DNA of 64,000 nt, taken from IMG/VR virus record IMGVR_UViG_3300047472_000309, positions 246,655 to 310,654 of that record. The stretch is one strand, 5' to 3'. Numbering within the stretch: the stretch's first letter is position 1; each line of letters begins with the position of its first letter. The notes under the pieces were generated by a model. It was not told where the DNA came from and searched no databases. It saw nothing but the letters and a program-made list of their open reading frames with translations. Below are positions 1 through 64,000 of this stretch, piece by piece. The translations under genes were made by a program, and so were the position numbers.

Positions 1-440
1 ACGCAGTCAAATGACCCGGTGTACCCGTAGGAGGTCGACAGCGCAGTCAACGTCACGTGGGTGTTACCGTCGCTGCCGGTCGTGGTCTGCGCGTCGGCAA
101 TATCTGCCATCGTGAGCGTGAAGCCATACTGGTCACGAATCGTGGTGAGCACCGTGGACACATCGTTACCCGGTGCGGCCGTAATCAGCACCGGCGAGAA
201 GTTGGACCACGCACCCAGATCGAGTCGATCGTAGTACAGCGTCAGGTAGCCCCGCATGGGAGCGCCCGGATTCATCAACACACTAACTTTGGTGTTCTTT
301 CCACCCGCCACGTCCGCTTGTTCAGCGGTGGTCGTAGGCTTGATAGCCTGGACAGTGAATTGGCTTGAAGTAACCGTCAGGCCAGAGGCCGCACTGATCA
401 TTGACGCGAGGTCATCAATCGAGCTTTGATACAGACTCAC
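1..440 (-). CDS. Tail/baseplate-periphery paralog-family protein, 5' part (runs off the window edge)
   Basis: Not in the ORF track; translated by hand from GTG at 440 with SD GGAGG at 446-450: MSLYQSSIDDLASMISAASG...KNTKVSV...RGYLTLYYDRLDLG...YGFTLTMADI...SYGYTGS, matching the family motifs of the neighbouring genes. Confidence 0.8.
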   Translation of the reverse strand, partial: MSLYQSSIDDLASMISAASGLTVTSSQFTVQAIKPTTTAEQADVAGGKNTKVSVLMNPGAPMRGYLTLYYDRLDLGAWSNFSPVLITAAPGNDVSTVLTTIRDQYGFTLTMADIADAQTTTGSDGNTHVTLTALSTSYGYTGSFDC

Positions 441-452
441 GCTGACCTCCCG

Positions 453-1334
453 TTAATTAAAATGCAAGTAGAGCTGACCCTGAAACCAGGACCCTGCGAC
501 AGCCGTGATCACTGTCACGTTAGCGTACTTGTTACTGTTCGCACCCGGCACGCTTGCAGCGGGCAGCACATAGCGCGTCATCGCCAAATTACCCAGACCG
601 CCTTGGGTAGCTGAATCCTGCCCACTGAAATTCAGGTCTGGGCGGCTTTGTTGCAAATACGCGAGCACAGCCGAGTAGTTCGCCTGGGTCCAGTTGGTCG
701 GTGTGGCTGACGCAACGGACGAAGGCAAAGCCAGCAAGGCCGTGCGAATCTGTGAGCAATCCAACCCATAGGTCAACACGTCGGCTTGGGGCTTACGGCC
801 ACCGCCAAAGGTATTGCCCCCTGGATACAGCTTACCAGCGAGCACTTGATTCGTGATCGCCTGGTGCATGGTCGGCACCCCCTGCGTCCACTTAAACGTG
901 AACGAGCCTTCGTAGCACAGCGAGCCTGCGACGATCGAAACCGGGTACGACGTTCCGGAGGTAAAGCTCGTGTTGCTAAAGTCACTCGGCACCAACTCCG
1001 TACCGTACTTCGTATTGAACGCCGTACAGAACTGCGCCGCCGTCATGGTAGTTGAGCCGAGATAGTTATCCAGCGTCAACGTCATGCTGCGGAAAAGATT
1101 GGCGAGGTTAATTCGCCGGTAGTACAGCGTCTGCGTCCCGATATACTTACCGAGGTTACCCGGCACTGAGAGCAGTCTAAGACTCGTGTCCTGGATCTGT
1201 CCCGACCCAGGCGTTACTGCAGTTGGCACCAACGTCCGAAGCATGTCGACCGTCAGCGGCACCTTCAAGCCCGGATTCGACGTGTTAATCAACCCGAGCA
1301 AGGTGTTCAACTGCGTGTCAAGAAATGGGTACAT
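453..1334 (-). CDS. Tail/baseplate-periphery paralog-family virion protein (phiKZ gp131-135-like N-domain)
   Basis: LLGLINTSNP, YIGTQTLYYRRINL, SLCYEGS and C-terminal GQLYLHFN motifs shared across the array; SD GAGG. Confidence 0.75.
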   Translation of the reverse strand: MYPFLDTQLNTLLGLINTSNPGLKVPLTVDMLRTLVPTAVTPGSGQIQDTSLRLLSVPGNLGKYIGTQTLYYRRINLANLFRSMTLTLDNYLGSTTMTAAQFCTAFNTKYGTELVPSDFSNTSFTSGTSYPVSIVAGSLCYEGSFTFKWTQGVPTMHQAITNQVLAGKLYPGGNTFGGGRKPQADVLTYGLDCSQIRTALLALPSSVASATPTNWTQANYSAVLAYLQQSRPDLNFSGQDSATQGGLGNLAMTRYVLPAASVPGANSNKYANVTVITAVAGSWFQGQLYLHFN

Positions 1335-1386
1335 TCAACACCTCGTTTCAGGGAGTGGGGGTGACCCACTCCCCTATGCTCTCGAC

Positions 1387-2280
1387 TTAGAAGTTGTTCG
1401 GGTCGAACGGATCGTTGTAGTGCAGATACAACGTGCCCGAAGGCGTCGTCTGACTCGCCGCCAGCTGAATGGCCATCACGTACTTGTACGCCGGATTAGT
1501 CGGATTGTTCACTGCGTCATTCAGTCCGTTCGAGAGAATGGTCGCCCCCGTCAAGTTCCAAGTCGTGTTCGCACCCGTGTCCACCCACAACGCCTTACCT
1601 GCGCCAACATCTACCGCCTGGATAGCGGCTAACACGGCATCGAGCTGCGCTTGCGTCATCGCGCCCGGCGCATAGGTGAGGAAGGTCGATTGCCATGACG
1701 TAAAGTCGTACGGATACAGATAGGCCGGACCGTACACCGCGGTAGCGGGCGGTGCTGACGCATCGGCCACCGGATAGTTAATACCCGGCAATTGCGTGGT
1801 CGAGGCAGCTGCATCAAGCGGCACGCCGCCTGCGACGACATTGAGCATCACACTACCTTGCCAGCCAAGCGAATTCGGATCGGCCGAAAGCTGCACCTGA
1901 CCCGTACCGTCGCCATTGAGCGTGATGGGCAGATTCTGCAAATCCCCCTGCACGAACTGGATACCCAGGTAGTATGCGAGCTGCGGTAGGATGTCCCAGG
2001 TCGTCTGAGGGTTGCTCACGGCCAGATCCGTGACACCGGGCAGATTGGCCAGCTGGGCCAAATCGAGGCGATTGTAGAGAATCACCTGCGAGCCTTGATA
2101 ACTTACTGAAGCCGCCGTTACTTTCACAGCGGTGTTGCGATCGCTTGACAGACCTTGCCAGGTCCCCGAGACCACTTTCGGATTCGAGAACGACAGATCA
2201 GACGCCATAAACGGCGTCGCATTGGCCGCGTTGATCGCGTTCAGCAAATCAGTCAAGGATGGGAGTTGAAAAGTCGACAT
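1387..2280 (-). CDS. Tail paralog-family virion protein
   Basis: LLNAINAAN, YQGSQVILYNRLDL, SLGWQGS, GTLYLHYN. Confidence 0.75.
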   Translation of the reverse strand: MSTFQLPSLTDLLNAINAANATPFMASDLSFSNPKVVSGTWQGLSSDRNTAVKVTAASVSYQGSQVILYNRLDLAQLANLPGVTDLAVSNPQTTWDILPQLAYYLGIQFVQGDLQNLPITLNGDGTGQVQLSADPNSLGWQGSVMLNVVAGGVPLDAAASTTQLPGINYPVADASAPPATAVYGPAYLYPYDFTSWQSTFLTYAPGAMTQAQLDAVLAAIQAVDVGAGKALWVDTGANTTWNLTGATILSNGLNDAVNNPTNPAYKYVMAIQLAASQTTPSGTLYLHYNDPFDPNNF

Positions 2281-2289
2281 ATCTCACCC

Positions 2290-3267
2290 TTAAACGTTGT
2301 AATGCAAGATGATCCGGCCCGCACCCCACGACGCTGCTCCAGGCAGATCGAGATACAGTGCGCGATTGAAGTACTTGCTGTCCGCTTCCGGCAGGGCCGC
2401 ACTGGGCAGGGTCACGTTCGTGAACTTTAGCCCATACAGACTGTACGGGGTCGAGGCCGGATTGGTGAAGTTGTACTGCCCGACGGTTGCTGCGTTGATC
2501 GAAGCCAGCAGCGAGTTATGGACTGTCGCGCCTGTGCCGGTTTGGGTGCCCAGGGCGTAGCTGGTCAAGTAAACAAGGACTTGAGCCAAGCTCTGGCTCG
2601 CCGCTACACCCGCTTGGTTAAGCGCATTAGTCCAGTCAATCGAGTAGAAATCCAGATCCGGCACGTAGATCGAGTTATCGACCACGTTACGCCCACCAGG
2701 GAACACTCGCGCGTTTTCCAGACTCGTCACCGAAATCATCGAACCGATGTCTTGCGGCGCTTGCACCCAGTAAAGCGCAAAGCTCCCGATGAAACCGGGG
2801 CTGCCGGTGGCGGCAGCGACGTTCACCGAGCTGTTACGCGTGCCTGCGGCCAGACCGATCGCCGCAACGGCGTTGGTGTTACCCGCGGGCAGGCTTGCAT
2901 CGACGATGTCGGTTGCGCTCAGGCTCAGACCGTACTTGGCGTTGATCGATGGCAACAAGTCCGAGATCTTGTACGGGGAAACACCTGCTCCAGCAGGCGA
3001 ATACTTGTAAATAACGATCGGCAGATTGCGAAACAAAATGCCGAAATCCAACCGACGATACAACAGCGTGGTGTTACCCACGTATTTGGTTCCGGCCTGT
3101 GCGGTGACCTTGATCGACGTATTCTGAACATTACCGCCCGTGGGAGTGACAGCGGTCGGCGTCCCGTAAAGCGCATTCGTCGCGGTCAGCGGTACAGGCA
3201 GAGAGGGATTCGCTTGGTTGATCAGGTCAACCAGCATCTGCATGGACTGCTTGGGATAAAGAGACAT
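2290..3267 (-). CDS. Tail paralog-family virion protein
   Basis: LVDLINQANP, YVGNTTLLYRRLDF, GRIILHYNV. Confidence 0.75.
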   Translation of the reverse strand: MSLYPKQSMQMLVDLINQANPSLPVPLTATNALYGTPTAVTPTGGNVQNTSIKVTAQAGTKYVGNTTLLYRRLDFGILFRNLPIVIYKYSPAGAGVSPYKISDLLPSINAKYGLSLSATDIVDASLPAGNTNAVAAIGLAAGTRNSSVNVAAATGSPGFIGSFALYWVQAPQDIGSMISVTSLENARVFPGGRNVVDNSIYVPDLDFYSIDWTNALNQAGVAASQSLAQVLVYLTSYALGTQTGTGATVHNSLLASINAATVGQYNFTNPASTPYSLYGLKFTNVTLPSAALPEADSKYFNRALYLDLPGAASWGAGRIILHYNV

Positions 3268-3277
3268 GGTTCAAGCC

Positions 3278-4153
3278 CTAACGATTTTCGAGGACGTTGT
3301 AGTGAAAGTACAGGGCGCTGCCATAGAAGACGCCGCCCCAAATCGTACCGAGAATCACTACCCGATCAAAATTCTTGTTGCTGTCGGCAATCTGCGAGGT
3401 CGCATAATCACTTGCGCCGGTTCGATTGTACTGGGCGTCCGGAAAGTAAGGAATCCCGACTTTCGCACAGGCTGCGCTAAGCGTCGCGTAGTCCGCAATG
3501 CCGTTGTAGCCGACGTACTGGTTAAGAGCGTAGTACTTGATCGCCAACGCATCACGCATCGACGTGAAGTCGTAGTTCCACAGGTAATCGCGGCCATTCA
3601 AACGGTACGGCTGATGGTTGACGAGCGCGGCACTATAGTCATCAAACATCGTGTTCAGTCGATTGCTGGCGACCACCACATTCAGGTGCGGCTTGTCGTG
3701 GGTAATCGTGATGTCGACTGAGCCTTTCCACCCGAGCGAGTCATCGGCTGCTACCAGCGTCACGGTGCTCGACTGCAATAACGGCGGTGTGGTGATGTCC
3801 TGGGGAACGAAATCGTCCTCTTGCAGGAACGTCCCCAAGGACGCATTCATCAACGTAGCGATGCTCGCCAGCGTAAAGTTATCGAGCGACGCGAGCGACA
3901 CCTTGCCAGCGAGATTGGAGAGGGGCACGCGGGTGTATTGAATCACCGCGTCCCCGTAGTAGCCGCGACCTGGCACCCCTGTGACGTCCACCGTGGTATC
4001 GTAGCCCACTGCACCATCTGGCGCAGCTTGCGGCGTACCGAAAATCAGGTTCTTATCCGAGAAGATCGGATTCGGGGTGAACGTCTCATTGAGCAGGATA
4101 ATCAGCTGCTCTCCGGAGAGAGTCGTCGGCTGTGACGTAATGCCTGTCATCAC
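3278..4153 (-). CDS. Tail paralog-family virion protein
   Basis: YYGDAVIQYTRVPL, SLGWKGS, ALYFHYN; SD AAGGAG. Confidence 0.75.
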   Translation of the reverse strand: MMTGITSQPTTLSGEQLIILLNETFTPNPIFSDKNLIFGTPQAAPDGAVGYDTTVDVTGVPGRGYYGDAVIQYTRVPLSNLAGKVSLASLDNFTLASIATLMNASLGTFLQEDDFVPQDITTPPLLQSSTVTLVAADDSLGWKGSVDITITHDKPHLNVVVASNRLNTMFDDYSAALVNHQPYRLNGRDYLWNYDFTSMRDALAIKYYALNQYVGYNGIADYATLSAACAKVGIPYFPDAQYNRTGASDYATSQIADSNKNFDRVVILGTIWGGVFYGSALYFHYNVLENR

Positions 4154-4165
4154 TCTCTCCTTGGT

Positions 4166-5668
4166 TTAATCAACATAGAACGGATCGGTGTTCGGTGTGA
4201 AGGCTGCCGAATACCGCGCGACGTGACTGATACGCAGCTCTTCGATAAAGCCGTTTTGCACCACGGCCGGACCGAAGTACTGGGTCGCCCCGATATAAAG
4301 CCCGTCGCTATTCACACCCCAGTTACCAAAGGTGCTACTGGTCGCGACTGGCACGCCATTCACGTAGAGCGTTGCTACGCCGCTGAGACTCACGAGTGCC
4401 ACGTGGTTCCACGCGCTGACATTCAGCCCCGCCCCATCAATCTCCTGGCTGCCGTCTGCGTTGTAAGCGTAAAGCCGCCCACCATTCACCGACAGCGCAT
4501 TGCCCGAACCCTTTGCCACCAACACCTGATGCGTCGTGATGTCGCTCAGGAAGGTATTGAACTCAATGGTAAAGTCGCCCGTCAATCGCAGTTCCGGTGC
4601 ATCCGGCGTCGTTACGCCGCCGTTGCCCGGAATCAGCAACGACGAACCACCCCAGAGCGACTGCGCAGTGGAAATCGCTGCGCCGCCGTTGGCGGTGAGT
4701 ACCCGCGCCGGATAGGCCTGGTCATGCAAAACAGTCGAGCCATTGATACCGTCAAAGCGCAACAACATCGCGGTCTTCACGGGCGGCAACACGTCGGTGT
4801 TCGCATACGGGTCGATGAGACCATAATGCAGGAACATGTAACCGGAGTAACCCAGCGAGTACGAGTTGTTCAGCTTGACAATCAGTACGTACTGGTAAGC
4901 CGGGTTGGGGGTACAGATCGAATCGCCCAGCGGCACGAAGTCCGACACCAGGCCGTTGTACACCACCGAAGCGCCTTGCAAGCTGTACTGGGCCGCCGCG
5001 GTGTTGGTCCAGTTGTTACCGGTCAATGCTTTCAGATCCAGCGTCAACTGCGTGAGGTCATTGCTTGCCGTCGTGTAGTTCTGCAAATGCGCCTGATACG
5101 GCGTCATGTCGCGGAAGTACGAATACAGCTCACCGAAGGGCTTGCCTGCATCAGTATTCGGATACAACAGACCCGCGAGCGTGGTGCCGGTAGCCACTGT
5201 GCCCAGATCGTAGTTACCAGCTTGGAACGGCAGCGTCACCGAACCAATCCAGCCTAACGAATTGGGCTGCGCAGTCAAGGTGACGGAGCCCGAGCCATCC
5301 GGGCCAATCACCAGCGGCGTGCTGTCGTTCAGGTCGCCTGCAACAAAGTTCAGACCGAAGTTCGCATTGAGCACAGCCCAGAAATCTGCGACCGTGGTCC
5401 AGCCGTTGCCAAAGATCGGCTGGGGCAAGAGGATCGCCAAGTCCGCCAGATTCAGGCGTCGATAATAAACCGTTTGCGCGCCTTGGTACGGCGCATTGAC
5501 ATCGTTGACCGTAATTAGCAGCGACGTGTTTTCAATTCCCTGGGGGTCCTGATAGACGACAGGATTGCCAAAGATGTACTGACTGGGCACGAGTGTCACG
5601 CCCTTGTTCTGAGCCGCAATCGCACTCAGAATCGCAGTCAGTGGTGCGGGATAAAGCGTTTGCGCCAT
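4166..5668 (-). CDS. Tail paralog-family protein with an appended concanavalin A-like/LamG domain
   Basis: Family motifs up to MFLHYG, then a ~200-aa LamG-type tail (LLRFDG, GDFTIE, WNHVALV, LYVNG, GFIEELRIS..ARY). Confidence 0.8.
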   Translation of the reverse strand: MAQTLYPAPLTAILSAIAAQNKGVTLVPSQYIFGNPVVYQDPQGIENTSLLITVNDVNAPYQGAQTVYYRRLNLADLAILLPQPIFGNGWTTVADFWAVLNANFGLNFVAGDLNDSTPLVIGPDGSGSVTLTAQPNSLGWIGSVTLPFQAGNYDLGTVATGTTLAGLLYPNTDAGKPFGELYSYFRDMTPYQAHLQNYTTASNDLTQLTLDLKALTGNNWTNTAAAQYSLQGASVVYNGLVSDFVPLGDSICTPNPAYQYVLIVKLNNSYSLGYSGYMFLHYGLIDPYANTDVLPPVKTAMLLRFDGINGSTVLHDQAYPARVLTANGGAAISTAQSLWGGSSLLIPGNGGVTTPDAPELRLTGDFTIEFNTFLSDITTHQVLVAKGSGNALSVNGGRLYAYNADGSQEIDGAGLNVSAWNHVALVSLSGVATLYVNGVPVATSSTFGNWGVNSDGLYIGATQYFGPAVVQNGFIEELRISHVARYSAAFTPNTDPFYVD

Positions 5669-5676
5669 GACTAATC

Positions 5677-6507
5677 CTAGCTCTGGTTATAGTGGATGAG
5701 CGCCGCGCCTACGTAGGTGCCACCCACCACGTTTTTCTGAACCACGACCCGCTCAAAGCTGGTGTTCGCGCCAGGATACTTCGAAGTCGCGTAATCGGTC
5801 ACCATGCCTGCTACAGGGGTGGGCCAGTCGGTGTAGCCAAACTGTTTCTGAATCGCTGCCTTGAGCAACGCCAGATTACTCCAGGTACCATTCGCGCTCA
5901 CGGCCAGCGCATTGGCTGCGGCCGTCGTGCTGTAGAACGGCGACATATCGACATTCCACATCTGCATGCCGATGTCAAGCTTATTGAGCGTCGGGTCGAT
6001 CTTATCGTAGTTTTGTGTGTCCAAACTCACACTGCGGATAACCGAAGAGAGTTCCGGCCAGATCCGGTGAAATTCCAATACCATCGAGCCGGTATAGCCG
6101 AGCGAAGTCGGTTTGGCGACGATGTTAATATTGACTGCCGCGCCTGCGTCGACGCGCGCGATGTTGGTATCAACGACGTCGTCCTGGGTAAAGTTCAACC
6201 CCAGGTACGCATTGACCGTGTCGAGCATGTGGTACAACGTATCGGCACCCACACTGCGCATGACCGGAATATAGTCGTAGGCTTGCGTGAGGTTAATGCG
6301 CTGATACTTAAAATCCTGATACCCGTGATATACCGTCCCCAACACCCCAGTGGTCGGGACGATAGAAGACTTGCCGTCCGAGGCACTCGGGTCCAGACGT
6401 GCGCCGCCCAGATACAGGTTACTTTTCGTAACCGGTGTCGGAAGATGCGGGTTTGCCTGATTAATGAGTGCCAACAGCCGGTCGGAAGCGACTGGCACAA
6501 AAGACAT
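5677..6507 (-). CDS. Tail paralog-family virion protein
   Basis: LLALINQANP, YQRINL, SLGYTGS, GAALIHYN. Confidence 0.75.
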   Translation of the reverse strand: MSFVPVASDRLLALINQANPHLPTPVTKSNLYLGGARLDPSASDGKSSIVPTTGVLGTVYHGYQDFKYQRINLTQAYDYIPVMRSVGADTLYHMLDTVNAYLGLNFTQDDVVDTNIARVDAGAAVNINIVAKPTSLGYTGSMVLEFHRIWPELSSVIRSVSLDTQNYDKIDPTLNKLDIGMQMWNVDMSPFYSTTAAANALAVSANGTWSNLALLKAAIQKQFGYTDWPTPVAGMVTDYATSKYPGANTSFERVVVQKNVVGGTYVGAALIHYNQS

Positions 6508-6579
6508 ACGTACCCCTTAACGAATAAAGAGGGGACCCGAAGGTCCCCTCTCGTTTTAGGTCTGAACCAACAAAACGAC

Positions 6580-7110
6580 TTAAGCCGGTTGGGTGTACAC
6601 GAGACCCGTGAGCGTCGGTGACGTAATGACGCTCGACAGCGGAATGTCGTTGGACTTGAGCGTGAGGGTCATCACGCCTTCGTAGACGACCGAATCCGCC
6701 GTGGCTGCAATCTGGAAGTTGTGCTCTTCGTTCGGGATGCCGCCGGTGAAGGTCGGCAGCGGGCCGTCCGTGTAATCAGCCGCCGTCAGGTTGATCTGGT
6801 AGGCGACGTTCACTTCCGGAATCATATCCGAAATGTTCACCGCATTACCGAGCGCGTAGGTCGTCGAGCGCGCGCCCGGAATCGTTGCCAGGTCCACCCG
6901 GTTGTAGTTCACCACCACATCGCCCGTGTAGCCCGAACCCGCTTGCGCGGACACCGTGATTTGCGTGTCCGGGTTCGGATTGGTACCCGTCATGGCCGTC
7001 GGAATCCCGAAGGAGATCAGAGCGAGCGTCAGGGCACTGGCGTTGTCGTGGTTGATCTGATCCAGAAGGACCTGATCGGGGTCTTTGGTAAAGTCAAGTT
7101 GCCATGCCAT
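6580..7110 (-). CDS. Short tail paralog-family protein (N-domain only)
   Basis: Start moved to MAWQLDF (ATG at 7110); YTGDVVVNYNRVDL; ends IPLSSVITSPTLTGLVYTQPA. Confidence 0.75.
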   Translation of the reverse strand: MAWQLDFTKDPDQVLLDQINHDNASALTLALISFGIPTAMTGTNPNPDTQITVSAQAGSGYTGDVVVNYNRVDLATIPGARSTTYALGNAVNISDMIPEVNVAYQINLTAADYTDGPLPTFTGGIPNEEHNFQIAATADSVVYEGVMTLTLKSNDIPLSSVITSPTLTGLVYTQPA

Positions 7111-7184
7111 TTTCGTTACCTTCTGGAAGGTTAATGGAGTCGAAGAAAACACACATTCGCATAGGATGCGCCAACTTTTACTGC

Positions 7185-7724
7185 TTACACAGGGGGCTGG
7201 ACGTAGACCAGACCACTCAGCGTAGGACGAACAATCACCGAACTGAGGGGAATTAACGCCCCCGGTAATTGAACCTGGAACTCATAAGTCGAGTCCAGCC
7301 ATGCTAGGGAATTGGCACCGATTACACTGAGCGTGTAGGTGCTTTGTTCTTCGCGGTAGACTGTGTCTTCAACCTCGTCGGGCGTCAGGTTAAGGCCCAA
7401 CGCTTCGTTGATCGCATCCAACGAAGCATGAATAGAAAACGGAAACGCCTCGATGACGACGGGCTTAATAAAACCCGCAGGGAGCAACGACAGTACGCTT
7501 AATGGTAGACGCCAGTAATGGATGTCCTCCGGCCCCACGTAGTCGGTCCCTGCTGCCGGAGTAAGCGTCACCTGGGTGTTCCGCCCCCGAGCATCGGAAT
7601 ACTCTTGGGGTTGTCCATACGTAAAATCAACGTGCTCAACCCGATGCAAGCCGGGGTTGTAGGCGTTAATCAAAGCGGTCAAACGATCGCTACTCAATCC
7701 ACCGTAAGGCTTAGGTGTGGCCAT
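7185..7724 (-). CDS. Short tail paralog-family protein (N-domain only)
   Basis: LTALINAYNP, YWRLPL; ends IPLSSVIVRPTLSGLVYVQPPV. Confidence 0.75.
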   Translation of the reverse strand: MATPKPYGGLSSDRLTALINAYNPGLHRVEHVDFTYGQPQEYSDARGRNTQVTLTPAAGTDYVGPEDIHYWRLPLSVLSLLPAGFIKPVVIEAFPFSIHASLDAINEALGLNLTPDEVEDTVYREEQSTYTLSVIGANSLAWLDSTYEFQVQLPGALIPLSSVIVRPTLSGLVYVQPPV

Positions 7725-7790
7725 GGTGTTGGTCCCGAGATTGAATAATTAATCATAGAATTGACGATATTTTCTTACTGGACCATGCCA

Positions 7791-7822
7791 ACGGCATAAA
7801 GGGAGAGCCGAAGCTCTCCCCT
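7791..7822 (-). terminator. Hairpin terminator followed by TTTATGCCGT
   Basis: GGGAGAGC-TTCG-GCTCTCCC followed by TTTATGCCGT on the minus strand. Confidence 0.7.
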
Positions 7823-7826
7823 TAAG

Positions 7827-8078
7827 TCAGGGCGTTAAAGCACGCAACCCTTGATAGCCGTGAGTGTCTTCCTTGAAACAGCGAAAGGGCTGACACACCT
7901 GCAAGATCGCCCCGTGTTCGAGATCGGCTACGAGTAACCGCGCGAACTCTGCCACCGGGATCAACGGCGTAGCCTGGGGCAAGAACGGAGTGATAAAGGA
8001 CATGGTGCCAGCCGTTGCGGCAACCACCACATAGACAAGCGCTGCCATCATGAGCGCTCGGGCCAGCAGCTGACGCAT
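7827..8078 (-). CDS. Small hypothetical membrane/secreted protein
   Basis: Hydrophobic N-terminus; SD GAGGGGAG; fills the gap between a gene and a terminator. Confidence 0.55.
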   Translation of the reverse strand: MRQLLARALMMAALVYVVVAATAGTMSFITPFLPQATPLIPVAEFARLLVADLEHGAILQVCQPFRCFKEDTHGYQGLRALTP

Positions 8079-8117
8079 GGTGCTCCCCTCGTAAAACGTC
8101 GACGCTATCGTGCTCGA

Positions 8118-9479
8118 CTACGACGTCCCCTGAGACTGGCCTTGCGTAAAGATCGTGAGCGCAGTACGGGTGACGTGTCGCGCTACGGTCAAACCTGGAG
8201 CCGCCATTTGTACGGAGTGGTGAGCCTTCAGGAGAACCCCGTACATCTGCTCAATGGAGTCATCGGACAGATACAGAATACGTAGCATCATGCCGGGCAC
8301 AATCAACGAGGGATCGGTGTGCTCCCACACGAGACCCACGAGACCACCATTGCGCTGAGCCAATGCCGAGTATTCCAGATAAGGATTGGCAGTGATGCGG
8401 TTAGGCGATACCTGCACATTATTCATGCCGTTGGGTCGCTGCACCGAGACAAATTCACTGTTGGTCGAGCCGCGTGCCGCGAGGGTCTTATTGTCCTGGG
8501 TGTAGACAAAGCCCTCCATCATCTTGCTGGCATCAGCAAAGCGCAAACCGTTGCCTTGCGAGAGCTGCTTGGAGTCGGAGTTGTCCTGCGTCTTCACCTT
8601 GCCAGTCGCCAGGATGACGAGGTTGCTGCCGTCTTGCCGATACGTGCGATCCAGGTTCGGGTACTTATTCTCCGGGATGATGATAATCGTCGCCTGTGAG
8701 AACGCCTGGCTGTAGCGTGTCGGATCGTAAAGCGGATAGACATGCCAGAAGCCGTCTTGCAGGTAATAACCCATTCCGGCACCGTACACGCCCCCGCACT
8801 TCTCCTGCACGTACTTCGGCAGGTTCACGAGCTTCGTGCCCTGCGGAATCACCAGGTGGTCGCGCTTGGTGGTATTATCCGCTGGCACCATTTGCACACC
8901 CTGCACCGCTTGCGCCCCATTCACCATGATGTTGCTCGACTGCTGGGTGAGCACACCGGTGATGACGTCTTGCGGCGTCATGTAGCGAAAGATGTTGCCG
9001 TAGGTGCGCATGCGCAATTGCTCGAGTGCCTTGTCCACCAACTGGAAGTTGATGTTTAAGAGCGAGACGCGATCCAGATCGTCTTCGGACACCACGTTAC
9101 GACCATTGCCGCTTAAGGTCGGGTTACCCCGATCCACCAGCGTGGCCGTAAAGCGCTGTTGCTGCACTTGCTGGGCAGTATTGGTCGTGTCCCCCGTTTC
9201 ACTCAACGGTGTCTTGATGATCGTGATGTCAAGATTGCTCTGATTGGGGTAGACCTGATACGCGTACTTCCCCGCTGGGATCAGGAGCTCCACCATCACC
9301 ACGTCACCGTAGTTCAGCTCATAGTCCGCCTGGATGTCATAGGACACCAGCTTAAGCGGCACCAGATCCACACCCGTGGCATTCAGGTGAATGATCGCGG
9401 ACCATGCAAAGTGCACGGGATTGGGCGCAGCAGTGATCGCTTGCACCTCTTGATACAATCCCGACTGTTCCAGTTCCAT
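8118..9479 (-). CDS. Virion structural protein, putative baseplate hub (phiKZ gp101-like)
   Basis: 453-aa beta-rich protein at the syntenic position; hub-like features (GMGYYLQDGFWHVYPLY, IVPGMMLRILY). Confidence 0.55.
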   Translation of the reverse strand: MELEQSGLYQEVQAITAAPNPVHFAWSAIIHLNATGVDLVPLKLVSYDIQADYELNYGDVVMVELLIPAGKYAYQVYPNQSNLDITIIKTPLSETGDTTNTAQQVQQQRFTATLVDRGNPTLSGNGRNVVSEDDLDRVSLLNINFQLVDKALEQLRMRTYGNIFRYMTPQDVITGVLTQQSSNIMVNGAQAVQGVQMVPADNTTKRDHLVIPQGTKLVNLPKYVQEKCGGVYGAGMGYYLQDGFWHVYPLYDPTRYSQAFSQATIIIIPENKYPNLDRTYRQDGSNLVILATGKVKTQDNSDSKQLSQGNGLRFADASKMMEGFVYTQDNKTLAARGSTNSEFVSVQRPNGMNNVQVSPNRITANPYLEYSALAQRNGGLVGLVWEHTDPSLIVPGMMLRILYLSDDSIEQMYGVLLKAHHSVQMAAPGLTVARHVTRTALTIFTQGQSQGTS

Positions 9480-9488
9480 AGGGGCTCC

Positions 9489-10175
9489 TTACTTCCACTT
9501 GTCGCTTAAGCCCGGCACGGGGGTACGCTCGCCACTCTTTTCCGGCAGCCTCTGTTGGGGCAACAGGCCGCGGTTCAAAGAGCCCGCCTGCAGGCGGCGA
9601 GCAAACACATCCGACATGTCCTGACGGTCCGGATATTGCTCGGCGAGTTTCTCCTCATCGGTGCGGGTATCCTGCGGCTGGATCGACGGCTTGGCAACGA
9701 ACATGTTGCCCCGCGAGACGCGCAGCGAGCTAGAGATGTGACGCTGCAACACGTCTTCCATCCACTGGTTGGTGAACTGGTACTTGGCGTGCGAGTAGAC
9801 GAGATTGGCAAACTGATCCAGATCCACCAGATCTTGCAAGGGCGCATCACCCGTATTGAGGCTTGACTCCAGATGCTTCTTCCAACCCTGCAGATGCAAA
9901 CTGATGGCCTCGTAAATCTCCTTGCAGTCGTTGCGGTTCTTCACATAGACATGCACGCCCGTCTTGGTGTACTCGACCATCCGTTCAATGGTGAGCATCC
10001 GATCTACCAGCTCATTGGCCGTTGCCCGATCTCGATCCGGGTCACCCGACATGGGTGTGCCAAAGTGTTTGATGTGCTCGACGGAGCGCGAGGCGTTAAA
10101 CGGCACACGACACCACCACAGCTTTTCAAAGATGTAGTAGTCCGTGGTAAAGGTTTCGTTGATAACAATAGGCAT
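9489..10175 (-). CDS. Conserved hypothetical protein (phiKZ gp100-like)
   Basis: 228-aa ORF within the structural operon; synteny. Confidence 0.6.
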   Translation of the reverse strand: MPIVINETFTTDYYIFEKLWWCRVPFNASRSVEHIKHFGTPMSGDPDRDRATANELVDRMLTIERMVEYTKTGVHVYVKNRNDCKEIYEAISLHLQGWKKHLESSLNTGDAPLQDLVDLDQFANLVYSHAKYQFTNQWMEDVLQRHISSSLRVSRGNMFVAKPSIQPQDTRTDEEKLAEQYPDRQDMSDVFARRLQAGSLNRGLLPQQRLPEKSGERTPVPGLSDKWK

Positions 10176-10191
10176 GATGGGGCCTTCCTTC

Positions 10192-11562
10192 TTATACCGC
10201 GCGAATCGCTGCGTTGATCAGGACCAGCACGACGGGGAGGTAATAGAAACGCTCGAGCCCACCCCAGGCATGGTAGGTGTCGCAGAACTGCAAGAGCAGC
10301 TTGCGATTGATCGCCTTACCTTGGAGGAAATCTCGAACACACAGTTCCAGCTTGGACTGACCGTCCGGGTAGTTGTTGTAGAAGGCTTCCGAGAACACGT
10401 AGTAGTCGTCACACAACACCGGATTGATCAACGGGGCATTGCCGTAGATCTGCAGGCCCTGCTCTTGCGACGGATCGAGCAGATCTTTAAGCGTGCCCTT
10501 ACGCGATTGCACCGGACTCAAGGCAATCGTGCCATCTGCGCTCTTAATCGCAGGCAAGGCAGCAAAGTCCACCGTGAGTTCCGGGTCGATCGGATACACC
10601 ACTCGCCGAATGCCGGAATAGTGAATCCCTTCGAGCATGGCGTTGCGCGTGAAGAGGCAAGCCGGAACGAGCCCAGCGCGCTTATTCACGAACTTCATCA
10701 GGTGATCATCGCGATTGACCAGCGCATCCCAGATCGTGATCGACTTCATTACGTCATCGTCGTCACAATTCAAGATACGGTTCTGACGGATCAGGTACGT
10801 GTCCCAGGTGGTGAAGAACTTCATCACCGCCTTCATGACGAAGTGATCGTAGGTCGGCTCGGGCTGACCGGGCAGCACCAGGGTCTTGTACTCGTTGGAC
10901 GAAAACATCTTGAAGTACATCGCCACCAGGTCGCGGTAACGATCACTGAGCTCGTTCAGGTCATGCCAGTCCTCTTCCTGAATCAAGGGGTTCTGGCCAT
11001 GGATCAGAAAGTCGCGCAGGAAGTATAGATTCTGCACGGTCTTGCTGACCAGGTCGCTCATGCGTTCCTTGGTCGCTTCATCGACCAGGACGTACTCGAT
11101 GTAGTAGCAAGTGTCCTTGTAGATCGAGCGCTCTTCCGAGTGCGTGATCTGACAGATGCCTGCTCGACCGTCGAGCAACGCGACCACGAACATGTCGCCT
11201 TCATTGGGCACCACGAACGGATACATGTTCGCATTACCGGTGACCGCCATGGTCTTTTGGTTGCCGTCCTGCGTGCTCTTCAGGTCCTGCATCACCTTCA
11301 GTTCAAGGTTCTGAATACGCCGGTACTGTTGATAGATCCCTTCCTTATCGACCGACTGACCGGTAAGCGCATTATCCTCATCGATCACTTGCGAGAAGTA
11401 ATCGACCGTCATGCTCATGCCCTCGATGTTGGTCAAGAGCGATTGCTGCGGGATGAGGGTCGTGTCGACCACCACGCCACGGTAGGCAGGTTTAGAGATC
11501 TGAATGGTGGCTGGAACAGGCGTCGCAATCGGCGAACCCGGCACTTCGTCAAAAACAGGCAT
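10192..11562 (-). CDS. Virion structural protein (phiKZ gp99-like, possible neck/head-completion)
   Basis: 456 aa; PNEGDMF motif; synteny. Confidence 0.55.
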   Translation of the reverse strand: MPVFDEVPGSPIATPVPATIQISKPAYRGVVVDTTLIPQQSLLTNIEGMSMTVDYFSQVIDEDNALTGQSVDKEGIYQQYRRIQNLELKVMQDLKSTQDGNQKTMAVTGNANMYPFVVPNEGDMFVVALLDGRAGICQITHSEERSIYKDTCYYIEYVLVDEATKERMSDLVSKTVQNLYFLRDFLIHGQNPLIQEEDWHDLNELSDRYRDLVAMYFKMFSSNEYKTLVLPGQPEPTYDHFVMKAVMKFFTTWDTYLIRQNRILNCDDDDVMKSITIWDALVNRDDHLMKFVNKRAGLVPACLFTRNAMLEGIHYSGIRRVVYPIDPELTVDFAALPAIKSADGTIALSPVQSRKGTLKDLLDPSQEQGLQIYGNAPLINPVLCDDYYVFSEAFYNNYPDGQSKLELCVRDFLQGKAINRKLLLQFCDTYHAWGGLERFYYLPVVLVLINAAIRAV

Positions 11563-11571
11563 GGTAATCCT

Positions 11572-13200
11572 TTAGCAAGAGCAGCCATCGTCACGCGGGT
11601 CAGCCGGAGCCAAGCCCGGCACATAACCCCACGTCGCGGCATTGGTATTCACACCATCCACGGCCCGGCCCGTCTGGATAAAGAGGGTACCCACATTCCA
11701 TCCGGCTGGTGCGTTCTGCTGCGTCGCAGTTGACCCATTGATGGCGTTGATCGCTTTCTCCAGACACGGCCAGGTGACCCAGGTGTCGCCCACAATACAC
11801 GGCAGCAATCCCCGGCCCTTGAGCGTCGGATCAATCGCATCGAGCAGTTTGATAAGACACGGCGCGCAATCACGCAAACGATCGAGCGCCGCCCGTGGAA
11901 TGAGGCGCAGGTTCTTCACCAGACTGATCCGCACGTGATAGGTCTGACGCAGATCCATGTCAAACGTCGTCTTCACATTCAGATCGGCATCGACCGTCAG
12001 CTTATCGGGGGTTTGCAACAACTGACCCGTATAGAGACTCACGTTAAAGATCGACTGCATCGGCTGCGTCATGTACGGCCACTCTTTTTCCAGACAGCAC
12101 CGGATGTCGGGGTCCATCATGATGTCCCCACCGATATTATCCGTGAGGTTAAAGAGCGCCCGTGGGTTCGCCGGATCGATCCTTACAAGCGCGGTCATCA
12201 AGCGCAGCGTATTCGGTACCACACTAAACGGGATAAACTCGTCGTAGGAGGGCACCTGATAGCCTTGGCGCCGTTGCATGTAGTGCATCGGGCCACCGGT
12301 CTCGAAATACGCAAACATCTTGGCTGAGAGCGCATACCGACGCAGCTGGTTTTCGATCTGATACATCGGTTGATCGGGCGGCTCCGGATGGTACTTGATC
12401 ATCTGGTTGTGGACGATCAGCGGATACTGCATTGCGCAGGCGTTTGGTTTGTCGTACTTGAACTTGTACGAGAAGCCAATGGTCCAGGTCGAGCCATCGT
12501 CTTCCTTGCTGCCTTGCTCGGGCTGACCTTCCCAGTCAAACCAACCCAGCACACGGATCTGCGACTCAGCAATCGCCCAGCGACCATTGCGTCCAGCTTG
12601 ATCGGTTAAGAAGCGCGCCTTACTGGTGCGGTGGTTCTTAAAGTAGGTCGCGAAATCCTCATCGTACCCGGCCACGTTCTCCCGCAGTCGATGAATCTCG
12701 CTGAGTACCACAAACATCTCTTCAGGCACCAGGTAGTGATAGGCGATCTGGTGCACAAACTGCTCACGACCCTGTGCGGTGCGGTTCTTGATCTCATCGC
12801 GCCAGCGCGTAGCCTGTTGCTTACTGCGTGCGCGGAACTTGACCGTCACGGTCGTGTCGCACGAACCGTAGACGGGCTTGATCCCCACACCCAGCGCGTC
12901 ATCACGAAAGATAAAGGGATTCTCCGGCCGCCATACGGCCGACGAGAGCAGGCGGTCTTCCTGATACTGCTCATCCACTTCGATCGTCAGTTGCGAGGTG
13001 TACGCAAACTTCGTCGCTTCGGGATGCGTCGAGGTAATCGACGAGCCATCTTGCATGGCGCGCTCAATGTCACCCGGATAGTTGATGCGGATGTCCTTCG
13101 GCAAGCCCGTACGCTTGATCATATCGCGCACGATGTTGTACACCACCGGGCGCGTAATGCTCTCGTACGTCTCGTGAAGCTCCACTAGTATTTTCGGCAT
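11572..13200 (-). CDS. Virion structural protein (phiKZ gp98-like, possible neck/tail-completion)
   Basis: 542 aa; first gene after a late-promoter motif; synteny. Confidence 0.55.
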   Translation of the reverse strand: MPKILVELHETYESITRPVVYNIVRDMIKRTGLPKDIRINYPGDIERAMQDGSSITSTHPEATKFAYTSQLTIEVDEQYQEDRLLSSAVWRPENPFIFRDDALGVGIKPVYGSCDTTVTVKFRARSKQQATRWRDEIKNRTAQGREQFVHQIAYHYLVPEEMFVVLSEIHRLRENVAGYDEDFATYFKNHRTSKARFLTDQAGRNGRWAIAESQIRVLGWFDWEGQPEQGSKEDDGSTWTIGFSYKFKYDKPNACAMQYPLIVHNQMIKYHPEPPDQPMYQIENQLRRYALSAKMFAYFETGGPMHYMQRRQGYQVPSYDEFIPFSVVPNTLRLMTALVRIDPANPRALFNLTDNIGGDIMMDPDIRCCLEKEWPYMTQPMQSIFNVSLYTGQLLQTPDKLTVDADLNVKTTFDMDLRQTYHVRISLVKNLRLIPRAALDRLRDCAPCLIKLLDAIDPTLKGRGLLPCIVGDTWVTWPCLEKAINAINGSTATQQNAPAGWNVGTLFIQTGRAVDGVNTNAATWGYVPGLAPADPRDDGCSC

Positions 13201-13236
13201 TTCTGTTCCCCGGCTATAATTTCATCATAGGATCGG

Positions 13237-13277
13237 CGTCATAGAGGCAGGACCGAAGTCCTGCCTCCATTATGCCC
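13237..13277. terminator. Hairpin terminator flanked by CATA and TATGCC
   Basis: GAGGCAGGAC-CGAA-GTCCTGCCTC. Confidence 0.7.
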
Positions 13278-13284
13278 GTGGGGC

Positions 13285-14652
13285 TTAGGCCGGTTGTGCT
13301 TGACCTTGCAGCTCGCCGACGAGCGACTTTTCCTTGTTCGGATCAGCCACTTCGTACACCGAGTTGTAATGCGCGATGATCATCATCAGCGTACGAGCCA
13401 CGCCAATCACCTTGGTGTAGAACGCCACGCTCGGCTGTTGTACCCAGCGCGCCAGCGCCGAGTTAAAGTCGAGCATGCTCTTCACCATGGCGGCTTCGAC
13501 CGGTTGTTGCTCGGCCATCTTGCCTGCCTCGATAACGACATGATCCGCCGCTTGTTCGAGCTTCGCGCGCGCTGCCTTGAGTTGCTTCAGGCCACCGTGC
13601 GAACCATTGAACTGCGCGATCTTCTGCAACGCATCGTTCATGAGCTGCACCGCGTGCTCGTAGACCGTTGCAGTCGCGTGCTTGAAGACCACGTCGTCGC
13701 TCTTCGGCTCTTCGCCTTCGAGCATGGTGAGACCACCGTGGCGCAAACGCTCGATCGCTTCGAAGTTGCCGACGCTACCGTTGTCCTTGAACTCGCGGAA
13801 CTGGAAGTACGTACAGCCGAGAACTTCCTGGCAGGACATGAGCGAGAACTCGCCCTCGTTCGACAGGAACGGCAACGGGAAGCTACTGCGCAGTTTTTGC
13901 GATTGCACCAGAGCCTGACGCATTTCAGCGGCGACATCATCAGTCGTCTCCGGCGTCCACTTCGCGATGGAAGCAGCCAGTGCATCGGTCAGCGTGACCA
14001 CCCGTTGCGGATTGTCGACGTAGACGAAGTTCACCGCGCTCACGAAACGCTCGAGCTCTTTGGTGAACTCCGGCATCGAACGCGTGACGCGAATGCCGTT
14101 CGAGAAGTAGTTCATCCCGTGCTCGACATTCATCGACGGATTCGCGCCGTACTTCAGCTGACCCGTGCGGTTCTTCATCTGCTTGACAAGCAGTTGCAGC
14201 TTCGCATAGATCGTCGGCAGAATCACGTGGACCTTGAAGAACTTGTCGATCGCTTCCCAGATCTTCGCACACAGCGCCTTGATGGCTGCCCAGAGCTTAC
14301 CAGCGGTTTCCCGCCAGTTCTCCGTGGCGATCTGCTGACCCACGGCCAGCTCAGGACCACCCAGCAACTGTTCCGGTGGCATGTCCGTACCGGCACAGGC
14401 CATTTGCGCGACGTTGTCGATCAGGTCGAGCTCAGTCGCGCTCGGCTTTTCGATCCCATCCGCGATGACGGCGAGATCTTCGATGGCTTTCGCCAGGTCC
14501 GTCATGCGTTCGGTTTCGCACAGCAGATCTTCAGACTTGGCCGCTTGTTCATTGGCTTGGTCCACGAGGATGATCTGTTCCTCGAGTGACACTCGAAAAG
14601 TCGAGCGCACGTCCTCCGACGGGGGCGTCGGAGCAAAGTGTTTACGCAGCAT
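13285..14652 (-). CDS. Inner-body/head paralog-family protein (phiKZ gp93-97 family)
   Basis: Start moved to MLRKHF; acidic propeptide with SLE and ATE sites followed by an amphipathic helix; paralogous to 14669..16033. Confidence 0.75.
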   Translation of the reverse strand: MLRKHFAPTPPSEDVRSTFRVSLEEQIILVDQANEQAAKSEDLLCETERMTDLAKAIEDLAVIADGIEKPSATELDLIDNVAQMACAGTDMPPEQLLGGPELAVGQQIATENWRETAGKLWAAIKALCAKIWEAIDKFFKVHVILPTIYAKLQLLVKQMKNRTGQLKYGANPSMNVEHGMNYFSNGIRVTRSMPEFTKELERFVSAVNFVYVDNPQRVVTLTDALAASIAKWTPETTDDVAAEMRQALVQSQKLRSSFPLPFLSNEGEFSLMSCQEVLGCTYFQFREFKDNGSVGNFEAIERLRHGGLTMLEGEEPKSDDVVFKHATATVYEHAVQLMNDALQKIAQFNGSHGGLKQLKAARAKLEQAADHVVIEAGKMAEQQPVEAAMVKSMLDFNSALARWVQQPSVAFYTKVIGVARTLMMIIAHYNSVYEVADPNKEKSLVGELQGQAQPA

Positions 14653-14668
14653 GTTGACGTGCTCCTTG

Positions 14669-16033
14669 TTAGGCGGACTTGCCGAGAACAACTTTACCGT
14701 CGATGCTCAGCTGACACCAGGCCAGCACGAACCGGCAAGCACTGACGATGTAGCTGTAGAACGGCAGGGTCGGCACTTGCGCCCAACGGGCGAACATCGC
14801 ATTCAGGTTCAGTGCAGCCTTGAGTTCGTGCTCAGCTTGCGCTGCGCCTTCACCTTGCACCGTGCCCGAGAAAGCCGCGACGGCCTTATCAGAGGCTGCC
14901 TTCAGGCGATCCGACACGCTCTTCAACTTCGGTGCATGTTGGCTGTGGAAGTTCTCGATCACCGCCAGCAGCGTTTCGGCACCCTTGAGCGCTTGTTGCA
15001 ACATCGCGCGATCCGACAGGTAGAAGATCGCCTGGTGGCCTTGCGTGTAGCCTTGGTGAGTCATACGATCGGCGTCACCCTTTTCGAGCGTGATACCCGA
15101 ATGACGAATCGCATCGAGGGCTTGCGCAGCAGGCATGTTCGGCTGGACCTTGAAGGTCTTGCCGATCAGCATGCCATTACCGAGGAACGACTGGCAGCTC
15201 GCGACTTCGTAACCGTTGTCGTTACCTTCCGAGACTGCCATCGGCAGGCCACCAAAGTTCAGACGGCCGAGTTGCTTCACGACGTTCTGCAACACGTCGT
15301 CAACGTTCTGCGGTGTCACGCTGCCAAGGATGGTTTCCAGACGCTGACCCGTCGCTTCGATTTCGTTGGCGTAGGTGTCGTAAATGAAGCCCGCCACCTT
15401 GGCCGTCGAATGCAAAGCCTTGATGGTGTCTTCTTCCGTCTTCAGCTGCTCGCCTTCGAAGGAGAACCACTCGCCCAGTTGGCTCAGCGATTCAGCCCGA
15501 CCTGCTTCAGTCGGCGGCCGAAACCGGTACTTGGTTTCGTCTTGCAGCGCGACTTGCATTTGCTTGATCTTGGATTTCAGTTCCCGCACCACCACGTGGA
15601 TGCGGAAGAAAGCCATGAACTTTTCCCACAGCCGCGCGATGAACGCGAGGATGTTCTTCCACAGCGTCTTCGCTTTTTCAGCGAGGCTTTCGAAGGCAAT
15701 TGCTTTGCCTTCTTGGAAGCCTTCCATCGCAGGCAGCATCAGCTCCGGCTCGTTGTCCGTTCCAGCGACACCGGCCTGACTGGCTGTAGCGATAAGTTGC
15801 AGTTCCGTGGGCGAGGCTTCACGGATGTTTTGGGCAACGGCGGCCAGATCTTCCAGTGCATCGGAGAGTTCGAGCTGCTTGTTGACTTCTTGGAGACCGG
15901 ACGTGCACGACGTCATGTCCCGGTGTGCTTGATCGAGGACCAGGGCTTCCTCTTCCAGCGACAAACGACGGACTGGCGGGGCTGCTTTGGGCACCTGAAC
16001 CACACGCACAGTCGCGGCCATTGTTTTACGCAT
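14669..16033 (-). CDS. Inner-body/head paralog-family protein
   Basis: SLEEE, AMEG and AFES protease-site motifs; FFRIHV and FARWAQVP match FFKVHV and LARWVQQP in the neighbour. Confidence 0.75.
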   Translation of the reverse strand: MRKTMAATVRVVQVPKAAPPVRRLSLEEEALVLDQAHRDMTSCTSGLQEVNKQLELSDALEDLAAVAQNIREASPTELQLIATASQAGVAGTDNEPELMLPAMEGFQEGKAIAFESLAEKAKTLWKNILAFIARLWEKFMAFFRIHVVVRELKSKIKQMQVALQDETKYRFRPPTEAGRAESLSQLGEWFSFEGEQLKTEEDTIKALHSTAKVAGFIYDTYANEIEATGQRLETILGSVTPQNVDDVLQNVVKQLGRLNFGGLPMAVSEGNDNGYEVASCQSFLGNGMLIGKTFKVQPNMPAAQALDAIRHSGITLEKGDADRMTHQGYTQGHQAIFYLSDRAMLQQALKGAETLLAVIENFHSQHAPKLKSVSDRLKAASDKAVAAFSGTVQGEGAAQAEHELKAALNLNAMFARWAQVPTLPFYSYIVSACRFVLAWCQLSIDGKVVLGKSA

Positions 16034-16120
16034 GTTCTCTGTATCCTTGTCTTAGCAGCAATAACCCCCTCCCAGGCCCCTGAGGACCCAGGAGGGGGTA
16101 ATCACACGCAAGCTACGTGG

Positions 16121-18406
16121 TTAGGCCTTCGCCGGAGCTGCACCAGCAGCCGGTGCCGCGGCCGGAGCAGCAGCGCCGTAAGCGACCGCCGACTTCTCGA
16201 CCCAGTTCAGCGCTGCATTGCCGGTGCGGATCGCGTAGACGTTGAACGACTTGAACGGCTCGTCCAGCGCCTTCTTGATCGCCAGCACTGCTTGACGTGC
16301 GGCATCTGCCTTCGCCTTCACGCTTTCGTCTTGCGACACGTTGTTGAGCATCGAGAAGTTGCGCGCCACTTGTGCCAGCTTTTGGCCAGCAGCGACAGCT
16401 TTCGAGATCTCTTGCTTCGATTGCTTGACGAGTGCAGCGATGGCGGCGACCTGGTTCGCCACCGTACCAGCTTGCGGAGCCGACAGAACCGGCAGGGCAG
16501 CCTTGGCATTCACGTCGCCGATCTGATCGAGCACCGCTTCGCTATTGCCCACGTCGTCGGAGATGAAGAACTCCAGACGCATGTTACCCGGCAAGACAGC
16601 CGACATCAGGCGATTGCCATTGGCTTCGCTGGCCCAGCCCGAAAGCATCTGTGCGGTCCACGGGTAGGCGAACTTCGCATCTTCGCCGACGTTGATGAAA
16701 CCGTCTGCATGCGAGAGTTGACCGATGGTGCTTTCTGCAGCTTGCACCATCTGCGGGTAAGCCTTGTACAGGCCTTGCGCAACCTTTTGCAGACCCACCA
16801 GCCCGTTCAGCGGATTGCCACCCGGCACGAAGAGTGCCTCGGCGACCGACTGGTCTTCGATCTGACGCACGTTCGGCTGGCCTTGCAAAGCCTGGGCCTT
16901 CGCTGCGACTTGCTTCGCACGCGCTTCGAGTGCCACCGCGCCGTTGAAGAGCTTCTCGGCGAATTGACCCGCCATCTTCAGACCCGCCAGGATCGCCTGG
17001 TAGATCTTTTCCCAGATTGCCTTGATCTGCTCGCCGAGCGATTCGAGCGACAGTTGCGACGCGCTGATTTGCTTGGACGCACCACCGAACGATTCGAGCG
17101 AGATCGGACGCGGCATTTGCATGTCCAGACGCTGATAGAGCGCTTCCAGTCCGATGTGCATCATGCGTGCGCCGTGACGGTTCAGACCGCCCGATTCGAC
17201 AGCCGTCGACAGAGCTTCACGATAGGATTCCATCGATTCGACGACTTCGAAACCTTCTTCGACGCGACGGTTGACTTCGTCGACGTCACCTTCCGATTCC
17301 GCGATGTCCATCAGTTCCGTTTCCAGACCCGAGGCGCTGTCTTCGACTTGCTCAGCTTCAGCTTCGACTTGCGTCGGCAGGGCGCCCAGTTCTGCGCCTT
17401 CGCCACCGGCGAGCTCAGCACCTGCGTCCAGACCAGCGGTTTCAGCACCGGCGTCAGCAGCCGGAACTTCACGGCCTTCTGCGCGACCAGCTTGTTCGTC
17501 AGCGCGCGCCACCAGACGGCGTGCGTTTTCGAGTTCGACCGGATCGATCACTTCGTCGACCACCACAGCTGCGACTTCACCGCCTTCTTCACCTGCCGGG
17601 GGCACTGCACCGACGTCGGCTGCACCGGCTTCGCCACCGAGATCGGCACCGAGTTCAGCGCCTGCTTCCGTGCCAGCGGCCGGAACTTCAGCGACAGCGC
17701 CGGTTGCATCTTGACCGGGAACTTCACCTGCGGCAGCTTCTGCACCAGCAGCGGCTTCAGCGGGGTCACCCGTGACTTCAGCCACACCACCCAGCTCTGC
17801 ACCGGCTTCGCCGACCGCCGGGACTTCCGGCACTTCAGCTGCGGCGCGACCTTCGTCGCCTGCGGGCGGAACTTCAGCAGCGGGAACTTCAGCAGCGCGC
17901 GCCGGGGCTTCCAGCTCGCCTTCTTCTTGACGGCGGATTTCGGCTTCGGCTTCTTCCGAGGTCAGACCGTCGTCTTCGAGCGCGACCTTGATACGGGCAC
18001 GCTGGATCGGCGAGAACTTCACGCGCTTCGGTGCCTTGGCACCACGCGATTCGAGTGCGCCTGCCGTGCCGACGAGTTCCTTGACCTTGCCTTCGCCACC
18101 CGTGGCGACCGAGACCGTCGGGTCTTCGCCGTTCGAGAGTTGCGGATCGACTTCGCCGTCCTTCTTCACGGCCGAGCTGCCAACGTCGTTCTTTTCCTTG
18201 GGCTCGTCTTTGCCCTTGGTGCCGTCCATGTCGCCAGCAACAGGATCTTTGTCGTTGGACAGTTGGGGCGGGACTTCGCCTTCCTTCTTGGGAGCCGGGA
18301 TGCTCTTGTCGCCAGCGCCGATCGCTTCTGCGGCTTCGGGCGACAGATCTGCTTCTTCCAGCGCCTTACGGAAACGGGCGCCAAAGCCAGTACGAATGCT
18401 ACGCAT
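16121..18406 (-). CDS. Inner-body/head paralog-family protein with a very long acidic propeptide (gp93-like)
   Basis: 761 aa; E/A/G-rich N-half; ISLESFGG...LSLESLGE processing motifs. Confidence 0.75.
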   Translation of the reverse strand: MRSIRTGFGARFRKALEEADLSPEAAEAIGAGDKSIPAPKKEGEVPPQLSNDKDPVAGDMDGTKGKDEPKEKNDVGSSAVKKDGEVDPQLSNGEDPTVSVATGGEGKVKELVGTAGALESRGAKAPKRVKFSPIQRARIKVALEDDGLTSEEAEAEIRRQEEGELEAPARAAEVPAAEVPPAGDEGRAAAEVPEVPAVGEAGAELGGVAEVTGDPAEAAAGAEAAAGEVPGQDATGAVAEVPAAGTEAGAELGADLGGEAGAADVGAVPPAGEEGGEVAAVVVDEVIDPVELENARRLVARADEQAGRAEGREVPAADAGAETAGLDAGAELAGGEGAELGALPTQVEAEAEQVEDSASGLETELMDIAESEGDVDEVNRRVEEGFEVVESMESYREALSTAVESGGLNRHGARMMHIGLEALYQRLDMQMPRPISLESFGGASKQISASQLSLESLGEQIKAIWEKIYQAILAGLKMAGQFAEKLFNGAVALEARAKQVAAKAQALQGQPNVRQIEDQSVAEALFVPGGNPLNGLVGLQKVAQGLYKAYPQMVQAAESTIGQLSHADGFINVGEDAKFAYPWTAQMLSGWASEANGNRLMSAVLPGNMRLEFFISDDVGNSEAVLDQIGDVNAKAALPVLSAPQAGTVANQVAAIAALVKQSKQEISKAVAAGQKLAQVARNFSMLNNVSQDESVKAKADAARQAVLAIKKALDEPFKSFNVYAIRTGNAALNWVEKSAVAYGAAAPAAAPAAGAAPAKA

Positions 18407-18528
18407 GGTTCTTTCTTCCTATCGATAGGGTTTAAATCGGAGTGCACTTTACAGCAGAGTACCCGCGCGGTACGTCCTTAATAACCCTGGGTTAGAGTTA
18501 CTATAGTATTTACGGCTTACTTACTCGT

Positions 18529-19146
18529 TTACGAGCGTGAGCCGAACAGGACGTGCAGCGTGAGCAGCAGGTCTTCCAGACCATTGGGTTGTGCACACCA
18601 ATCTTGCAGGACATCCACGAGCATCGTATTGCGACGTTGACGAACGTAGCCGTTGGTGGTGATGCCGAAGAACTCAGCCGTGTACTCGCTTACCGGTCCG
18701 CGCATTTCGCCGGAGTCCGAATAATCGATCAAGCTGTCCCAGGTTTCCAGCGACATCTCCCGACGACCCGTCAGGATGAAGCGCAGACAATCCTCGAGAA
18801 AGCGACGATGCATATCGCCCACTGAGGCACTTTCGAACTGCTTGAGGTACCAGAAATCGAACGCATCGGTACCAAACGCATTCAACGCCGTAATCAGCAC
18901 CAGCTTACGGAATTCAAACGCTTCCGCTTTATAGGTGTTACGGATGTACTTCGAGTACAGCGACTCGACGTTTTCGTTGACTGCGATGGTCGATGAACTC
19001 GGCTGGAAGAGGCTCAGATTGTTCTGGAGCTTCCGGTACTCGTCCTGAAACGGTGCCGGAGACTTCTCAATCCGCGGAGCGAGGATCGCGCCCAGGAAAC
19101 CCCGCGGATAAATCGTGAACCCCGCATTGGAGACGAGGCCAGCCAT
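18529..19146 (-). CDS. Conserved head-region protein (phiKZ gp91-like)
   Basis: True start MAGLVSN at 19146 overlaps the upstream stop (TAATG coupling). Confidence 0.65.
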   Translation of the reverse strand: MAGLVSNAGFTIYPRGFLGAILAPRIEKSPAPFQDEYRKLQNNLSLFQPSSSTIAVNENVESLYSKYIRNTYKAEAFEFRKLVLITALNAFGTDAFDFWYLKQFESASVGDMHRRFLEDCLRFILTGRREMSLETWDSLIDYSDSGEMRGPVSEYTAEFFGITTNGYVRQRRNTMLVDVLQDWCAQPNGLEDLLLTLHVLFGSRS

Positions 19147-20048
19147 TACTTGCCCTCCATCTTCGTGATCTTGTACTGCAGATCCTTGGCCCGTTGTTCC
19201 AGATATTCGATTTCCTTCTGGACTTTCGGGTTCGGCTTGCCTTGGCTGACTTGCTCGAGGTTCAGCTTCCGCAGCTGGACCATCTTGAGCGTTTCCTTGG
19301 CTTGCTTGTAGCGCGCCGCTTGCCACTCAGCCCACAGCAGCCCGACACCGTACCACAAGCTCCAGGTGCCGGTGCCGATGATGAGGTTCTGCTTGAGCGG
19401 GTCGAGCTTGGCCGCGCCCATCGTTTGCGGCAGCGTGTCGATGTTGTCGTCGGTGACGACGATGTCGGGCACCTCGGCAAGCTTCTTCTTCACTTCGCCG
19501 GGGCTTTCCGTCACGACTTCAAACGCCGTGCAAAAGCTGATGAAGTTGTCTTCGATGAAGGCCTTCTCCGCCGGAGCCAGCGCGTCGCGTACCGATGTGA
19601 TACCGCTATTTTCCACCTTGGCGGTTTCGCACACGTAGACGTAGTTCAGGAACTGCACCAGGAAGCGCGAGACGAACTGCACGTTGGTCACGAACTGGAT
19701 GAGCTGCGCCTTCTTGTACGTCAAGCCCGCGGTCACCACTTCGTCGCCGATCGAAGCCTTGATCAGCTCTTCGACGTCGTTCAGGTTCTGCACCATCAAG
19801 GGCAGACCGCGATCGATCGTGACGATGATGTTGCCGCCATTGCTCTTCACGAGGCCCTTCCACGTCTCGATGCGGTCTTGCATCTCGTCGGACTTGAACG
19901 ACCAGTTCTTCAAGAACACAGCCGCTTGCCCGTACATGGGTTTGAGGGTTTCTTCGATTTCCGCCCGAGTCAGACGGCAATCCTCGATGATGCGATCGCG
20001 ACCGAACGTCGGCAGCAGATTACGCAAGAAATCACGAATGGAACTCAT
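19146..20048 (-). CDS. Inner-body protein (phiKZ gp90-like)
   Basis: 300-aa helical protein with a C-terminal coiled coil; synteny. Confidence 0.65.
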   Translation of the reverse strand: MSSIRDFLRNLLPTFGRDRIIEDCRLTRAEIEETLKPMYGQAAVFLKNWSFKSDEMQDRIETWKGLVKSNGGNIIVTIDRGLPLMVQNLNDVEELIKASIGDEVVTAGLTYKKAQLIQFVTNVQFVSRFLVQFLNYVYVCETAKVENSGITSVRDALAPAEKAFIEDNFISFCTAFEVVTESPGEVKKKLAEVPDIVVTDDNIDTLPQTMGAAKLDPLKQNLIIGTGTWSLWYGVGLLWAEWQAARYKQAKETLKMVQLRKLNLEQVSQGKPNPKVQKEIEYLEQRAKDLQYKITKMEGK

Positions 20049-20108
20049 TTTTGTACCTTGAGGAATGCCGGGTCCCCACTGAAGAGGACCCCAGCCGACA
20101 AAGGGGAA

Positions 20109-21218
20109 TCAGAACGACGGGGCGTTGCCGAGCTGGTACGCTTTCAGGATCTCGCCGATGTCCGGACCGTCGCCCTTGGTGGCTTGCTTGAGCGCCTTAA
20201 AGGGCAGGCTCGTCACTTCCGGGAGCGAACGGTGGTAGAACGTCACGCGATCCCACTGCGGATCGAGCACGGCCACGATCATCAGCGAGGTTTCCTTGAA
20301 GAGCTTCTCGCGCACCGCGAAGTTGCTGAACTTGGCGCTGATTTCGAGCTCCAACTGGGCGATCGTATTGGTCGAGGTGATCACCATATTGGAGGCGGTC
20401 GCCACCGACGGGTTGCCCGACAGAATCGCCGACAGTTGGTTGCCGCGCTGGCGCTTGATGATGCTTGCGTAGGTGCCGTCGTCGCTCATCAGGTGCTTCT
20501 TGTGCGCGTCGATCAGGTCCAGACACAGCAGGAAATCACGGAAGAATTCGATGCGACCGGCACGCCACGCATGGTAACGCTCCTTCATACTCGTCGACTG
20601 CTTGTTGCCAAGGCTAAGAATATGAACCAGGGCTTCTGTGGGCGTATCGATTGCGATCAGTCGCAACGCCACCGGAATGATCCCCTTTTGACCGTTGTCG
20701 CTGATTTCCACGGACAGCATCTTGCCCACGGAGAGGCTCGCCACTTCCTTGGCTTCCTTGATCGCGTCCTTACCGACGCCGACGCCGTCTTCCAGCGCGA
20801 CTTGCTTGCCGAAGGCGGGCAGCGCATCTTTGTAGCTTTCTTGCGAGAGCATCGAGATGGCGCCCGCAGCGTTTCCGGCGATGTTGCCCCACAGGTTACC
20901 TGCGGTGCCGCTCGTGATCGGATCACGGCTGGGGTTAAACTTGTCCAACGTGGCCATCACGTTGACATTGCCGATGTGGGCCGAGAGGGCGATCGCTTGC
21001 AGGTAGTAACCCGCAAACATCGACTGCAAGGCTTGCATGGCATCGTACGTAGCGTCATGGTACAGCACGTCGGCGTCGACCAGGCAAAGCGGTTCCACGC
21101 GAGCGGGTTTGCTGTATTCGACAAGCGAATCCGCACGCATGGCAGCGACTGCGCCGATGGCGTCACGGATAGCGTTGATACCGATGCTTGCACCGGCGAC
21201 TGCGGCGAGTCCGGTCAT
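20109..21218 (-). CDS. Inner-body protein (phiKZ gp89-like)
   Basis: 369 aa; SLVEYSKPARVEP; SQE/ALE processing sites; synteny. Confidence 0.65.
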   Translation of the reverse strand: MTGLAAVAGASIGINAIRDAIGAVAAMRADSLVEYSKPARVEPLCLVDADVLYHDATYDAMQALQSMFAGYYLQAIALSAHIGNVNVMATLDKFNPSRDPITSGTAGNLWGNIAGNAAGAISMLSQESYKDALPAFGKQVALEDGVGVGKDAIKEAKEVASLSVGKMLSVEISDNGQKGIIPVALRLIAIDTPTEALVHILSLGNKQSTSMKERYHAWRAGRIEFFRDFLLCLDLIDAHKKHLMSDDGTYASIIKRQRGNQLSAILSGNPSVATASNMVITSTNTIAQLELEISAKFSNFAVREKLFKETSLMIVAVLDPQWDRVTFYHRSLPEVTSLPFKALKQATKGDGPDIGEILKAYQLGNAPSF

Positions 21219-21249
21219 GATTTTCCTTCTTTCAGATTAAGGTTTTCAA

Positions 21250-22386
21250 ATGGCTGATCCATACAACATAACTGTAGACGACATCCTGACGGCGGCCTCA
21301 ACTGGTCAATCCGTTTCCGATATGGTCGATCGAGTTTTCCAACTTGGACCGGCAGGCTCGTTTGATACAGCCATTGGTAACACCGTGTTCGGGCTGAACC
21401 ATCGGCAACAACCTCCGGCGATCCTCAGCAATCGTGACCATTACGGGTATACGTTCTTTACGCGCCCCCGCATGAACATGACTGATGAGAACCTTCGGAC
21501 ACAGCGTCGCTTTGGTCCACTGCTTTCGCAGCGGGATTACAGCTGGCAACGCGCCGTGCGCTGCACGCTTGATCCCGAGCTCGCCTGGGCAGACACGCCT
21601 GTGACGTGTTCGCTGGTGGACCGACAACAAGCGTTCATACCAATTCTCTCGAACACCCTCCTGTCCATGTCCGGGTGGCCGGACCTGGAAGCCCAGACAT
21701 TCACCGCGCATGAAGGCATATACAAGGAGTCCTTCAGCATCGTGGATAGCGTGGTCGACAGGTATGAGACATACGATATAACCGCCAGTTTCCGGAACCT
21801 GCCGGGCGATCCGATCACGCTCATGATGTTGTCGTGGCTCTTTTACGAGTCGTATGTCTACCTCGGCGAGATCGTGCCGTACCCGGACATGCTGATCAAT
21901 AACGAGATCGATTACCAGACCCGGATCTATCGCCTGGTGATGGACCCGGATAAGCGGCGCGTGCAAGGCATTGCCGCGTGTGGCGCAGGCTTTCCGGTGA
22001 CCTGTCCGATTGGGGCGAAGTTTAACTTCGAATCCGATCAACCGTTGAATAAGAACATGGACCAGATCAGCATCACGTTTCGCTGTGCGGGGGCCATGTA
22101 CAACGACGACATCCTGATTGACGAATTCAACCGGACGCAGGCGCTGCACAACAACAACATGCACCCGAGTAACTTCTCGGGCTATGGCCAGAATACGACC
22201 AATCCGAATTATCGGCTGCTGCAGCTTAACGAGGTGGAGCTCTTTAACCACACGGGCTATCCGCGCATCGACCCGGTCACCTACGAGCTGCAATGGTGGG
22301 TCGATAAGACCACCTATGGCCGCATGCTGCCGACACTGAATTACCAGCAGGGGTTGATTCAACACCTCGCTTCCCCGACGAGCTAA
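21250..22386 (+). CDS. Virion protein, tail-tube-like baseplate component (phiKZ gp88-like)
   Basis: 378 aa; YTFFTRPRMN and ISITFRC; divergent from the head block as in phiKZ. Confidence 0.6.
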   Translation: MADPYNITVDDILTAASTGQSVSDMVDRVFQLGPAGSFDTAIGNTVFGLNHRQQPPAILSNRDHYGYTFFTRPRMNMTDENLRTQRRFGPLLSQRDYSWQRAVRCTLDPELAWADTPVTCSLVDRQQAFIPILSNTLLSMSGWPDLEAQTFTAHEGIYKESFSIVDSVVDRYETYDITASFRNLPGDPITLMMLSWLFYESYVYLGEIVPYPDMLINNEIDYQTRIYRLVMDPDKRRVQGIAACGAGFPVTCPIGAKFNFESDQPLNKNMDQISITFRCAGAMYNDDILIDEFNRTQALHNNNMHPSNFSGYGQNTTNPNYRLLQLNEVELFNHTGYPRIDPVTYELQWWVDKTTYGRMLPTLNYQQGLIQHLASPTS

Positions 22387-22397
22387 AGGAATAGAAC

Positions 22398-25307
22398 ATG
22401 GCTGCAACCATCAGCGCATTGCTCTCGAACATGCAGAACTACCAGAATAACCCTGCGTTGATTCAGCAGGACATTCTGGACCATCTGGATATAGTTACCA
22501 GCGGTGGCGTCAATATCGTCGATCCGTCCAACCCCTTTGTGTTCGGGCTGGAGTCAGCGACCGTGTGTACCGCGGGCATGATGAGTAAGAGCGATACCAA
22601 TACGCGGCGTCAGTATCCGCAATTGGCGCAAACCCCTGAAGACCTGTATTACCACATGTCGGACTGGGATTACATCAACCGCTTTGCTGCCCCCTCGGTG
22701 GCGCTCTTTTCCTTCATCTTCGATAAGGATGAGCTGATCTCCAAGTTGGTGACCGATCCGACGACCGGGGTGTCGCAGATCGTGATCCCGCGCAATACGG
22801 TGGTGATGATTTCGGGTGTGCAGTTCAGTCTGCAGTATCCGATCGTGATTCGCCAGATGCAACACGGTGGTTTGAATGTGACGTACGACGGCAGCCAGCC
22901 GTCGCCGTTGCAGGAACTGACCTCCAACGTGATCGACTGGGAAATCCGTACGGTCAATGGCACGAACTGGCTCTTCTTTGATGTGCCGCTCTATCAGTTC
23001 AATATCCTGTCCACGCAGCAAGGGGTGTCGCTCGCCACCAAGTGGCAGACCACGATCAGCTTTAGCGATCAGTTCTACTACGCTCGGGTGTGGGCGGAAA
23101 ATAGCGACGGCACCTGGAGCGAGCTGGTCACGACGCATTCGATCGAGGTCTACGATCCGACCACGCCAACCGCAGTCCTGCAAGTGGTGAACCAGACGCT
23201 CACGGTCACGATTCCGCAGATCTACATCACCAGTGGTCAGGTAAAGACGTCAGTGCGGGTGGACCTGTATCAGACCAAGGGCGACATCAACATGGATCTG
23301 TCGTCGTACCCGCAAAGCGCCTATTCGGCGAACTGGCTGGCCATCGATGCGAATGACAATCTGCCGACGAACTTCTCGGCGCCGCTGAAGGGCTTTAACC
23401 AGCTGGCGATCTGGTCCAATGATCGGACCGTGGATGGGAATAACGGCTTGACCTTCAGTCAGTTGCGCCAGCGCGTGATGACGAATTCAACTGGCGCGCA
23501 AAACCTGCCGATCACCAACGTACAGGTACAAGCCGCCTTGCAGAACATCGGCTACGATGTGGTCGAGAATGTGGACAACATCACCAACAGGGTGTTCTTG
23601 GCGACGCGCGCCATGCCGGACCCGACCAACCCGGCTTTGATTACGTCCGCGGCGGCTTCGATCGAGACGCTCTCGACGACGCTCACAGCGCTGACCACGC
23701 TCGAGTCAGTGATCAATAACGGTAACTCGCTCACAATCACACCGGACACCATCTACCAGAGCACCAGTGGGGTGGTGAGTGCGGTACCGACCGCTGCAGT
23801 GAAAGCCTTGCTGGCGCTACCGCCCGATCAACGGGCACTGGCTGTCACCAAAGGACAGTACTTCTACTCCCCCTGGCATTACGTGCTGGATAACACGGGG
23901 CCGGAGTTTGAGGTGCGACCCTACTATCTGGATGCGCCGGTGGCGGACACAACCTTCTTCGTCTCGGAGAATGACACGACGCTCTTGCAGGTGAGCACCA
24001 AGAGCTACCAGATCACCAAGAACACGGATGGCTCAGGCTATACGCTCACGATCAGCACGTCGTCCAATGATGGCTGGAAGGCGCTGGCCGATGACAAGGT
24101 GTATGTGCAGTTGGCCTATATCCCGGAAGGCGAGAGCGGCTATGCTTACCTGATGGGCACACTGGTGGGTACCAATACCAGCACCAACGAGCGGACCTTC
24201 TCGTTTGATCTGTCGTCGAACTTCAATGTCGACTCCAACGACATGTTGCAGTTGAAGAAGTTCCTGATGTACACGACTGATCCGATGCTCACCGCCTGTA
24301 GTCTCACGCAAACGTTCGACATTCTGTACGCAGCGGACGCGGTGATGGATACCCAGTGGAAGCCAGGCGAGATTGATGCGATGCTCGGCATGTTCCTCTT
24401 GCCTGCCACGGTAGTGGGCGTGACGCACGAGCAAGTGCGAGTGAAGTTCGGTTCGTCGTTGACCACGCTCTGGGCTTCGACGCGCACGGTGAATGATGCA
24501 GTCACCTATCGGACCTGGCCGATGGATGTGCTCTCGTACTACACGAACGATGTGTATGGCGACCCGGCCGTGACGATCGTCAATGGTCAGGTGGTACAGA
24601 ACATCGTGCACCATGCAGGCGACCCGGTGATTAATCCGGCGACTGGCCAGCAAGTCTTGTTGCACGCGGCGGGCGATGTGATGAAGGACGTGGACGGCAA
24701 GCCGATTCCGATCGGCACGCAAGACACCCTGCGTCAGATTGACCTGATGTTGCTGGAAGGCGTGTACTGGTTCGCGACCGATGCGATTGCCACGGGCTAC
24801 CGCACTGAGCTGGTGGATACAGTGCTCGCCTGGCTGACGGAAGACTTGGTGAGCTTCCAGGCGAAGTTGCTGGAACAGACGCGCATCTACTTCTATCCGA
24901 AGGCGACCACAGGGAACATCAACGTGATGATCAACGGGGGCTTGAAAACCACCGTGGCAGCCGGTCAGTCGTTTAAGGTCACGCTCTACGTTCCGGCTTC
25001 GGTCTACAGCAACAGCGATCTGCAAAATCAACTGGTCAAGACCACGATCAGTACGATCTCGGCGCAGCTGGAGAATGCGACCGTTGCTGATTCGGCGCTG
25101 AAGGTAGCGCTGATGAAGATCTACGGCGAGGATGTGATTGACTGTGAAGTTTCGGGTCTGGGTGGCTCGGCTTCGATCTCGGTGATGACCGTGATTGATG
25201 CGTCGAATAAGTTGAGCATTCGTAAGCGGCTCTTTGCCCAGTCGGATAACAGTCTGATCGTACAGGAAGACGTGAGCGTCAGCTTCATTCAACACCAGCT
25301 GAGCTAA
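22398..25307 (+). CDS. Large baseplate (wedge-like) virion protein (phiKZ gp87-like)
   Basis: 969-aa beta-rich protein; DPSNPFVFGLES and IPRNTVV..GVQFSL resemble baseplate J/gp6 proteins. Confidence 0.6.
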   Translation: MAATISALLSNMQNYQNNPALIQQDILDHLDIVTSGGVNIVDPSNPFVFGLESATVCTAGMMSKSDTNTRRQYPQLAQTPEDLYYHMSDWDYINRFAAPSVALFSFIFDKDELISKLVTDPTTGVSQIVIPRNTVVMISGVQFSLQYPIVIRQMQHGGLNVTYDGSQPSPLQELTSNVIDWEIRTVNGTNWLFFDVPLYQFNILSTQQGVSLATKWQTTISFSDQFYYARVWAENSDGTWSELVTTHSIEVYDPTTPTAVLQVVNQTLTVTIPQIYITSGQVKTSVRVDLYQTKGDINMDLSSYPQSAYSANWLAIDANDNLPTNFSAPLKGFNQLAIWSNDRTVDGNNGLTFSQLRQRVMTNSTGAQNLPITNVQVQAALQNIGYDVVENVDNITNRVFLATRAMPDPTNPALITSAAASIETLSTTLTALTTLESVINNGNSLTITPDTIYQSTSGVVSAVPTAAVKALLALPPDQRALAVTKGQYFYSPWHYVLDNTGPEFEVRPYYLDAPVADTTFFVSENDTTLLQVSTKSYQITKNTDGSGYTLTISTSSNDGWKALADDKVYVQLAYIPEGESGYAYLMGTLVGTNTSTNERTFSFDLSSNFNVDSNDMLQLKKFLMYTTDPMLTACSLTQTFDILYAADAVMDTQWKPGEIDAMLGMFLLPATVVGVTHEQVRVKFGSSLTTLWASTRTVNDAVTYRTWPMDVLSYYTNDVYGDPAVTIVNGQVVQNIVHHAGDPVINPATGQQVLLHAAGDVMKDVDGKPIPIGTQDTLRQIDLMLLEGVYWFATDAIATGYRTELVDTVLAWLTEDLVSFQAKLLEQTRIYFYPKATTGNINVMINGGLKTTVAAGQSFKVTLYVPASVYSNSDLQNQLVKTTISTISAQLENATVADSALKVALMKIYGEDVIDCEVSGLGGSASISVMTVIDASNKLSIRKRLFAQSDNSLIVQEDVSVSFIQHQLS

Positions 25308-25308
25308 C

Positions 25309-25593
25309 ATGGATACGGAACTCAAACCGGTATTCGTGACACGGATGCCTCCTGAGCTGGAGCAGGGCGTGTTGTATGTGTCAGAGGAGTACGAGCTCGC
25401 CATCCATCTGTGTGCGTGCGGATGGTGCAAGCAAAAGACCGTGACCCCGTTCAAAGACTTCCCGAACGATCGCGGCTGGACCTACACACGGGACGCAGAG
25501 GACCGCGTAACGTTGCATCCGTCCATTGGTAATTTCCAGATGCCTTGCAAGTCGCACTATTGGGTGCGGGAGAACAAGATCGTCTGGTGTTAA
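25309..25593 (+). CDS. DUF6527-like small Cys/His protein
   Basis: LYVSEEY..AIHLCACG.C...VTP...W...VTLHPSIGN...CKSHYWVR.NKIVWC. Confidence 0.7.
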   Translation: MDTELKPVFVTRMPPELEQGVLYVSEEYELAIHLCACGWCKQKTVTPFKDFPNDRGWTYTRDAEDRVTLHPSIGNFQMPCKSHYWVRENKIVWC

Positions 25594-25633
25594 CGGCATA
25601 AGGCCCAGGGGTTTCCCCCTGGGCTCTATGACG
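25594..25633. terminator. Bidirectional hairpin terminator between convergent genes
   Basis: GGCATA..GCCCAGGGG-TTTC-CCCCTGGGC..CTATGAC. Confidence 0.7.
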
Positions 25634-25636
25634 CGT

Positions 25637-27154
25637 TTACGAGGCTTTGAAGAGGTTCTTCACCGTACTGGCAGCATGGCGTTGCCGCATGCGATCAGCC
25701 TGCTTAGCGAGCGCCTGGATGGCTTCTGGAGCCTTGCTGTCATGCGAGGACACTTCGAGGTCACGATAGATCGCCACCGCGAGCCGATAAGCAAAACCGG
25801 TCACCCGTGCCGCCATGGTTTCCACGATGGAACGGTACGCATTCATGCGGTTAGCAATCATCGAAAGATCCCGCACATCCTGACGCACCGAATCCAGTGC
25901 TTCCCGCATTTCAGAGGCCATCGAATGCTCAGGCATGCCTTCTGCGCCATCGGTCAAGATATTGCCAATCCCAACTTCGAGCAGATCCAGCCACTTTTCG
26001 ATGGTGAGCAACCGGAAGGCGACATCCCGGCCGGTTTCGATCAACTTCTTGGTCGGCCCGGTGGAAAGGGCTTGAGCCATCGAAGCAAACACCATCTCAA
26101 AGGAGAGCGCTAGGTGCGGCTCCCCCTCACTGGCTTGCAGGTAGATGTGGTTATAGTTCGAGGCCACATCCTGCAAGCTCATCTGGCGACCCTGAAAGCC
26201 CACTTGGACGCGCTGGTTCAGCACATCCAGCGTGCGACCTGCGACGAGCTGATCAGCAAAGGAGGTCGAGCCTTTGTTAGCCAACACGCCCGAGAGTGCG
26301 GTGGCTTTCTGGTTCATCACCGAGAGCGCTTGCTCCATGGTGTCCACCAGCGCTTCGGTGGCTTGGGACCACGGACCACTATCGACGATGTCGTGAAAGA
26401 TCGGATTGCGACCTTCCATGAACTGGCGCACTTCGTCACTGGCTTCGGTGTCGTACAGATAGTGCGCCACCAGCTTATCGAAGTCACTGACATGCTGGGT
26501 CTGGCCGTGCTGGTCTTTCAGATCGACGCCACGCTTGATTTCCTTTACCGCGGCCGAGGCGAGGCTCTTGAGCTCTTCCAGATCCTTGACGATCTCGTCA
26601 GTGCGGTACTCCTGTTGCTTGGCGGACTGAGTGACTTCCGCCATGATCTGCTCATTGGACTTGCTCATGAGCTTTTCGTTCGGGTCACGCGAACCCACGA
26701 TCCAGAGCACGAAGCGGCGGATCATTTCGCGAATCCGTCGAATCAGATCGGCGAAGGTGCTCTTAAGCTTATCCCACAGCGACTCCATCGCAGGCTTGTA
26801 GCGCGTGAGGGTGGTCGACTTGCTGTAATAGTTCAGATGCTTATTGCCGTCGAACTCGGGGTAAAGACGCTTGGCTTCCTGCGCCAAAGACTGGTTCATA
26901 CCGCCGACCTTTCTCAGGTCGGCGAGTACGTACTGGAGGTCTTCCAGGCAGGCGGAGTCCGCCGCGATGATCCTCAGGTCGTCTTTGAGCTCGGGCACTT
27001 CGCCCGGCACCACTTCCTTAAAGATGTCATGTGCGGTGAGCTCATCCATGACATTCACCGCAGGCAAAGACTTCACCTCGATGGTGTCATCGCCAAGCGT
27101 TGCTTCTTCGTCGAGTTCGACCCCGTGATTGAGGCCGAATTCCGACAGGTCCAT
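25637..27154 (-). CDS. Head/inner-body protein (phiKZ gp86-like)
   Basis: Acidic N-terminus, AME|SLWDKLK processing site, amphipathic helix. Confidence 0.65.
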   Translation of the reverse strand: MDLSEFGLNHGVELDEEATLGDDTIEVKSLPAVNVMDELTAHDIFKEVVPGEVPELKDDLRIIAADSACLEDLQYVLADLRKVGGMNQSLAQEAKRLYPEFDGNKHLNYYSKSTTLTRYKPAMESLWDKLKSTFADLIRRIREMIRRFVLWIVGSRDPNEKLMSKSNEQIMAEVTQSAKQQEYRTDEIVKDLEELKSLASAAVKEIKRGVDLKDQHGQTQHVSDFDKLVAHYLYDTEASDEVRQFMEGRNPIFHDIVDSGPWSQATEALVDTMEQALSVMNQKATALSGVLANKGSTSFADQLVAGRTLDVLNQRVQVGFQGRQMSLQDVASNYNHIYLQASEGEPHLALSFEMVFASMAQALSTGPTKKLIETGRDVAFRLLTIEKWLDLLEVGIGNILTDGAEGMPEHSMASEMREALDSVRQDVRDLSMIANRMNAYRSIVETMAARVTGFAYRLAVAIYRDLEVSSHDSKAPEAIQALAKQADRMRQRHAASTVKNLFKAS

Positions 27155-27609
27155 TACGCGTGCTCCGTCACCGTGATGATGGTCATTGCTTCGCGCACGA
27201 GATTGAAGATCTCGTCCTTGTGGTCGTTGACGAACTGGTGCATGTCGTCAGCCAACCACAGCGTCGCACCGGCCCAGCAATCGACGAAGCCGAGCTTGGC
27301 TTCCACGTTATACTGCAGGCCCGGATAAGCCGCCGAGTAACGCAACAACCAGAAGGCGCGCATGGCTTCACGGCAGTAGCGTGTGTCGAACACCACTTCT
27401 TCGTTGAAGTCCGCGATGTAGTTCGAAGCACCCAGCGCCACTTGGGTGAGGAAGTAGTTGCTCGGTTCGACTTCGAGCGCGAGCGAGGGCAGGCTCAGCT
27501 TGTTGGCAATCGCGATACCGACGGCTGCGCCGATAATCTTGCCACGCTCGCTCGGGTCCTTGATGTAGGTGTCAGCGTAGCGGGAGAAGCCCAGAAACTT
27601 GATGTCCAT
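27154..27609 (-). CDS. Virion protein (phiKZ gp85-like)
   Basis: 151 aa; TAATG-coupled to the downstream gene. Confidence 0.6.
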   Translation of the reverse strand: MDIKFLGFSRYADTYIKDPSERGKIIGAAVGIAIANKLSLPSLALEVEPSNYFLTQVALGASNYIADFNEEVVFDTRYCREAMRAFWLLRYSAAYPGLQYNVEAKLGFVDCWAGATLWLADDMHQFVNDHKDEIFNLVREAMTIITVTEHA

Positions 27610-27633
27610 GTTATTCAGTCCAATGACAGAGGG

Positions 27634-28947
27634 TTAAAACAGTGCCTTGAGTTCCGCTGACTTGACAAACAAGTCATTGGCGGCGAGGGTTTCCAGTTCT
27701 TGCTGGAGCTTCTCTTGCTTCAGACGATTGCGCTTCTCGCCCGAGAGGAAGTTGCCGAGGATGTCAAAAAGCTGGAAGCGATCCTTCACGGTGGCCAGCA
27801 GCTTGTCCACGGCGACGATGTCTTCCTTGATGCGCACGGCCAGTTCCTTGGCGAGATCGCGGTCTTTCAGTTGCTCGACGAGCTGATCGCGAATGCGCTT
27901 CAGACGCACGCCTGGTCGATCGTAGATCGGGTCACCCGGACCATCAGCGCAGATCCAGGCCCAGAGAAAGAAGATCGGCACCAGGATGGCGCCGACCAGC
28001 GGCGTCACAGCCATCCAGAGCGTACCCAGCAGCATCAGCACCTTGACGGATTCCAGCATCACGTACATGCCGGTGGAGCGCACCGAGATGTCGCCCACCA
28101 GATGGTGGACCTTGTCCAGCGACGTGATGAGATCGCGCTGCGCACCATGGCGGGCAGCGAACTGGTCAGCGAGCTGCTCCCAGTTGTTGAAGTCGTAGAG
28201 TTCCGAGCCGATTTCCGAGCGCGCATTCTTGGTGATTTCCTGGATGATCACCACGGTGGCGGTTTTGCCACCTGCGCTTTGAGCGAGCTCCTTCATGGCA
28301 GTCTCGTCCAGGTTCAGTGCCCGTGCCGCCGAGATGAGGACGAGTTCGCGATCACCCACGTCGGTGCTTTCGTCCAGCCCCTTGGCTACCCCGGCGAGCA
28401 CCTGGTTGGTGGTCACCGAATGCCACAGGTATTCAAAGCCCGTGAAGAGATGGCCGAGCTCATGCAGGGTAATCGCCGAGAGTTCGGCAGCGGTAAAGCC
28501 GCCACCAGCAAACTTGCCCGAGACCCACCAGTCCGACATATTCACGAGACACTCCATCTCGCTGAAGACGCCCGTTACCGTGCTCTTGGCCAGGTTCACC
28601 GAACCGCGGATCGCACCACCCGCTTTCTCGATCATCTTGAGCGAGGGAGCATTGGTGTACCATTCACGATACACGTTGTGAATCAGCGGGTTGTTCTTGT
28701 CGACCGTCGGGGGCAGGCAGTAAGCACCGCCGTCGTCCATCGTAAACTTGACCTTGATGCCGGTGCGCTTAAAGAGCAGGTCTTCGATCGCGATGGCTTC
28801 TTTCGAGGCAGCCATTGCTTTGGTGTCGAGCTTTTTCATCGCCTCGTAGAGGGCGGTGAGCTCTTTGTGCAGACTGTCGTCCTGGAACTCGATCATCTCG
28901 AGTGCGGCCTGATTTTTGACCGTCAAAAGTTGAGATTGACTCTTCAT
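27634..28947 (-). CDS. Virion protein with a HExxH zinc-metallopeptidase motif and a TM hairpin (phiKZ gp83/84-like)
   Basis: ELSAITLHELGH, EQLADQFA, hydrophobic segment, N-terminal ALE site. Confidence 0.65.
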   Translation of the reverse strand: MKSQSQLLTVKNQAALEMIEFQDDSLHKELTALYEAMKKLDTKAMAASKEAIAIEDLLFKRTGIKVKFTMDDGGAYCLPPTVDKNNPLIHNVYREWYTNAPSLKMIEKAGGAIRGSVNLAKSTVTGVFSEMECLVNMSDWWVSGKFAGGGFTAAELSAITLHELGHLFTGFEYLWHSVTTNQVLAGVAKGLDESTDVGDRELVLISAARALNLDETAMKELAQSAGGKTATVVIIQEITKNARSEIGSELYDFNNWEQLADQFAARHGAQRDLITSLDKVHHLVGDISVRSTGMYVMLESVKVLMLLGTLWMAVTPLVGAILVPIFFLWAWICADGPGDPIYDRPGVRLKRIRDQLVEQLKDRDLAKELAVRIKEDIVAVDKLLATVKDRFQLFDILGNFLSGEKRNRLKQEKLQQELETLAANDLFVKSAELKALF

Positions 28948-29042
28948 GATTTCCCTAGGGTGATTTCATCAATAATCAGAAAATACCGAAGGCGGCCATC
29001 TTCTGACGTGAATGTCATAGAAATGAAGCCGCCGGAGCGAAC

Positions 29043-29360
29043 ATGCTACAAATGTTGTTGGAATGGCTGCGTAGTCTGCCACTGGATCAGTGCAATGCCT
29101 GTCTGGAACTCGCGGGGGCGGGGCTTCGGATGCTGGACTGTTACCGGCTCTACCAGGCCAAGCGATTCGTAGGAGGATCGATTTTTACAGCCCTATTCTT
29201 TTTTGGCTGGGGCATGTTCAATGTGGTGTATTACCCGTCGTTGCACCAGGTCTACAGCTTTGCGGCAGCCATTGCGCTGACGGCTGTGAACGGTCTGTGG
29301 ATTGTGATGGCGGTGTTTTATAATTGGCGTTACAACAAACAACAGGGTCTAACAGCATGA
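29043..29360 (+). CDS. Small multi-pass membrane protein (PQ-loop/SemiSWEET-like)
   Basis: About 3 hydrophobic helices in 105 aa; ATGA overlap with the polymerase gene. Confidence 0.55.
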   Translation: MLQMLLEWLRSLPLDQCNACLELAGAGLRMLDCYRLYQAKRFVGGSIFTALFFFGWGMFNVVYYPSLHQVYSFAAAIALTAVNGLWIVMAVFYNWRYNKQQGLTA

Positions 29361-31312
29361 GCGAAGCAACGAACCTTCAGGCAGCGGAAAAGCCAATCGG
29401 CTACGAGTGCCGGTTCGCCGTGTATTGCCCGCCGCAAAATGGCAGTGAAGATGACTGGCATTTGGTAAAAGAAATCGCCCACTATGCTCCGAGCCCGGCG
29501 CATCCTGAAGGGCGTCGCGAGCCACGCACGCGGCTCGTGAAGAATTACACGTACCCGTTCTGGGTCACGAAGAAGGGTGGTCGTAACCACGAGCAGAAGA
29601 AAGAGTGGGAAGAGCTCACGATGCTCGACCGCTTTGAGTCTACCCGCAGTAAGCGCGATCGCGCGATTGCCAAAGCCCTCGGCATGGGCTGGTTCCAGGG
29701 CGACCCGCGTCAGTTAGCGCGCAGCCCTTACCTGTACGGCTCGGACATTTTGTCGACCGCGGTGCTTAAGAAGACCTACCAGCAGAAGTGGCCTAACCTG
29801 ATGTCGGGCTATTCGGTGGCCTGCTTCGATACGGAAAAGGACGTCGTCTATGGTACTGAAGAAATCAACATGGCCACGCTCTCCTTCGGCAAGAAGGTGT
29901 TCACCGCCGTGCAGAAGTCATTCGTCGAAGGGCTGTCGAATGTGCAAGAGCGCGCGCACGACACCTTCAAGAAGTACCTGTCAGCGATTGACATGAAGGA
30001 CAAGAAGGGCGAGCCGATCACGGTGGATGTGATTGAAAAGCGTGGTCTCCAGTGGGAGCTCGTTATCGTCGATCGTGAGATCGATGTGATTGTCGAGTGC
30101 ATGAAGAAAGCGCATGAGTGGAAGCCCGACTTCGTGGCGATCTGGAACATCGACTTCGACATGCAGATGATGATCAAGGCTTGCGAGCGGGCGGGTTACG
30201 ATCCCGCTCACATCTTCAGTGACCCGTCGGTGCCGCCTGCGTTTCGGCACTTTAAGTACAAGCAAGGTCAGAAGCAAAAGAAGACCGCGTCGGGTAAGAT
30301 CACGCCAATTAAGCCAGCAGATCAGTGGCACAGCGTCTTTACGCCGTCGTCGTTCTACTTCATTGATGCGATGTGCGTGTACCGCAAGATCCGGATTGCC
30401 AAAGGGGAAGAGCCGTCTTATGCCCTGGATGCAATTCTCGATAAGATCCTGGGCGCACGGAAGCTGAAGTTCAAGGAAGCCGAGCAGTACACGAAGCTCG
30501 AGTGGCACCAGTTCATGCAGCTGAACTTTAAGCTCGAGTATATCGTCTACAACGTGTTTGACTGCGTGTCGATGGAAATGCTCGATGAGACCACCCTGGA
30601 CTTACAGGTGGCCTTGCCAGGGGGTTCGGGCTGTTCGGACTTCAGCAACTTCAAGAGCCAGCCGCGTCGCACGGTGGATGACTTGCATTACTTTGCGCTG
30701 GACTTAGGCAAGGTGATTGGGTCGACCTCCGATGAGATGCAGGTGGACCTTGATAAGCTGACGCTCGGCTTGGAAAACTGGATCGTCACCTTGCCTGCGC
30801 ATTTGGTGGCGGACAATGGCTTGAAGCTGATCGAGGAGTATCCGGAACTGCGTACCAATATCCGCGTGCATGTGGCGGACTTGGACGTGTCAGCGTCGTA
30901 CCCGAATGGCGAGGTGGTGTTTAACATCGGCAAGTGTACCACCAAGAAGGAACTGTGTCGGATCGAAGGGGTACCCGAGCAATTGCAGCGTGCCCAGGGG
31001 ATTAACCTCTCGGGCGGTCACACCAACGCGGTCGAATTCTGTGTGGACTTGTATGGGCTGCCCCACATGGAGCAATGGTTGACTGCCTTCCGTCAGAGTC
31101 GCGGCATTCCGGTGGTGCGTGATGCGCTGGAAGATGCGGACCTCGCGAAGATCCAAGCCTGGATTGCTCGTGGTGAAACGCTGAACCCGGTGGAGCACCT
31201 GCCGAATCAGCAGCCTCTGGCCATGACCTTGCCGGGTGCACACCGCGAGTTGGATGCCGATGGTAACTGGATCGACATGACGGACCTCGAAGACGAGCAG
31301 ATGGTCGTATAA
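29357..31312 (+). CDS. Split family-B DNA polymerase, 3'-5' exonuclease/motif-A subunit (phiKZ gp82-like)
   Basis: ExoI FDTE, ExoII WNIDFD, ExoIII YNVFD, polB motif A DLDVSASYPN; no motif B/C; start moved to ATG 29357. Confidence 0.85.
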   Translation: MSEATNLQAAEKPIGYECRFAVYCPPQNGSEDDWHLVKEIAHYAPSPAHPEGRREPRTRLVKNYTYPFWVTKKGGRNHEQKKEWEELTMLDRFESTRSKRDRAIAKALGMGWFQGDPRQLARSPYLYGSDILSTAVLKKTYQQKWPNLMSGYSVACFDTEKDVVYGTEEINMATLSFGKKVFTAVQKSFVEGLSNVQERAHDTFKKYLSAIDMKDKKGEPITVDVIEKRGLQWELVIVDREIDVIVECMKKAHEWKPDFVAIWNIDFDMQMMIKACERAGYDPAHIFSDPSVPPAFRHFKYKQGQKQKKTASGKITPIKPADQWHSVFTPSSFYFIDAMCVYRKIRIAKGEEPSYALDAILDKILGARKLKFKEAEQYTKLEWHQFMQLNFKLEYIVYNVFDCVSMEMLDETTLDLQVALPGGSGCSDFSNFKSQPRRTVDDLHYFALDLGKVIGSTSDEMQVDLDKLTLGLENWIVTLPAHLVADNGLKLIEEYPELRTNIRVHVADLDVSASYPNGEVVFNIGKCTTKKELCRIEGVPEQLQRAQGINLSGGHTNAVEFCVDLYGLPHMEQWLTAFRQSRGIPVVRDALEDADLAKIQAWIARGETLNPVEHLPNQQPLAMTLPGAHRELDADGNWIDMTDLEDEQMVV

Positions 31313-31317
31313 AGACC

Positions 31318-31374
31318 AAAAAAAAAGAGGACAGCATAATCGCCCTCCCCATTATGGGGAGGGCTTATGCCGTC
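31318..31374. terminator. Bidirectional terminator; T9 tract on the minus strand
   Basis: GCCCTCCCCA-TTA-TGGGGAGGGC flanked by GCATAA and TTATGCCG; A9 at 31318-31326. Confidence 0.75.
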
Positions 31375-32307
31375 TTACTCGTTTTTGAGGTTATAGTCCT
31401 TATCGACAAAACCCGCTGTAGCGATGTTCTTAGCATTGCGCATAAACGGGTTCCACCAAAAAAGCCTGCCGCGAACAGACTTAAAGTGACCTCTTACCAG
31501 ATGTGCCCGACGCAGTGCGATGTCGTCACTCGGATTCAAGGCGGCTTCTATGTCTTCTAGCGACTTGTAAACTTTTCTGGTTCGGTAAATATCCAGGACA
31601 TGGTATTCCAGATGCGGATGAAAGACCTTGGGGATCTTTTCTTTTTCTTTACGGCTGGGACGATAAAGATGCAGCTCACTGTTAGAGACATTCATGAACA
31701 GCAACGTCTCAAAAACCGTTTGGATCGCAGCATTCATCACGTTAAGTAGATGAATGTTAAAGTACTCCTGATCAATTGCGACGCCCATCTTGGTGGCGTA
31801 CTCGTGTTCAATCGCACGGTAAGTGGCATTGACGTCGGCTTGACTCATGATGCAGTCCGCGGCATGAGAGTGCGGTCTCGGGTCATCCACGTCGAGCATG
31901 TGCGCGAGCACTCGCATTGCCTGAACATAGCCGTCGCGACTGATGCTGGTGAGCTTGAATTCGTAGATCAGCGTGTCAGCTGTGCCATTGGTAAACGAAC
32001 CGTGCTCCACCAACATGCCCTCTTCGCCGTTTTCAATAAAGAGCATTTCAAACGGCATTTTGACGTAGCGCCGATAGAGATCAATCCGCTTCATGTGCTT
32101 CGCGTCACTTATGTTCTCTTCGCCAGCCCATTGACGACGCATTTGGGTGTAGGCGTCGACGCTAAAGTCAAAGATTTCTTTAGGCGCAATGATTTTCGTT
32201 GCGGCCAGAATCTTCTTTCTAATTTCAAGCTGTTCGGCACGCTCGGTTCGAGCTGTATTCATGTACGGCAGCTCGACATTCTTGGCGATACGTTGTGAAA
32301 GCAACAT
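31375..32307 (-). CDS. Hypothetical early protein with a C-terminal HxVRGH motif
   Basis: 310 aa; PFEMLFIE and RRAHLVRGHFK..FWWNPF; SD AAGGAGA. Confidence 0.7.
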   Translation of the reverse strand: MLLSQRIAKNVELPYMNTARTERAEQLEIRKKILAATKIIAPKEIFDFSVDAYTQMRRQWAGEENISDAKHMKRIDLYRRYVKMPFEMLFIENGEEGMLVEHGSFTNGTADTLIYEFKLTSISRDGYVQAMRVLAHMLDVDDPRPHSHAADCIMSQADVNATYRAIEHEYATKMGVAIDQEYFNIHLLNVMNAAIQTVFETLLFMNVSNSELHLYRPSRKEKEKIPKVFHPHLEYHVLDIYRTRKVYKSLEDIEAALNPSDDIALRRAHLVRGHFKSVRGRLFWWNPFMRNAKNIATAGFVDKDYNLKNE

Positions 32308-32380
32308 CTCATTCTCCTTGTTTTGATCAACTCATTCCAGAACAGCAGGAGGGCGAAGCCTCCCTGTCTTGTTACTCTTC

Positions 32381-32860
32381 TTATTTCGTCATGAAGAGGT
32401 CGCCACACCAGTTCAGGTTATCAACCGTGAGCGAGAACGTGTCGTTTGAGATGTCGATCTTTGTCGAATCACGATCGATGAGGAAGGTAACTTCCATATA
32501 GCCGACATCCGGACCCTTGGCCTTTTCGCGTTCGTAGGCGCGACAGAGATAGAGCAGGTCATCCTTACTGTGCTCGACGCTGACATCCGTAGAACCGTCA
32601 CCGAACGGCTCCACGCTATCGAGGAAGCACGCGAGGAGCACGTCGAGGTATTCGAACGCATCAGTGCTCACGATCAGTGCTGTGCGGCCGCCATCCTCGT
32701 CTTTATCACGCTCGACAGTGCTCATCAAAAACTTCTCTTCGTTGTCGAAGCCTGCACTGTACTCCATGTGTACGCCCGCACATTTAGCAGCACGAATGAT
32801 AAAGCCGTCTTCCGCACGGATGAGTTTGTTCAGCGCATTCAACGCAGCTTGGTTACTCAT
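32381..32860 (-). CDS. Hypothetical early protein
   Basis: 159-aa acidic ORF; SD AGGAGA. Confidence 0.7.
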   Translation of the reverse strand: MSNQAALNALNKLIRAEDGFIIRAAKCAGVHMEYSAGFDNEEKFLMSTVERDKDEDGGRTALIVSTDAFEYLDVLLACFLDSVEPFGDGSTDVSVEHSKDDLLYLCRAYEREKAKGPDVGYMEVTFLIDRDSTKIDISNDTFSLTVDNLNWCGDLFMTK

Positions 32861-32929
32861 GATACTCTCCTGGTTTATTGATCAACTCTAAAGGTCATAG
32901 GCGGGAGGCCGAAGCCTCCCGTTACGTCA

Positions 32930-33625
32930 TTACTGCCACGGCATCCTGGACGGACTATCCGTATCTTTACGCTCGGCTTCGCGACGAGCTGCCGCTGCGT
33001 ACTGTCCTGCCAACACCCTGGTACGACCAGCACTCAACCCAAGCGTAGCCGAGATTGTCAGGTACGTAAAACCGCGGGCATGCAGATCGTGAATCACCTT
33101 ACTCAGCAGCATGGCTGCGCAATGAACCAAGTGATTAGCCCGTTGAACATCGCGACTGAGATAAAGGGTGTTATGCGCCTCGGTCACCCAGGCCCATTGC
33201 CCGTCTGTCAGCACTTGATCGAGCTTGTGCAGCGCACGAATTCGATTCACGTGCTCTTTAAAACGCTGGTGGTAAGTGCGCCGAGCTTTCTCGGTTTTGT
33301 CTTTCGCCATCCGAACACGGGCCTCTTCGATGAGTTCGTTGTACTTCTTCATGGCGAAGCTGCGCACACTCTCGATGTAATCGCGATCGGGATCATGCGG
33401 GCTGTGCTCCCAGTCTCGATCAAACTCAGCGGTCCAGCTCACAGCCAAGTCAAACAGTCCCCGCGAACCATTCAACAAATCCATCAGTGCGCCGTTAAGC
33501 TCGCGGTCCGCTTTGGACCACAGCATGCCGAGCTCCATCGAGATGTCAAAGAGGATCTCTTGCTGGCGTTGCAGATCCAATTCGGTCGGACCTGTCGGCG
33601 CCGGTGATGCATAACCGTTGCTCAT
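32930..33625 (-). CDS. Hypothetical early protein, possible C-terminal HTH
   Basis: Start MSNGY; C-terminal LHARGFTYLTISATLGLSAGRTR resembles a helix-turn-helix. Confidence 0.65.
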   Translation of the reverse strand: MSNGYASPAPTGPTELDLQRQQEILFDISMELGMLWSKADRELNGALMDLLNGSRGLFDLAVSWTAEFDRDWEHSPHDPDRDYIESVRSFAMKKYNELIEEARVRMAKDKTEKARRTYHQRFKEHVNRIRALHKLDQVLTDGQWAWVTEAHNTLYLSRDVQRANHLVHCAAMLLSKVIHDLHARGFTYLTISATLGLSAGRTRVLAGQYAAAARREAERKDTDSPSRMPWQ

Positions 33626-33663
33626 TGTTTTCTCCTTGTTTCTGATCAATTCATTCCACTGCG

Positions 33664-34710
33664 TTAGTCCAGGTACTCGATACGAAAGCTCGTCACCGGG
33701 TAGCCGTCACAACCGTGACTGTTAGCTTCGAGTTCTTCCTGATCCACTACGCCCGGATAGGCTTCATCGAGTTCAGCCACCCGAACGCAATCGCACTCGT
33801 AGTTGCCTTCTTCCCAGTTGTAGATCGCAACACGGCTCTCGACCCCGTAGCCGAAGTCCTTTTGGATCTCGTACTCTTTACCGCGGTAAAGTAAAGTCAG
33901 CGTGGCGACGGTGCGCTTACGCAGCATGGGACCTTCTGCTTCGTCAAACACCAGCGTATTGAAGTGCTGAGGCAAGAGCGTTAGGAACTCCTGCATCTGC
34001 TTCTTGTAAAACTCGCGATCTTCCGCCGAGTCAAAGAACTTCACCGTGTACTGGGGCGTACCGCCGTCGGAGCGCGGTTGGTTGGGCTGACCGTAGCGAC
34101 CTACAAAGAGGGGGTTACCGCAGGCTGCACCATGCCAGCGCAACTGGTATTCCTTCTTGATGTGCTGCTCGGCCGTCTTGAGGAATCGCAGGTCTTCTTC
34201 GAACACCGCCTCGAAGATTTCGCACTCCGGAATTCGATTGGCCACAAAGGTCTTTTCCATGACCCATTGTTTAAAGTCTTCTGGCGGCTCGACATTGTGT
34301 TCGCGCACGTAATGCATGAAACCTTCTGGCCAGCACCAGTCTTCGATACGGAACTCACGATAGCCATTGCTGACCATCTTGTCGCCGTCTTCACTGGCTA
34401 CGCTGCAGCAACGGCACCACGAGGAACCCCGGTAGTGCTCGATGAATTGGTAGATGAACTGCCAACGCGGCATGAGTGGATTGTATTGCCAGAACGGGAT
34501 CGAGGGCTTGCCCGTGATCTGACGGGCTTCGAAGTCATCATTCCAGACCTTCGATGCCTTCTGTACAGTGACCAACTCGTTCCAGTAGACGGCTTCGATC
34601 CAAGCCAGGTTGAGCAGAAACTCGTCTTGTCCTACCCACTTCTCTTTCTGCGCGAGCGGCATCGGAAAGGACGGTTCTGCATCGCTGTACCAAAATCCAA
34701 CCTGTTTCAT
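33664..34710 (-). CDS. Hypothetical early protein with a Cys/His (putative Zn) domain
   Basis: YRGSSWCRCC...NG..E....WCWPEGFMHYVREHNVEPP; C-terminal NYECDC..HGC. Confidence 0.7.
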   Translation of the reverse strand: MKQVGFWYSDAEPSFPMPLAQKEKWVGQDEFLLNLAWIEAVYWNELVTVQKASKVWNDDFEARQITGKPSIPFWQYNPLMPRWQFIYQFIEHYRGSSWCRCCSVASEDGDKMVSNGYREFRIEDWCWPEGFMHYVREHNVEPPEDFKQWVMEKTFVANRIPECEIFEAVFEEDLRFLKTAEQHIKKEYQLRWHGAACGNPLFVGRYGQPNQPRSDGGTPQYTVKFFDSAEDREFYKKQMQEFLTLLPQHFNTLVFDEAEGPMLRKRTVATLTLLYRGKEYEIQKDFGYGVESRVAIYNWEEGNYECDCVRVAELDEAYPGVVDQEELEANSHGCDGYPVTSFRIEYLD

Positions 34711-34747
34711 GTTCTTCTCCTGTAATCAACTCATTCCGTACTGCGTT

Positions 34748-35383
34748 TTAAGCGGCGTACTTGCCGGGGTTGTTTGCCTTGTGTCGACGCACCAGGTGAT
34801 CCCACGGACAGAAACGCCCGTCAGTGAACGCCTGGTTGTAGCGGGCCTTGAATGCCTCAATGAATTCCTCTCCGCCAGCAAGGGCTTCGGCAATCAAGAG
34901 GTCTTCATTGGCCGAAGCTGCCCGCCATGACTTGTTGTCATCGGTGTACTCGTAAGTCCAGTCGTGACGATCGAGCTTTTCCTTGAAGTGATCGATCGGA
35001 CGCATGAACTTCTCCCGCATCTGCGCAATGCGTTGCTTGTACATCTCGGCGGTGTTCTGCTGTGCTTGACGCACGGCGGCGTGCACGATACCCGAGATCA
35101 TCTCTTCACGGGCCTGGTGAAACGCATCCACGCCGCGAGGACCTAACTGCATCGCACGGGCAAAGAGACGGTCTTCCTCTTTGAAGCGCGTGCAGAAGTC
35201 GCAGTAGGAGTTGGTGAAGTTGGACCACTGGTGCTTCTCGAGTGCAGCGACGAACTGCTCGAGGGTCTCAGTCGGTCGACGCGCATCGCGCTTGAGCGCA
35301 GGACGCTCGCTACGCAGCGTGGGTTCAGTACGCTCGACACGGCGGGGATCACGTTGCTGCAGCAATTGGGGGGCACGAATCAT
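34748..35383 (-). CDS. Hypothetical early protein with an internal duplication
   Basis: Start MIRAP; two related units (LEKHQW.. and LDRHDWTYEYTDD). Confidence 0.65.
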   Translation of the reverse strand: MIRAPQLLQQRDPRRVERTEPTLRSERPALKRDARRPTETLEQFVAALEKHQWSNFTNSYCDFCTRFKEEDRLFARAMQLGPRGVDAFHQAREEMISGIVHAAVRQAQQNTAEMYKQRIAQMREKFMRPIDHFKEKLDRHDWTYEYTDDNKSWRAASANEDLLIAEALAGGEEFIEAFKARYNQAFTDGRFCPWDHLVRRHKANNPGKYAA

Positions 35384-35468
35384 GATGGTTAGTTCCCTTG
35401 TAGTCAACAATAATAAAAGTTATTAGTAATTACCCATCTACTGGATGGGTCTCCCGCGTAACAATTGT

Positions 35469-35476
35469 GTAATATA
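35469..35476 (-). promoter_or_regulatory. phiKZ-type early (virion RNAP) promoter TATATTAC
   Basis: Exact match in an AT-rich gap upstream of the accessory operon. Confidence 0.75.
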
Positions 35477-35534
35477 GATCCGAAAACTTCTAGGATCGAC
35501 GTCATAAAGGCGAGCCCGTAGGCCCGCCTCGCAT

Positions 35535-36383
35535 TTATGCCCCGTAAAGTGACGTGCAAGCGCTGTAGTTATTCGCCATCTTGATGTCGTACTGATTGGC
35601 GGCGTAGTTCGGACCGTTGTAGACCTTCGCGAAGAGCGCCCAGTTACGTGCTTTCAGGGCCGTCTGCAATTGACCGCTCGCGTACTTCTGGCAGAACGAA
35701 ACGAACGCCATTAGGTGTGCGTCTTCAGACTTGCGCATGGCGGTCACAAAGGAACCCACGTCGGCGTAACCACAGAACGAGAAGTTCTCGCCCATGATTT
35801 GGAACAGTCCCCAGGAAGCGGACATCATCGCACATTCCGGGTCAATCGCAAACGCCCGGTTAAAGCGCGGATACTCACCCGCACCACCCGAGTAGCCACC
35901 CGACTGCGGATTGCAGATGTCACTGTTGCCCGCAGCCATCAGCTTATTCACTTGCGCCTGGCCGTACTTCTTCACCAGGTAGCTGTAGAACTTGTGACGC
36001 TCAAAGAGGATGATGCACCGCCCATCGGGCAAGAAGCCCGCGCCGCTGGTTTCAGTCATGCACACAGCCCGCACGGCTGATTGACCAATACCCAACAACT
36101 GCGCGGCATCCACGTAGTCCGGGGTTTGCAGATACTTGCCCGTGATAAACGCATCCAGCAGATTCTGGGTCGATGCGTCGTAAAGACCCGTAGCCGGAAT
36201 GCCTTGCTTGGTCTGGTATTGGGTAAGCGCGGCAATCGAGAGCGGACCAAAGTTACCATCCGGTTTCAATGGAGGCGTCACGCCCTGTTTTTCATTCAGT
36301 GCTTTCTGAATGCCCTTGGTGTAATCGATGTCAAACTGGTTCGGTACCGCAGCACCCAGCTTCACTGGTGTGATCAGAGTCAT
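35535..36383 (-). CDS. Modular endolysin: peptidoglycan-binding domain plus N-acetylmuramidase (DUF3380-type)
   Basis: DGNFGPLS..AL..YQ..QG; ILFERHKF, SASWGLFQIMGEN, WALFAKVYNG; start MTLITP. Confidence 0.9.
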   Translation of the reverse strand: MTLITPVKLGAAVPNQFDIDYTKGIQKALNEKQGVTPPLKPDGNFGPLSIAALTQYQTKQGIPATGLYDASTQNLLDAFITGKYLQTPDYVDAAQLLGIGQSAVRAVCMTETSGAGFLPDGRCIILFERHKFYSYLVKKYGQAQVNKLMAAGNSDICNPQSGGYSGGAGEYPRFNRAFAIDPECAMMSASWGLFQIMGENFSFCGYADVGSFVTAMRKSEDAHLMAFVSFCQKYASGQLQTALKARNWALFAKVYNGPNYAANQYDIKMANNYSACTSLYGA

Positions 36384-36481
36384 CCCTACTCCCTTAACGT
36401 AATAGAACCCCCGAGGCATGGAACCCCGCTATAGGATTCCATGACCTCGAGGGCGCTATGCCGCTAAAGCAGCCGTACTAC

Positions 36482-38164
36482 TTACTTGTCCAGCGTTTGC
36501 AGATGCTCGATCACTGCCTGACGATGCTTCGGCTCGAGCTTCTCGAGAAAGCCGATGACCGAATGAATCACGCGGTGCTCGAACTCTTCTGCTTCTTGCA
36601 TGATCTTGTCGATCAGACCGAGACCGGCTTCCGTCACCTGATGTTCCGGTTCAGCCGGGGTTTCCGGCTCGGGCGGCAGTTCGGGGGTCGGATCGACCGG
36701 CACTTCCGGCGTGACCGGTTGCACCGGGTCCGTCGGTTGCGTCGAATCAGCGGGCGTGTCACCAGCAGCCGGTTGCTCAGCGCCAGTAGCATCGCCACCA
36801 GTCGAAGCATCGGTTGCCGGAGCCGAAGGGTCCGTGGCGTCACCTGCCACCGGATCGGTCGGTTCTTGTGCCGGGGTGTCACCACCTTCTGCCGGGGTAT
36901 CGCTACCTGCGGCTTGGTCGTCGGCGGGCGCGGCCGGTTGTTCCGGGGTCACTGGGTCCGTGGTTTGACCAGCGTCCGCTGCATCGCTGTCTCCAGCCGG
37001 AGCGCCAGTGTCGGCAGCCGGGGCTTCGGGAGCGGCAGGAACGTCACCCGTAGCGACGTCTTGATCAGCAGCCGGAGCTGCCGGTTCGTCCGTCGTTGCT
37101 GCGGGTGCATCGGCCGGAGCTTCAGCCGCCGGATCTTGCACGACAGGTGCAGCATCGGTCGAAGCGCTATCTGCCGCGGCCGGTTGTGCATCAGTGCCCG
37201 CGTCTTGAGCGACAGGGCTATCCGTTGCTGCTCCTGCAGCGTCTGCCGCAGGTTGGTCTTGTTGTGCATCATTCGAATCCGTCGATGCAGCAGGGGCTTC
37301 CGGTTGAACAGCAACCGGGGCCGGGTCCACTGCTACCGGTTGTTCCGGCACGACGCCTGCATTGGCTGCCGGATCGACTTCAGCGGGTGCCGGTTCGACT
37401 TGGTCGTCGGCGGGGGCTGCAGGCACTTCCGGCTGGACTTCGGCCGGTTGGTCTGCAGGTTGTTCAGCGGGCGTGTCCACAGCCGGGGCGACCGGATCGG
37501 TCGACGACGGTTGGGTCTGCTCGATGACTTCTTCGTCCGAGGGCGAGGCGGGGACAGGTTGAACCGCAACCGGTTCATCCGATTCTGCGGGAGCTTGGGC
37601 CGGATCGACAGCTACGGGAGCTGCCGGATCTTGAGCCGCTGTATCGCCAGCGTCGGTTCCCGAAACGGGTTGCGTCTCTTGTCCAGCATCGACTGCCGGG
37701 GTATCCGTCGCTGCAGGTACGTCAGCGACGAGCGGGTCTGCTCCAGCGGGCGCAACTTCAGGCGCCACGACCGGTTCGACCGCGCTGCTATCCACATCTG
37801 CAGAACCTGCTCCTGCGTCAGCGGCGGGTTGTTCTTGCGTTGCATTGGCTTGTACATCGTCCGTTGCCGGAGCGACGTCCGTCGTGGCCGGGGTAGCAGC
37901 TGCGGCGGCTGCGGCGGCTTGCGCGACGTTGGCAGCAGCTTGGGCAACCGTAATCCCTGCCGGTTGGATCAGCCCGTGACTGTCGAGCTCTTCACCTTCT
38001 TGCAGCGAGTACTGTTGCGCTTGGCCGTTGCTATCGAGGTACGTCACGACGATTTGGCTTGCGGACGAAACAGGCGCAGACTGGTCTTGATCTGCGGCTG
38101 GAATGTTATTGGTTTGACCAGCTTCCGCTTGCTGGTCTTGCGTTTGCGCTTGCACGTCCGACAT
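36482..38164 (-). CDS. Acidic Ala/Pro/Asp-rich intrinsically disordered protein
   Basis: Start MSDVQ with SD AGGAGAG; ~450 aa of low complexity; helical C-terminus. Confidence 0.7.
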   Translation of the reverse strand: MSDVQAQTQDQQAEAGQTNNIPAADQDQSAPVSSASQIVVTYLDSNGQAQQYSLQEGEELDSHGLIQPAGITVAQAAANVAQAAAAAAAATPATTDVAPATDDVQANATQEQPAADAGAGSADVDSSAVEPVVAPEVAPAGADPLVADVPAATDTPAVDAGQETQPVSGTDAGDTAAQDPAAPVAVDPAQAPAESDEPVAVQPVPASPSDEEVIEQTQPSSTDPVAPAVDTPAEQPADQPAEVQPEVPAAPADDQVEPAPAEVDPAANAGVVPEQPVAVDPAPVAVQPEAPAASTDSNDAQQDQPAADAAGAATDSPVAQDAGTDAQPAAADSASTDAAPVVQDPAAEAPADAPAATTDEPAAPAADQDVATGDVPAAPEAPAADTGAPAGDSDAADAGQTTDPVTPEQPAAPADDQAAGSDTPAEGGDTPAQEPTDPVAGDATDPSAPATDASTGGDATGAEQPAAGDTPADSTQPTDPVQPVTPEVPVDPTPELPPEPETPAEPEHQVTEAGLGLIDKIMQEAEEFEHRVIHSVIGFLEKLEPKHRQAVIEHLQTLDK

Positions 38165-38190
38165 TACTACTCTCCTGGTTGGGTTATGGA

Positions 38191-38223
38191 GCATAAGCAG
38201 CGCTCCATAGAATTGGAGCGCTG
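38191..38223 (-). terminator. Hairpin followed by TTATGC; the loop overlaps a late-promoter-like ATTCTATG
   Basis: CAGCGCTCCA-TAGAAT-TGGAGCGCTG. Confidence 0.6.
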
Positions 38224-38260
38224 GAAGTTTATTTTGCTTATGCTTGCAACCCGTCTAGGA

Positions 38261-39355
38261 TCAGACGTTATAAAAGTTGAAGAGCTTCTGTTTGCCTGCT
38301 TCGTTCACGCCGAATTCGAGCGTCTTCTTGAAGTCGACTTGGCGCGTGGCGGCTTGACGACCTTGCGGATTGGCCGTGAGTTTGACCAGGTTCAGCAGGC
38401 GCTGGAAGGCCGCCTGATCTTCCTTCGAGAGCGTGACATGCTCCATCGCACGGAACACGTACGACTCATGGAACACGCCGTCCTTCTGGCTATGGAAGGC
38501 CTTGAGGATCGTACCCCAGACGAGGAAGAAGTCGTCGTCCAGACGGTTGACCGTGTTGCTCAGCACGCGGTAGAGCTGCACTTGCCAGCGCACCGTGTCG
38601 GCGGTCGACAGGAGCTTCTTCGGCGCCATGCTGTCGATGTAGCCCTTCAGTTGCTCGAGCACCATCTTGCCGTAGGTGCTGGCTTCTTCTTTGGCCTTCT
38701 CGATGAGCGCATCGATTTCGGCGAGCACCGGCGCAGCAGGCTTCACCGGCGTGTCGGTCACGACTGCCACCGTAGCGGGCGCGGCCGGAGCCACCGGGAC
38801 CGCCGGAGCGATCTGAGCCGCGCCCGATTGCGACGGGCCGGTCTGGGTCACGGTACCGGACACGCCGGTCGATTGCGGTGCGGCTTGCGGTGCAGGCGTG
38901 ATGGTTTCGATCTTGAGTACGCCGTTAGCGGCTTGCTCTTCGTTCGGTTGCTGCACTTCGTCCTGGGGTTGATTGTCTTGCGTACTCACTTCTTCTCCTT
39001 CGGAGGGGTTGGTTGCTTGGATGGCGTCACCTTCACGGACACCGGAACTTTGCGGTTCACTACCGCTTGAAACGGACTGGGATTCATCAGCACTCCCGTT
39101 ATCGGTACCAGCAGCATCCGAGGTCGTCGTGCCAGCGGCGACAGATGCACTTGCGTTTCCCGCCGGTTCAGCCACGTTGACCAGGCCGTTATTCGGCGTA
39201 AAGTCCAGGCGCTTGGCGGCGTCGAGAACGGACAGACCAGCAGGCTGAATCAAGCCCGTTGCCGGATCGTGCGACTCACCGGCCTGCAAGATATAGTAAG
39301 CCTTCTTGCCGTCTTCCTTCTCATAAAGAACACGTGCAACAGGAATATTACCCAT
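38261..39355 (-). CDS. Conserved protein (phiKZ gp81-like) with a disordered linker
   Basis: Start MGNIPV; helical C-domain; directly follows the virion RNAP subunit. Confidence 0.65.
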   Translation of the reverse strand: MGNIPVARVLYEKEDGKKAYYILQAGESHDPATGLIQPAGLSVLDAAKRLDFTPNNGLVNVAEPAGNASASVAAGTTTSDAAGTDNGSADESQSVSSGSEPQSSGVREGDAIQATNPSEGEEVSTQDNQPQDEVQQPNEEQAANGVLKIETITPAPQAAPQSTGVSGTVTQTGPSQSGAAQIAPAVPVAPAAPATVAVVTDTPVKPAAPVLAEIDALIEKAKEEASTYGKMVLEQLKGYIDSMAPKKLLSTADTVRWQVQLYRVLSNTVNRLDDDFFLVWGTILKAFHSQKDGVFHESYVFRAMEHVTLSKEDQAAFQRLLNLVKLTANPQGRQAATRQVDFKKTLEFGVNEAGKQKLFNFYNV

Positions 39356-39366
39356 GATTAGCTTCC

Positions 39367-40743
39367 TTACTGGATGGCTGTCTTGTAGTCCATGTGAGCG
39401 AGCGCGAGCTGCGTGCCGTGCATCTTCTTCATGAACAACAGCATGAACTTCGAACCATATTCCGAGACCGCTGAAGAAAGGGCCGTGGGATTCATGGACA
39501 GACGCGGTCCTACGCACACCGCGCAGTAGTCGGTCTTCTCCAGGCGACAGAACATCGGTGAGCGAATCATCACCTTCTTGCCGAGGTAGTTGCCAATGGA
39601 CTCATCGGTAAGCTTCTCGCTCCCGCCATCGGTCACTACACTAAAGCCCATGTACTTCTTCTTGTTCTCGTCCGAGAGCGCCACGGGATTACCCAGGGTC
39701 GACTGACAGTCTTCTTGCGTGACCATCATGTTCGACGAGGCCCGCAGCAGCCATTTCACGGCTTCACCACCGAGCATGGTTTCGGCACCCCGGTTGTACG
39801 AACCGGCGCGCAGCGAGTCGTTCATGATCGGGAACTTGTTGATGTCCCAGCCTTCTGACAGGGAGTTCTGGATCAGGTCCACATCAATGCCGTCATCCAG
39901 ACCGGCTTCGGCACCCGTCATCAGGAAGAGCTTGCGGCGCACCACCTTACGGGACTTGTTCTCGATCAGGAAGCCTTCTGCATCGTCACCCTTCAGGTAC
40001 TCGGAGTCGAACTTGATCAGCTCCGCATCGATCTTGGCAATCACCGCCGGATCATGCAGCTTATCCTTGTACTGTTCGAGCAACTGCGCTTTAAGCTCCG
40101 CCAAGCCAGGGGGTGCCGTCATGGCTTTGCGGGTCGCAGCCGGGACCCACAACTGCGTGAAGCCTGCCAGGTAGAAAGCGGCGTCCGCCATCACCAGGTA
40201 CTCTTTCACGTAAATCGGTAGCTTGCGCGGGTCACCCATATCCAGCACAGGTGAACCGGTCTGATCCGCGACGGCCGCATTGGCGGCGAGCACCATTTGG
40301 GCATTGGGGGTCGGATCATCCTGCAAGCGCGGCAGCACCATCTTCTCGATCGCCCCTGGGCTAATACGGCCCGAGAGGTAAGGGATCTTGTTGCCGAAGG
40401 GGTAGGCTGCGATCACCCAGTTAAAGAAGTACTGGCCGTAGCTAGTGGGGTGCGGGGTCGACTCTGTGTAGTTCGGAATCTGCCCGGCTTGCAGCAGGAA
40501 CTTGTCCTTGTGATTAAACGGTGCAATCGCGGGATCACACCCTTCCAGCGGCAGCAGTTCGTTGGTGTTCTCCGGATTGACAAAGAAGTACCCGGTGCGC
40601 GTCTGCACGATGCGATACGGGTACATGTCTTTCTGATAGTCTTCCGGGCCCTCGTTGATGATCGAGAACGCGGAGATGACCCACGCGCGACGACGGTATA
40701 AGCCCGCATTCATCGCCGCGATAAAGTAGTCGTGTTTCTTCAT
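39367..40743 (-). CDS. Virion RNA polymerase beta-prime subunit, C-terminal part (phiKZ gp80-like)
   Basis: SLSEGW, RAGSYNRGAET..GG, EDC, IRSPMFC...YCAVCVG Zn site, MKKMHG. Confidence 0.85.
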   Translation of the reverse strand: MKKHDYFIAAMNAGLYRRRAWVISAFSIINEGPEDYQKDMYPYRIVQTRTGYFFVNPENTNELLPLEGCDPAIAPFNHKDKFLLQAGQIPNYTESTPHPTSYGQYFFNWVIAAYPFGNKIPYLSGRISPGAIEKMVLPRLQDDPTPNAQMVLAANAAVADQTGSPVLDMGDPRKLPIYVKEYLVMADAAFYLAGFTQLWVPAATRKAMTAPPGLAELKAQLLEQYKDKLHDPAVIAKIDAELIKFDSEYLKGDDAEGFLIENKSRKVVRRKLFLMTGAEAGLDDGIDVDLIQNSLSEGWDINKFPIMNDSLRAGSYNRGAETMLGGEAVKWLLRASSNMMVTQEDCQSTLGNPVALSDENKKKYMGFSVVTDGGSEKLTDESIGNYLGKKVMIRSPMFCRLEKTDYCAVCVGPRLSMNPTALSSAVSEYGSKFMLLFMKKMHGTQLALAHMDYKTAIQ

Positions 40744-40751
40744 GGTTCACC

Positions 40752-41618
40752 TCACGCCGTCGTGTCGAGCCGACTCTCGTACGCCTGGAAGCGCACAATC
40801 AAGTCACTCACGGCGATGTCGATCTGCGTGATCTTGTTCACATCCGAGACCAGGTTATCCATCTCGGTCTTGATGACGCCTTGCGGATTGCCAAACCCGT
40901 CACCCGAATAGAAAGCCATGCCGAGCATGTTCTGCGCAGCGCTCGTCGCATCGAGCTCCTCGAACTCCCGGCCGATCATGTTGGCATACACCACATACGG
41001 GTAACCCGCGTCGATGCCCATGTGAGCAATCTTCGAGATCGCCAGTTCCGGGTCCATGAGAAAGTGCATGAAGCGATTAAAGCGCGTGATGCGCGCTTCA
41101 CGGAATTCGCGTTCGCTATCTTCCTCATTGTGGGTGCCAAACTCTTGCGAGCGGGCGAGCTCTTCAATCCGGGAGATCAAGGCGTCTGAGACATAGACGA
41201 GATCGACCAGATAGTGCTCGGCTTCTTGGCTACCGACGAGTGCCACCAGCTCACTGAAAAGCTCCTCGGGGTCGTGCTTCTGGGCACAGATTTTGAGGAT
41301 CTCCGGGATGTGGTCCGAGGCTTGTTGCAGCTCCACCAAGGCGTCGATGAATTCCGTTAGGATACTCACCGTCGCTTCATCACTCACGGTGATGCTGTGC
41401 TGTTTAAGAATCCCATTGGCGAGACTCTTGGTAAGGTCGATGATGCCGCCGAGCGTATCGCCCTGATCGGACTCATCATTGATCATTAACAGCTGTTCGA
41501 ATCCGGGGTTGTAGTCTTGCAACCCAATTCGGTCGAAGGCTTCATGAGCCTTCTCGATGGCGTCGACGTTCTCGGGGGACGTCGCTTCCACCAGATAGTC
41601 GCGAAGAATATCGAGCAT
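40752..41618 (-). CDS. Conserved acidic protein (phiKZ gp79-like)
   Basis: 288 aa, upstream of the gp80-like gene; synteny. Confidence 0.6.
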   Translation of the reverse strand: MLDILRDYLVEATSPENVDAIEKAHEAFDRIGLQDYNPGFEQLLMINDESDQGDTLGGIIDLTKSLANGILKQHSITVSDEATVSILTEFIDALVELQQASDHIPEILKICAQKHDPEELFSELVALVGSQEAEHYLVDLVYVSDALISRIEELARSQEFGTHNEEDSEREFREARITRFNRFMHFLMDPELAISKIAHMGIDAGYPYVVYANMIGREFEELDATSAAQNMLGMAFYSGDGFGNPQGVIKTEMDNLVSDVNKITQIDIAVSDLIVRFQAYESRLDTTA

Positions 41619-41820
41619 GCGGTGCTCCAGAAACCCTGTAAGAAATTACTTGCGGTCGCCATGCTGTAGCTAACATGTTCGCAATCAGGCGATTACGTCA
41701 TCGGAAGCTACAGTCCTCTGTGAAATCGAACCACACAACGGGGTCGTTCTTTTCGAGGATAGTCAGATGATTGAGCTATCCGATAGCACTTAACATTTAA
41801 AACGGTATTTGGGGTTTAGC

Positions 41821-42384
41821 ATGACGAAGAAGAGTCAGGGTCGGCTGATGCGCGACGCGATCAAGAAGGACGCGAAGGAAGAGCTCAACCAGAATCGCAA
41901 CTGGGACGAGCTGCAAATGCGTTATCGCGAATGCCGCGACCTGCTGTTGATGCATCTGGCCGTGGGGGAAATCCTCCAGCGCCCGGACATCCAGGGGGAG
42001 ATTTCCAAGCAAGAAGCGCAGACGGTGATCAGCAACGTTCAGCTCCTCACCAAGGACTTGAACGAGCGCGCTCAAGAGCTCACGATGATCTACGGCACGC
42101 ACTCGGATAAGTTCGGCGGGTGCGACGAGAACGACATCATGCTCTCGTTTGAGATCATGGAGAAGTACACCGCATGGCTTTCGCTCATGCAAGCGAACGT
42201 GCAACCGACGCTCGCGCACATCATGGAAATCACGAGCGAAGTCGAAAAACGCGTGATCGCCAAGGCCGCGGTGCTCGATCCGAATGTCATTACGGACGTC
42301 GAAGTGACCGAGTCGAGTAAGCACAGCGACACGCTTGCCGCCGGGATTGCCGCGGCAGACAAGACCAACCCGAAGGCGGAGTAA
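41821..42384 (+). CDS. Hypothetical coiled-coil protein
   Basis: Start MTKKSQ; first gene of the plus-strand operon. Confidence 0.65.
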   Translation: MTKKSQGRLMRDAIKKDAKEELNQNRNWDELQMRYRECRDLLLMHLAVGEILQRPDIQGEISKQEAQTVISNVQLLTKDLNERAQELTMIYGTHSDKFGGCDENDIMLSFEIMEKYTAWLSLMQANVQPTLAHIMEITSEVEKRVIAKAAVLDPNVITDVEVTESSKHSDTLAAGIAAADKTNPKAE

Positions 42385-42387
42385 ACG

Positions 42388-44040
42388 ATGGAAGGTCAAG
42401 AGAACAGCAATATTCATACGCCGTCAGTGACCACTGCGGCGGACGTACCGCCCGAACTGCGTACACCTACGACGGCAGTTGACCCGGTAGTCGATCCCGT
42501 GGTCGAACCGGCGTCGATCCAGCCGCCTGCACCGGACGCCTCGGAAGGCGTACACGAAGTGCTGGGTGGGCTGCCTGAAGATACGCTGGGCGATGCGCCG
42601 GTGGCATCGCAGGAAGACAGTGAACTGAAGGTCGAAGAAACCCCCAAGCGCTTGCCGCAAACCGACACGACGACCGTCAAGCAAGAGCAGGCCGTGTTCA
42701 TTCCGCTGGGTGTGGCGTTCGATTCGAACGGCATCACGCTGGCTGTGCCCGGTGCGCGTGAAGACGAGCTGCAAGAAGCGCTCGCCAAGATGCCCAACAC
42801 CGATCTGGGTGCGACGGCCGAAGGGCGCGAATGGATTGCTGTGGCCCAAGCAGGCTACCGGAATGCCACGCCGCGCAAGATGCTCACCGACATCGACGTG
42901 CGCGAAGGCGCGCTGTGGGAACAAGCGGTCAAGTCCGAGCGCGGTGGCATTCAGGCTTCGCGTCCCAAGCAAGCTGATACGGCAGGCGTCAGTCTGCGCG
43001 GTGAAGCCGGTGTGCTGGCCGTGCGTCAAGAAGTGGGTCTGGGTGGCATCATCCGCATTCCGCTGTGGCACTCCGGTTTTCACATTACGCTGAAGACACC
43101 GGGCGATGCGGCCATCCTGGAGCTGGAGCGTCGCATTACCGACGAGAAGGTACTGCTCGGTCGCATGACCAACGGCATGCTCTTTTCCAATACGTCGGTG
43201 TTCATTGCCGAGTACCTGGTCGAATTCGCCATCCGCCATCTGTACGACACGTCGCTGCGTAACAAGGAGAACATCTTCTCCAAGATCGTCTCGCACGACA
43301 TCCAGCATCTGGCGTGGGGCCTGGCCACCGCAATCTGGCCAACGGGCTTTCAGTACGTGCGCTCGGTGCTGGGTGAAACCGACGCGCAGAACAAGGTGGT
43401 GAAGGACAAGATCGCCATCGGCAAGCTGCAGTTCACCGATACGTCGCAACTGTCGAAGTGGCAGATCAACCACATGACCTCGGTGACGACCGGCTCGATG
43501 ACGGACGACTCGATCAAGAAGTACCGCGAGGAGTTCCTGAATCAGACACCGCGTAAGGTGCAAGTCACCGATAAGGTCGCGATCACGCTGAAGGTACCGA
43601 CGCTTGCCGAGCATATCGCCTCGGGCCAGAAGTGGGTCAACGGGATCGTCGTGATGACGGACCAGGTGTTTGGCATGGAGCAAGATGTCGATGAGCGTAA
43701 CCGCTTTATCTACGAACAGGGCCAAGCCACCTACATGCGTCAGTACGGGCACTGGATCGAATCGATCGAGCTCTCGAACGGCGCGATTGTGGAAGACCCG
43801 GAAACCATCGACCAGACGATCGACGCGCTCTCCGCTGACGACACGATTCGCAACAAGTTCGTGGATGCAGTGGTGAAGTACATCGAAGATACCACGGTCT
43901 CGATGATCGCCGTGCCGACGGTGGCCGCCAGCGAAGAACAGAAGTATCCGCGCTGGCCGCGGTTGTTGCCGATTGATGCGATGGCAACTTTTTTTACCCT
44001 ACTCGACCAGAAGGTCTCGCAGATCCGGGCGCGCAGCTAG
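42388..44040 (+). CDS. Conserved protein (phiKZ gp77-like); putative tail/baseplate assembly chaperone (G-like)
   Basis: 550 aa; IRIPLWHSGFHITLK; ends shortly after PIDAMATFF, which is encoded over a T7 run. Confidence 0.65.
   Translation: MEGQENSNIHTPSVTTAADVPPELRTPTTAVDPVVDPVVEPASIQPPAPDASEGVHEVLGGLPEDTLGDAPVASQEDSELKVEETPKRLPQTDTTTVKQEQAVFIPLGVAFDSNGITLAVPGAREDELQEALAKMPNTDLGATAEGREWIAVAQAGYRNATPRKMLTDIDVREGALWEQAVKSERGGIQASRPKQADTAGVSLRGEAGVLAVRQEVGLGGIIRIPLWHSGFHITLKTPGDAAILELERRITDEKVLLGRMTNGMLFSNTSVFIAEYLVEFAIRHLYDTSLRNKENIFSKIVSHDIQHLAWGLATAIWPTGFQYVRSVLGETDAQNKVVKDKIAIGKLQFTDTSQLSKWQINHMTSVTTGSMTDDSIKKYREEFLNQTPRKVQVTDKVAITLKVPTLAEHIASGQKWVNGIVVMTDQVFGMEQDVDERNRFIYEQGQATYMRQYGHWIESIELSNGAIVEDPETIDQTIDALSADDTIRNKFVDAVVKYIEDTTVSMIAVPTVAASEEQKYPRWPRLLPIDAMATFFTLLDQKVSQIRARS
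43989..43995 (+). other. Candidate -1 programmed ribosomal frameshift site T TTT TTT
   Basis: Slippery heptamer in the correct phase, joining 42388..44040 to the open -1 frame 43977..44504. Confidence 0.6.
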
Positions 44041-44504
44041 TTGCAAAACACGTCGGTCACCCATTCTTTGGCGAGCATGTCGATGTAGTCGCGAAGCTAA
44101 GCGAACTCATTGCCACCGCGCCCAAGATGTGTGTGACCGACACGCGACAGCTGTTGCTGCACCGCTACGAGACGGACTTTGGGATTTACAATCACGACAT
44201 CTCTGATTTCGAGAAGAATCCCTTAGCCCTTATCCGGATGCATTCACGTGAGGATTCATACACGGGTAGTCAACTGGCCGAGCGCATCAGGCAATATCAC
44301 GATCGACACGTGTGGGAAGTGACGCACGATCCGCTCCATGTCTTTCTGAACTATCCGCGCCACATGGTGCTGGACATTCTGGAGCTTGCGGACAAGGCGT
44401 TGCGGGATAAGACCGCAGCACTGGTGAAGGAAGGCAAGGCCCTAGAGGATCGGGTTGCCGGGCTGGCATCTCAGAACGGCGGCATGATTCCACCACCGCA
44501 CTAA
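43995..44504 (+). CDS. Frameshift extension (GT-like) of the upstream gene; the ORF track calls only 44127..44504
   Basis: Frame open from 43977; ATG 44127 lacks an SD; ends with a helical domain (FLNYPRHMVLDILE). Confidence 0.6.
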   Translation, partial: YPTRPEGLADPGAQLVAKHVGHPFFGEHVDVVAKLSELIATAPKMCVTDTRQLLLHRYETDFGIYNHDISDFEKNPLALIRMHSREDSYTGSQLAERIRQYHDRHVWEVTHDPLHVFLNYPRHMVLDILELADKALRDKTAALVKEGKALEDRVAGLASQNGGMIPPPH

Positions 44505-44516
44505 CCGGGGCCGTCA

Positions 44517-44969
44517 ATGATCATTTACGATGAACCGCGAAACATCTTTGAAGTAACGGAGCAAACGCTCGTTAATCCCGTTAACACGCAAGGTGTGATG
44601 GGCGCTGGCTTAGCATTGGCTTTTCGCAGTACCTTTCCGGGTCTGTTTGAAGAGTATCGCGAGGCGTGCCAGCAAGAGGTGTTTACGCGGCGAGGTTTCT
44701 TCGTGTATGACGTTGACGCTTCGCGCAAGGTGTTGTGTTTGCCGACTAAGCGAGAATGGCGTCATCCTTCCAGACTGGAATGGATTGAAGAAGGTCTTTG
44801 GTATCTATCGAGAGAGTATGAGAACTACGGGATTACCTCACTGGCGATTCCCGAGGTAGGCTGCGGGCGAGGTCAGTTAGGTTGGGCGGATGTGCGCCCA
44901 CTGATCTATCAGTACCTGGACCCTATCGCGTTACCAGTGGGGATTTGTTTAAGCCCCTTTGCAGTCTAA
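44517..44969 (+). CDS. Macrodomain ADP-ribosylhydrolase (DarG/TARG1-like)
   Basis: VNPVNTQGVMGAGLA, LPTKREWR, LAIPEVGCGRGQLGW. Confidence 0.85.
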   Translation: MIIYDEPRNIFEVTEQTLVNPVNTQGVMGAGLALAFRSTFPGLFEEYREACQQEVFTRRGFFVYDVDASRKVLCLPTKREWRHPSRLEWIEEGLWYLSREYENYGITSLAIPEVGCGRGQLGWADVRPLIYQYLDPIALPVGICLSPFAV

Positions 44970-44985
44970 CTGACTGGGAACGACG

Positions 44986-45444
44986 ATGATCATCTACGAA
45001 GCAGAGCGCGAACAGTTACGTGCAGAAGAGCAGGCCCTTCTCACGCCCATCAATATCGACGCCGTCGGAGGCGGGGGTTTGCCTGCGGCGTTTCGCTATG
45101 GCTTTCCCGGCCTCTTTAAAGCGTATTGCTGGGCCATGAAAAAGGGCATCTTCGAAAACGATAGCGTATTTGTCTACGATGTATCGGACGTACGCAAGAT
45201 CGTCTGCATGCCGATGAAGCAGCACCCTCGCTACAGTGCCGAAGAGAAGCTCGAGTATCTTGAAGAAAGCCTGATGGTAGTGGCCACCAGCTACCATCAA
45301 CATGGCATCTCGTCGATGGCGATCAACGAAATCGGTTACGGTGACGTGGATCTGCCCTGGGACAAGGTGAGGCCGATCATCCAGCGCTGTTTTGGACCGA
45401 TCGATTTACCGGTGGGGATTTATCGGGGAGTAGTACCTGTGTAA
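44986..45444 (+). CDS. Divergent macrodomain paralog
   Basis: Collinear with the preceding gene (MIIY, FPGLF, FVYDV, PIxLPVGI) but with altered motifs. Confidence 0.75.
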   Translation: MIIYEAEREQLRAEEQALLTPINIDAVGGGGLPAAFRYGFPGLFKAYCWAMKKGIFENDSVFVYDVSDVRKIVCMPMKQHPRYSAEEKLEYLEESLMVVATSYHQHGISSMAINEIGYGDVDLPWDKVRPIIQRCFGPIDLPVGIYRGVVPV

Positions 45445-45468
45445 CGAATCGCGCCGGGAGACCAAACC

Positions 45469-45678
45469 ATGCGATGGCTGATTAAGCAATACCAGCACTG
45501 GCGGTTCGCTCGGGGTGAGCGAGCTAAGCTGGCGCGTGTCGAAGAAGAGTTGCGTATCCGACGTGAGTTGGACTACCTCGAACAACAGCGCAACGCAACT
45601 CGTCCGGGGAAGATCTTGACGCTCGCCGAAAGTGAGCTGATGGGTCAAAGCATCACCGACCTCTCGCGTCGGTGCTAG
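45469..45678 (+). CDS. Small hypothetical protein
   Basis: 69 aa; SD GGGAG; followed by a terminator. Confidence 0.55.
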   Translation: MRWLIKQYQHWRFARGERAKLARVEEELRIRRELDYLEQQRNATRPGKILTLAESELMGQSITDLSRRC

Positions 45679-45694
45679 AAATACAAGAAGCAAC

Positions 45695-45755
45695 AAAAAA
45701 AAAAAGAGGTACGGGGTCATAGGCGCGCTCCCTAGGGAGCGCGCTCTATGCCGTC
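45695..45755. terminator. Bidirectional terminator; T11 tract on the minus strand
   Basis: Palindrome GCGCGCTCCCTAGGGAGCGCGC flanked by GTCATAG and CTATGCCG; A11 at 45695-45705. Confidence 0.75.
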
Positions 45756-45757
45756 GT

Positions 45758-46135
45758 TTAGTCACTCACGCCGCGGTAGAACAACTCATGCAGATAACCG
45801 TTGCTGATTTCGGTACCTGGTTCGTACCAGTTGATGCCCTGCTCGATACAGTACTCCTTGTCTTCCGGAGCCGGATCGACCGTGATCTTGTACGCGGGCA
45901 ACATCCCCTTACAACCGTCAAACATCACGAGCATCGAGAACGCCACCCCCTCACAGCGTTCCTTGACCGTACCGCCATTGGGTGTGGTGGCCCAGTAGTG
46001 TGCGTTGTCGCGACAAGCCTGCATGAACTCGTCGCGCACTTCGTTTTCTGTCCACGCTCGCGGTTCTAGGCGTCCTCCATCCAGTTCCTTAAGCGTGTGC
46101 AGATACGCACTGGCTTTCGTTTCTACTTCAGCCAC
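45758..46135 (-). CDS. Hypothetical protein
   Basis: 125 aa; overlaps the upstream gene by 13 nt. Confidence 0.65.
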   Translation of the reverse strand: MAEVETKASAYLHTLKELDGGRLEPRAWTENEVRDEFMQACRDNAHYWATTPNGGTVKERCEGVAFSMLVMFDGCKGMLPAYKITVDPAPEDKEYCIEQGINWYEPGTEISNGYLHELFYRGVSD

Positions 46136-47592
46136 GGTTTCTCCCAGATCACAAACGGATCGTTTTCTTCGTCATTGTGGGTAGCGTCCAGCGCAGCATT
46201 GAGCACCGCGTACAAATCAGCGGCGAGTGCCAGGCTGCGCGGCTGCGACTCTGCTACCAGCGGTGAAGTAAGTGCATCTGCATACGACGCGAAGTGACGC
46301 TTACCTTGGTAGGCTGATCCGAACAGCAGGTTATACTGGATCGACGTATTGCCGAACACTTCCACGTTAAAGAAGAGGCTGCCACCTTCCAAGCCCATGC
46401 GCCGCAGATCGGGGAAGATCTCCCGCTCCATAATGCCTTGCACATGCTGGATGCGCACCGCGATATCCGCAGTATCTGCAAAGCTGCGGTTCTTGACGAA
46501 TGTGAAGGTGAGCGGATCTTCTTGATCGTGATACGGAATGTCGACCTGGAACTGAGCGGTCGAGAATCCCATCGAGTGGAACAGCGCCGGGACAGTCTGA
46601 CCCAGATAGACGAGGGCTTGATTGGGCTGCTCGCTCACTGGGCTGTCTTCTTCAGGGCCCGTATACTCTTCGAAAGCCACGACCCCCTTATCCACTACGG
46701 CAGGCAGCACCCGCTGCAGGTCTTCCATGGTGAAGCGACCCTCGAACCGATCGCCTTGCGCTTGCGAGAGCGAGCGAAAGAACGGGTTGGTCGACAGCGC
46801 AGGCGGCTCCAGGTGAGTGCGCATCGTGTTGAAGATAAGATCGTTTTTCAACACCTCATCGGACACCGTGTCCTCACTCTCCAGTACCTTGAAGTAGCAC
46901 TGCATCAATTCGGCCAGAAAGCGCGAGGGCAAGACGTGACGACGATGCACATAGCGCGCCAAGGTAGTGACCATCCTGCGTGTATCGACGAGATCCTCCG
47001 TACCCGCAAAGTCAAAGGCGGAGAAGTTGGTGGCCACATCCGCCGGGCTCACGCGTGTTTCGCGCTTCGTCAAGTCGCCCGAAGCAAGCCCGGCGTCAAA
47101 GATCAGATGCTCAGCTGGTTCCAGACGACGATGAACGCGATCGCCGTCCACGGTCCTCGTGACCGACGCATGTTCCACCAAACACGAGTTCACGTAGAAG
47201 ACCACGTCCGACCAATCGATCCGCTCGGCACGCCGCGCGGGCATGCGGTTGGTGTAGCCTGCGATGTGGTAGATAGAATTCACGCCGATGGGCGACACAT
47301 ACTCCACGGCGAGCACGAAAGAAAGCCGTTGCGCTTCCCAGCCACCGTCGATGTCGCGCGCAGGCAACATCTCCCTGGCGTAGCTGAGCAGCCCACCCAG
47401 CTCACAGGCGACCGAACGGGCGGTGATGCGCGTGCCGTCGCGCTCGTCCATGAACTTCTTCACCCGCGCGATGGACTCCGGTGTCGCTTCACAGACGAGC
47501 TGAGGGCGTTGTTGCGCTTTCACGCCATTGACGGTGTGCAGGACGAAGGCACGCAGCGCGTAGGCACCATGCGGTGATTCTTTACCAAACAT
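46123..47592 (-). CDS. Second, divergent PicA/Imp1-family (phage nuclear import factor) paralog
   Basis: Full-length collinear motif matches to 56509..58038. Confidence 0.75.
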   Translation of the reverse strand: MFGKESPHGAYALRAFVLHTVNGVKAQQRPQLVCEATPESIARVKKFMDERDGTRITARSVACELGGLLSYAREMLPARDIDGGWEAQRLSFVLAVEYVSPIGVNSIYHIAGYTNRMPARRAERIDWSDVVFYVNSCLVEHASVTRTVDGDRVHRRLEPAEHLIFDAGLASGDLTKRETRVSPADVATNFSAFDFAGTEDLVDTRRMVTTLARYVHRRHVLPSRFLAELMQCYFKVLESEDTVSDEVLKNDLIFNTMRTHLEPPALSTNPFFRSLSQAQGDRFEGRFTMEDLQRVLPAVVDKGVVAFEEYTGPEEDSPVSEQPNQALVYLGQTVPALFHSMGFSTAQFQVDIPYHDQEDPLTFTFVKNRSFADTADIAVRIQHVQGIMEREIFPDLRRMGLEGGSLFFNVEVFGNTSIQYNLLFGSAYQGKRHFASYADALTSPLVAESQPRSLALAADLYAVLNAALDATHNDEENDPFVIWEKPWLK

Positions 47593-47624
47593 TGTAATCT
47601 CCTGTTTTACTCTGGGGGTGGGGG

Positions 47625-48155
47625 TTAGGACACAGCGTGCAAAAGCCGCACCACTTCGTCGTAGGTTTCGTGGAGCGTGCGGTATTCATTGCCTTGCGTG
47701 AACTCCGAGACATGGTAAAACACACCGTCGTCTTGTTCAATCTGATGGGTTAGGATGCGCTCCATTTGGAACATCGCACTATCCTGACCCAATTCGTTGC
47801 ATAGGTAGGCCAGCCAGACCAGATCACCCAAGGTGAACGCGCCCTTATTCCAGCGGCGCACCGTGGCCATTTCGATTTGGCGCCCGATTGCCGAGCTCTT
47901 CCAGACGCGAGTGTTGGCCGCGACAATCTCGTACGCACGATCAAATGGATTGAACGCACCGCCGCGTTGACTGAAATCCGACTCCACCACCATGCGGTAG
48001 AAGTCATCGCATTCAAACGAGGCACTGCTACGCACGCGTTCGATCTGATGCAGGATCTGGATCGGGCCCTTGTGCTCGTTGTAGGTGAGGTCAAAGAAGT
48101 CGTTGAGCAGCAGGTCGACGTTGTGAGCGATTTGATCGAGGCGTTGTACAGTCAT
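47625..48155 (-). CDS. Hypothetical protein
   Basis: 176 aa; ATGA overlap with the upstream gene. Confidence 0.65.
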   Translation of the reverse strand: MTVQRLDQIAHNVDLLLNDFFDLTYNEHKGPIQILHQIERVRSSASFECDDFYRMVVESDFSQRGGAFNPFDRAYEIVAANTRVWKSSAIGRQIEMATVRRWNKGAFTLGDLVWLAYLCNELGQDSAMFQMERILTHQIEQDDGVFYHVSEFTQGNEYRTLHETYDEVVRLLHAVS

Positions 48156-48559
48156 TGTTTCTCCTGGGTTTCTTCTTCAAAGTCTTCGAAGCGCAGGCTC
48201 GCAGGCGCTTCCGGGTTATTACCGTACAGCATGTTGAACATGCCGCGTTCATTGATCGTCAGAAAGCACACCGACGTCACTGGTTGTTCTTCGGTCTGCG
48301 GTTGAAACGCCACGCTCTCCCACAGGTAGCCAAACGCCGGGGTGGAACTACCTGCCACCTTGGCGTGACCCGGAATCAGACTGTTGGCCGAGCGCACGTC
48401 CTTGACCAGGTTATCACCGCCTGCCATGATGATCACTGACTCCAGGAACATGCTCAGCTTCTTGCGCAACGGATTGCTCGAGGCTTTGCGCTTGAGCAAC
48501 TCGATGAAGATGTTCGGATTCGCTTCCGCGATGCGCTTATGTTCCAGCAGATTCGCCAT
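48152..48559 (-). CDS. Hypothetical protein
   Basis: 135 aa; SD AAGGA. Confidence 0.65.
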   Translation of the reverse strand: MANLLEHKRIAEANPNIFIELLKRKASSNPLRKKLSMFLESVIIMAGGDNLVKDVRSANSLIPGHAKVAGSSTPAFGYLWESVAFQPQTEEQPVTSVCFLTINERGMFNMLYGNNPEAPASLRFEDFEEETQEKQ

Positions 48560-48631
48560 ATCCGTTCCTTGATTTTAGGGCATAGGACCAGGAGTTTCCC
48601 CCTGGCCCCGTGCACGCATGTTGCTTTCTTA

Positions 48632-50164
48632 TTACACCAAAATTCCAATGTTATCGCTGCGGTACGAGACACACAGCGGCTCCATCAGGTTCTTGCGGTG
48701 ATTGTGGTACTCGACGTGTTTGTCGATGTCCTGACAGTTCGTCGTGATGAACACAGGGGTACGCCCATCCGGCAGCTTACGAAGCCGTCCTAGGCCCTGT
48801 ACGTTCGATTGGGAGGACTTTACCGCGGTAGTCAGGAGCGTATGCGTTAAGCCCGGAATGTCCACTGCGGTTCCCGCCGACATGAGCGTGGTGACCCGGA
48901 TGTCCGGATTCATCAGCATCTCGTACGGGTCCTCTTCCACATAGCGCCCCACTTCCAACTGCGGGTATTCCCGTGTCAACCACTTGGTGAACACCGTACA
49001 CATGTTGATCGAAGCCATGAAAATGATGAGCTTATCGCCCGGCTTGCGCTCTTTAATGTAGGTGGACCGAATGATCGTGTTGAGCAACTGGAAGTAGTTG
49101 GTCGTCGTCTGCTCGTTCTTCAGAATAAACTGCTCGAAGACGTTGTGCGAATAACGCTTACTGCCGTAGTCCGAACAACGGATCTTCTCCGGGTTCTTAA
49201 AACTAAAGAACACGGCGCGCCACGCGATGTACTTGTCGTACTCGGGTCCCTTATGGCGCTGGTGGCCCGGATAGGCAATCTCGTACATCTGGTTCTTGAA
49301 GTCGTCATCCGAAATCAAGGTGGCCGACAGCGAGACTGAATTCTCCACGTGGGTGTAGCAATCCATCTTGAAGTTACGATGGAAGTCCTGGTGCACCTCA
49401 TCGATAATCCGAGTCCCGACCTTCAGGTGCTCGTAGAACTGATGCGGCAGACAGGCGTAACCGGTCTCCAGCACTTCGGCGGCGACTTCCTCGTAGAGCT
49501 TGAGCCAATTGGCAAACGTGACGTTACTCACGATGATCCAGTAGTAGCTCGGCGTGACTTCCTGCGCGGCTAATTCCAGGAGCGCCATTAGCTCGGCTGA
49601 GCCTTGCGCCACAATCACGTCACTGACTTCCAGATCGAAGGTCTTGCGCAAGTCGATGAGCCACTTCTCAATGTACATCGGCTTGATCATCAGGAGCCCG
49701 ATGCGACGCCGCTTATACTGCGCGTACATCGCCGTGACGGACTTACCCTTACCCGTTTGAAACTCCACCAGTTTGTTAACGATGCCCGGTGTGTTGATGT
49801 ACTCGATCGCCTCTTCCTGGTAATCACGCGGGGTGATTCCGTCTTTGAGCGGCATGTCGACTTCGGGCAACTGGATAAAGGGCGCAACCGTCCATTCTAC
49901 CAACTCATTGCGCAGGTAGTGGAAGTCCAGATGTTCCCTGAACTGCTTCAACAAGTTAATGTGGAACCGGTACTCCTCGCGATCCTTGGTGGCGGCCGCA
50001 TAGACCCGGTCAGCGACCTTGTGCCAACGGTTGCTACGCGGGATCTTCTCCAGTTTGTATTCGACATACTTCCCGGCGAACTTGTTCAGCGCCTCTCGGG
50101 CGCGCGTGGTCATCCGCGTGCACGCGAAATGGTGCGAAAAGATTTCGACATGAAGATCAGCCAT
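48632..50164 (-). CDS. SF2 (UvsW/RAD25-like) helicase (phiKZ gp75-like)
   Basis: PRDYQ, QTGKGKS Walker A, IIDEVH, SLSAT, GTAVDIPGL, QGLGRLR. Confidence 0.9.
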   Translation of the reverse strand: MADLHVEIFSHHFACTRMTTRAREALNKFAGKYVEYKLEKIPRSNRWHKVADRVYAAATKDREEYRFHINLLKQFREHLDFHYLRNELVEWTVAPFIQLPEVDMPLKDGITPRDYQEEAIEYINTPGIVNKLVEFQTGKGKSVTAMYAQYKRRRIGLLMIKPMYIEKWLIDLRKTFDLEVSDVIVAQGSAELMALLELAAQEVTPSYYWIIVSNVTFANWLKLYEEVAAEVLETGYACLPHQFYEHLKVGTRIIDEVHQDFHRNFKMDCYTHVENSVSLSATLISDDDFKNQMYEIAYPGHQRHKGPEYDKYIAWRAVFFSFKNPEKIRCSDYGSKRYSHNVFEQFILKNEQTTTNYFQLLNTIIRSTYIKERKPGDKLIIFMASINMCTVFTKWLTREYPQLEVGRYVEEDPYEMLMNPDIRVTTLMSAGTAVDIPGLTHTLLTTAVKSSQSNVQGLGRLRKLPDGRTPVFITTNCQDIDKHVEYHNHRKNLMEPLCVSYRSDNIGILV

Positions 50165-50248
50165 GCTAAAGCCTATGGTTGGTTTTGAATCTCGAACACA
50201 GACTGCCGTACTGCTGCCCCACCCACCGAAGTGAGCGGGGCGTCTGGC

Positions 50249-52279
50249 TTAACCCATCCCGAGTACTTCGACGGGGCAAATCAATGCGTCCATCGGGTGA
50301 TCCGGGCGGTTCTTCTTCGTGTAGCTTTCCGGCGAGATGAACACGTCGTAGTGGCCTTCGTACGCCATCGTTGCCGAGAGCGAGCGTCGATCCATGGTCA
50401 TGTCCATCACCCCCAAACCGCGATCCGTCCACGGCTTCGGCAGACGATAGTCATCTTCTTCTGCGCTGATGATCATCGCCCCGTACAGCACGACTTCCAG
50501 CACCGCCAGATTCACGGTGAGTTTATCGTTCACGAGGTTGTACAGCTCGACCAAGAATGCGTCGGGTGACACATCCTTATCCCGTGCTTCCATCTGCTTC
50601 TTACTCGACTCCAGCATCGAGGCGATGTCTTTCGAGTGATCGCTCATGTTGAAGTGAATCAGCGGCAGCGTCATCACGGGCTCATTCCAATCCCAACCGG
50701 TCATGTCAATGACGTAGTCGTTATTGGCATTGAAGTCCCAGCGCACCTTGCGGATATGGCGCAGCATCGGATAGGTCAGCGACGCGAGACGCCGATCCTT
50801 GGAGGTATTGACACGCTCCGGATCGAACTCCACATTGCCTTCTTTCACCTGCACGGCGATTTCCCGCATCTCCGAGACTTGCCGGATGTTCAGGTCATCG
50901 ATGCTGTGGTTGGCCAACACGTCGGTAATGTTCGGGGCGAACATCGCCGGAATGATCAGCTTTACCGTCTTGCCCTTGAGTCGATCGGTGAGCAGATACG
51001 ACATGCCATCGGCACTGATCTTGAAGAACTTCTTCTCCTCAGGCGTCAAGCTTGCCGGTTCTACTGCGGCCGAACTATCCAAGTGCTTCACTGACAGCAC
51101 CGACTGCGAGGACTTCTGCGTCATCGAGGTACAACACATGTGACCCAAGTTGGTCCGATCGTCCAGTACGGACAGGCTGAGTTCACCGAAACAGGTGGCA
51201 CACACCCCATACGGATCAGGATGCGCGCAGTGAATCACCGAGCGCAGCCGAATACTCTTGCCGATCAGATGCTCTTGGTCGTGCTGGTCGCCGCGAATCA
51301 CCCGCAGCCCGCCGGTCTTCTCGTCGATATAAAACTTGCCGACGAGCAGGGGCAGGTCACCACCGAAGACTTCATCGCCTTCCTCGTTCACTTCCTTGCC
51401 CCGCACTTGCCAGCGCAGGGTTTCGGTCGTGCCGCAGTCGCAATTCTGGTGCAAGTTACGCACCGTCTGACACATCAGCTGCAAGCGGCGGGAGAAATAC
51501 TCCGCTTCCTGCAACGGCGACTTCGAGAACTGCAATGCCTTCGCCGCCGAGCGCGACTCAATCACCGAGTCGTACAGACTGCGAATGCCTTCGACATAAC
51601 CCGGAATGATCGGATAGCGGAACTGGTCCGAATCGATGTCGGTCAGATAGCCGCGCGGCCCAATTGACTGTTGCACCTGGTTGGCGTTGACCAGCTTGGA
51701 GCGCAGTGCCAACGACACCGCATTCATGGGCAGGTCTTGGCCATTGCCGAGCACATCGTCGATGACACCGTAGGCTTCCTTGATCATGCGACCGCCTTCG
51801 TCCGGGGTCTTGTTGACCGCGTCCTTGACCTTTTCCTTCATCGCAATGATCTTCGGATGATCGAGCACTTCCATCCAGTCCAAGATGTCCATCGAGCCCA
51901 CATCGGCTTCGCACCGATAGCTCATCTCGTTGTAGATGATGTTGTTCAGCTGATAAATCCGCTGCGCCAACACATCGCGCCCGACCGCGTCGCCGTAGAT
52001 CTCATAGACCGACCACATGCAGTTGCCCAACAGGTCGAGCGGCGTGCTCGCACTGTAGCGCTTCTTGCCCAACACCGCGTCGATATGGTGATGCTTGAGC
52101 AGCGGGGTTTTGCCCCACTGCCGATGAAACTCCCACGCATACGACGAGATCACCGTTTTGCGCCAGTTGGTTTCCAACTCCTGGTTGTCGTCGAAGATCA
52201 GGATGAACCGCCCCGTGAGTGTCTCCCACAGGTCATCGGTGGTCATCGCGAGCAACTTCCTGGCCCGGATCTTAATCAT
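50249..52279 (-). CDS. Non-virion RNA polymerase beta-prime subunit, C-terminal part (phiKZ gp74-like)
   Basis: QVQQSIGPRGY, EYFSRRL, DCGT, RSVIHC..GVCATCFG, QSVLSVKH. Confidence 0.9.
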   Translation of the reverse strand: MIKIRARKLLAMTTDDLWETLTGRFILIFDDNQELETNWRKTVISSYAWEFHRQWGKTPLLKHHHIDAVLGKKRYSASTPLDLLGNCMWSVYEIYGDAVGRDVLAQRIYQLNNIIYNEMSYRCEADVGSMDILDWMEVLDHPKIIAMKEKVKDAVNKTPDEGGRMIKEAYGVIDDVLGNGQDLPMNAVSLALRSKLVNANQVQQSIGPRGYLTDIDSDQFRYPIIPGYVEGIRSLYDSVIESRSAAKALQFSKSPLQEAEYFSRRLQLMCQTVRNLHQNCDCGTTETLRWQVRGKEVNEEGDEVFGGDLPLLVGKFYIDEKTGGLRVIRGDQHDQEHLIGKSIRLRSVIHCAHPDPYGVCATCFGELSLSVLDDRTNLGHMCCTSMTQKSSQSVLSVKHLDSSAAVEPASLTPEEKKFFKISADGMSYLLTDRLKGKTVKLIIPAMFAPNITDVLANHSIDDLNIRQVSEMREIAVQVKEGNVEFDPERVNTSKDRRLASLTYPMLRHIRKVRWDFNANNDYVIDMTGWDWNEPVMTLPLIHFNMSDHSKDIASMLESSKKQMEARDKDVSPDAFLVELYNLVNDKLTVNLAVLEVVLYGAMIISAEEDDYRLPKPWTDRGLGVMDMTMDRRSLSATMAYEGHYDVFISPESYTKKNRPDHPMDALICPVEVLGMG

Positions 52280-52308
52280 GGCATCCTCCTTGTTTCATGA
52301 TCCGTTAA

Positions 52309-54534
52309 TTAAGCAGCCAGTTTCTGGCGCGGCGTGTAACCTTGTTCGGCCTGCTCGTAGACAAACTTCCAGCCGCCGCATTGCGCGACGTGCCGTACGA
52401 GTTGGAGCGGCTTGGAACCACCCAGTGGCACAATGCTGCGATCGACCACCTTCTCGATGCCGGTGGGCTTGTCAGCCCGCAAGATTTGCTCGAGGATATG
52501 CTTGTGGGTAAACGGATTGTTGTTGCGATCCAGAATATCGGCCGTGATACGTGCGCCTGCATACGACACGGCAATCCGGACTTCCGCTTCGCCCCAAGCT
52601 CGAATCGCCTGCGTACGCGTGGGGGCTGCATACTTGTCGGCATTGGTGACCTGAGAGAGCACCCCAAAATGCTGGAGCTTACCCGAGGACACCGCGGTCC
52701 AGTCATCGGCGATCTTTTCCAGGATGATGATGTAGACCGATGCAATCCGTACTGGCTTCTTGGTCACCACCTTCTTGCCTGAGTTGCCGGTATACGCGAC
52801 CGGACCATACACAGGCGGATACTGCTCCTGGATCGCCCGCACCATCGGGATATACGCCGGGTCGTTTTCCGGTGGCATGAAGAGCTGCAAGCCATCTGCA
52901 TTCTCGATCGTGCCGTCGTGGTGCTTGATGATGTGGATCACACTGGCCAAGTGCTCGACCCGTGGGCGCGTGTACGAGCCCGTCATGAACCAGCTATGTT
53001 GCAACGGGCTCACGATGGCATAGTAGCCCATCAGGTACTCCCAGACTTCGTCGATCAGCTGCGGCTGTTCGATTTCCATCTGCGCAAGCTTCTTCGTGAG
53101 CATGTACTCCGGGTCGGTACGATCCACCCCGAGCTTCGCCACGATGCGCTTCATCACGTCGCGCGAGGCCGCATTGATGTAGGGCTCGTACAGACGACCG
53201 TAGTTCATGCGGTTCACGGTGGACTCACCCGAAACGATGATGTCCGCACGATTGCCATGCTCGTCGATCGGCATTTCATGCGGTTCGCAGATCTTGCAGA
53301 TCACACCCTTGCCGCCGAAGCAGTCCGTCAGCTTAAAGCCGATGGTCGGGGTGATTTCATACTCGATCACGAATTCCACTCGCCAATCATCGAGCGGGGC
53401 CTGACGATAGAGCTTCTTGATGGATTCGCTCGGGCTGGCACTGTTCTTGCCGACCACGCTGAGCGCTTCCACCACCAACCGGTGAAACTCCGGCGACAGG
53501 CGCGGCTTGCCATCCGCATACTTCGACTTCTGCGAGTTATACAGCTGGATGATTTCCTGATAGAACTCGCGGCGTGCGCGGTCATAGCGGGAAGGCTGCG
53601 TATCCATGCCTTCAGGCACATTAGTGTTCTGGTTATTCGCATCGTGATGCACGCGAATATCCACCACCTTGCCACCCGTAGGCACATAGGTCGCCTTGTC
53701 GAACGTGAAGTCCGGCCGCCGCAACGCTGCGGCCGACTGTTCCACCACCGCCAGACTTTCATCGTAGCTGCGCAGCATCATCAGCAGCCCGTCTTCGCGC
53801 ACCATCTCGCCGATGTCCGGAAACGACTTATACTTCTTATAGTCGCCGTACAAGTTCAGCGGAAAGCGCTTGCTGCCCCACTCGACCACGCGGGTTTCGT
53901 ACGTCTTGAAGCTGAAGCGATCGAGCACATCGCGCGAAATCACGATGCCGTCCTCAGCCACACCCGGAATGGACATGTACGCCACGTTACACTGCACGCC
54001 GTACTTGTAGTCACCGTCCGCAGTCACAGACGGGGAATCCAAGAACACCTCACCTTCTTGGATTTCCGCGCCTTGCACGAGCTTACTGCGCGCCGGACGA
54101 CTCACAAACGGAAAACCGAAATACTGATGCTGTGAGCAAAAGCGCGGCATGTTAATCATGCCAATTTCGCTGCCGCCTTCGGTGGTTTTGAAAATCACCA
54201 CTTGTTGCGGATTTTGCCACTGGTCCTGAATGATCGAATCCGCGCCGTAGCTGGTCCGATACCGATCGATCACTTTCAACACCTGGCCCGTCTTGGGCAT
54301 TTTCACGTTCCAGGTATACTTGCCGAACTCACGTTCCATGCCGGTCTGACAGTAACGTGGCGTGGCTCCCTTCACCACCAGCGTCTGACCGATGTGGCTG
54401 GAGAACATCTGCTCCCGCGAAGCAGAGTTGGCCCCTTTCCACGGATTCAACCCACACACACCCAGCAGCTGCCGCAGAAGCTGATTAGGTTCCGGAAGCG
54501 GTTCATAGACCTTCCGTGCTGAATGAACGTTCAT
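52309..54534 (-). CDS. Non-virion RNA polymerase beta subunit, C-terminal part (phiKZ gp71/73-like, uninterrupted)
   Basis: SASREQMFSSH, AEDGIVIS, GFKLTDCFGGKGVI, RMNYGRLYE, RAWGEAE; start MNVHS. Confidence 0.9.
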   Translation of the reverse strand: MNVHSARKVYEPLPEPNQLLRQLLGVCGLNPWKGANSASREQMFSSHIGQTLVVKGATPRYCQTGMEREFGKYTWNVKMPKTGQVLKVIDRYRTSYGADSIIQDQWQNPQQVVIFKTTEGGSEIGMINMPRFCSQHQYFGFPFVSRPARSKLVQGAEIQEGEVFLDSPSVTADGDYKYGVQCNVAYMSIPGVAEDGIVISRDVLDRFSFKTYETRVVEWGSKRFPLNLYGDYKKYKSFPDIGEMVREDGLLMMLRSYDESLAVVEQSAAALRRPDFTFDKATYVPTGGKVVDIRVHHDANNQNTNVPEGMDTQPSRYDRARREFYQEIIQLYNSQKSKYADGKPRLSPEFHRLVVEALSVVGKNSASPSESIKKLYRQAPLDDWRVEFVIEYEITPTIGFKLTDCFGGKGVICKICEPHEMPIDEHGNRADIIVSGESTVNRMNYGRLYEPYINAASRDVMKRIVAKLGVDRTDPEYMLTKKLAQMEIEQPQLIDEVWEYLMGYYAIVSPLQHSWFMTGSYTRPRVEHLASVIHIIKHHDGTIENADGLQLFMPPENDPAYIPMVRAIQEQYPPVYGPVAYTGNSGKKVVTKKPVRIASVYIIILEKIADDWTAVSSGKLQHFGVLSQVTNADKYAAPTRTQAIRAWGEAEVRIAVSYAGARITADILDRNNNPFTHKHILEQILRADKPTGIEKVVDRSIVPLGGSKPLQLVRHVAQCGGWKFVYEQAEQGYTPRQKLAA

Positions 54535-54640
54535 CTCGTACCTTTCCTTGTTGTAACGACCTACGCTATTACCCCGTCTGACTTCCACTAATGCACTCTT
54601 GCAATGCATTCGCAGAAATCATTTGAGGCTCTTCGTATTA

Positions 54641-54648
54641 GTAATATA
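54641..54648 (-). promoter_or_regulatory. Early promoter TATATTAC upstream of the non-virion RNAP beta gene
   Basis: Exact match. Confidence 0.75.
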
Positions 54649-54675
54649 TGTTTGACTTTATTTAGGTGGAATACG

Positions 54676-55014
54676 ATGGATATTAACAAGTATTCGATTG
54701 GGCTGGATAACCTGGATTACTACAATCCGGGTTTTCGACGGGTCTTAGAAGACCACTTCTCCCTGTTGAAAACACTCGCCTCAACCAAGGCGGTGCCAAT
54801 TGATGGGTATCTCGCAGTGCGTTACGAGTATGACTTCTATGGCTTGATGCAGCAGCAAAATGTGCCTCATCAGCTCCATTGGTTGGTGATGCGCTTGTCG
54901 GGCTATACCTCGCCGGATCAAATGACGCAGGATTTGCAGTCGTACTACCTGCCGGACCCGAACTATGTGGAGTCGCTGCGCTCGGTCTGGAATGCCAAAT
55001 CGGGCGTAAAGTGA
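54676..55014 (+). CDS. Small conserved protein, possibly a T4 gp53/LysM-like baseplate wedge component
   Basis: Start MDINKY, SD AGGTGG; RYEYDFYGL..WLVMRLSGY.SP..LPD. Confidence 0.55.
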   Translation: MDINKYSIGLDNLDYYNPGFRRVLEDHFSLLKTLASTKAVPIDGYLAVRYEYDFYGLMQQQNVPHQLHWLVMRLSGYTSPDQMTQDLQSYYLPDPNYVESLRSVWNAKSGVK

Positions 55015-55045
55015 GGCAGAGTCGCTATAGATGACTCCCTGGAAT

Positions 55046-55100
55046 AAAAAAAGAAGATCGGTAAACAGCAGAGGGCCGAAGCCCTCTGCTGCTATGCCGT
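55046..55100. terminator. Bidirectional terminator
   Basis: CAGCAGAGGGC-CGAA-GCCCTCTGCTG followed by CTATGCCG on the plus strand; A7 at 55046-55052. Confidence 0.75.
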
Positions 55101-55117
55101 TGAGGACTGCGTCCTAC

Positions 55118-56470
55118 TTACAGGCGCACTGCCGGTTGCTGATTCCAACCCCCACCGCCTTGGTTCCAGCTACCGCCTTGCTGGCCCCACTGCTGCTGCG
55201 GCTGACCGCCCCACTGGTTACCCCCACCCCAACCGGGATTGCCCACCGGACCGACCGGATTGGAGAGCGAAGCGCGTTGCGGCGGCTGCGGTTGCCACGC
55301 CTGACCCGGATTCCAGCCATGCGAGCTGCCGTAACCCACCGCTTGTTGCAGCGCGGGCTTGGAGCGCACCAGCGCTTCGAAGTCCGTACCACCTGTCGCG
55401 GTGCGCACCGGGGCACTGCTGGAGGCCGGAACCGACGGTTGCGCAGCAGGCCAACCCGGCGTGGCAGGCGGCGGCGTCGCCGGACGCTGAGCCGACAACG
55501 AGACACCCATCGCACCTTGAGTCGAGGCACCTGCAGGCGCATTGAAGGCCGTCTGGGTCTGCGCGATTTGCTGTTGCTTCTCGGCTTCCGTACCCGGCAC
55601 CGTACCTTCGTTGCCCGCTTGCATCGGCGTGGAACGAATTTCCGGCAGCAGTTCATCGAGATTTTCCAGCTGGTCGACCCAGTCCGCGTTCACGAGCAGA
55701 TTCTCCGGCAGGATGCCTTCGAAGCGCGAGATCAGATCGTTCAGCGGTGCAGCAATCGCTTTCACCGTCAGCAACAGCGCTTCGATGGACGGCGCAATCG
55801 TGCTATTCGAGCCACGATTGTACACCCCGGCGATGTCTTGCTCGGGTAGGATGTAATCCAGCAGGCCGATCAGGGCTTCACGATCCTTCACGCGCAGCTT
55901 CACGCCATGCAGTTCGTTTTCGCCCTTTTTCAGTTCGTTGTAGAACGGGAAGTGCGCCACCCCCACACGCGCGTAGCGCTTGTCGCCGACCGTACCGCCG
56001 CGCTTGATGAAGATCGACACGAAGAGCTTCTGGTGCTGGGTCGCACTGAGGCTATCCATGATTTTCTTCAACGCAGCAAGCGTCTTCTCGTCGGCGTTCT
56101 TCACCTTGGAGAGGAATTCGCTTTGCTCGGGGCTGAGCTTATGCTGCTCGGCTTGGCTGGTGCCGAGTTGCAGGAGCGTATGCACGATGGTGCCGAACAC
56201 CACGTTCATGCGACCATTGATCGCCATGCGAAAGCGCTCGAAGACTTCCGATTCGCCACGCATCACGTTTTCCTGCAACGGATGGAACAGCACCTTGGTG
56301 TCCGGGCTCGGATTAGCCTGGTGTTCGCGTGTAGGCAGCACCAGACGCTTACCCTTCATGGTGAGGGGCTTGCTATCCTTGCTCGTTTTGATCGACACGC
56401 AACCGTCGGTGGTCACGGTCAACCCTGCCGCATCCAGTACGGCTTCGTAGAACTTCAACATTTTACTCAT
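55118..56470 (-). CDS. Conserved core protein (phiKZ gp70-like) with a Q/G/W-rich disordered tail
   Basis: KRLVLPT, FHPLQEN..RGES; lies between the PicA-like and non-virion RNAP beta genes. Confidence 0.7.
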   Translation of the reverse strand: MSKMLKFYEAVLDAAGLTVTTDGCVSIKTSKDSKPLTMKGKRLVLPTREHQANPSPDTKVLFHPLQENVMRGESEVFERFRMAINGRMNVVFGTIVHTLLQLGTSQAEQHKLSPEQSEFLSKVKNADEKTLAALKKIMDSLSATQHQKLFVSIFIKRGGTVGDKRYARVGVAHFPFYNELKKGENELHGVKLRVKDREALIGLLDYILPEQDIAGVYNRGSNSTIAPSIEALLLTVKAIAAPLNDLISRFEGILPENLLVNADWVDQLENLDELLPEIRSTPMQAGNEGTVPGTEAEKQQQIAQTQTAFNAPAGASTQGAMGVSLSAQRPATPPPATPGWPAAQPSVPASSSAPVRTATGGTDFEALVRSKPALQQAVGYGSSHGWNPGQAWQPQPPQRASLSNPVGPVGNPGWGGGNQWGGQPQQQWGQQGGSWNQGGGGWNQQPAVRL

Positions 56471-56508
56471 TCTTCTCTCCTACCCTAGTTACCTAGGGGG
56501 TTCCTTGT

Positions 56509-58038
56509 TTACAGTTGACCGAATTGCACCCCGGCCGTGCCATGGTACGACGCACCCGGTGCGATGTCGTTGGAATTCAACACCGCATTAAAGAGGCTAT
56601 TGAAGTCCGTCGCCAACGCGAGCGCGCGCTGATCGTTGTTGGTCACGATCGGCACGAGCAGCGCATCGCAGAAGCTCGGCAGCGTGAAGGTCTCGAAGGG
56701 TCCACCATTCATCGAGATCTCCAGGATCGACTCACCCAGCAAATCGAGCTTCAGGTTAAACGCGTAATCCAGCGTGTTGCTGTACGACACATCGTTCAGC
56801 ACTTCGTTGGCCACCCGCCACTTGAACTTCTCGATAAACTGCGTCATGTCGATCGTGGTGCCTGCCATCGACGGGAAGTCCCGCATGCCGGAGATGACGA
56901 TCTGCGGCTCACGGAATTCATTGCGGTTCGTACAGTGCACGATGATGTTGGCGATCGCAGACTCGACCATGATAGCCGGAATCGAATGCGCGATAATCGT
57001 TGCCACCTGCGTGTACTGGTTCGAACCACCCCAACCCACTTCACTCGAGGTGTTGTTGAAGAAGCCCCCGTGTTGGCCACCCATCGGGTTGATCGGCGAA
57101 GCCTGGCCCTGATACGAGAGCAGCGCGATGTCGTCGTCCATTGCGTGCGGGTCCAGACGTATCAGATCGCTGATCGTGAAGGAGTTGCCGTTCTGGCTGC
57201 CCCGGATCTTGTTGATCGCGTTCATGAACGGATCTTGCGCCACGGACTGCTCGACCGAATGGCCGCGCGCTTGCGAGAGAATCTGGTCGTGTGACTGACC
57301 AAACGCATCGAGCTTCAGCGCCGTCTGATAGTTTTCAAACAGCGCGGACGCGTAAGCCGTCGTATTGGCATTGCGCCGCCACGACTTTTGCGGCAGACCC
57401 GTGACCAAGGTGCGTGTATCGTTCATGTCCGCATTCGTCTCTTGGCCGAGATGGATACGGGTCATGGTCGAATACACGTCCGCAGGCCGCATGCGGAATT
57501 CCTTGTTCGGCTGATGCACGTTCTCCCAGGCATTGTCGACGATCACGTGCGCCGCATCCGCGACGTTATAATAGTCGCGATTGCCGATGGCGGTGCGGGC
57601 GGTGACCCGACGCAAAGCCATGGTGGAATTCACGTAGAAGAACATGTGCGGGTCGATGTTGCCCTGCAGGGTCGGATCAAAATACTCCGAGTAGCCGGTG
57701 ATGACCTGCGTGATTTCGACCCCTGCCGGTCCGATGTGATCCAACAGCATCATGAAGCGCAAGCGCCGCTCCTGCCAACCATGCGGGATCACGACTTCCT
57801 TTTCCCACGCCGCCGAGGGCAGGATAAACTGATTCGCCACCCCGGCGAGGGACGCCGGAGTAGCCGGTTGCTTCGGGTCCAGCCGGTCCGCCACCAGCTG
57901 TTCCACGTTCGGCGTCACGACCGTTTCGTACGGCCGACGGTACTGTTGGCCATGACCGCTGGTCTCGACCATGACAAGCTGACGCACGCGAAACTTGTCA
58001 CCCATCCCGTTACCTACGAAGTTGTTCAGCATGTTCAA
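56509..58038 (-). CDS. picA: PicA/Imp1 phage-nucleus protein import factor (phiKZ gp69-like)
   Basis: 509 aa, immediately downstream of the sigma-like non-virion RNAP subunit in the conserved gp67-68-69-70-71 order. Confidence 0.75.
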   Translation of the reverse strand: MNMLNNFVGNGMGDKFRVRQLVMVETSGHGQQYRRPYETVVTPNVEQLVADRLDPKQPATPASLAGVANQFILPSAAWEKEVVIPHGWQERRLRFMMLLDHIGPAGVEITQVITGYSEYFDPTLQGNIDPHMFFYVNSTMALRRVTARTAIGNRDYYNVADAAHVIVDNAWENVHQPNKEFRMRPADVYSTMTRIHLGQETNADMNDTRTLVTGLPQKSWRRNANTTAYASALFENYQTALKLDAFGQSHDQILSQARGHSVEQSVAQDPFMNAINKIRGSQNGNSFTISDLIRLDPHAMDDDIALLSYQGQASPINPMGGQHGGFFNNTSSEVGWGGSNQYTQVATIIAHSIPAIMVESAIANIIVHCTNRNEFREPQIVISGMRDFPSMAGTTIDMTQFIEKFKWRVANEVLNDVSYSNTLDYAFNLKLDLLGESILEISMNGGPFETFTLPSFCDALLVPIVTNNDQRALALATDFNSLFNAVLNSNDIAPGASYHGTAGVQFGQL

Positions 58039-59603
58039 ACGCTCCTGTTTGCTTGGTTCGTTGCGATTTCGATCGCCAGTTTTGCCATCTTAATCTTTAT
58101 ATCGTAAGGCACCGCATACCGCCGATCATTGGTGTTTTGGACGACCTTCGCGAGCCATCCCGCGGGCACCGTTAAGCGCCACTCATGTTCGCGAAGTTGC
58201 TTGGTCACGTGGTCGATGCCCAGCACAGCGACATTCTTTTCCTTTTGTGACTTCTGCTTGCCGGACTGCCGCCGCGCATGCGGATAGAGCTTATTCAGCT
58301 CTTCCACCATGTTCGCCGGAATCCGGGCTTGGGGGATCACACCGGTCAGCTGCAATTCCTGTGCGTTCGACTGGGCCACTGCTGTCATCAGCCCAGCCAG
58401 CTCGAAGTGACCCCGTTGCCAGAGTACAGCCTGTGCCACTCCCATGGCCTCCAGCACGGATTTCTTCGAGAGATACGGAAATGCACGGGGACTCACCGCG
58501 TCTTCCAGCGTCCACTGGATCAACGCCAACTGCGGGTCCCAGATGTGTTCGTTGGTCAGTTGTTTGACCGCATCCAACGATTCCAACAAAATCCCGAGGT
58601 TCTCCTTAAGCTCCGGGCACACGCGCAACGCCAGTTTGGTGGTGTCGCTGATGTAGTGCTCGACGATTGCGATGTCGCCTGCGGGAATTTCCTGCTTGAC
58701 CTTGTAGCCTTCCAGCTTCGAGAGATTGTTTTCGCTATCCCCCGACTGGCTTTCCGGGATCTTGGGTTTGACCATGCCCATGAAGCTGTGGTCATGACCC
58801 TTGACCTTCTGACCCACGTAGCGATAGATAAACGCCACCAGGTTAAAGTCCGGATCGGTGCCGCTGATGTCGCCAATCGTCAGACGGCGAATCACCACCA
58901 GCGCCAGCACCCAGGTGGAAAAGTCTTCCGTGGAAATCCCGTCGAGAATCGCCGAATCGAATTCCTTCGTTTGCGGCAAGCTCAATTCCACGTACTTCTG
59001 CAACCGTTCCATCGGCGGGCACTGACCTTCAGCCAAGATGTACGACTGCGAGAGCAACTGGAACGCCTTGTACTCCTTCCAGTTGGTCCCGTGTTCCTTC
59101 TCGGTGCGAAACACATACTCGCCCCACACCAGCAGCATTGGCCGCAGCACGACACTCAGCACCACGAGCTGCTTATAGTCTTCGCGCAGATAGGTACGGT
59201 CTCGCGTGCCGATGGCGCTGTGACTATCGCCGTATTCCTCATTGAGGTTGTGCGGCATGGCAATGTCGCTGTGGAAATCAATCCACGAGCGCACATCGTC
59301 GAGCTTGTGCAGCGCGCACAGCTCGGCGATCTGGGGCAACAGCGCCCGAGCCAGATCCTCGGTTTCCCAGATTTCGTCGAAGGTGATGTGAATGCGCTTG
59401 TACACCTCGAAGATCTGGTCCTGGGCTTCCATCGGCTGCTTGTCCCAGAACCCATTGATCTGGTGGAAGATGTCCACATCAGGCTTGATCGACGCCTTAT
59501 CAATCAGCTTGATATTCCACTTCAGTTCCTGATCACGGTGACGTAGGAGCGCAACCGTCTGGTCCCCCAGATGGCCTTCCCGATCGGTGACTACACGCAT
59601 CAT
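58035..59603 (-). CDS. Non-virion RNA polymerase sigma-like subunit (phiKZ gp68-like)
   Basis: Start MMRVV with SD AGGAG; RDRTYLREDY..L..LS; synteny; ~520 aa. Confidence 0.75.
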   Translation of the reverse strand: MMRVVTDREGHLGDQTVALLRHRDQELKWNIKLIDKASIKPDVDIFHQINGFWDKQPMEAQDQIFEVYKRIHITFDEIWETEDLARALLPQIAELCALHKLDDVRSWIDFHSDIAMPHNLNEEYGDSHSAIGTRDRTYLREDYKQLVVLSVVLRPMLLVWGEYVFRTEKEHGTNWKEYKAFQLLSQSYILAEGQCPPMERLQKYVELSLPQTKEFDSAILDGISTEDFSTWVLALVVIRRLTIGDISGTDPDFNLVAFIYRYVGQKVKGHDHSFMGMVKPKIPESQSGDSENNLSKLEGYKVKQEIPAGDIAIVEHYISDTTKLALRVCPELKENLGILLESLDAVKQLTNEHIWDPQLALIQWTLEDAVSPRAFPYLSKKSVLEAMGVAQAVLWQRGHFELAGLMTAVAQSNAQELQLTGVIPQARIPANMVEELNKLYPHARRQSGKQKSQKEKNVAVLGIDHVTKQLREHEWRLTVPAGWLAKVVQNTNDRRYAVPYDIKIKMAKLAIEIATNQANRSV

Positions 59604-59655
59604 TTTCTCCTGCGTAATAAACGTTGTAACGACTCTTTGGATACTGCTCAGTGTA

Positions 59656-59663
59656 GTAATATA
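59656..59663 (-). promoter_or_regulatory. Early promoter TATATTAC
   Basis: Exact match 53 nt upstream of the gp68-like start. Confidence 0.75.
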
Positions 59664-59805
59664 GGTTTTCAACGAGTTTGAATCCACGAGGGATTCTCGG
59701 GTATTCTGTCGTGTTAGGAAAAGGCTGGATCACCCCCATCAGACCACGCCTACCCAAGCGTGGTCTGAGGGAGTGTATCCATTAAGCTATGCTACTGCCG
59801 GGTGC

Positions 59806-60570
59806 TTAGAAGGGCAAGTCGTCTCCGGCGCCGTCGCTACCACCTGCGAAGCCCGAATCGTTGCCGCCACCGCCACCACCGCCGCGGTTATATCCACCAC
59901 CGCCACCACCTTGGCCACCACGGTTGTAACCACCGCCACCACCACCGCCACGATTGAAGCCGCCACCCTGGCCGCCTTCCTTCGGAATCGGTTCTTCCCA
60001 GTGCGACACTTGCATGTGCGCGAGCATCTCGGTGAGCAGATTCCAGTACGCTTCAGCGGCGACCTTCGAGGCTTCGGCCGCCGAGTAGTACTCGCCCGTG
60101 CCGTGCTTGAGCAAATGGAAGTCCGAGAGCTGGAAGTTGAACTTGATGCGCGGCCGGTCCTTGGCCATCACGCCCATCCACACCACGCCGTCCTTGTCCT
60201 TGCCGACGAACAGTTCGGACTGCACCACCGGCTTTTCGCTGCGCTTGCCGCCGGGGAAGATGAAGTTCTTGTTCTCGATCGAGTTCTTGAACTCGTCCTT
60301 GCCGCCCGTGCCGGGGATGAAGTCGATCGCTTGACGCAGCAGGTTCAGGAAGCCGTAGAATGCAGGCGTATCCATGTTCGCGCTGATCTTGCCGTAGTTC
60401 GTGTCGCGGTCGCTGTCCACATTCGTGTAAACAGTGATACGCGGGTTGTTCGCGAAAAGCCCCCACTGGAGCGACGCGAATTTGCCTTCCTGGTTCTTCG
60501 CCGACATCTGCAGCTTCTTGTTGTCGAGCGGAGTCTTCTTGCGCGGTGCTGCTTTGAAATCGCCTGCCAT
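59806..60570 (-). CDS. chmC: ChmC-like nucleus-associated nucleic-acid-binding protein (phiKZ gp67-like)
   Basis: Position upstream of the gp68-like gene; NNPRITV core; RGG/G-rich tail ending DDLPF. Confidence 0.7.
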   Translation of the reverse strand: MAGDFKAAPRKKTPLDNKKLQMSAKNQEGKFASLQWGLFANNPRITVYTNVDSDRDTNYGKISANMDTPAFYGFLNLLRQAIDFIPGTGGKDEFKNSIENKNFIFPGGKRSEKPVVQSELFVGKDKDGVVWMGVMAKDRPRIKFNFQLSDFHLLKHGTGEYYSAAEASKVAAEAYWNLLTEMLAHMQVSHWEEPIPKEGGQGGGFNRGGGGGGGYNRGGQGGGGGGYNRGGGGGGGNDSGFAGGSDGAGDDLPF

Positions 60571-60625
60571 GATGCGTTTTCCTATTGGTTTTATGGTACT
60601 CAGACCATAGGTCGGGTGAATAAAT

Positions 60626-61486
60626 TTACACTAGGATTTCTAGGAGCAGCTTGCGCGTCTCCAAATCCTCCAACTGACCGATGTTCTGGCGGATCTTCTC
60701 ATCCGTCGTCACCGCCGACCAGTTGTACTTCGTTGCCAGCTCGATCACCTGTCGCCGAATGCGAATCGGCATCTGGAAAAAGGTGCGCGAATCTCCAAAG
60801 ACCTGGATGAAATCTTCCCGAAACGGGATCATCGAGAGTTCACGGCCATTCTGGTACTTGGTGTACCATTGTGCCCGCTTCTTGACGTTGCCCGTGTTGG
60901 ACTCCAAGAGGTCTAACGAGGAGAAGGCTTTCCACGACAACAGATCGTACGCAAAGTGCGTGAAGATCAGCGTCTTGGCTTGCTGCTGCGGGAAGAGCTT
61001 GAGCTTGAACACTCGAATGTCTTCACCGCCTTGTTGCTCCAGGGACTTCAGCAGCAGCTCGAGCGTCTGGTTTTTGATTTCCATATACTCTTGCTGCTTA
61101 TCCGTGTTGGCTGCGCGTAGTTTGGCATGCGGATACTTCTCCTTCATGCCCGCGTAGTTGCTCACGTAAAACACGACCTTGCAATGATTGTGCGTAAACT
61201 CCTGCACGATCCGCTTGATCTGATCCATTTCATCGCGAATGCCTTCGTCCAGTTGACGTGGCACGACCCCGCCTTGCACCTCCTTCGGTAAGGCACCCAT
61301 GAAGTTGCGAAACAGCGTTCGCAGGTTAATCCATAGCTCGCCGTAATCCAACAGCGGGGCTTTCTTGACTTTTGGGTCATGATCCGGATGGATACCGCAT
61401 GCGCCTTCGAGCGCAAGCGACGTCGCAACCGAAAGAGGATACTGACCAACTTCCCGTTCTGCAATCGCTTGTTCGAACATGCGCAT
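60626..61486 (-). CDS. Conserved core protein (phiKZ gp66-like), possible FEN/PIN-like fold
   Basis: WINLRTLFRNF, FTHFAYDLL, LLESNTG, QVFGD; synteny. Confidence 0.6.
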   Translation of the reverse strand: MRMFEQAIAEREVGQYPLSVATSLALEGACGIHPDHDPKVKKAPLLDYGELWINLRTLFRNFMGALPKEVQGGVVPRQLDEGIRDEMDQIKRIVQEFTHNHCKVVFYVSNYAGMKEKYPHAKLRAANTDKQQEYMEIKNQTLELLLKSLEQQGGEDIRVFKLKLFPQQQAKTLIFTHFAYDLLSWKAFSSLDLLESNTGNVKKRAQWYTKYQNGRELSMIPFREDFIQVFGDSRTFFQMPIRIRRQVIELATKYNWSAVTTDEKIRQNIGQLEDLETRKLLLEILV

Positions 61487-61497
61487 TCTCCTTATTT

Positions 61498-62625
61498 TTA
61501 CAGTACTTCGGGCATGATTGCTTGAGCCATCGCCAGGACATCGGAGGTGGCACCTGCATTAATCAGACGGTCCGTGAGTAATGACGTCACGTTGTCCTTA
61601 GTGATCGTAATCGGGACATACGTAATCTCATCATCCAAAGCCGCTTCCGCAGTTTCCACTTCCCCATCATCTACAGGCTGTTTGTCCCAGGTAAACCACG
61701 GCCACTTGCGAATAAGCGCATCCATGTTCGAGAAGATGGGGTTATCCCACGAACCTCGAACCCGCACGAATGACTCTTCCGGCAAGCCCTCTACTTGCTT
61801 GGCGATTTCCGCCAGCGTATCTTCTAACGTCATCGCCTCGCACTTAACTGTCACGAAGCGCATGGCGTCGACATTCTCCACAAACACCACGTCGTGTTCA
61901 TCACCGCGCCGATAGGCACGCACGTGCCCCTTCGGACCTTCTTCGCCATGCGTGAGCCGGTCAAACGAGCCTTGCGCAATAATGCGTTCATAGCGCGAGT
62001 GAATGTGCACGTGACCGATAAAGATCAGATGCTTCACAATCTTCAAGTACTCTTCGCTCGAGTGCTTCTGAGCTTTCACGATCGGTGGGAGCTGATACTC
62101 GAACTGACCGTGCATGAAGGCGTAATCGACTTGGGTGAGCCCTTTGGCTCGTAACAGGTCATGAACTTGGCTAAGGGTGGTTTCGGTGGAATTGGTCCAC
62201 TCATCGGGTACGAAGAGCAACCACTGATCGTGGCGCTCTTCGTACTCGATGGATAGACTTCTCACGTATTTGAGATCGGCGCCAATGCCTGTTACTTCGT
62301 TCAGTGACTCAAAAATCCGTGACTGTTTCCAGTCATGGCTCGGTGTGCCCTCTAGGACGTACATGCGAATCCCGTGCTTCTTGCACAGTCGCAGCATATA
62401 CGCCACCCACACCTTAATTTCGGTCACTTCATCATCGGGAAGTTCGAGCAACGTATCAAACACGTCACCAGCCAACACGATGATGTCCAGCTCGGCGGTC
62501 TCGGCGTTATCCGGAAAAGCAGTGCGGAGGTTCTTAATGATACGCTCCGCGGGATTTCGCGCGTGACCGAGGTGAATATCGCTGACTACTGCGATCTTCA
62601 GGTTAGAGGGGTTCCCATTCATCAT
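61498..62625 (-). CDS. sbcD: SbcD/Mre11-like metallophosphoesterase nuclease
   Basis: SDIHLG, AGDVFD, EGTPSHD, MHG, GHVH, QGSFDRL. Confidence 0.85.
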   Translation of the reverse strand: MMNGNPSNLKIAVVSDIHLGHARNPAERIIKNLRTAFPDNAETAELDIIVLAGDVFDTLLELPDDEVTEIKVWVAYMLRLCKKHGIRMYVLEGTPSHDWKQSRIFESLNEVTGIGADLKYVRSLSIEYEERHDQWLLFVPDEWTNSTETTLSQVHDLLRAKGLTQVDYAFMHGQFEYQLPPIVKAQKHSSEEYLKIVKHLIFIGHVHIHSRYERIIAQGSFDRLTHGEEGPKGHVRAYRRGDEHDVVFVENVDAMRFVTVKCEAMTLEDTLAEIAKQVEGLPEESFVRVRGSWDNPIFSNMDALIRKWPWFTWDKQPVDDGEVETAEAALDDEITYVPITITKDNVTSLLTDRLINAGATSDVLAMAQAIMPEVL

Positions 62626-63265
62626 TTTGCGTCGTCGGTTGGTCGGCGGAATTGCTCACACTATCTTTCTGTGCGGTAACTTCTTCCGTCTCCAACACGC
62701 CCGGCAAACCATAACGCTTAAAGATCGCATCCCAGCGTTCGAGATTGGTTCGCACCGAGGGCGGCAAATCCGCCATGAAAAGCGCGCGCTGCTTCAGGTG
62801 CGCGCTCAGATAATTGCGACCATCCTGGGGGGACACCCGTGAACGCAGCTCAGCGTTCCGGATGATATTCAGGATGTTACCGCCGGGCATGCGGGTGCGA
62901 TCTTTGCCCTGGATCGCTTTGATGCCGCTGCGATCAAACAAGGGCGGCACCGAGAAGATCACTTCGCCCTTGGCGTTAATGATGTCGACCTCGCGGTATT
63001 CATTGCCCGCGTAGTTCGCCCACATGTCCAGATTTACTTGCGGGTAGAACTCATTTTGGCCTTTATGGAAGACAGCCAGCCAGAGACCGACGAAAATGCG
63101 CTCTGGCATGCGTGCACGAGTTGCAGTTTCTTGTTCATCCAGCGATTGACGAATGGCATTGATTTCCTCCGTTGAGCGGCCAGTACCCGTCATGTCGATG
63201 TTACGCGTCATCCATTCCAGACGACGTTTGGCAGGGTTCTGATCGGGTTGCGTGGGTTGAGTCAT
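62603..63265 (-). CDS. Conserved hypothetical protein
   Basis: 220 aa; YREVDII..GEVIFSVPPL; overlaps both neighbours. Confidence 0.65.
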   Translation of the reverse strand: MTQPTQPDQNPAKRRLEWMTRNIDMTGTGRSTEEINAIRQSLDEQETATRARMPERIFVGLWLAVFHKGQNEFYPQVNLDMWANYAGNEYREVDIINAKGEVIFSVPPLFDRSGIKAIQGKDRTRMPGGNILNIIRNAELRSRVSPQDGRNYLSAHLKQRALFMADLPPSVRTNLERWDAIFKRYGLPGVLETEEVTAQKDSVSNSADQPTTQNDEWEPL

Positions 63266-63702
63266 GATGGGATGCCTCCTGAGTCAGTGGGTAGCACACC
63301 ATAATTGATCAAACCCATGACGCGTTTAAAGCTCGAGTCGTTCACCTGCACGAGCGAGCCCAGTGAATACTCCTGACCATTATCGCGAATGGTCGCCTGC
63401 ACCGTCAAGGTGATGGCATTGGTCGGATTCACGGTGGGGTCATTGTTGGCGTTCACTTCTACGACGGTGGCATCGAAGTAACCCGCGAAATACGGCTCCA
63501 GTATCTGGCGCAATTGCAGGCACAGCTGGGGAATGTTGTTACCATACTGCTGAAGGAGGTTCTGCAAGTTGGCAACATGACCTGGATAGAGATACGTCTG
63601 GATCTTGTCGGATTCGAAAAAGTGCGACAACATCAGGTCGACCTTCTCGGGCACGGACGTAACCCAGCCCTTCATGCTAATACTCGGAACGGCAGCACCC
63701 AT
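63262..63702 (-). CDS. Conserved virion-type protein (possible gp25-like wedge/sheath initiator)
   Basis: Start MGAAVPS, 27 nt after the late motif ATTCTATG. Confidence 0.55.
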   Translation of the reverse strand: MGAAVPSISMKGWVTSVPEKVDLMLSHFFESDKIQTYLYPGHVANLQNLLQQYGNNIPQLCLQLRQILEPYFAGYFDATVVEVNANNDPTVNPTNAITLTVQATIRDNGQEYSLGSLVQVNDSSFKRVMGLINYGVLPTDSGGIPS

Positions 63703-63750
63703 GGCAGATTCTGAAAGTTGGTAATGGACATAGAATCCACCCACTGAAAG

Positions 63751-63805
63751 AAAAAAAGAGCCGGGGGATAAAAACCCCCTCGACCACCGTCAGGTAGTCG
63801 AGAGG
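63751..63805 (-). terminator. Hairpin(s) plus a delayed T tract
   Basis: CTCGACTACC-TGAC-GGTGGTCGAG, then ...GGCTCTTTTTTT. Confidence 0.6.
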
Positions 63806-63812
63806 AAAAGCA

Positions 63813-64000
63813 CTACAGCTTATCGTCGCTCAGCCTCATCCAGCTGCTATAAACCGGATTCTTGCTTCTGATCCGATTCATAACGTTGTCATAGTTCATT
63901 CCCAATGCAGCCATGGCTTCAAATACATTAGAATAGCGCACACCCTCAATCGAAACAGGCGGAGATTTAGCTCGCTTTGTCTTGATAAGGGAATCACTTA
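63813..64000 (-). mobile_element. 3' end of a putative homing endonuclease gene (NUMOD1/HTH-type C-terminal DNA-binding domain)
   Basis: Manual translation ...PPVSIEGVRYSNVFEAMAALGMNYDNVMNRIRSKNPVYSSWMRL*; noticeably AT-richer than the flanks. Confidence 0.65.

What the first reader, a model, noticed from the sequence alone, without database searches (positions are those of the whole stretch)
32313..34745. Four unrelated early accessory genes each carry the same leader (GGAATGAGTTGAT...AGGAGA): a cassette-like array
Seen on the minus strand immediately before the starts at 34710, 33625, 32860 and 32307: GCAGTACGGAATGAGTTGATTACAGGAGA, GCAGTGGAATGAATTGATCAGAAACAAGGAGA, AGAGTTGATCAATAAACCAGGAGA and GGAATGAGTTGATCAAAACAAGGAGA. 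The conservation extends well beyond the SD, and I did not see it before core genes. The array starts at one TATATTAC early promoter. Inference: it could be a microhomology/recombination site that captures and shuffles gene cassettes (integron-like), a shared translational operator or RNase site, or an mRNA tag for export from the early infection vesicle or nucleus.
Basis: partly seen in the sequence, partly recalled or inferred. Interest (0 to 1): 0.68.

Follow-up and report, generated by a model that had tools for sequence, protein, structure and literature searches.

The report
Shared leader before swapped early genes
A 12-15 base sequence that looks like a slightly broken ribosome-binding site really is repeated just upstream of the normal ribosome-binding sites of several unrelated early genes of a giant phage. 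Related phages have swapped the genes on either side of it, so it behaves as a regulatory plug and crossover point, not as an integron or an export tag.

Summary
On the minus strand, (G)GAATGA[G/A]TTGAT[C/T]A lies 12-18 nt before the starts at 34710, 33625 and 32307, and AGAGTTGATCAA lies before 32860. The AAACAAGGAGA tail is only this genome's usual extended Shine-Dalgarno (SD). The genome is a 310,654-bp rhizosphere jumbo phage encoding multisubunit RNA polymerase fragments. In it, GA[AG]TTGAT[CT]A occurs 10 times, 7 of them in sense-strand leaders (P about 1e-9). The three sites outside the array include genes shared with Burkholderia phage FLC9, where the core survives although the flanks have diverged. 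The motif is one G-to-T change from ATGAGGTGATYA, the only ribosome-binding site (RBS) of two other genes downstream of early promoters. In FLC9 the T form abuts two start codons. In three close relatives and two metagenome contigs, homology breaks fall at either edge of motif 4, just after motif 1 and at the start of motif 2. The genome has no integrase or resolvase. My best reading (about 0.4) is an SD-derived RNA element at the RBS of early mRNAs, which together with GC hairpins is the conserved junction at which early cassettes are exchanged by homologous recombination, much like T4 PeSLs. There are no RNA data, so a promoter or a protein operator remains possible.

The parts
35469..35497 (-). 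Early promoter heading the array: GATCC, 16 nt, TATATTAC (35476-35469). The transcription start is predicted about 7 nt downstream.
   Evidence: One of about 21 sites of the form GATTS-N16-TATAT(T/A)(A/C)(C/T)-N5-TGAG, nearly all intergenic and on the gene strand. The phiKZ-type early consensus is described in PMC7598289.
35401..35407 (-). Degenerate copy (TTGACTA) in the leader of gene A. Relatives have GTTGATCA (L002) or GAGTTGATCA (FLC9 gp351) at this place.
34748..35383 (-). Gene A, 211 aa, first gene of the early unit. An ORFan.
34723..34737 (-). Motif copy 1, GGAATGAGTTGATTA. It lies 2 nt before the SD AGGAGA and 12 nt before the ATG at 34710.
   Evidence: Kept in L002 and L007. Homology between this genome and L007 ends at 34715.
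33664..34710 (-). Gene 1, 348 aa, with a weak DUF7919 match in the N-terminal part. In L007 and X9 it is replaced by a 200-aa gene homologous only to its C-terminal half.
33643..33657 (-). Motif copy 2, GGAATGAATTGATCA. It is degenerate in L002, which has an extra 100-aa gene inserted just upstream, and is lost in L007.
32930..33625 (-). Gene 2, 231 aa. An ORFan.
32896..32920 (-). GC hairpin with a UUCG loop (32920-32903) followed by CTATG (TATG at 32899-32896). This is one of 67 such hairpin-plus-TATG units in the genome.
   Evidence: Read by analogy with the phiKZ late promoter T(-3)ATG(+1), PMC4666361.
32879..32890 (-). Motif copy 3, TAGAGTTGATCA(A). It has no ATG and no GGAAT. It is identical in L002 and L007.
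32381..32860 (-). Gene 3, 159 aa. An ORFan kept in L002 and L007.
32347..32365 (-). GC hairpin after gene 3. It has no T run and, in this genome, no TATG. L002 has TTATG here.
32324..32338 (-). Motif copy 4, GGAATGAGTTGATCA. It is a conserved island with recombination junctions at both of its edges.
   Evidence: Homology to L002 and L007 stops at 32323/32321. X5 and L045 join other DNA at 32340.
31375..32307 (-). Gene 4, 310 aa, with an AcrVA2-like lead. In L002, L007 and X9 it is replaced by a P-loop ATPase, a NUMOD/I-TevI-type DNA-binding gene and a small gene.
31324..31372 (-). Terminal hairpin plus T run, shared with the convergent polymerase gene. It is the right-hand junction of the slot-4 replacement.
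4167..4173 (-). Weaker copy, (TA)TGTTGATTAA, 16 nt before the start at window 4150.

Best explanation
The 'leader' has two layers. The 3' part (AAACAAGGAGA) is the phage's ordinary extended Shine-Dalgarno. The specific part is a 12-15 nt single-stranded element, (A/C)ATGA[G/A]TTGAT[C/T]A(A), with TTGATYA invariant. It lies on the sense strand 2-16 nt upstream of the real SD of about 8-10 genes that follow phiKZ-type early promoters. I read it as a Shine-Dalgarno-derived element of early-mRNA leaders that works on the RNA at the ribosome-binding region. Most likely it is a second, weakened docking site for the 3' tail of 16S rRNA (GAG plus UGAUC pairing), acting as a standby site or stabiliser. 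Because selection keeps it while the genes around it turn over, it forms, with the GC hairpins, the short conserved islands at which co-infecting relatives exchange early cassettes by ordinary homologous recombination. This is PeSL-like modular shuffling with no dedicated recombinase. Shown: the motif, its enrichment, its strand and position, its conservation, its kinship to true RBSs, and the breakpoints. Inferred: RNA-level action, pairing with 16S, and a causal role in recombination.
For: Enrichment and position. The composite TTGATYA..RGGA..ATG has 12, 11 and 9 hits in this genome and two close relatives, against 0 in reversed-pattern controls. TGARTTGATYA is found only on the gene strand in G001 and G002. 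Footprints in FLC9: the gp140 leader keeps GAGTTGATTA. The gp217 leader (protein 42% identical) keeps AGTTGATCAA at the same distance from the predicted TSS and from the ATG, while the rest of the UTR has diverged. Kinship to RBSs: ATGAGGTGATYA, one G for T, lies 2 nt before the ATG of genes at genome 134662 and 232172 and is their only SD. In FLC9, GAGTTGATCA abuts the annotated starts of gp149 and gp351. The predicted duplex with the 16S tail is -9.4 kcal/mol, as strong as the real SDs of the same leaders, and the C/T variation keeps a pair as C-G or U-G. The motif is mostly unpaired and shows no shared fold. Copies 5 and 7 lie about 36 nt downstream of a predicted early TSS, where a second promoter is not needed. 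Junctions.
Against: No RNA run holds this phage, so nothing is shown at the RNA level. The host and its 16S tail are assumed, not known. Pairing energy alone is unremarkable: about the top 4% of random 14-mers and the top 6% of distal leader windows. GAA variants drop to -6.1. The invariant first T and final A are not explained by 16S pairing, which hints at another reader of the sequence. Single copies can decay: gene 2 in L007 and L002, gene A here. Breakpoints at gene boundaries are expected for any viable replacement, so coincidence with the motif does not prove that the motif is the recombination substrate. One replacement in G001 breaks 50 nt away from its motif.
Confidence: 0.4

Rival explanations
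1. The motif is a start-site-overlapping internal promoter or initiator for one of the phage's multisubunit RNA polymerases. It would give selected early genes their own (middle or delayed-early) transcripts with short leaders, so that hairpin plus motif would be a true terminator-promoter cassette.
For: phiKZ nvRNAP recognises T(-3)ATG(+1) at the start site, and sequence downstream of the start matters (PMC4666361). Here 12-16 of 21 early promoters carry each letter of TGAG 5 nt after TATATTAC, four of them TGAGTT and one TGAGTTGA. Hairpins precede 3 of 7 copies. The hairpin-TATG units continue as CCGTYGAT, which loosely resembles ATGAGTTGAT.
Against: No copy has T at -3. The ATG is missing in copies 3 and 7 and in both FLC9 orthologous leaders. 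Copies 5 and 7 lie 36 nt after a predicted early TSS. In FLC9 gp149 and gp351 the motif touches the ATG, so a transcript starting in it would have almost no leader. Copies 1 and 2 lie in 37-38 nt gene junctions with no hairpin. No sigma-70-like promoter is present.
Confidence: 0.2
2. The motif is the RNA operator of a phage-encoded protein, either a RegA-like translational repressor or activator of a subset of early mRNAs, or the target of a sequence-specific endoribonuclease that cuts polycistronic early RNA ahead of each cistron.
For: Conserved letters go beyond what 16S pairing needs (5' AT, the internal T, the 3' A). The motif is single-stranded. It always lies within the region a 30S subunit covers. 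Only a subset of genes downstream of early promoters carries it. The G variant overlaps the RBS itself. GA|AUU in copies 2 and 7 fits the loose RNase E preference (my own knowledge).
Against: No candidate factor was found. A RegA Pfam search was blank, but its control was uninformative. The 5' AT is not kept in FLC9. No RNA ends are available.
Confidence: 0.2
3. The motif is a functionless relic: a fossil of an old RBS or leader that has been copied along with cassettes and looks conserved only because the genomes are close.
For: Copies 1 and 2 share extra flank (ACGCAGT), as local copying would produce. Single copies are lost in relatives without loss of the gene. Most conservation data come from genomes with 91-96% identical flanking core DNA, such as the adjacent polymerase gene.
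Against: The core survives in two FLC9 leaders whose flanks and proteins have diverged strongly (42% aa identity). It stays intact in array segments that are only 77-83% identical. Its strand and its distance to the SD are tightly constrained.
Confidence: 0.1
4. The motif is a dedicated site-specific recombination site, giving integron-like gene capture.
For: Breakpoints fall at the motif edges. TTGATCAA is an 8-bp palindrome. One promoter heads a row of promoterless cassettes.
Against: The genome has no Phage_integrase or Resolvase domain, and the controls for both searches worked. There are no attC-like imperfect palindromes. The palindrome is not over-represented once its sub-words are allowed for (34 observed, 35.6 expected). 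The hairpins are plain GC stems with UUCG loops. One replacement breaks away from the motif.
Confidence: 0.03
5. The motif is an mRNA tag for export from an early infection vesicle or a phage nucleus.
For: None beyond the location in early units. The phage does encode phiKZ-type RNAP fragments.
Against: Only about 8-10 genes carry it. A nucleus shell gene was not looked for. No such tag is known. A position tied to the SD points to translation.
Confidence: 0.02

Closest known systems
PeSLs (promoter-early stem-loops) of T4-type phages (Arbiol et al. 2010, PMC2839356; Comeau et al. 2014, PMC4122927)
   Same: Both are short, repeated regulatory sequences between non-essential ORFan genes of hyperplastic early regions. 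In both, stem-loops lie next to them, and insertions, deletions and replacements between close relatives end at them. Exchange is by homologous recombination, with no recombinase.
   Different: PeSLs are strong sigma-70 early promoters plus terminators and were tested for both functions. Here there is no sigma-70 promoter, the phage uses its own RNAPs, and the repeated element hugs the SD and resembles an SD. Two of the four junctions have no stem-loop. No mini-circles were seen.
STAB-SD / SD-like 5' stabilisers and ribosome standby sites (B. thuringiensis cryIIIA; phage SP82 early RNA; de Smit and van Duin standby model) - from my own knowledge, no paper retrieved
   Same: An SD-like sequence in a leader, too far from the AUG to place it in the P site, binds the 16S 3' tail and so protects the mRNA or feeds the true RBS.
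   Different: Those elements are polypurine GGAGG-type sequences and usually lie near the 5' end. This one is GAG-U-UGAUC with a fixed mismatch, and it is repeated inside a polycistronic unit. Binding is untested.
T4 RegA translational operators
   Same: A subset of early mRNAs shares an RNA site at the RBS that lets one factor control them together.
   Different: RegA sites are AU-rich, poorly conserved and overlap the AUG. No RegA homologue was found (control uninformative).
phiKZ-type promoters (early TATATTAC; late T(-3)ATG(+1); PMC4666361, PMC7598289)
   Same: Same phage type. TATATTAC is used here too. The motif contains ATG followed by AG, like the TGAG at the predicted early start sites.
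   Different: T(-3) is absent and the ATG is not conserved across copies or in FLC9. The motif lies inside 5' UTRs.
Integron attC/attI cassette arrays
   Same: A row of unrelated promoterless genes behind one promoter, each preceded by a repeated site.
   Different: There is no integrase and no attC structure, and each gene keeps its own SD. Junctions are explained by homology.

Membership tests
PeSL-type mobile regulatory cassette | Repeated near-identical intergenic unit in a hyperplastic region of non-essential ORFan genes | tested here: met
   There are 4-5 copies in a 4-kb array of unrelated ORFans. The locus between the endolysin and the polymerase holds 1 to 8 genes in different relatives.
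PeSL-type mobile regulatory cassette | Indel and replacement breakpoints between close relatives coincide with the unit | tested here: met
   Breaks fall at 34715, 33662/33653, 32321-32323, 32340 and 31372. One exception lies 50 nt away.
PeSL-type mobile regulatory cassette | The unit is a stem-loop terminator plus an early promoter | tested here: inconclusive
   Stem-loops precede copies 3 and 4 only. There is no sigma-70 promoter. Promoter activity for the phage RNAPs cannot be tested without RNA data.
PeSL-type mobile regulatory cassette | Mini-circles formed by exchange between neighbouring units | tested here: not met
   The one back-joint in X5 is explained by a linear arrangement seen in contig L045. 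Contigs are a weak test.
Integron | IntI tyrosine recombinase (or any site-specific recombinase) encoded with the array | tested here: not met
   PF00589 and PF00239 have no match in the whole genome, and the controls were positive.
Integron | attC: imperfect inverted repeats of 57-141 bp at cassette ends | tested here: not met
   Only an 8-bp palindrome and plain GC hairpins with UUCG loops are present.
Shine-Dalgarno / SD-like docking element | Complementarity to the 3' tail of 16S rRNA | tested here: inconclusive
   Eight pairs with one mismatch, -9.4 kcal/mol, equal to the real SDs of these leaders but only in the top 4-6% of controls. The tail sequence is assumed from conserved proteobacterial 16S.
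Shine-Dalgarno / SD-like docking element | Acts as the RBS when placed 5-9 nt before a start codon | tested here: met
   By position only. The G variant is the sole SD of two genes in this genome. The T form is the sole SD-like sequence of FLC9 gp149 and gp351. In the four copies of the finding it lies too far away and a separate SD follows.
Shine-Dalgarno / SD-like docking element | 30S binding, or stabilisation or enhancement of the mRNA | not testable with these tools
   No RNA or ribosome data exist for this phage.
phiKZ-type late (nvRNAP) promoter | T(-3)A(-2)T(-1)G(+1), all four positions required | tested here: not met
   The copies read AATG or CATG in 5 of 7, and TAGA or CTTG in the others. 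The FLC9 orthologues read GACG and CTAG. The requirement is from PMC4666361.
T4 RegA regulon | RegA-family repressor encoded by the phage | tested here: inconclusive
   PF01818 was blank, but the control genomes cannot ring for a phage family.
Known RNA families (Rfam) | Match to a curated covariance model | tested here: not met
   Only two chance-level hits, E 0.22 and 0.68.

The most novel reading that the evidence does not exclude
The motif is a clade-specific 'early-leader code': a portable RNA tag read by a phage factor, or by ribosomes the phage has taken over, that gives a chosen subset of early mRNAs privileged translation or stability. It would at the same time work as a universal plug, so that any incoming ORF recombined behind it is at once expressed early. 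In function this would be an integrase-free gene-capture system for counter-defence cassettes in nucleus-type jumbo phages.
Probability: 0.12. Interest if true: 0.8.

Novelty: new variant of a known kind. Interest (0 to 1): 0.5.

Why it matters
Jumbo phages that carry their own RNA polymerases have well-described promoters but almost no described signals after transcription. Here a short, selected element next to the SD marks a subset of early genes. One of them is an AcrVA2-like candidate anti-defence gene. The same element lies exactly where close relatives have swapped genes. If it is confirmed, it gives a handle on two things. One is how these phages tune early translation. The other is how they shuffle early accessory and counter-defence genes without a recombinase, which would extend the T4 PeSL idea to a different phage lineage and a different kind of regulatory element. 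It would also be a practical landing pad for engineering early-expressed cargo into FLC9-like phages.

Tried and rejected
- **RNA evidence:** no public RNA run holds the region. I laid four DNA runs on 5,401 letters instead.
- **More relatives:** megablast found nothing in GenBank phages. Only FLC9 appeared with distant blastn and tblastn. IMG/VR gave three close relatives and one distant one. A metagenome scan with gene 3 found nothing. A scan with the polymerase found only 40-59% relatives that lack the motif.
- **Global palindrome signal:** rejected. TTGATCAA occurs 34 times against 35.6 expected from its sub-words, and GATC is not unusual.
- **Conserved RNA fold or SD sequestration:** none found. 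There is no Rfam family.
- **Host promoters:** no sigma-70 promoter. By eye I rejected sigma-54 spacing, IHF, FNR and DnaA boxes.
- **Two-codon mini-ORF (ATG AGT TGA):** present in 6 of 7 copies but absent from copy 3 and from both FLC9 orthologous leaders, and it has no SD of its own. Rejected as the conserved feature.
- **16S 5' end:** the resemblance to AGAGTTTGATCA needs gaps. I take it as a by-product of the UGAUCA palindrome.
- **CsrA/RsmA sites:** the GGA occurs only in copies 1, 2 and 4.
- **Homing-endonuclease target:** unlikely. The genomes that carry the NUMOD gene keep the motif intact, and that gene lacks a recognisable catalytic domain.
- **Recombinases and RegA:** all searches blank.
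- **Gene 4:** no PDB relative by sequence or by fold. PF26125 is not in the local Pfam library.
- **Leader motifs in another jumbo phage that carries a gene-4 homologue:** none.
- **Not used:** the large representative-protein search, because the claim does not rest on absence of relatives. No alternative genetic code was used.
Full report
**What the window is.** The window is bases 246655-310654 of a complete 310,654-bp virus record with direct terminal repeats and 56% G+C. Only rhizosphere and soil metagenome DNA runs hold it, and no RNA run does. It encodes fragments of multisubunit RNA polymerase beta and beta' (PF00562 at genome 299818-300039, PF00623 at 1665-1877). It carries about 21 intergenic sites of the form GATTS-N16-TATAT(T/A)(A/C)(C/T)-N5-TGAG, almost all on the gene-dense minus strand. 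TATATTAC is the phiKZ-type early promoter core, centred near -10 (PMC7598289). The nearest named relative is Burkholderia phage FLC9, 321,833 bp. IMG/VR holds three close relatives. These are G001 (locus L002), G002 (locus L007) and a fragment (L001), whose polymerase next to the array is 97-99% identical in protein. My own rough gene caller gives 360 genes, 319 of them on the minus strand.

**The observation.** All four strings are present as described. The 15-mer GGAATGAGTTGATCA matches at 32338-32324 (0 mismatches), 33657-33643 (1) and 34737-34723 (1). Copy 3 shares only (A)GAGTTGATCAA, at 32888-32879. The five array proteins are mutually unrelated and have no clear Pfam or PHROG family. 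The early promoter at 35476-35469 heads the unit.

**Statistics and the full family.**
- GA[AG]TTGAT[CT]A occurs 10 times on both strands (2.3 expected). Seven hits lie in sense-strand windows -50 to -5 of start codons, which are 2.6% of positions (P 9e-10).
- TGA[AG]TTGAT[CT]A occurs 6 times, all in such windows.
- Besides the array, full copies precede a 117-aa gene (genome 149884), a 553-aa gene (187356) and a 92-aa gene (234687). Weaker copies precede genes at 250804 and 110608, and gene A.
- The composite TTGATYA..RGGA..ATG has 12, 11 and 9 hits in this genome, G001 and G002. It has 2-3 hits in the distant G003 and in FLC9, and none in the reversed controls.
- In G001 and G002 every TGARTTGATYA lies on the gene strand.
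- The distance from the motif to the ATG is 12-27 nt, and to the SD 2-16 nt.
- All seven full copies lie within 8 genes downstream of an early promoter (P 0.003). Four of the seven are one array, so this link is only moderate.

**Conservation.** The sites are orthologously kept in G001 and G002, including in array segments that are only 77-83% identical in DNA. FLC9 is more telling. Its orthologue of the 117-aa gene (gp140) has hairpin - cgacGAGTTGATTA - GGAG - ATG. Its orthologue of the 553-aa gene (gp217, 42% protein identity) has TATATAAC-N5-TGAG, then AGTTGATCAA at about +36, then AAAGGAG and the ATG. The rest of that UTR is unalignable. This is a phylogenetic footprint of RTTGATYA. The 5' AT is not kept in FLC9. 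Single copies can decay: gene 2 in L002 and L007, and gene A in this genome.

**What the motif resembles.** Within one mismatch of ATGAGTTGATYA there are 11 sites in the genome.
- Five are the leader copies.
- Two read ATGAGGTGATYA and lie 2 nt before the ATG of genes at 134662 and 232172. One of these is the first gene after an early promoter. In both, this sequence is the only SD.
- In FLC9 the T form itself abuts the annotated starts of gp149 and gp351, both first genes after early promoters.

AAUGAGUUGAUC differs from the perfect complement of the conserved 16S tail (AAGGAGGUGAUC, established knowledge) by two G-to-U changes. The predicted duplex is GAG plus UGAUC at -9.4 kcal/mol, as strong as the true SDs in the same leaders (-6.9 to -9.3). 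The C/T variation keeps a C-G or U-G pair. Taken alone this energy is not exceptional: about the top 4% of random 14-mers and the top 6% of distal leader windows. GAA variants are weaker. The motif is mostly unpaired and has no common fold, no Rfam match and no sigma-70 promoter.

**Cassette behaviour.** This genome was aligned to L007 and L002.

| Comparison | Homology ends | Homology resumes |
|---|---|---|
| vs L007 | 34715, after motif 1 and its SD | 33568, inside gene 2 |
| vs L007 | 32321, right after motif 4 | 31373, terminal hairpin |
| vs L002 | 33662, stop of gene 1 | 33653, start of motif 2 |
| vs L002 | 32323, right after motif 4 | 31372, terminal hairpin |

- Between the first L002 pair, L002 carries an extra hairpin-TATG-SD-gene unit of about 100 aa.
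- Behind the same hairpin and motif 4, this genome has the 310-aa gene 4. L002, L007 and the X9 contig instead have a P-loop ATPase, a NUMOD/I-TevI-type DNA-binding gene and a small gene.
- In L007 and X9, slot 1 holds a 200-aa gene homologous only to the C-terminal half of gene 1.
- A Logan contig (L045) carries gene 4 at 96% identity with the same motif-to-ATG leader, but behind a different hairpin and a 226-aa I-TevI-DNA-binding gene. The junction is at 32340, the 5' edge of motif 4. The X5 joint shows the same arrangement and may be the same data.
- Sequences therefore differ on both sides of motif 4 in different strains. This is the pattern expected if the motif, with the hairpins, is the shared patch at which exchange occurs.
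- In G001 a different gene with its own TTGATCAAGGAG leader replaces the gene at genome 234204. There the break lies 50 nt from the motif, so the motif also travels with cassettes.
- The locus between the endolysin and the convergent polymerase holds 1 gene in a 291-kb relative, 4 in FLC9, 5 here and 7-8 in L002 and L007.
- The genome has no tyrosine or serine recombinase.

**Mechanism.** The element is sense-specific and single-stranded. It is tied to the SD rather than to hairpins or promoters. It lies inside 5' UTRs downstream of predicted start sites, and it is one substitution from sequences that serve as RBSs. I therefore favour action on the RNA at the ribosome-binding region, most simply as an auxiliary, weakened SD-type docking site (standby or stabiliser type), at confidence about 0.4.

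Two rivals stay alive because no RNA ends are available, each at about 0.2.
- A start-site-overlapping promoter for the phage RNAPs. It is supported by the TGAG(TT) at early start regions and by the phiKZ TATG precedent. It is weakened by the missing T(-3), the non-conserved ATG and the FLC9 copies that touch the ATG.
- A protein operator or endonuclease site. It is supported by conserved letters that rRNA pairing does not need.

A functionless relic (0.1) is hard to square with the FLC9 footprints. An integron-like site (0.03) and an export tag (0.02) have no support.

**Comparison with what is known.** The evolutionary behaviour matches T4-type PeSLs (PMC2839356, PMC4122927): repeated regulatory units in hyperplastic early regions at which close relatives differ by indels and replacements. 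It is not a PeSL in the strict sense. There is no sigma-70 promoter, half of the junctions lack a stem-loop, and the repeated element is SD-like. Conserved-sequence terminator hairpins are already known in phiKZ and 201phi2-1 (PMC11512511), so the hairpins here are ordinary for this phage type. I rate the finding a new variant of a known kind.

**Limits.** Gene calls are home-made. The host is unknown. All functional statements are inferred from sequence. The close relatives are few and not independent. The L045 and X5 evidence may be a single observation.

Noticed in passing
window 31375-32307 (-): Gene 4 of the array is an AcrVA2-like candidate. The ESM-Atlas feature score is 0.98 to clusters carrying PF26125, and the shape match is TM 0.60 to the same cluster. 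The AlphaFold model has pLDDT 80. It has no PDB relative. There are 45 homologues at 26-39% identity in phage contigs, and in a 291-kb relative it is the only gene between the endolysin and the polymerase.
   Followed up: partly
L002 13628-14164; L007 13054-12512; L045 45-725: The alternative slot-4 cassette in relatives carries a NUMOD/I-TevI-DNA-binding, homing-endonuclease-like gene (phrog_314, PF20987) with no recognisable catalytic domain, next to a P-loop ATPase. Such genes could drive cassette turnover by local breaks.
   Followed up: partly
whole genome; in the window e.g. 32896-32920 (-) and 31324-31372: There are 67 GC hairpins followed by YTATGCCGTYGAT. Many are palindromic (GGCATAR - stem-loop - YTATGCC) and so are counted on both strands. 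They are probably terminator plus phiKZ-like TATG late-promoter units. The same kind of unit occurs in an unrelated 256-kb phage contig, L046.
   Followed up: partly
whole genome; window 35469-35497, 54641-54648, 59656-59663 (-): The early promoters are bipartite: a GATTS element 16 nt upstream of TATATTAC, and a conserved TGAG 5 nt downstream that probably marks the start site. Variants TATATTCT and TATATAAC also occur.
   Followed up: partly
genome 134662 and 232172 (outside the window): Two genes downstream of early promoters use a 9-nt perfect extended SD (GAGGTGATY) embedded in ATGAGGTGATYA, 2 nt before the ATG. It is the same in G001 and G002.
   Followed up: yes
whole genome, e.g. genome 132118, 162574, 65308: A second recurrent leader, TTACAATTGAAACAAGGA, lies just upstream of the SD of other genes. 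It shares AATTGA..AACAAGG with copy 2 of the motif. Its meaning is unknown.
   Followed up: no
window 36482-38164 (-): A 560-aa protein that is extremely rich in Ala, Pro, Asp and Gln, with low-complexity repeats, lies just upstream of the endolysin gene (window 35535-36383).
   Followed up: no
window 33664-34710 (-) versus L007 15906-15304: Gene 1 seems to have two domains: an N-terminal part with a weak DUF7919 match and a C-terminal part. The L007 and X9 allele keeps only a diverged C-terminal domain behind the same motif.
   Followed up: partly
window 53164-53385 (-): An RNAP beta-like fragment (PF00562, in a 769-aa frame) lies directly downstream of the early promoter at window 54641-54648. 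This fits non-virion RNAP subunits being early genes, as in phiKZ.
   Followed up: no

Follow-up and report, generated by a model that had tools for sequence, protein, structure and literature searches.

A run of seven T's near the 3' end of the gp77-like gene of phiKZ-like jumbo phages is best explained as a programmed -1 ribosomal frameshift site, which would fuse the 550-a.a. gp77 homolog, a likely baseplate-assembly helper, to the small "gene" downstream and thereby yield a 705-a.a. protein (probability roughly 0.68). The slippery heptamer is kept in 78 of 83 distinct homologous contexts, but the site is not annotated in any of the nine isolate records that we opened, and literature searches for phiKZ, gp77 and gp76.4 in connection with frameshifting or slippage found no report of the recoding event; the hits for "gp77" refer to the numbering of other phages.

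A T7 run and an open -1 frame at the end of the gp77 homolog

We analyzed a 64,000-nt stretch of the IMG/VR virus record IMGVR_UViG_3300047472_000309 (positions 246,655 to 310,654; hereafter, the window), in which all of the features described below lie on the plus strand. The first-pass annotation of this sequence had pointed to a T7 run in slippery phase, an open -1 frame lacking early start codons and a small downstream hairpin, and every one of these items is present in the sequence. The ORF at 42388-44040, the phiKZ gp77 homolog (550 a.a., phrog_4585), reads ACT TTT TTT ACC, with the T7 run at 43989-43995 in the X XXY YYZ phase, so that the P-site and A-site Phe codons of the heptamer T TTT TTT encode F535 and F536. 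A TGA at 43974-43976 closes the -1 frame just upstream and sets the upstream limit of the region where the frame change can happen; in many homologs, a -1-frame stop lies 0-12 nt before the run. The -1 frame is then open from 43977 to 44504, and its first ATG/GTG/TTG is the ATG at 44127, after 150 nt without a start, which is not preceded by a purine-rich Shine-Dalgarno sequence. Slippage at the heptamer would produce the junction ...ATFF-YPTRPEGLADPGAQLVAKHVGHPFFG and a fusion of 536 + 169 = 705 a.a.

The two frames overlap at 43995-44040, where the 0 frame encodes the conserved C-terminal helix end TLLDQKVSQIRARS and terminates at the TAG at 44038-44040, whereas the -1 frame encodes a poorly conserved Pro/Gly/Asp/Glu-rich linker, YPTRPEGLADPGAQ (linker pLDDT 51-63). 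The following stretch, 44041-44126, is coding in the -1 frame but has no start codon; it holds the conserved motif HVGHPFFG (44049-44072) and the first helix of the extension domain, and the start-less stretch includes the peptide HVGHPFFGEHVDVVAK. The remainder, 44127-44504, is the 125-a.a. ORF that a gene caller would report (phrog_12109), and the PHROG match of this small ORF starts 27 residues before the ATG at 44127. In our reading, this ORF is the C-terminal part of an extension that as a whole spans 43995-44504 (169 a.a.).

Within the window, this is the only T run of 7 or more in 64 kb and the only homopolymer of 7 or more inside a crude set of ORFs of 150 a.a. or more, as the four A runs of 7 or more lie between those ORFs. 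It is also the only TTT-TTT among 34 Phe-Phe pairs, and the preceding ACT makes up 8% of Thr codons. These features alone would be only mildly unusual, since an open frame of 50 codons without a start has roughly a 9% chance, and it is the comparative data that make the arrangement significant.

The slippery heptamer and the -1 frame are conserved in homologs

To address whether the arrangement is maintained, we collected 83 distinct homologous contexts, comprising 80 IMG/VR loci plus FLC9 (the closest isolate), phiKZ, 201phi2-1, Goslar, AgentSmith and DT01 (RP12 is also among the IMG/VR loci). The contexts fall into 55 clusters at 50% identity, with GC contents of 30-60% and hosts from Pseudomonas to Bacillus. 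A search for the gp77 homolog returned 194 phage records, all phiKZ-like. Loss of the slippery run, or the use of TTC codons for the Phe-Phe pair, had been named in advance as an outcome that would count against recoding, but 78 of the 83 contexts keep an in-phase T/G TTT TTN heptamer at the same Phe-Phe position: T TTT TTT in 53, T TTT TTC in 17, G TTT TTT in 5, T TTT TTA in 2 and T TTT TTG in 1. The first Phe codon is TTT in 82/83, against 29.0 expected from each gene's own codon usage, and the preceding third base is T in 77/83, against 21.1 expected, although these comparisons overstate the significance somewhat because the loci are not phylogenetically independent. The preference for TTT and a preceding T is kept even in 52 loci whose own genes prefer TTC. 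Of the 55 clusters, 54 keep an intact heptamer. In addition, SPN3US and Asesino, which were examined separately and whose longer homologs are extended at the N-terminus, carry GTT TTT TTC with an open -1 frame and are still frameshifted.

The -1 frame is open from the run to the end of the downstream gene in all 83 contexts, whereas the first canonical start lies anywhere from -40 to +413 nt relative to the 0-frame stop. Protein-level conservation of 43995-44126 and independent initiation at 44127 had likewise been specified beforehand as deciding points, and both turned out in favor of the extension. The motif HVxxPxFG lies upstream of the first start in about 70 of 83 contexts by eye, as does a first helix in most loci, and three loci of the sample (L039, L065 and L066) have no start for more than 120 codons. 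The start-less stretch evolves like coding sequence, with third-position-biased divergence (100/62/164 differences by codon position over 374 such codons in 20 pairs; a chi-square calculated by hand gives about 49). The ATG at 44127 is not conserved and is ATT in FLC9, and no start, canonical or near-cognate, lies between the 0-frame stop and the conserved HV motif in the window or in FLC9. Among the best 150 of 247 hits to the extension at E <= 0.001, the called N-termini scatter and none is a fused protein of about 700 a.a., and no naturally fused single-ORF version was found in the 83 loci.

Five contexts have a decayed run (T5, or T6 out of phase). In the one clade where the run has decayed (loci L043, L045 and L047), an ATG appears inside the motif, which sister loci with an intact T7 lack. 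L083 and L086, which are among the five decayed contexts, also lack a conserved start. Moreover, in the five contexts with G TTT TTT, the P-site tRNA would re-pair imperfectly.

RNA signals around the heptamer

We next evaluated whether stimulatory elements accompany the heptamer, which are common but not obligatory at sites of this type. The GACC-AGAA-GGTC hairpin pointed out initially exists at 44005-44016, 9 nt after the heptamer, but it is weak and not conserved, and the 80 nt downstream of the run in the window fold no better than shuffles (z = +0.55). Across the family, the downstream sequences are not more structured than shuffles either (median z = -0.48), and an upstream Shine-Dalgarno-like 4-mer occurs in only 6 of 83 contexts.

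On the upstream side, a hairpin of about -8.6 kcal/mol at 43962-43985 abuts the T run, and the consensus scan flagged this hairpin followed by AACTTTTTTT as terminator-like. However, the number of terminator-like hits equaled the shuffle expectation (4 against 3.9). The hairpin, the role of which is unknown, is present in this lineage and in FLC9 but is not enriched across the family, since 18 of 80 loci reach dG <= -4 and the percentiles look like the null. At the RNA level, contigs assembled from three RNA-seq runs of a phiKZ-like phage ran through the site and showed only the unedited T7 with no indel; as contigs drop minor variants, this excludes majority editing but not minority slippage, and the one raw-read run held no phage reads. 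The phage of the window itself was found only in rhizosphere and soil DNA metagenomes.

Predicted structure and relationships of gp77

Residues 1-78 of the gp77 homolog are predicted to be disordered, whereas residues about 90-550 form a confidently modelled alpha/beta body (pLDDT 82.9, pTM 0.80). The first-pass annotation had interpreted the protein as a tail-assembly chaperone of the lambda G/GT and P2 E/E' type, even though no tape-measure gene is adjacent, and had suggested comparing its predicted structure with T4 gp26/gp51 and tail-assembly chaperone folds. Membership of the lambda G/GT or P2 E/E' family is not supported. No Pfam or PHROG chaperone family was hit, no Pfam family matched the window protein or any of 69 homologs, and the protein has 550 a.a. 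rather than about 140 a.a. In addition, the gene does not lie between the tail tube and tape-measure genes; its neighbours are the virion RNA polymerase beta subunit, gp79-like and gp78-like genes, and Macro-domain genes. Sequence and fold searches of the PDB with gp77 found nothing (Foldseek best E 0.17; VIA best Z 5.7), and the same holds for the extension (atlas TM < 0.4).

In contrast, fold and embedding searches link residues about 190-550 to the T4 gp26/gp51 (PF12322, T4_baseplate) baseplate-hub assembly chaperones. BFVD gave at least 12 named baseplate-hub hits at E 1e-4 to 1e-2 with TM by target of 0.45-0.55, AFDB clusters gave similar hits, and in the ESM Atlas 84 of 100 named feature hits carry PF12322. 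These hits are consistent, but the TM values are only 0.45-0.60, both sides are predicted models with no solved structure for comparison, and a search of the Swiss-Prot AFDB did not return T4 gp26 or gp51, so that a shared fold is neither established nor dismissed. The sequence profiles do not confirm the relationship: the PF12322 HMM matched none of 69 homologs at E <= 1, whereas T4 gp26 and gp51 themselves score 216 and 178 bits. In hhalign, the gp77 alignment against T4 gp26, gp51 and a 28-sequence gp26 alignment, including trimmed versions, was not significant, with the sole exception of a suggestive alignment of the C-terminal motif (..VP..CPxCG...FFxLL), in which 40 columns aligned at E 0.0019 but with a probability of only 14%, leaving profile-level homology undecided. 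As indirect evidence on the virion, for which neither a requirement in hub assembly nor absence from the finished particle was assayed, the phiKZ and 201phi2-1 record notes mark gp79, gp80, gp138 and gp139 as virion proteins but not gp77, gp136 or gp135, and the Goslar virion paper does not mention gp81 or gp82. A complex prediction of the gp77 core with the extension gave no answer (score 0.00), which is evidence neither for nor against binding.

Discussion

The interpretation of the first-pass annotation is therefore supported in part: the hidden -1 recoding site and the view of the 125-a.a. ORF as a C-terminal extension hold up, the assignment to the lambda or P2 chaperone family does not, and the broader idea of a tail or baseplate assembly helper is partly borne out. 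In our model, most ribosomes translate the 0 frame and stop at the TAG, giving the 550-a.a. protein, whereas a fraction slip back one base while the two Phe-tRNAs sit on T TTT TTT and then read TAC CCT ... in the -1 frame. The last 14 residues of gp77 would thus be replaced by a flexible linker and a helical domain of about 140 a.a. that ends in a helix of about 40 residues. On this reading, the separately annotated small ORF (gp76.4 in phiKZ, gp135 in 201phi2-1, gp082 in Goslar and gp40 in SPN3US) is in most of these phages the tail of the extension rather than an independent gene. Our analysis shows the site, its conservation at synonymous positions across the family, the open -1 frame, the protein-level conservation upstream of any start codon and the absence of fused genes in the sets searched. 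All of this evidence is comparative and no trans-frame protein has been observed here, and the mechanism and function are inferences: that the slip is ribosomal rather than transcriptional is more likely than not, by about the margin given above for the whole reading; that its efficiency is low and fixes a ratio of short to long form, as in lambda G/GT, is inferred because no conserved stimulatory RNA element accompanies the heptamer; and that gp77 is a non-virion assembly helper related to T4 gp26/gp51, with the extension adding an oligomerisation or partner-binding module, is only somewhat more likely than not.

The alternative that we consider unlikely but do not exclude is transcriptional slippage, in which the phage's own multisubunit RNA polymerase, or that of the host, inserts one extra U on the U7 run in a fraction of transcripts. 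The product would be identical, so that all of the comparative evidence fits equally well, the conserved element is a pure homopolymer of 6-9 T (7 in 48 contexts, 8 in 19 and 9 in 4), no conserved ribosomal stimulator accompanies it, and in the window and FLC9 a hairpin directly abuts the run, an arrangement that stimulates slippage on short runs. However, bacterial RNA polymerases usually need runs of 9 or more, the abutting hairpin occurs in only some lineages, and every intact site satisfies the X XXY YYZ phase, including the T TTT TTC/A/G cases where the run is only 6-7 long. Run lengths over the whole sample (5-9, with a mode of 7) and the RNA contigs described above are compatible with either mechanism and do not decide between them. 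If the frame change were made by the non-canonical phage polymerase stuttering on a run unusually short for this mechanism, which we regard as an unlikely possibility, every phiKZ-like phage would rely on programmed transcriptional slippage to set the ratio of two forms of a baseplate-hub assembly chaperone.

Readings without any recoding fare worse. The downstream domain might be translated by coupled re-initiation or from a non-canonical start near the gp77 stop, with the T run being simply how a conserved Phe-Phe happens to be encoded; indeed, RP12, 201phi2-1 and the loci L009 and L034 have ATG/TTG/GTG overlapping or next to the gp77 stop (overlapping it in RP12, 201phi2-1 and L009, where free downstream protein may also be made), every public annotation inspected treats the two as separate genes, and T4 gp26 also ends in ...FFELL, so Phe-Phe is an old protein motif. 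This view is improbable, since the start positions scatter over 450 nt, and the retention of TTT and the preceding T is unexplained if only the amino acids matter; T4 itself uses TTC TTT there. Least likely of all, the run might be the U-tract of an intrinsic terminator or attenuator, or the arrangement an assembly or homopolymer error or a decaying gene. A terminator 45 nt before the stop would leave the mRNA without a stop codon, and this reading does not explain the start-less but conserved -1 coding, while the recurrence of the same frame arrangement in finished isolate genomes and in 80 independent metagenome contigs rules out sequencing error and pseudogenisation.

If confirmed, every phiKZ-like (Chimalliviridae and AR9-related) jumbo phage would encode an unannotated protein of about 700 a.a. 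in a core gene, and the small ORFs named above would be mis-annotated fragments, so that gene callers and proteomics databases for these therapeutic-candidate phages should include the fusion. It would also extend the logic of two forms from one gene by frameshifting, already known from tail assembly chaperones, to an unrelated and much larger protein family that looks like the T4 gp26/gp51 hub chaperones, which points to convergent evolution of stoichiometry control in tail or baseplate assembly. In addition, it would give a functional handle on a conserved jumbo-phage gene of unknown function, and provide a naturally replicated set of U UUU UUN sites working in hosts from Pseudomonas to Bacillus, useful for studying recoding without a stimulatory structure.

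As in the lambda G/GT and P2 E/E+E' pairs, a -1 slip near the 3' end of an assembly gene would yield a short and a C-terminally extended form that share an N-terminus, as inferred here from the comparative evidence, with a downstream ORF that has no start of its own and no strong stimulatory structure, which implies a low fixed ratio; P2 also slips on a T run (T TTT TTG). The present family has no detected sequence or fold relationship to those chaperones and is confined to phiKZ-like jumbo phages. T4 gene 26 also makes two nested products, 26 and 26', but the second arises from internal initiation rather than recoding, gp77 is more than twice as long, and T4 has TTC TTT with no run and gene 25 starting at TAATG, so there is no frameshift. 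Among the classical U-rich -1 heptamers, HIV-1 gag-pol (U UUU UUA) and T7 gene 10A/10B share the X XXY YYZ type of site with Phe-tRNA re-pairing and a C-terminally extended product, although the retroviral sites rely on a downstream stem-loop or pseudoknot of a kind not conserved here, and U UUU UUA itself occurs in AgentSmith and L009.

A candidate slippery site at the 3' end of the gp77 homolog

The window holds an ORF at 42388-44040 (550 aa) whose 3' end reads ACT TTT TTT ACC, with a T7 run at 43989-43995 in X XXY YYZ phase. The -1 frame has a TGA at 43974-43976 and then stays open to 44504, and its first ATG/GTG/TTG is the ATG at 44127, which is not preceded by a Shine-Dalgarno sequence. 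A -1 slip would give ...ATFF-YPTRPEGLADPGAQLVAKHVGHPFFG... and a 705-aa protein. The observation made in the first-pass annotation therefore held. Within the window (GC 56.6%), the run is the only T run of 7 or more, the only homopolymer of 7 or more inside a crude set of ORFs of 150 aa or more, and the only TTT-TTT among 34 Phe-Phe pairs; ACT makes up 8% of Thr codons. All other homopolymers of 7 or more in the window are A runs, at 31318-31326 (A9), 45695-45705 (A11), 55046-55052 (A7) and 63751-63757 (A7), which lie between the ORFs of this set, several of them between convergent genes, and may be transcription signals of the phage polymerases.

The 550-aa protein is the phiKZ gp77 homolog (phrog_4585), and a tblastn search found it in 194 phage records, all of them phiKZ-like jumbo phages. 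The closest isolate is Burkholderia phage FLC9, at 75% nucleotide identity, and the phage of the window itself was found only in rhizosphere and soil metagenomes. Synteny is conserved, in the order virion RNA polymerase beta subunit (minus strand), a gp79-like gene (minus strand), a gp78-like gene, gp77, and then a small ORF of family phrog_12109. In the window, two tandem paralogous Macro-domain genes (PF01661, 150 and 152 aa; plus strand, 44517-44969 and 44986-45444) follow the extension directly; FLC9 has the same pair, and Goslar has a Macro-domain gene in the same place. Long antisense ORFs of 442 aa (42424-43752, minus strand) and 206 aa (41797-42417, minus strand) overlap gp77 and the gp78-like gene, but they are probably GC-driven artefacts, and FLC9 annotates the plus-strand genes.

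Conservation of the heptamer and the open -1 frame

To address whether homologs keep the run and the open -1 frame, a test proposed together with the initial observation, we collected 80 IMG/VR loci and added FLC9, phiKZ, 201phi2-1, Goslar, AgentSmith (a Bacillus phage) and DT01; RP12 is also present among the IMG/VR loci. This gave 83 distinct contexts, which form 55 clusters at 50% identity of the extension. Every context has a T run at the same Phe-Phe position, 24-57 nt before the 0-frame stop. The in-phase heptamer is T TTT TTT in 53, T TTT TTC in 17, G TTT TTT in 5, T TTT TTA in 2 and T TTT TTG in 1, and five contexts are decayed. The use of TTC codons for the Phe pair had been named in advance as evidence against the site, but the first Phe codon is TTT in 82 of 83, against 29.0 expected from the Phe usage of each gene, and among the 52 loci whose genes prefer TTC elsewhere, 51 still use TTT. 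The preceding third base is T in 77 of 83, against 21.1 expected. The loci are related, so the counts overstate independence. The -1 frame is open from the run to the end of the downstream gene in all 83. In many loci a -1-frame stop lies 0-12 nt before the run, which pins the frame change to the run or to the 40-50 nt after it. The same arrangement was seen in SPN3US gp39/gp40 and Asesino gp56/gp57, which were examined separately.

The start-less stretch evolves as coding sequence

The first sign that the small ORF is not independent came from its PHROG profile, which matches the -1 frame from 27 residues upstream of ATG 44127. In FLC9 the ATG of the window is ATT, and the annotated GTG of FLC9 is AAG in the window; even so, GHPFFG and the flanking residues are conserved upstream of both, with an 18-nt (in-frame) indel. 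Apparent starts come and go even among near-identical phages: around 44085-44093, relatives at 96-98% identity (L016-L018) have GAT GTG GTC where the window has GAT GTA GTC, so that a gene caller starts their small ORF at that GTG, giving a 139-aa protein. In the phiKZ locus (NC_004629; L010, 3815-4036), the annotated gp76.4 starts 73 codons after the gp77 stop, leaving unannotated an open, conserved -1-frame stretch that includes GHILHPNFG, and AgentSmith has a comparable 216-nt gap.

We next evaluated protein-level conservation ahead of ATG 44127, the absence of which had been stated beforehand as a refuting condition. An alignment of the -1-frame translations shows a conserved motif, HVxxPxFG, a few codons after the 0-frame stop, which by eye lies upstream of the first canonical start in about 70 of 83 contexts; in another 15 or so of these, the "first start" is merely the GTG that encodes the conserved Val of the motif. 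Three of the loci (L039, L065 and L066) have no start for more than 120 codons, so essentially the whole domain lacks one. We then took 20 phylogenetically independent pairs and considered only the codons after the 0-frame stop and before any start. These 374 codons differ at codon positions 1/2/3 by 100/62/164, compared with 554/367/1102 in the undisputed downstream part, and the departure from equal thirds is strong (chi-square of about 49, calculated by hand). Inside the overlap, the 0 frame is the conserved one (FFTLLxQ+xxxIxxR, a helix in the predicted model), whereas the -1 frame reads as a variable Pro/Gly/Asp/Glu/Ser-rich linker.

An exhaustive HMMER search with the 169-aa -1-frame piece found 247 proteins at E <= 0.001. 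The 150 of these that were examined are all small, 93-180 aa plus one of 315 aa, and their called N-termini scatter over query residues 1-57. No in-frame fused version appeared among them or in any of the 83 loci, suggesting that making both forms is itself under selection. There are exceptions to the lack of a conserved start. RP12, 201phi2-1 and the loci L009 and L034 have a start overlapping the gp77 stop, which the RP12 relative L070 lacks. In the one clade where the run decayed (IMG/VR loci L043, L045 and L047; GTT TTT TCC, GTT TTT ATC, GTT TTT ACC), an ATG sits inside the conserved HPxFG motif (HP-M-FG), while the sister loci L033 and L046, which keep T7, have Leu or Asn there. This looks like a switch from frameshift to independent initiation, and although it is a single evolutionary event, its direction is what one expects if the run is needed to express the domain. 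Two further loci, L083 and L086, have only CTT TTT ATT (T5) at the site and no conserved start before the SPRFG motif, and expression of the downstream domain there is unexplained, unless a single Phe-tRNA can slip on U UUU.

Stimulatory elements and the RNA-level check

No stimulatory element is conserved. The 4-bp hairpin pointed out in the first-pass annotation is present at 44005-44016, but the 80 nt after the run fold no better than shuffles (z = +0.55). Across the family, downstream folding has a median z of -0.48, with 15 of 83 below -2, and an upstream Shine-Dalgarno-like 4-mer occurs in 6 of 83. A terminator scan flagged a hairpin of about -8.6 kcal/mol at 43962-43985 (plus strand) that abuts the T7 run, so that the two together (43962-43995) look like an intrinsic terminator, but the number of hits equals the shuffle expectation. 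A similar hairpin exists in FLC9 and a few other lineages (the loci L021, L026, L031 and L072), where it could modulate slippage, whereas across 80 contexts abutting hairpins are no more frequent than elsewhere in the same genes. The heptamer, followed by the conserved ACC CTN CTC, is the only shared signal, which fits a low-efficiency slip without a stimulatory structure, as in lambda G/GT.

At the RNA level, three RNA-seq runs of a phiKZ-like phage hold the region as single contigs with the genomic T7 and no indel. Contigs drop minor variants, and the only raw-read run held no phage reads, so slippage in a minority of transcripts is not excluded. Majority-level editing is excluded.

Proposed mechanism for the inferred frame change

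We consider programmed -1 ribosomal frameshifting on U UUU UUN to be the best explanation (probability about 0.68), in which case the products would be a majority 550-aa form and a minority 705-aa form. That some recoding event joins the two frames is very likely, more so than the mechanism itself. The support for both is comparative or predictive: the site, its conservation and the coding character of the start-less stretch are read from the sequences, while the frameshift and its products are inferred, and no trans-frame protein was observed. Transcriptional slippage would give the same protein and is a less likely but possible alternative. Independent initiation is very unlikely, since it cannot explain the synonymous-site conservation or the start-less conserved coding, and least likely of all are a terminator, an artefact or a pseudogene, which are contradicted by the recurrence in finished genomes and by the read-through RNA contigs.

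The interpretation in the first-pass annotation, a hidden -1 frameshift making a G/GT-type tail-chaperone pair, was thus partly supported. In logic the arrangement works like lambda G/GT and P2 E/E+E', but it is not a member of that family, as it fails on sequence, size and gene position. It uses the same heptamer class as HIV-1 gag-pol (U UUU UUA), but without a stimulatory structure. We found no paper describing this recoding, although the literature searched was not exhaustive and a prior description elsewhere cannot be ruled out, and none of the nine isolate records inspected annotates it. Taken together, while -1 recoding of this logic is already established in other phage tail genes, what appears to be unreported is a well-supported, family-wide recoding event in a protein family that appears closest to T4 gp26/gp51.

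Predicted structures of gp77 and the extension

The gp77 homolog models confidently (pLDDT 82.9, pTM 0.80), with a disordered N-terminal 78 residues. It has no relative in the PDB by sequence or fold and no Pfam family. Three independent searches point the same way. Against predicted viral structures, its orthologs are followed by a consistent series of proteins of about 250 aa named baseplate hub subunit, assembly protein, chaperone or catalyst of the T4 type, with E 1e-4 to 1e-2, probability about 1 and TM by target 0.45-0.55. AFDB clusters gave similar "baseplate protein" hits. The ESM Atlas, searched with residues 190-550, gave PF12322 (T4_baseplate) clusters for 84 of 100 named feature hits (score 0.89, 192 of 256 shared features), and TM 0.60 to a 542-aa cluster in which some members carry PF12322.

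T4 gp26 and gp51, comparison with which had been suggested at the outset, are both PF12322 members. T4 gp26 (L097, 2803-3429, minus strand) ends ...CPECGKTHAHVIRGLKEFFELL, which resembles the gp77-family C-terminus CPxCG...FFTLL, and a single-sequence hhalign lines up the C-termini, ..VP..CPxCG...FFxLL, at E 0.0019 but with probability 14%, which leaves homology undecided. On the other hand, the PF12322 HMM matches none of 69 homologs, profile-profile comparison with a gp26 alignment is not significant, and a search of the Swiss-Prot AFDB did not return gp26 or gp51. The functional assignment rests on similarity between predicted structures, with TM about 0.5, and we treat a "gp26/gp51-like hub assembly chaperone" as a lead that is somewhat more likely than not, rather than as established membership. 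T4 itself encodes the Phe-Phe as TTC TTT and has no frameshift, with gene 25 starting at TAATG. T4 gene 26 also has a nested second product, 26'. Record notes mark the neighboring gp79/gp80 (phiKZ) and gp138/gp139 (201phi2-1) as virion proteins, but not gp77, gp136 or gp135, and the Goslar virion paper does not mention gp81 or gp82, both of which are consistent with a non-structural helper.

The extension models at pLDDT 90. It has no informative fold match, the best being generic coiled-coil or zipper helices at Z <= 5.6. In the predicted model, the linker is followed by the HV motif, several short helices and a C-terminal helix of about 40 residues, and starting at ATG 44127 would cut off the conserved motif and the first helix.

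What the first reader, a model, noticed from the sequence alone, without database searches (positions are those of the whole stretch)
46123..47592. A second, divergent PicA/Imp1 nuclear-import factor about 9 kb from the canonical copy
Seen: the 489-aa ORF aligns end to end with the PicA-position gene 56509..58038. Paired motifs (paralog/canonical) are GWEAQRLSF/GWQERRLRF, IAGYT/ITGYS, FYVNS/FYVNS, AEHLIFD/AAHVIVD, SPADV/RPADV, DTRRMVTTL/DTRTLVTGL, NPFF..FTMEDL/DPFM..FTISDL, SYADALTSPLV/SFCDALLVPIV and LALAADLYAVLNAAL/LALATDFNSLFNAVL. It lacks the GGQHGGFFNN loop. Known: Imp1/PicA (phiKZ gp69) licenses cargo into the phage nucleus through distinct surfaces, and I know it as a single core gene. 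Inference: this phage may have a two-channel or regulated import system, such as a second importer with different cargo specificity, a hetero-oligomer partner, a stage-specific importer, or a decoy against host factors that target or hijack PicA.
Basis: partly seen in the sequence, partly recalled or inferred. Interest (0 to 1): 0.82.

Follow-up and report, generated by a model that had tools for sequence, protein, structure and literature searches.

The report
Fast-evolving second PicA/Imp1 paralog
This soil jumbo phage and its uncultured relatives carry, besides the essential nuclear-import gene picA/imp1, a second, intact, fast-evolving and dispensable copy with the same fold but a rebuilt functional surface, giving a natural handle on how cargo is chosen for the phage nucleus.

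Summary
Window 46123..47592 (minus strand, 489 aa) is a true paralog of the canonical picA/imp1 at 56509..58038 (minus strand). They share 23% identity (E 1e-26) and the same PHROG, and their AlphaFold models match the same 15 PicA homologs (TM 0.72-0.85).

The canonical copy lies in the phiKZ gp67(Imp6)-gp68-gp69-gp70 block. The paralog closes the same operon 8.9 kb downstream.

It is not a one-off. Orthologs occupy the same slot in all seven loci, from at least four FLC9-like lineages, that cover both flanks. Six long contigs carry both copies. The cultured phage FLC9 has lost exactly this cassette. No cultured phage shows a significant second locus.

The gene is under purifying selection (omega about 0.19) but evolves 4-5 times faster than canonical picA (omega about 0.04). 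It keeps 29 of 55 conserved family positions and lacks a flexible loop. Its equivalent of the phiKZ T367 functional patch is rebuilt yet conserved among paralogs.

Most likely it is a neofunctionalised, accessory, cargo- or host-specific import adaptor. Decoy and non-import roles remain open. Function is untested. I found no description of this paralog family in the literature searched.

The parts
46123..47592 (-). PicA/Imp1 paralog CDS, 489 aa, ATG start (the finding)
   Evidence: ORF. Homology to the canonical copy, E 1e-26. phrog_3141, E 1.5e-27. AF2 pLDDT 92.4, pTM 0.91. Foldseek TM 0.72-0.84 to 15 PicA homologs. Orthologs at 86-25% identity in the same slot. omega 0.16-0.19.
47599..47603 (-). 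Shine-Dalgarno AGGAG, 6 nt upstream of the paralog's ATG
   Evidence: Read directly from the sequence.
45758..46135 (-). 125-aa gene whose GTG start overlaps the paralog's stop by 13 nt (probable translational coupling); found only in the window's immediate subclade
   Evidence: 74% aa identity in L005, L006 and L009, against 47% for the opposite-strand ORF. phrog_29367, E 4.7e-11. Absent from L002-L004, L012, L019 and L024. Sequence.
45695..45744 (-). Conserved GC-rich hairpin (10-bp arms) followed by a T-run at the convergent junction; probable end of the minus-strand operon
   Evidence: Sequence. The same module follows the paralog in L024 and follows gp365 in FLC9. The consensus terminator scan did not report it, because the T-run lies about 17 nt after the stem. 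Calling it a terminator is an inference.
47625..48155 (-). 176-aa gene directly upstream of the paralog; function unknown; as fast-evolving as the paralog
   Evidence: Syntenic in all loci. 26-46% identity between lineages. No Pfam or PHROG hit.
48152..48559 (-). 135-aa gene upstream in the same operon; function unknown
   Evidence: Synteny. No family hit.
56509..58038 (-). Canonical picA/imp1 (phiKZ gp69 homolog); likely true start is the ATG at 58032 (507 aa)
   Evidence: tblastn to PHIKZ069, E 2e-30. phrog_3141, E 2.1e-84. AF2 pLDDT 90.0. Foldseek. Start codon.
59806..60570 (-). Imp6 (phiKZ gp67) homolog, the direct Imp1 interactor in phiKZ; single copy in the window
   Evidence: BLASTP to PHIKZ067: 34% identity, E 1e-25. 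No paralog in the window. Role of Imp6: 10.1101/2024.03.27.586873.
58035..59687 (-). phiKZ gp68 homolog, upstream neighbour of canonical picA
   Evidence: BLASTP E 2e-42. phrog_3209.
55118..56470 (-). phiKZ gp70 homolog, downstream neighbour of canonical picA
   Evidence: BLASTP E 3e-27. phrog_3520.
44517..45444 (+). Two AdfM-like macro-domain genes (44517-44969 and 44986-45444), convergent with the paralog operon; context and candidate cargo only
   Evidence: Pfam Macro, E 1.5e-11 and 2.4e-5. 43% identical to each other. About 36% identical to the macro proteins of phiKZ-like phages. phiKZ AdfM is a PicA cargo (PMC13309987).

Best explanation
SHOWN. 46123..47592 encodes an intact member of the PicA/Imp1 fold family that is separate from the phage's canonical picA. 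It is the last large gene of the operon that also holds picA, the RNA polymerase beta-subunit-like genes and a helicase. It has its own strong ribosome-binding site. Orthologs sit in the same slot in at least four FLC9-like lineages of soil and rhizosphere jumbo phages, and six long contigs carry it together with a canonical picA. The rank order of divergence between lineages matches that of the core genes, so inheritance looks vertical. The cultured phage FLC9 has lost it cleanly, so it is dispensable there. It is under purifying selection but evolves 4-5 times faster than picA. It keeps the scaffold residues of the family. It lacks a flexible loop, and the segment equivalent to the phiKZ T367 / H365 / P446 / N466 patch is rebuilt but conserved among paralogs. 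INFERRED (most likely). The gene arose by duplication of the FLC9-type picA and was neofunctionalised. It probably acts as an accessory, cargo- or host-specific licensing adaptor at the nuclear shell, working beside or together with the canonical PicA-Imp6 machinery. In that sense it resembles the lineage-restricted, cargo-specific import factors Imp2, Imp4, Imp5 and Imp7 of phiKZ. Its most variable surface (residues about 216-294) would track changing cargo or host partners. The confidence given (0.45) is for the inferred import-adaptor mechanism; that this is a real, functional PicA-fold paralog I hold at about 0.95.
For: Homology and fold. Canonical context (gp67-gp70 homologs). Same slot in relatives: L002, L003, L004, L006, L007, L009, L012, L019, L024. 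Both copies on one contig: window, L006, L007, L009, L010/L012, L024. FLC9 loss: L024 is 92-95% identical to FLC9 in core genes yet has the paralog, and the junction alignments show only the cassette missing. Selection: paralog omega 0.16-0.19 at dS 0.4-0.6, canonical omega 0.04. Long-range divergence: 26-30% identity for the paralog against 66-75% for the canonical C-terminus, with the same rank order as the RNA polymerase subunits. Residues: 29 of 55 canonical-conserved positions kept; R33>P, N369>I, W334>S, T341(=phiKZ T367)>N and P452>A changed. Residues 324-432 are 66-81% conserved among paralogs but 3-10% identical to the canonical copy. The most variable segment, 216-294 (omega 0.45-0.63), aligns with phiKZ Q297/H300/R306, which are cargo-specific sites (papers). 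Translation signals. Independent assemblies. Precedent for distinct cargo interfaces on Imp1 and for lineage-restricted cargo-specific import factors: 10.1101/2024.03.27.586873 and 10.64898/2026.09.21.753271.
Against: There is no direct evidence of expression, shell localisation or any import activity; no RNA run was listed. The Thr equivalent to phiKZ T367 is nearly invariant in canonical PicA and is the only site known to give a general import defect, yet it is Asn here. Two 100%-invariant canonical residues are also replaced, so the protein may not translocate cargo at all. Only one Imp6 homolog is present in the window, which argues against a complete second channel. FLC9 does without the paralog while keeping both macro-domain genes, so no conserved cargo strictly needs it. 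The origin by in-lineage duplication is only 'not rejected' (AU p 0.36); the best quick tree places the paralog clade away from the FLC9-type canonical clade.
Confidence: 0.45

Rival explanations
1. Decoy or dominant-negative PicA mimic. The protein keeps the PicA scaffold, so it can dock where PicA docks or bind what binds PicA, but it has lost the translocation-competent patch. It would then sequester host factors that exploit PicA, tune import timing, or poison the import machinery of a co-infecting related phage.
For: It has lost the T367-equivalent Thr and other invariant residues and lacks the flexible loop, while keeping the fold. It evolves fast, as arms-race genes typically do. It is dispensable in FLC9. 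Diverged alleles co-occur in one rhizosphere sample (run X3). PicA and its cargo co-evolve and cognate specificity separates related phages (PMC13309987).
Against: The rebuilt patch (residues 324-432) is strongly conserved among paralogs, with omega 0.06-0.08 over 295-354. That looks like a new specific binding function more than simple loss. No target is known and there is no evidence of toxicity or exclusion.
Confidence: 0.2
2. The PicA fold has been co-opted for a function unrelated to protein import, for example another shell-associated or cytoplasmic role linked to the fast-evolving neighbouring small genes.
For: About half of the conserved family positions are replaced. The gene lies outside the core import block, next to rapidly evolving genes of unknown function. 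The fold has no other known relatives that could constrain its function.
Against: The only known function of this fold is import licensing. The scaffold motifs are retained (GW..R..F, G112, N135, G150, P183-D185, D203-R205, D439, P444). Variability peaks on a surface that is cargo-specific in phiKZ Imp1.
Confidence: 0.2
3. The second copy was captured by horizontal transfer from a distant nucleus-forming phage and did not arise by duplication within the FLC9-like lineage. This rival concerns origin only and is compatible with any of the functional readings.
For: In the quick ML tree the 20-row paralog-containing clade (SH-aLRT 95) does not nest in the FLC9-type canonical clade. Related proteins (P0035, P0037, P0044, P0057) sit in unrelated phage contigs and in different contexts.
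Against: Second-clade proteins always hit the FLC9 canonical PicA best, at E 3e-34 and 2e-32, against 1e-19 to 1e-22 for the next group. The AU test does not reject a joint clade (p 0.36). GC content matches the surroundings. Canonical residues are lost in a graded series, clade C, then B, then A1.
Confidence: 0.13
4. It is a decaying duplicate on its way to becoming a pseudogene.
For: It evolves faster than the canonical copy and has been lost in FLC9.
Against: The reading frame is intact, at 466-500 aa, in every in-slot ortholog down to 25% identity. omega is 0.16-0.19. The AF2 model is very confident. There are clade-specific invariant blocks. It has a strong ribosome-binding site.
Confidence: 0.02

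Closest known systems
PicA / Imp1 (phiKZ gp69, PhiPA3 gp63, Goslar gp174; PHROG 3141)
   Same: It is homologous in sequence (E 1e-26 to the window's canonical copy, E 2e-7 to phiKZ gp69). Its predicted fold is the same (TM 0.72-0.84 to 15 homolog models). Length and secondary-structure order are similar. It keeps scaffold motifs such as GW..R..F, FYVNS, RP.D, D.R and (Y/F).DAL..P. It is encoded by a phage with canonical picA, Imp6, gp68 and gp70 homologs, and a relative's contig also carries chimallin.
   Different: It is a second copy outside the gp67-gp70 core block. It is dispensable (lost in FLC9), and its omega is 4-5 times higher. 26 of the 55 positions conserved in canonical PicA are changed, including two invariant ones and the T367 equivalent. 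The flexible loop of about 20 residues is deleted. The main functional patch is rebuilt but conserved among paralogs.
Lineage-restricted, cargo-specific import factors of phiKZ (Imp2, Imp4, Imp5, Imp7)
   Same: The functional analogy is only inferred: an accessory factor confined to one phage lineage that could add cargo-specific import on top of the core Imp1 machinery (10.1101/2024.03.27.586873; 10.64898/2026.09.21.753271).
   Different: No sequence relationship to those proteins was found or expected. The protein studied here is an Imp1 paralog, not an unrelated small factor.
Reported 'two homologs' of PicA in Vibrio phage pVa-21 (Morgan et al., legend of Fig. S3)
   Same: It is the only literature remark I found about more than one PicA homolog in a phage.
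   Different: It was not reproduced as a second locus. KY499642.1 shows a single place even when queried with its own PicA at E <= 0.01. The remark may reflect two database entries that differ in length.

Membership tests
PicA/Imp1 (phiKZ gp69 family, PHROG 3141) | Significant sequence homology to phiKZ gp69 and its orthologs | tested here: met
   Paralog: phrog_3141 E 1.5e-27; E 1e-26 to the window's canonical copy; E 2e-7 to phiKZ gp69. Canonical copy: E 2e-30 to PHIKZ069.
PicA/Imp1 (phiKZ gp69 family, PHROG 3141) | The family's own fold, which has no relatives outside the family | tested here: met
   The paralog model (pLDDT 92.4) and the canonical model (pLDDT 90.0) hit the same 15 BFVD PicA homologs at TM 0.72-0.85. 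The paralog's only other match below E 0.001 has TM 0.18. Nothing matched in the PDB.
PicA/Imp1 (phiKZ gp69 family, PHROG 3141) | Location in the conserved core block between gp68-like and gp70-like genes, next to Imp6 | tested here: not met
   The canonical copy meets this. The paralog lies 8.9 kb downstream, after the helicase and two small genes, at the end of the operon.
PicA/Imp1 (phiKZ gp69 family, PHROG 3141) | Core gene: one copy in every nucleus-forming phage, strongly constrained, essential | tested here: not met
   The paralog is absent from FLC9 although a 92-95% identical relative has it. It is absent from all cultured phages searched. Its omega is 0.19, against 0.04 for the canonical copy. 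Essentiality itself cannot be tested here.
PicA/Imp1 (phiKZ gp69 family, PHROG 3141) | Conservation of the family's near-invariant residues, including the Thr equivalent to phiKZ T367 | tested here: inconclusive
   29 of 55 positions are kept. 26 are changed, including R33>P and N369>I (both 100% conserved in 58 canonical sequences) and T341>N324.
PicA/Imp1 (phiKZ gp69 family, PHROG 3141) | Forms a punctum on the nuclear shell and licenses cargo import | not testable with these tools
   This needs microscopy and genetics. No RNA data were listed.
Chimalliviridae (host genome of the gene) | Encodes chimallin (ChmA) and the conserved nucleus-associated gene block | tested here: met
   The syntenic relative L010 has PF25677 Chimallin about 8 kb upstream of picA. 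The window holds Imp6, gp68, gp69 and gp70 homologs and RNA polymerase beta-subunit-like genes. ChmA itself would lie just beyond the window's end.

The most novel reading that the evidence does not exclude
FLC9-like nucleus-forming phages run a two-adaptor import system. The conserved PicA handles the core replication and transcription cargo. The fast-evolving paralog is a swappable second licensing adaptor, acting alone or as a hetero-oligomer with PicA. It would admit lineage- or host-specific cargo, such as anti-defence proteins (for example the adjacent AdfM-like macro-domain proteins) or particular host factors. Import specificity could then evolve quickly without touching the essential gene.
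Probability: 0.25. Interest if true: 0.85.

Novelty: new variant of a known kind. Interest (0 to 1): 0.62.

Why it matters
PicA/Imp1 is the only known gatekeeper of the phage nucleus. It has no solved structure and no relatives of known function, and because it is essential it is hard to dissect. A natural paralog that keeps the scaffold but replaces half of the conserved positions separates residues needed for the fold from residues tied to canonical function. These replacements include the T367 equivalent and the surrounding patch. The paralog family also shows that import-related proteins can be accessory and fast-evolving. That is what one expects if nuclear access is part of the arms race with hosts or with competing phages. 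There is a ready experimental system. FLC9 is cultured on Burkholderia glumae and lacks the gene, while a 92-95% identical metagenomic relative has it. The paralog can therefore be supplied in trans and tested for localisation, partners and cargo.

Tried and rejected
1. pVa-21 precedent. Morgan et al. mention two PicA homologs in pVa-21. I found one locus only in KY499642.1, even with its own protein as query, so I do not count it as a precedent.
2. Searches for more paralog loci. The metagenome-contig scan with the paralog alignment found nothing. The broad second-clade alignment was too divergent for the pattern search. Sub-clade and single-protein scans of IMG/VR found nothing.
3. Two copies in clade-C phages. 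I could not establish whether the phages carrying P0035, P0037, P0044 and P0057 also have a canonical picA.
4. Expression. No RNA run was listed. The sigma-70 and terminator consensus scans gave no more sites than shuffled sequence, and these phages use their own polymerases anyway.
5. Recent foreign origin. Rejected, because GC content is the same as in the neighbours.
6. Allele replacement by recombination as the sole cause of the paralog's divergence from near relatives. Rejected for L006, where dS is 0.39 against 0.16-0.32 in core genes while dN is ten times higher. It is possibly a contributor for L007, where dS is 0.63 against 0.09-0.21.
7. Other libraries. Pfam, NCBIfam, PADLOC, PDB sequence and fold searches and the ESM Atlas gave nothing for either copy.
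8. Pseudogene. Rejected (see rival explanations).
Full report
**1. Observation**

The window has a 489-aa ORF at 46123..47592 and a 509-aa ORF at 56509..58038, both on the minus strand. It also shows a gap of about 22 residues where the canonical protein has the GGQHGGFFNN segment.

- Both proteins match a single PHROG, phrog_3141 (E 1.5e-27 and 2.1e-84), almost end to end. Neither has a Pfam, NCBIfam or PADLOC family.
- In an all-against-all comparison of the window's ORFs, this is one of only three paralogous sets.
- The canonical gene most likely starts at the ATG at 58032, not the TTG at 58038.

**2. The canonical copy is picA/imp1**

- tblastn finds 149 phage records with one place each. 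These include phiKZ PHIKZ069 (E 2e-30), PhiPA3 gp63, and Ralstonia, Erwinia, Serratia, Vibrio and other jumbo phages.
- Its neighbours are homologs of phiKZ gp67/Imp6 (E 1e-25), gp68 (E 2e-42) and gp70 (E 3e-27).
- A syntenic relative carries chimallin about 8 kb upstream.
- The window comes from IMG/VR contig UViG_3300047472_000309, 310,654 bp. Its DNA occurs in rhizosphere and soil metagenomes.
- The nearest cultured phage is Burkholderia phage FLC9, at 70-80% amino-acid identity in core genes.

**3. The paralog has the same fold**

- AlphaFold2 with a 91-sequence alignment gives pLDDT 92.4 and pTM 0.91 for the paralog. The canonical copy gives 90.0 and 0.89.
- The two models share the same order of strands and helices.
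- Foldseek against BFVD returns the same 15 PicA homologs for both, at TM 0.72-0.84 and 0.72-0.85. Beyond these, the paralog's only match below E 0.001 has TM 0.18 and the canonical copy has none.
- The PDB holds no relative by sequence or fold. This agrees with the published statement that PicA is a novel fold.
- The only internal low-confidence stretch of the canonical model is residues 311-323. That is the segment the paralog lacks, so the deletion removes a flexible loop and not part of the core.

**4. Distribution**

The paralog has its own orthologs at 87, 86, 80, 65, 64 and 44% identity. More distant ones, at 25-30%, are P0031 (L012), P0029 (L019) and P0033 (L024).

- Wherever both flanks are available (L002, L006, L009, L012, L019, L024 and the window), the gene occupies the same slot. 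It follows the helicase and two small genes and precedes a convergent 67-69-aa gene and two macro-domain genes. The partly covered loci L003, L004 and L007 agree.
- Canonical picA and the paralog lie on one contig in the window, L006, L007, L009, L010/L012 and L024.
- FLC9 lacks the gene. L024 is 92-95% identical to FLC9 in core proteins and has it. The junction alignments show that FLC9 differs only by the missing cassette, with the conserved hairpin and T-run module following gp365 directly. FLC9 therefore lost it recently, and the gene is dispensable there.
- No cultured phage shows a significant second locus. Queries with the canonical copy, the paralog, P0035, P0037 and the pVa-21 PicA hit one place per record. 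The one exception is an unexamined second place in pVp-JHP1101, found only under the loose E <= 0.01 limit.
- Morgan et al. remark that pVa-21 has two homologs. That could not be reproduced as a second locus.
- Independent assemblies confirm the gene and its junctions. One Logan contig covers 45450-49006 without a single difference, and a 36-kb contig from another study covers the region at about 97% identity. One sample also holds a strain with a much more diverged allele.

**5. Phylogeny**

An exhaustive profile search finds 925 family members at E <= 0.001.

- In a quick ML tree of 80 sequences, the window's paralog clade (support 100) joins the other in-slot paralogs in a 14-row clade (99). 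That clade is nested in a 20-row clade (95) that stands apart from the FLC9-type canonical clade.
- Members of the outer part (P0035, P0037, P0044, P0057) lie among small accessory genes in unrelated phage contigs. One of these contigs has a tubulin/PhuZ-like gene. Whether those phages also have a canonical copy is unresolved.
- Second-clade proteins always match the FLC9 canonical PicA best.
- An AU test does not reject a joint clade of the second clade and the FLC9-type canonical sequences (p 0.36).
- Duplication within that lineage followed by acceleration is therefore plausible but not shown.

**6. Selection**

| Measure | Paralog | Canonical picA or core genes |
|---|---|---|
| Nei-Gojobori omega | 0.16-0.19 (at dS 0.4-0.6) | about 0.04 |
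| Amino-acid identity to the closest relatives (L006, L007, L009) | 80-86% | 98-100% (canonical picA and the adjacent RNA polymerase, helicase and gp70-like genes) |
| dS against L006 | 0.39 | 0.16-0.32 |
| dN against L006 | 0.074 | about 0.007 |
| Identity between the deep lineages | 26-30% | 66-75% canonical C-terminus; 80-84% RNA polymerase subunits |

The higher dN with similar dS means the difference is mainly faster protein evolution. Between the deep lineages the rank order of divergence is the same for the paralog and the core genes, which fits vertical descent at a rate 4-5 times higher. GC content is unremarkable.

**7. What changed in the protein**

Of 55 positions that are at least 80% conserved in 58 canonical sequences, the paralog keeps 29.

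- Kept: GW..R..F, G112, N135, G150, P183-D185, D203-R205, D439, P444.
- Changed (26): these include R33>P and N369>I, both invariant in canonical PicA, plus W334>S, P452>A and T341>N324.
- T341 corresponds to phiKZ T367. That residue is Thr in 54 of the 58 canonical sequences, and it is the only residue whose mutation gives a general import defect.
- The losses are graded across the second clade, with clade C the most canonical-like and the window's clade the most derived.
- Residues 216-294 are the most variable (omega 0.45-0.63). They align with phiKZ Q297, H300 and R306, which are cargo-specific sites.
- Residues 295-354 are the most constrained (omega 0.06-0.08).
- Residues 324-432 are 66-81% conserved among paralogs but only 3-10% identical to the canonical copy. 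This stretch corresponds to the phiKZ patch H365/T367/A369/P446/N466/E468.
- Overall this is the signature of a new, conserved function on an old scaffold, not of decay.

**8. Gene organisation**

- An AGGAG ribosome-binding site sits 6 nt before the ATG.
- A 125-aa gene (45758..46135, phrog_29367) overlaps the paralog's stop and is present only in the window's subclade.
- A conserved hairpin and T-run module closes the operon at a convergent junction. The terminator role is inferred.
- Only one Imp6 homolog is present in the window.

**9. Interpretation**

It is shown that this is a real, intact, conserved, fast-evolving, dispensable PicA-fold paralog. Its function is inferred.

- Most likely reading (about 0.45): an accessory licensing adaptor at the nuclear shell with lineage- or host-specific cargo. 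This would be analogous in role to the lineage-restricted factors Imp2, Imp4, Imp5 and Imp7 of phiKZ.
- Decoy or dominant-negative mimic: about 0.2.
- Co-option for a function other than import: about 0.2.
- Pseudogene: excluded.
- A lead, not a finding: two AdfM-like macro-domain genes lie next to the paralog. In phiKZ, AdfM is a PicA cargo whose import depends on Q297, which aligns with the paralog's most variable segment. However, FLC9 keeps both macro-domain genes without the paralog.

**10. Novelty**

The two primary papers, a 2025 review, a 2026 Imp7 preprint and other texts searched do not describe a PicA/Imp1 paralog family. I therefore rate it a new variant of a known kind: a divergent, accessory subfamily of PicA/Imp1.

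Noticed in passing
window 1-7724, minus strand: There is a tandem array of about eight mutually homologous ORFs of 146-500 aa, with pairwise E values from 1e-5 to 1e-31. It is a multigene family of unknown function at the start of the window.
   Followed up: no
window 44517-44969 and 44986-45444, plus strand: Two adjacent macro-domain genes are 43% identical to each other and about 36% identical to the macro proteins of phiKZ-like phages, so they are AdfM-like (anti-DarT). Both copies are kept in FLC9, L012, L019 and L024. The second copy evolves faster (59-71% against 78-82% identity between lineages).
   Followed up: partly
window 47625-48155, minus strand: The 176-aa gene directly upstream of the paralog diverges as fast as the paralog: 82% identity to near relatives and 26-46% between lineages. 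It has no family hit apart from a sub-threshold acetyltransferase-like match.
   Followed up: no
window 45758-46135, minus strand; L005, L006, L009: This 125-aa gene (phrog_29367) overlaps the paralog's stop codon and is present only in the window's subclade. Its dS against L006 is 1.77, far above its neighbours, which suggests allele replacement. A co-occurring strain in run X3 lacks it.
   Followed up: partly
L001 25610-26236 (FLC9 gp365); L012 10001-10579; L024 9284-9916: A 192-210-aa gene sits just upstream of the paralog slot in FLC9, L012 and L024, and is absent from the window's clade. FLC9 therefore has gp365 without the paralog, and the window has the paralog without gp365. The 161-aa gene in the same position in L019 (1125-1610) matches FLC9 gp365 only weakly and instead matches the 162-aa gene of L012.
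   Followed up: partly
window 56509-58038: The mechanical ORF call starts at a TTG (58038). Orthologs indicate the ATG at 58032, giving 507 aa.
   Followed up: yes
L020 14467-15132 and 16744-17916; L025 15845-16843: The phage contig carrying P0035 holds a GIY-YIG homing-endonuclease-like gene and a TnpB/OrfB_IS605 gene. The 277-kb contig carrying P0057 has a tubulin/TubZ-like (PhuZ-like) gene 4.4 kb from the PicA-like gene.
   Followed up: no
window 54300-55800: GC content swings sharply, from 0.49-0.51 at 54300-55200 to 0.64-0.65 at 54900-55800. This spans the small plus-strand gene and the 3' part of the gp70-like gene.
   Followed up: no
KY499642.1 (L023): [quoted passage not shown] Only pVa21_217 matches.
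   Followed up: yes
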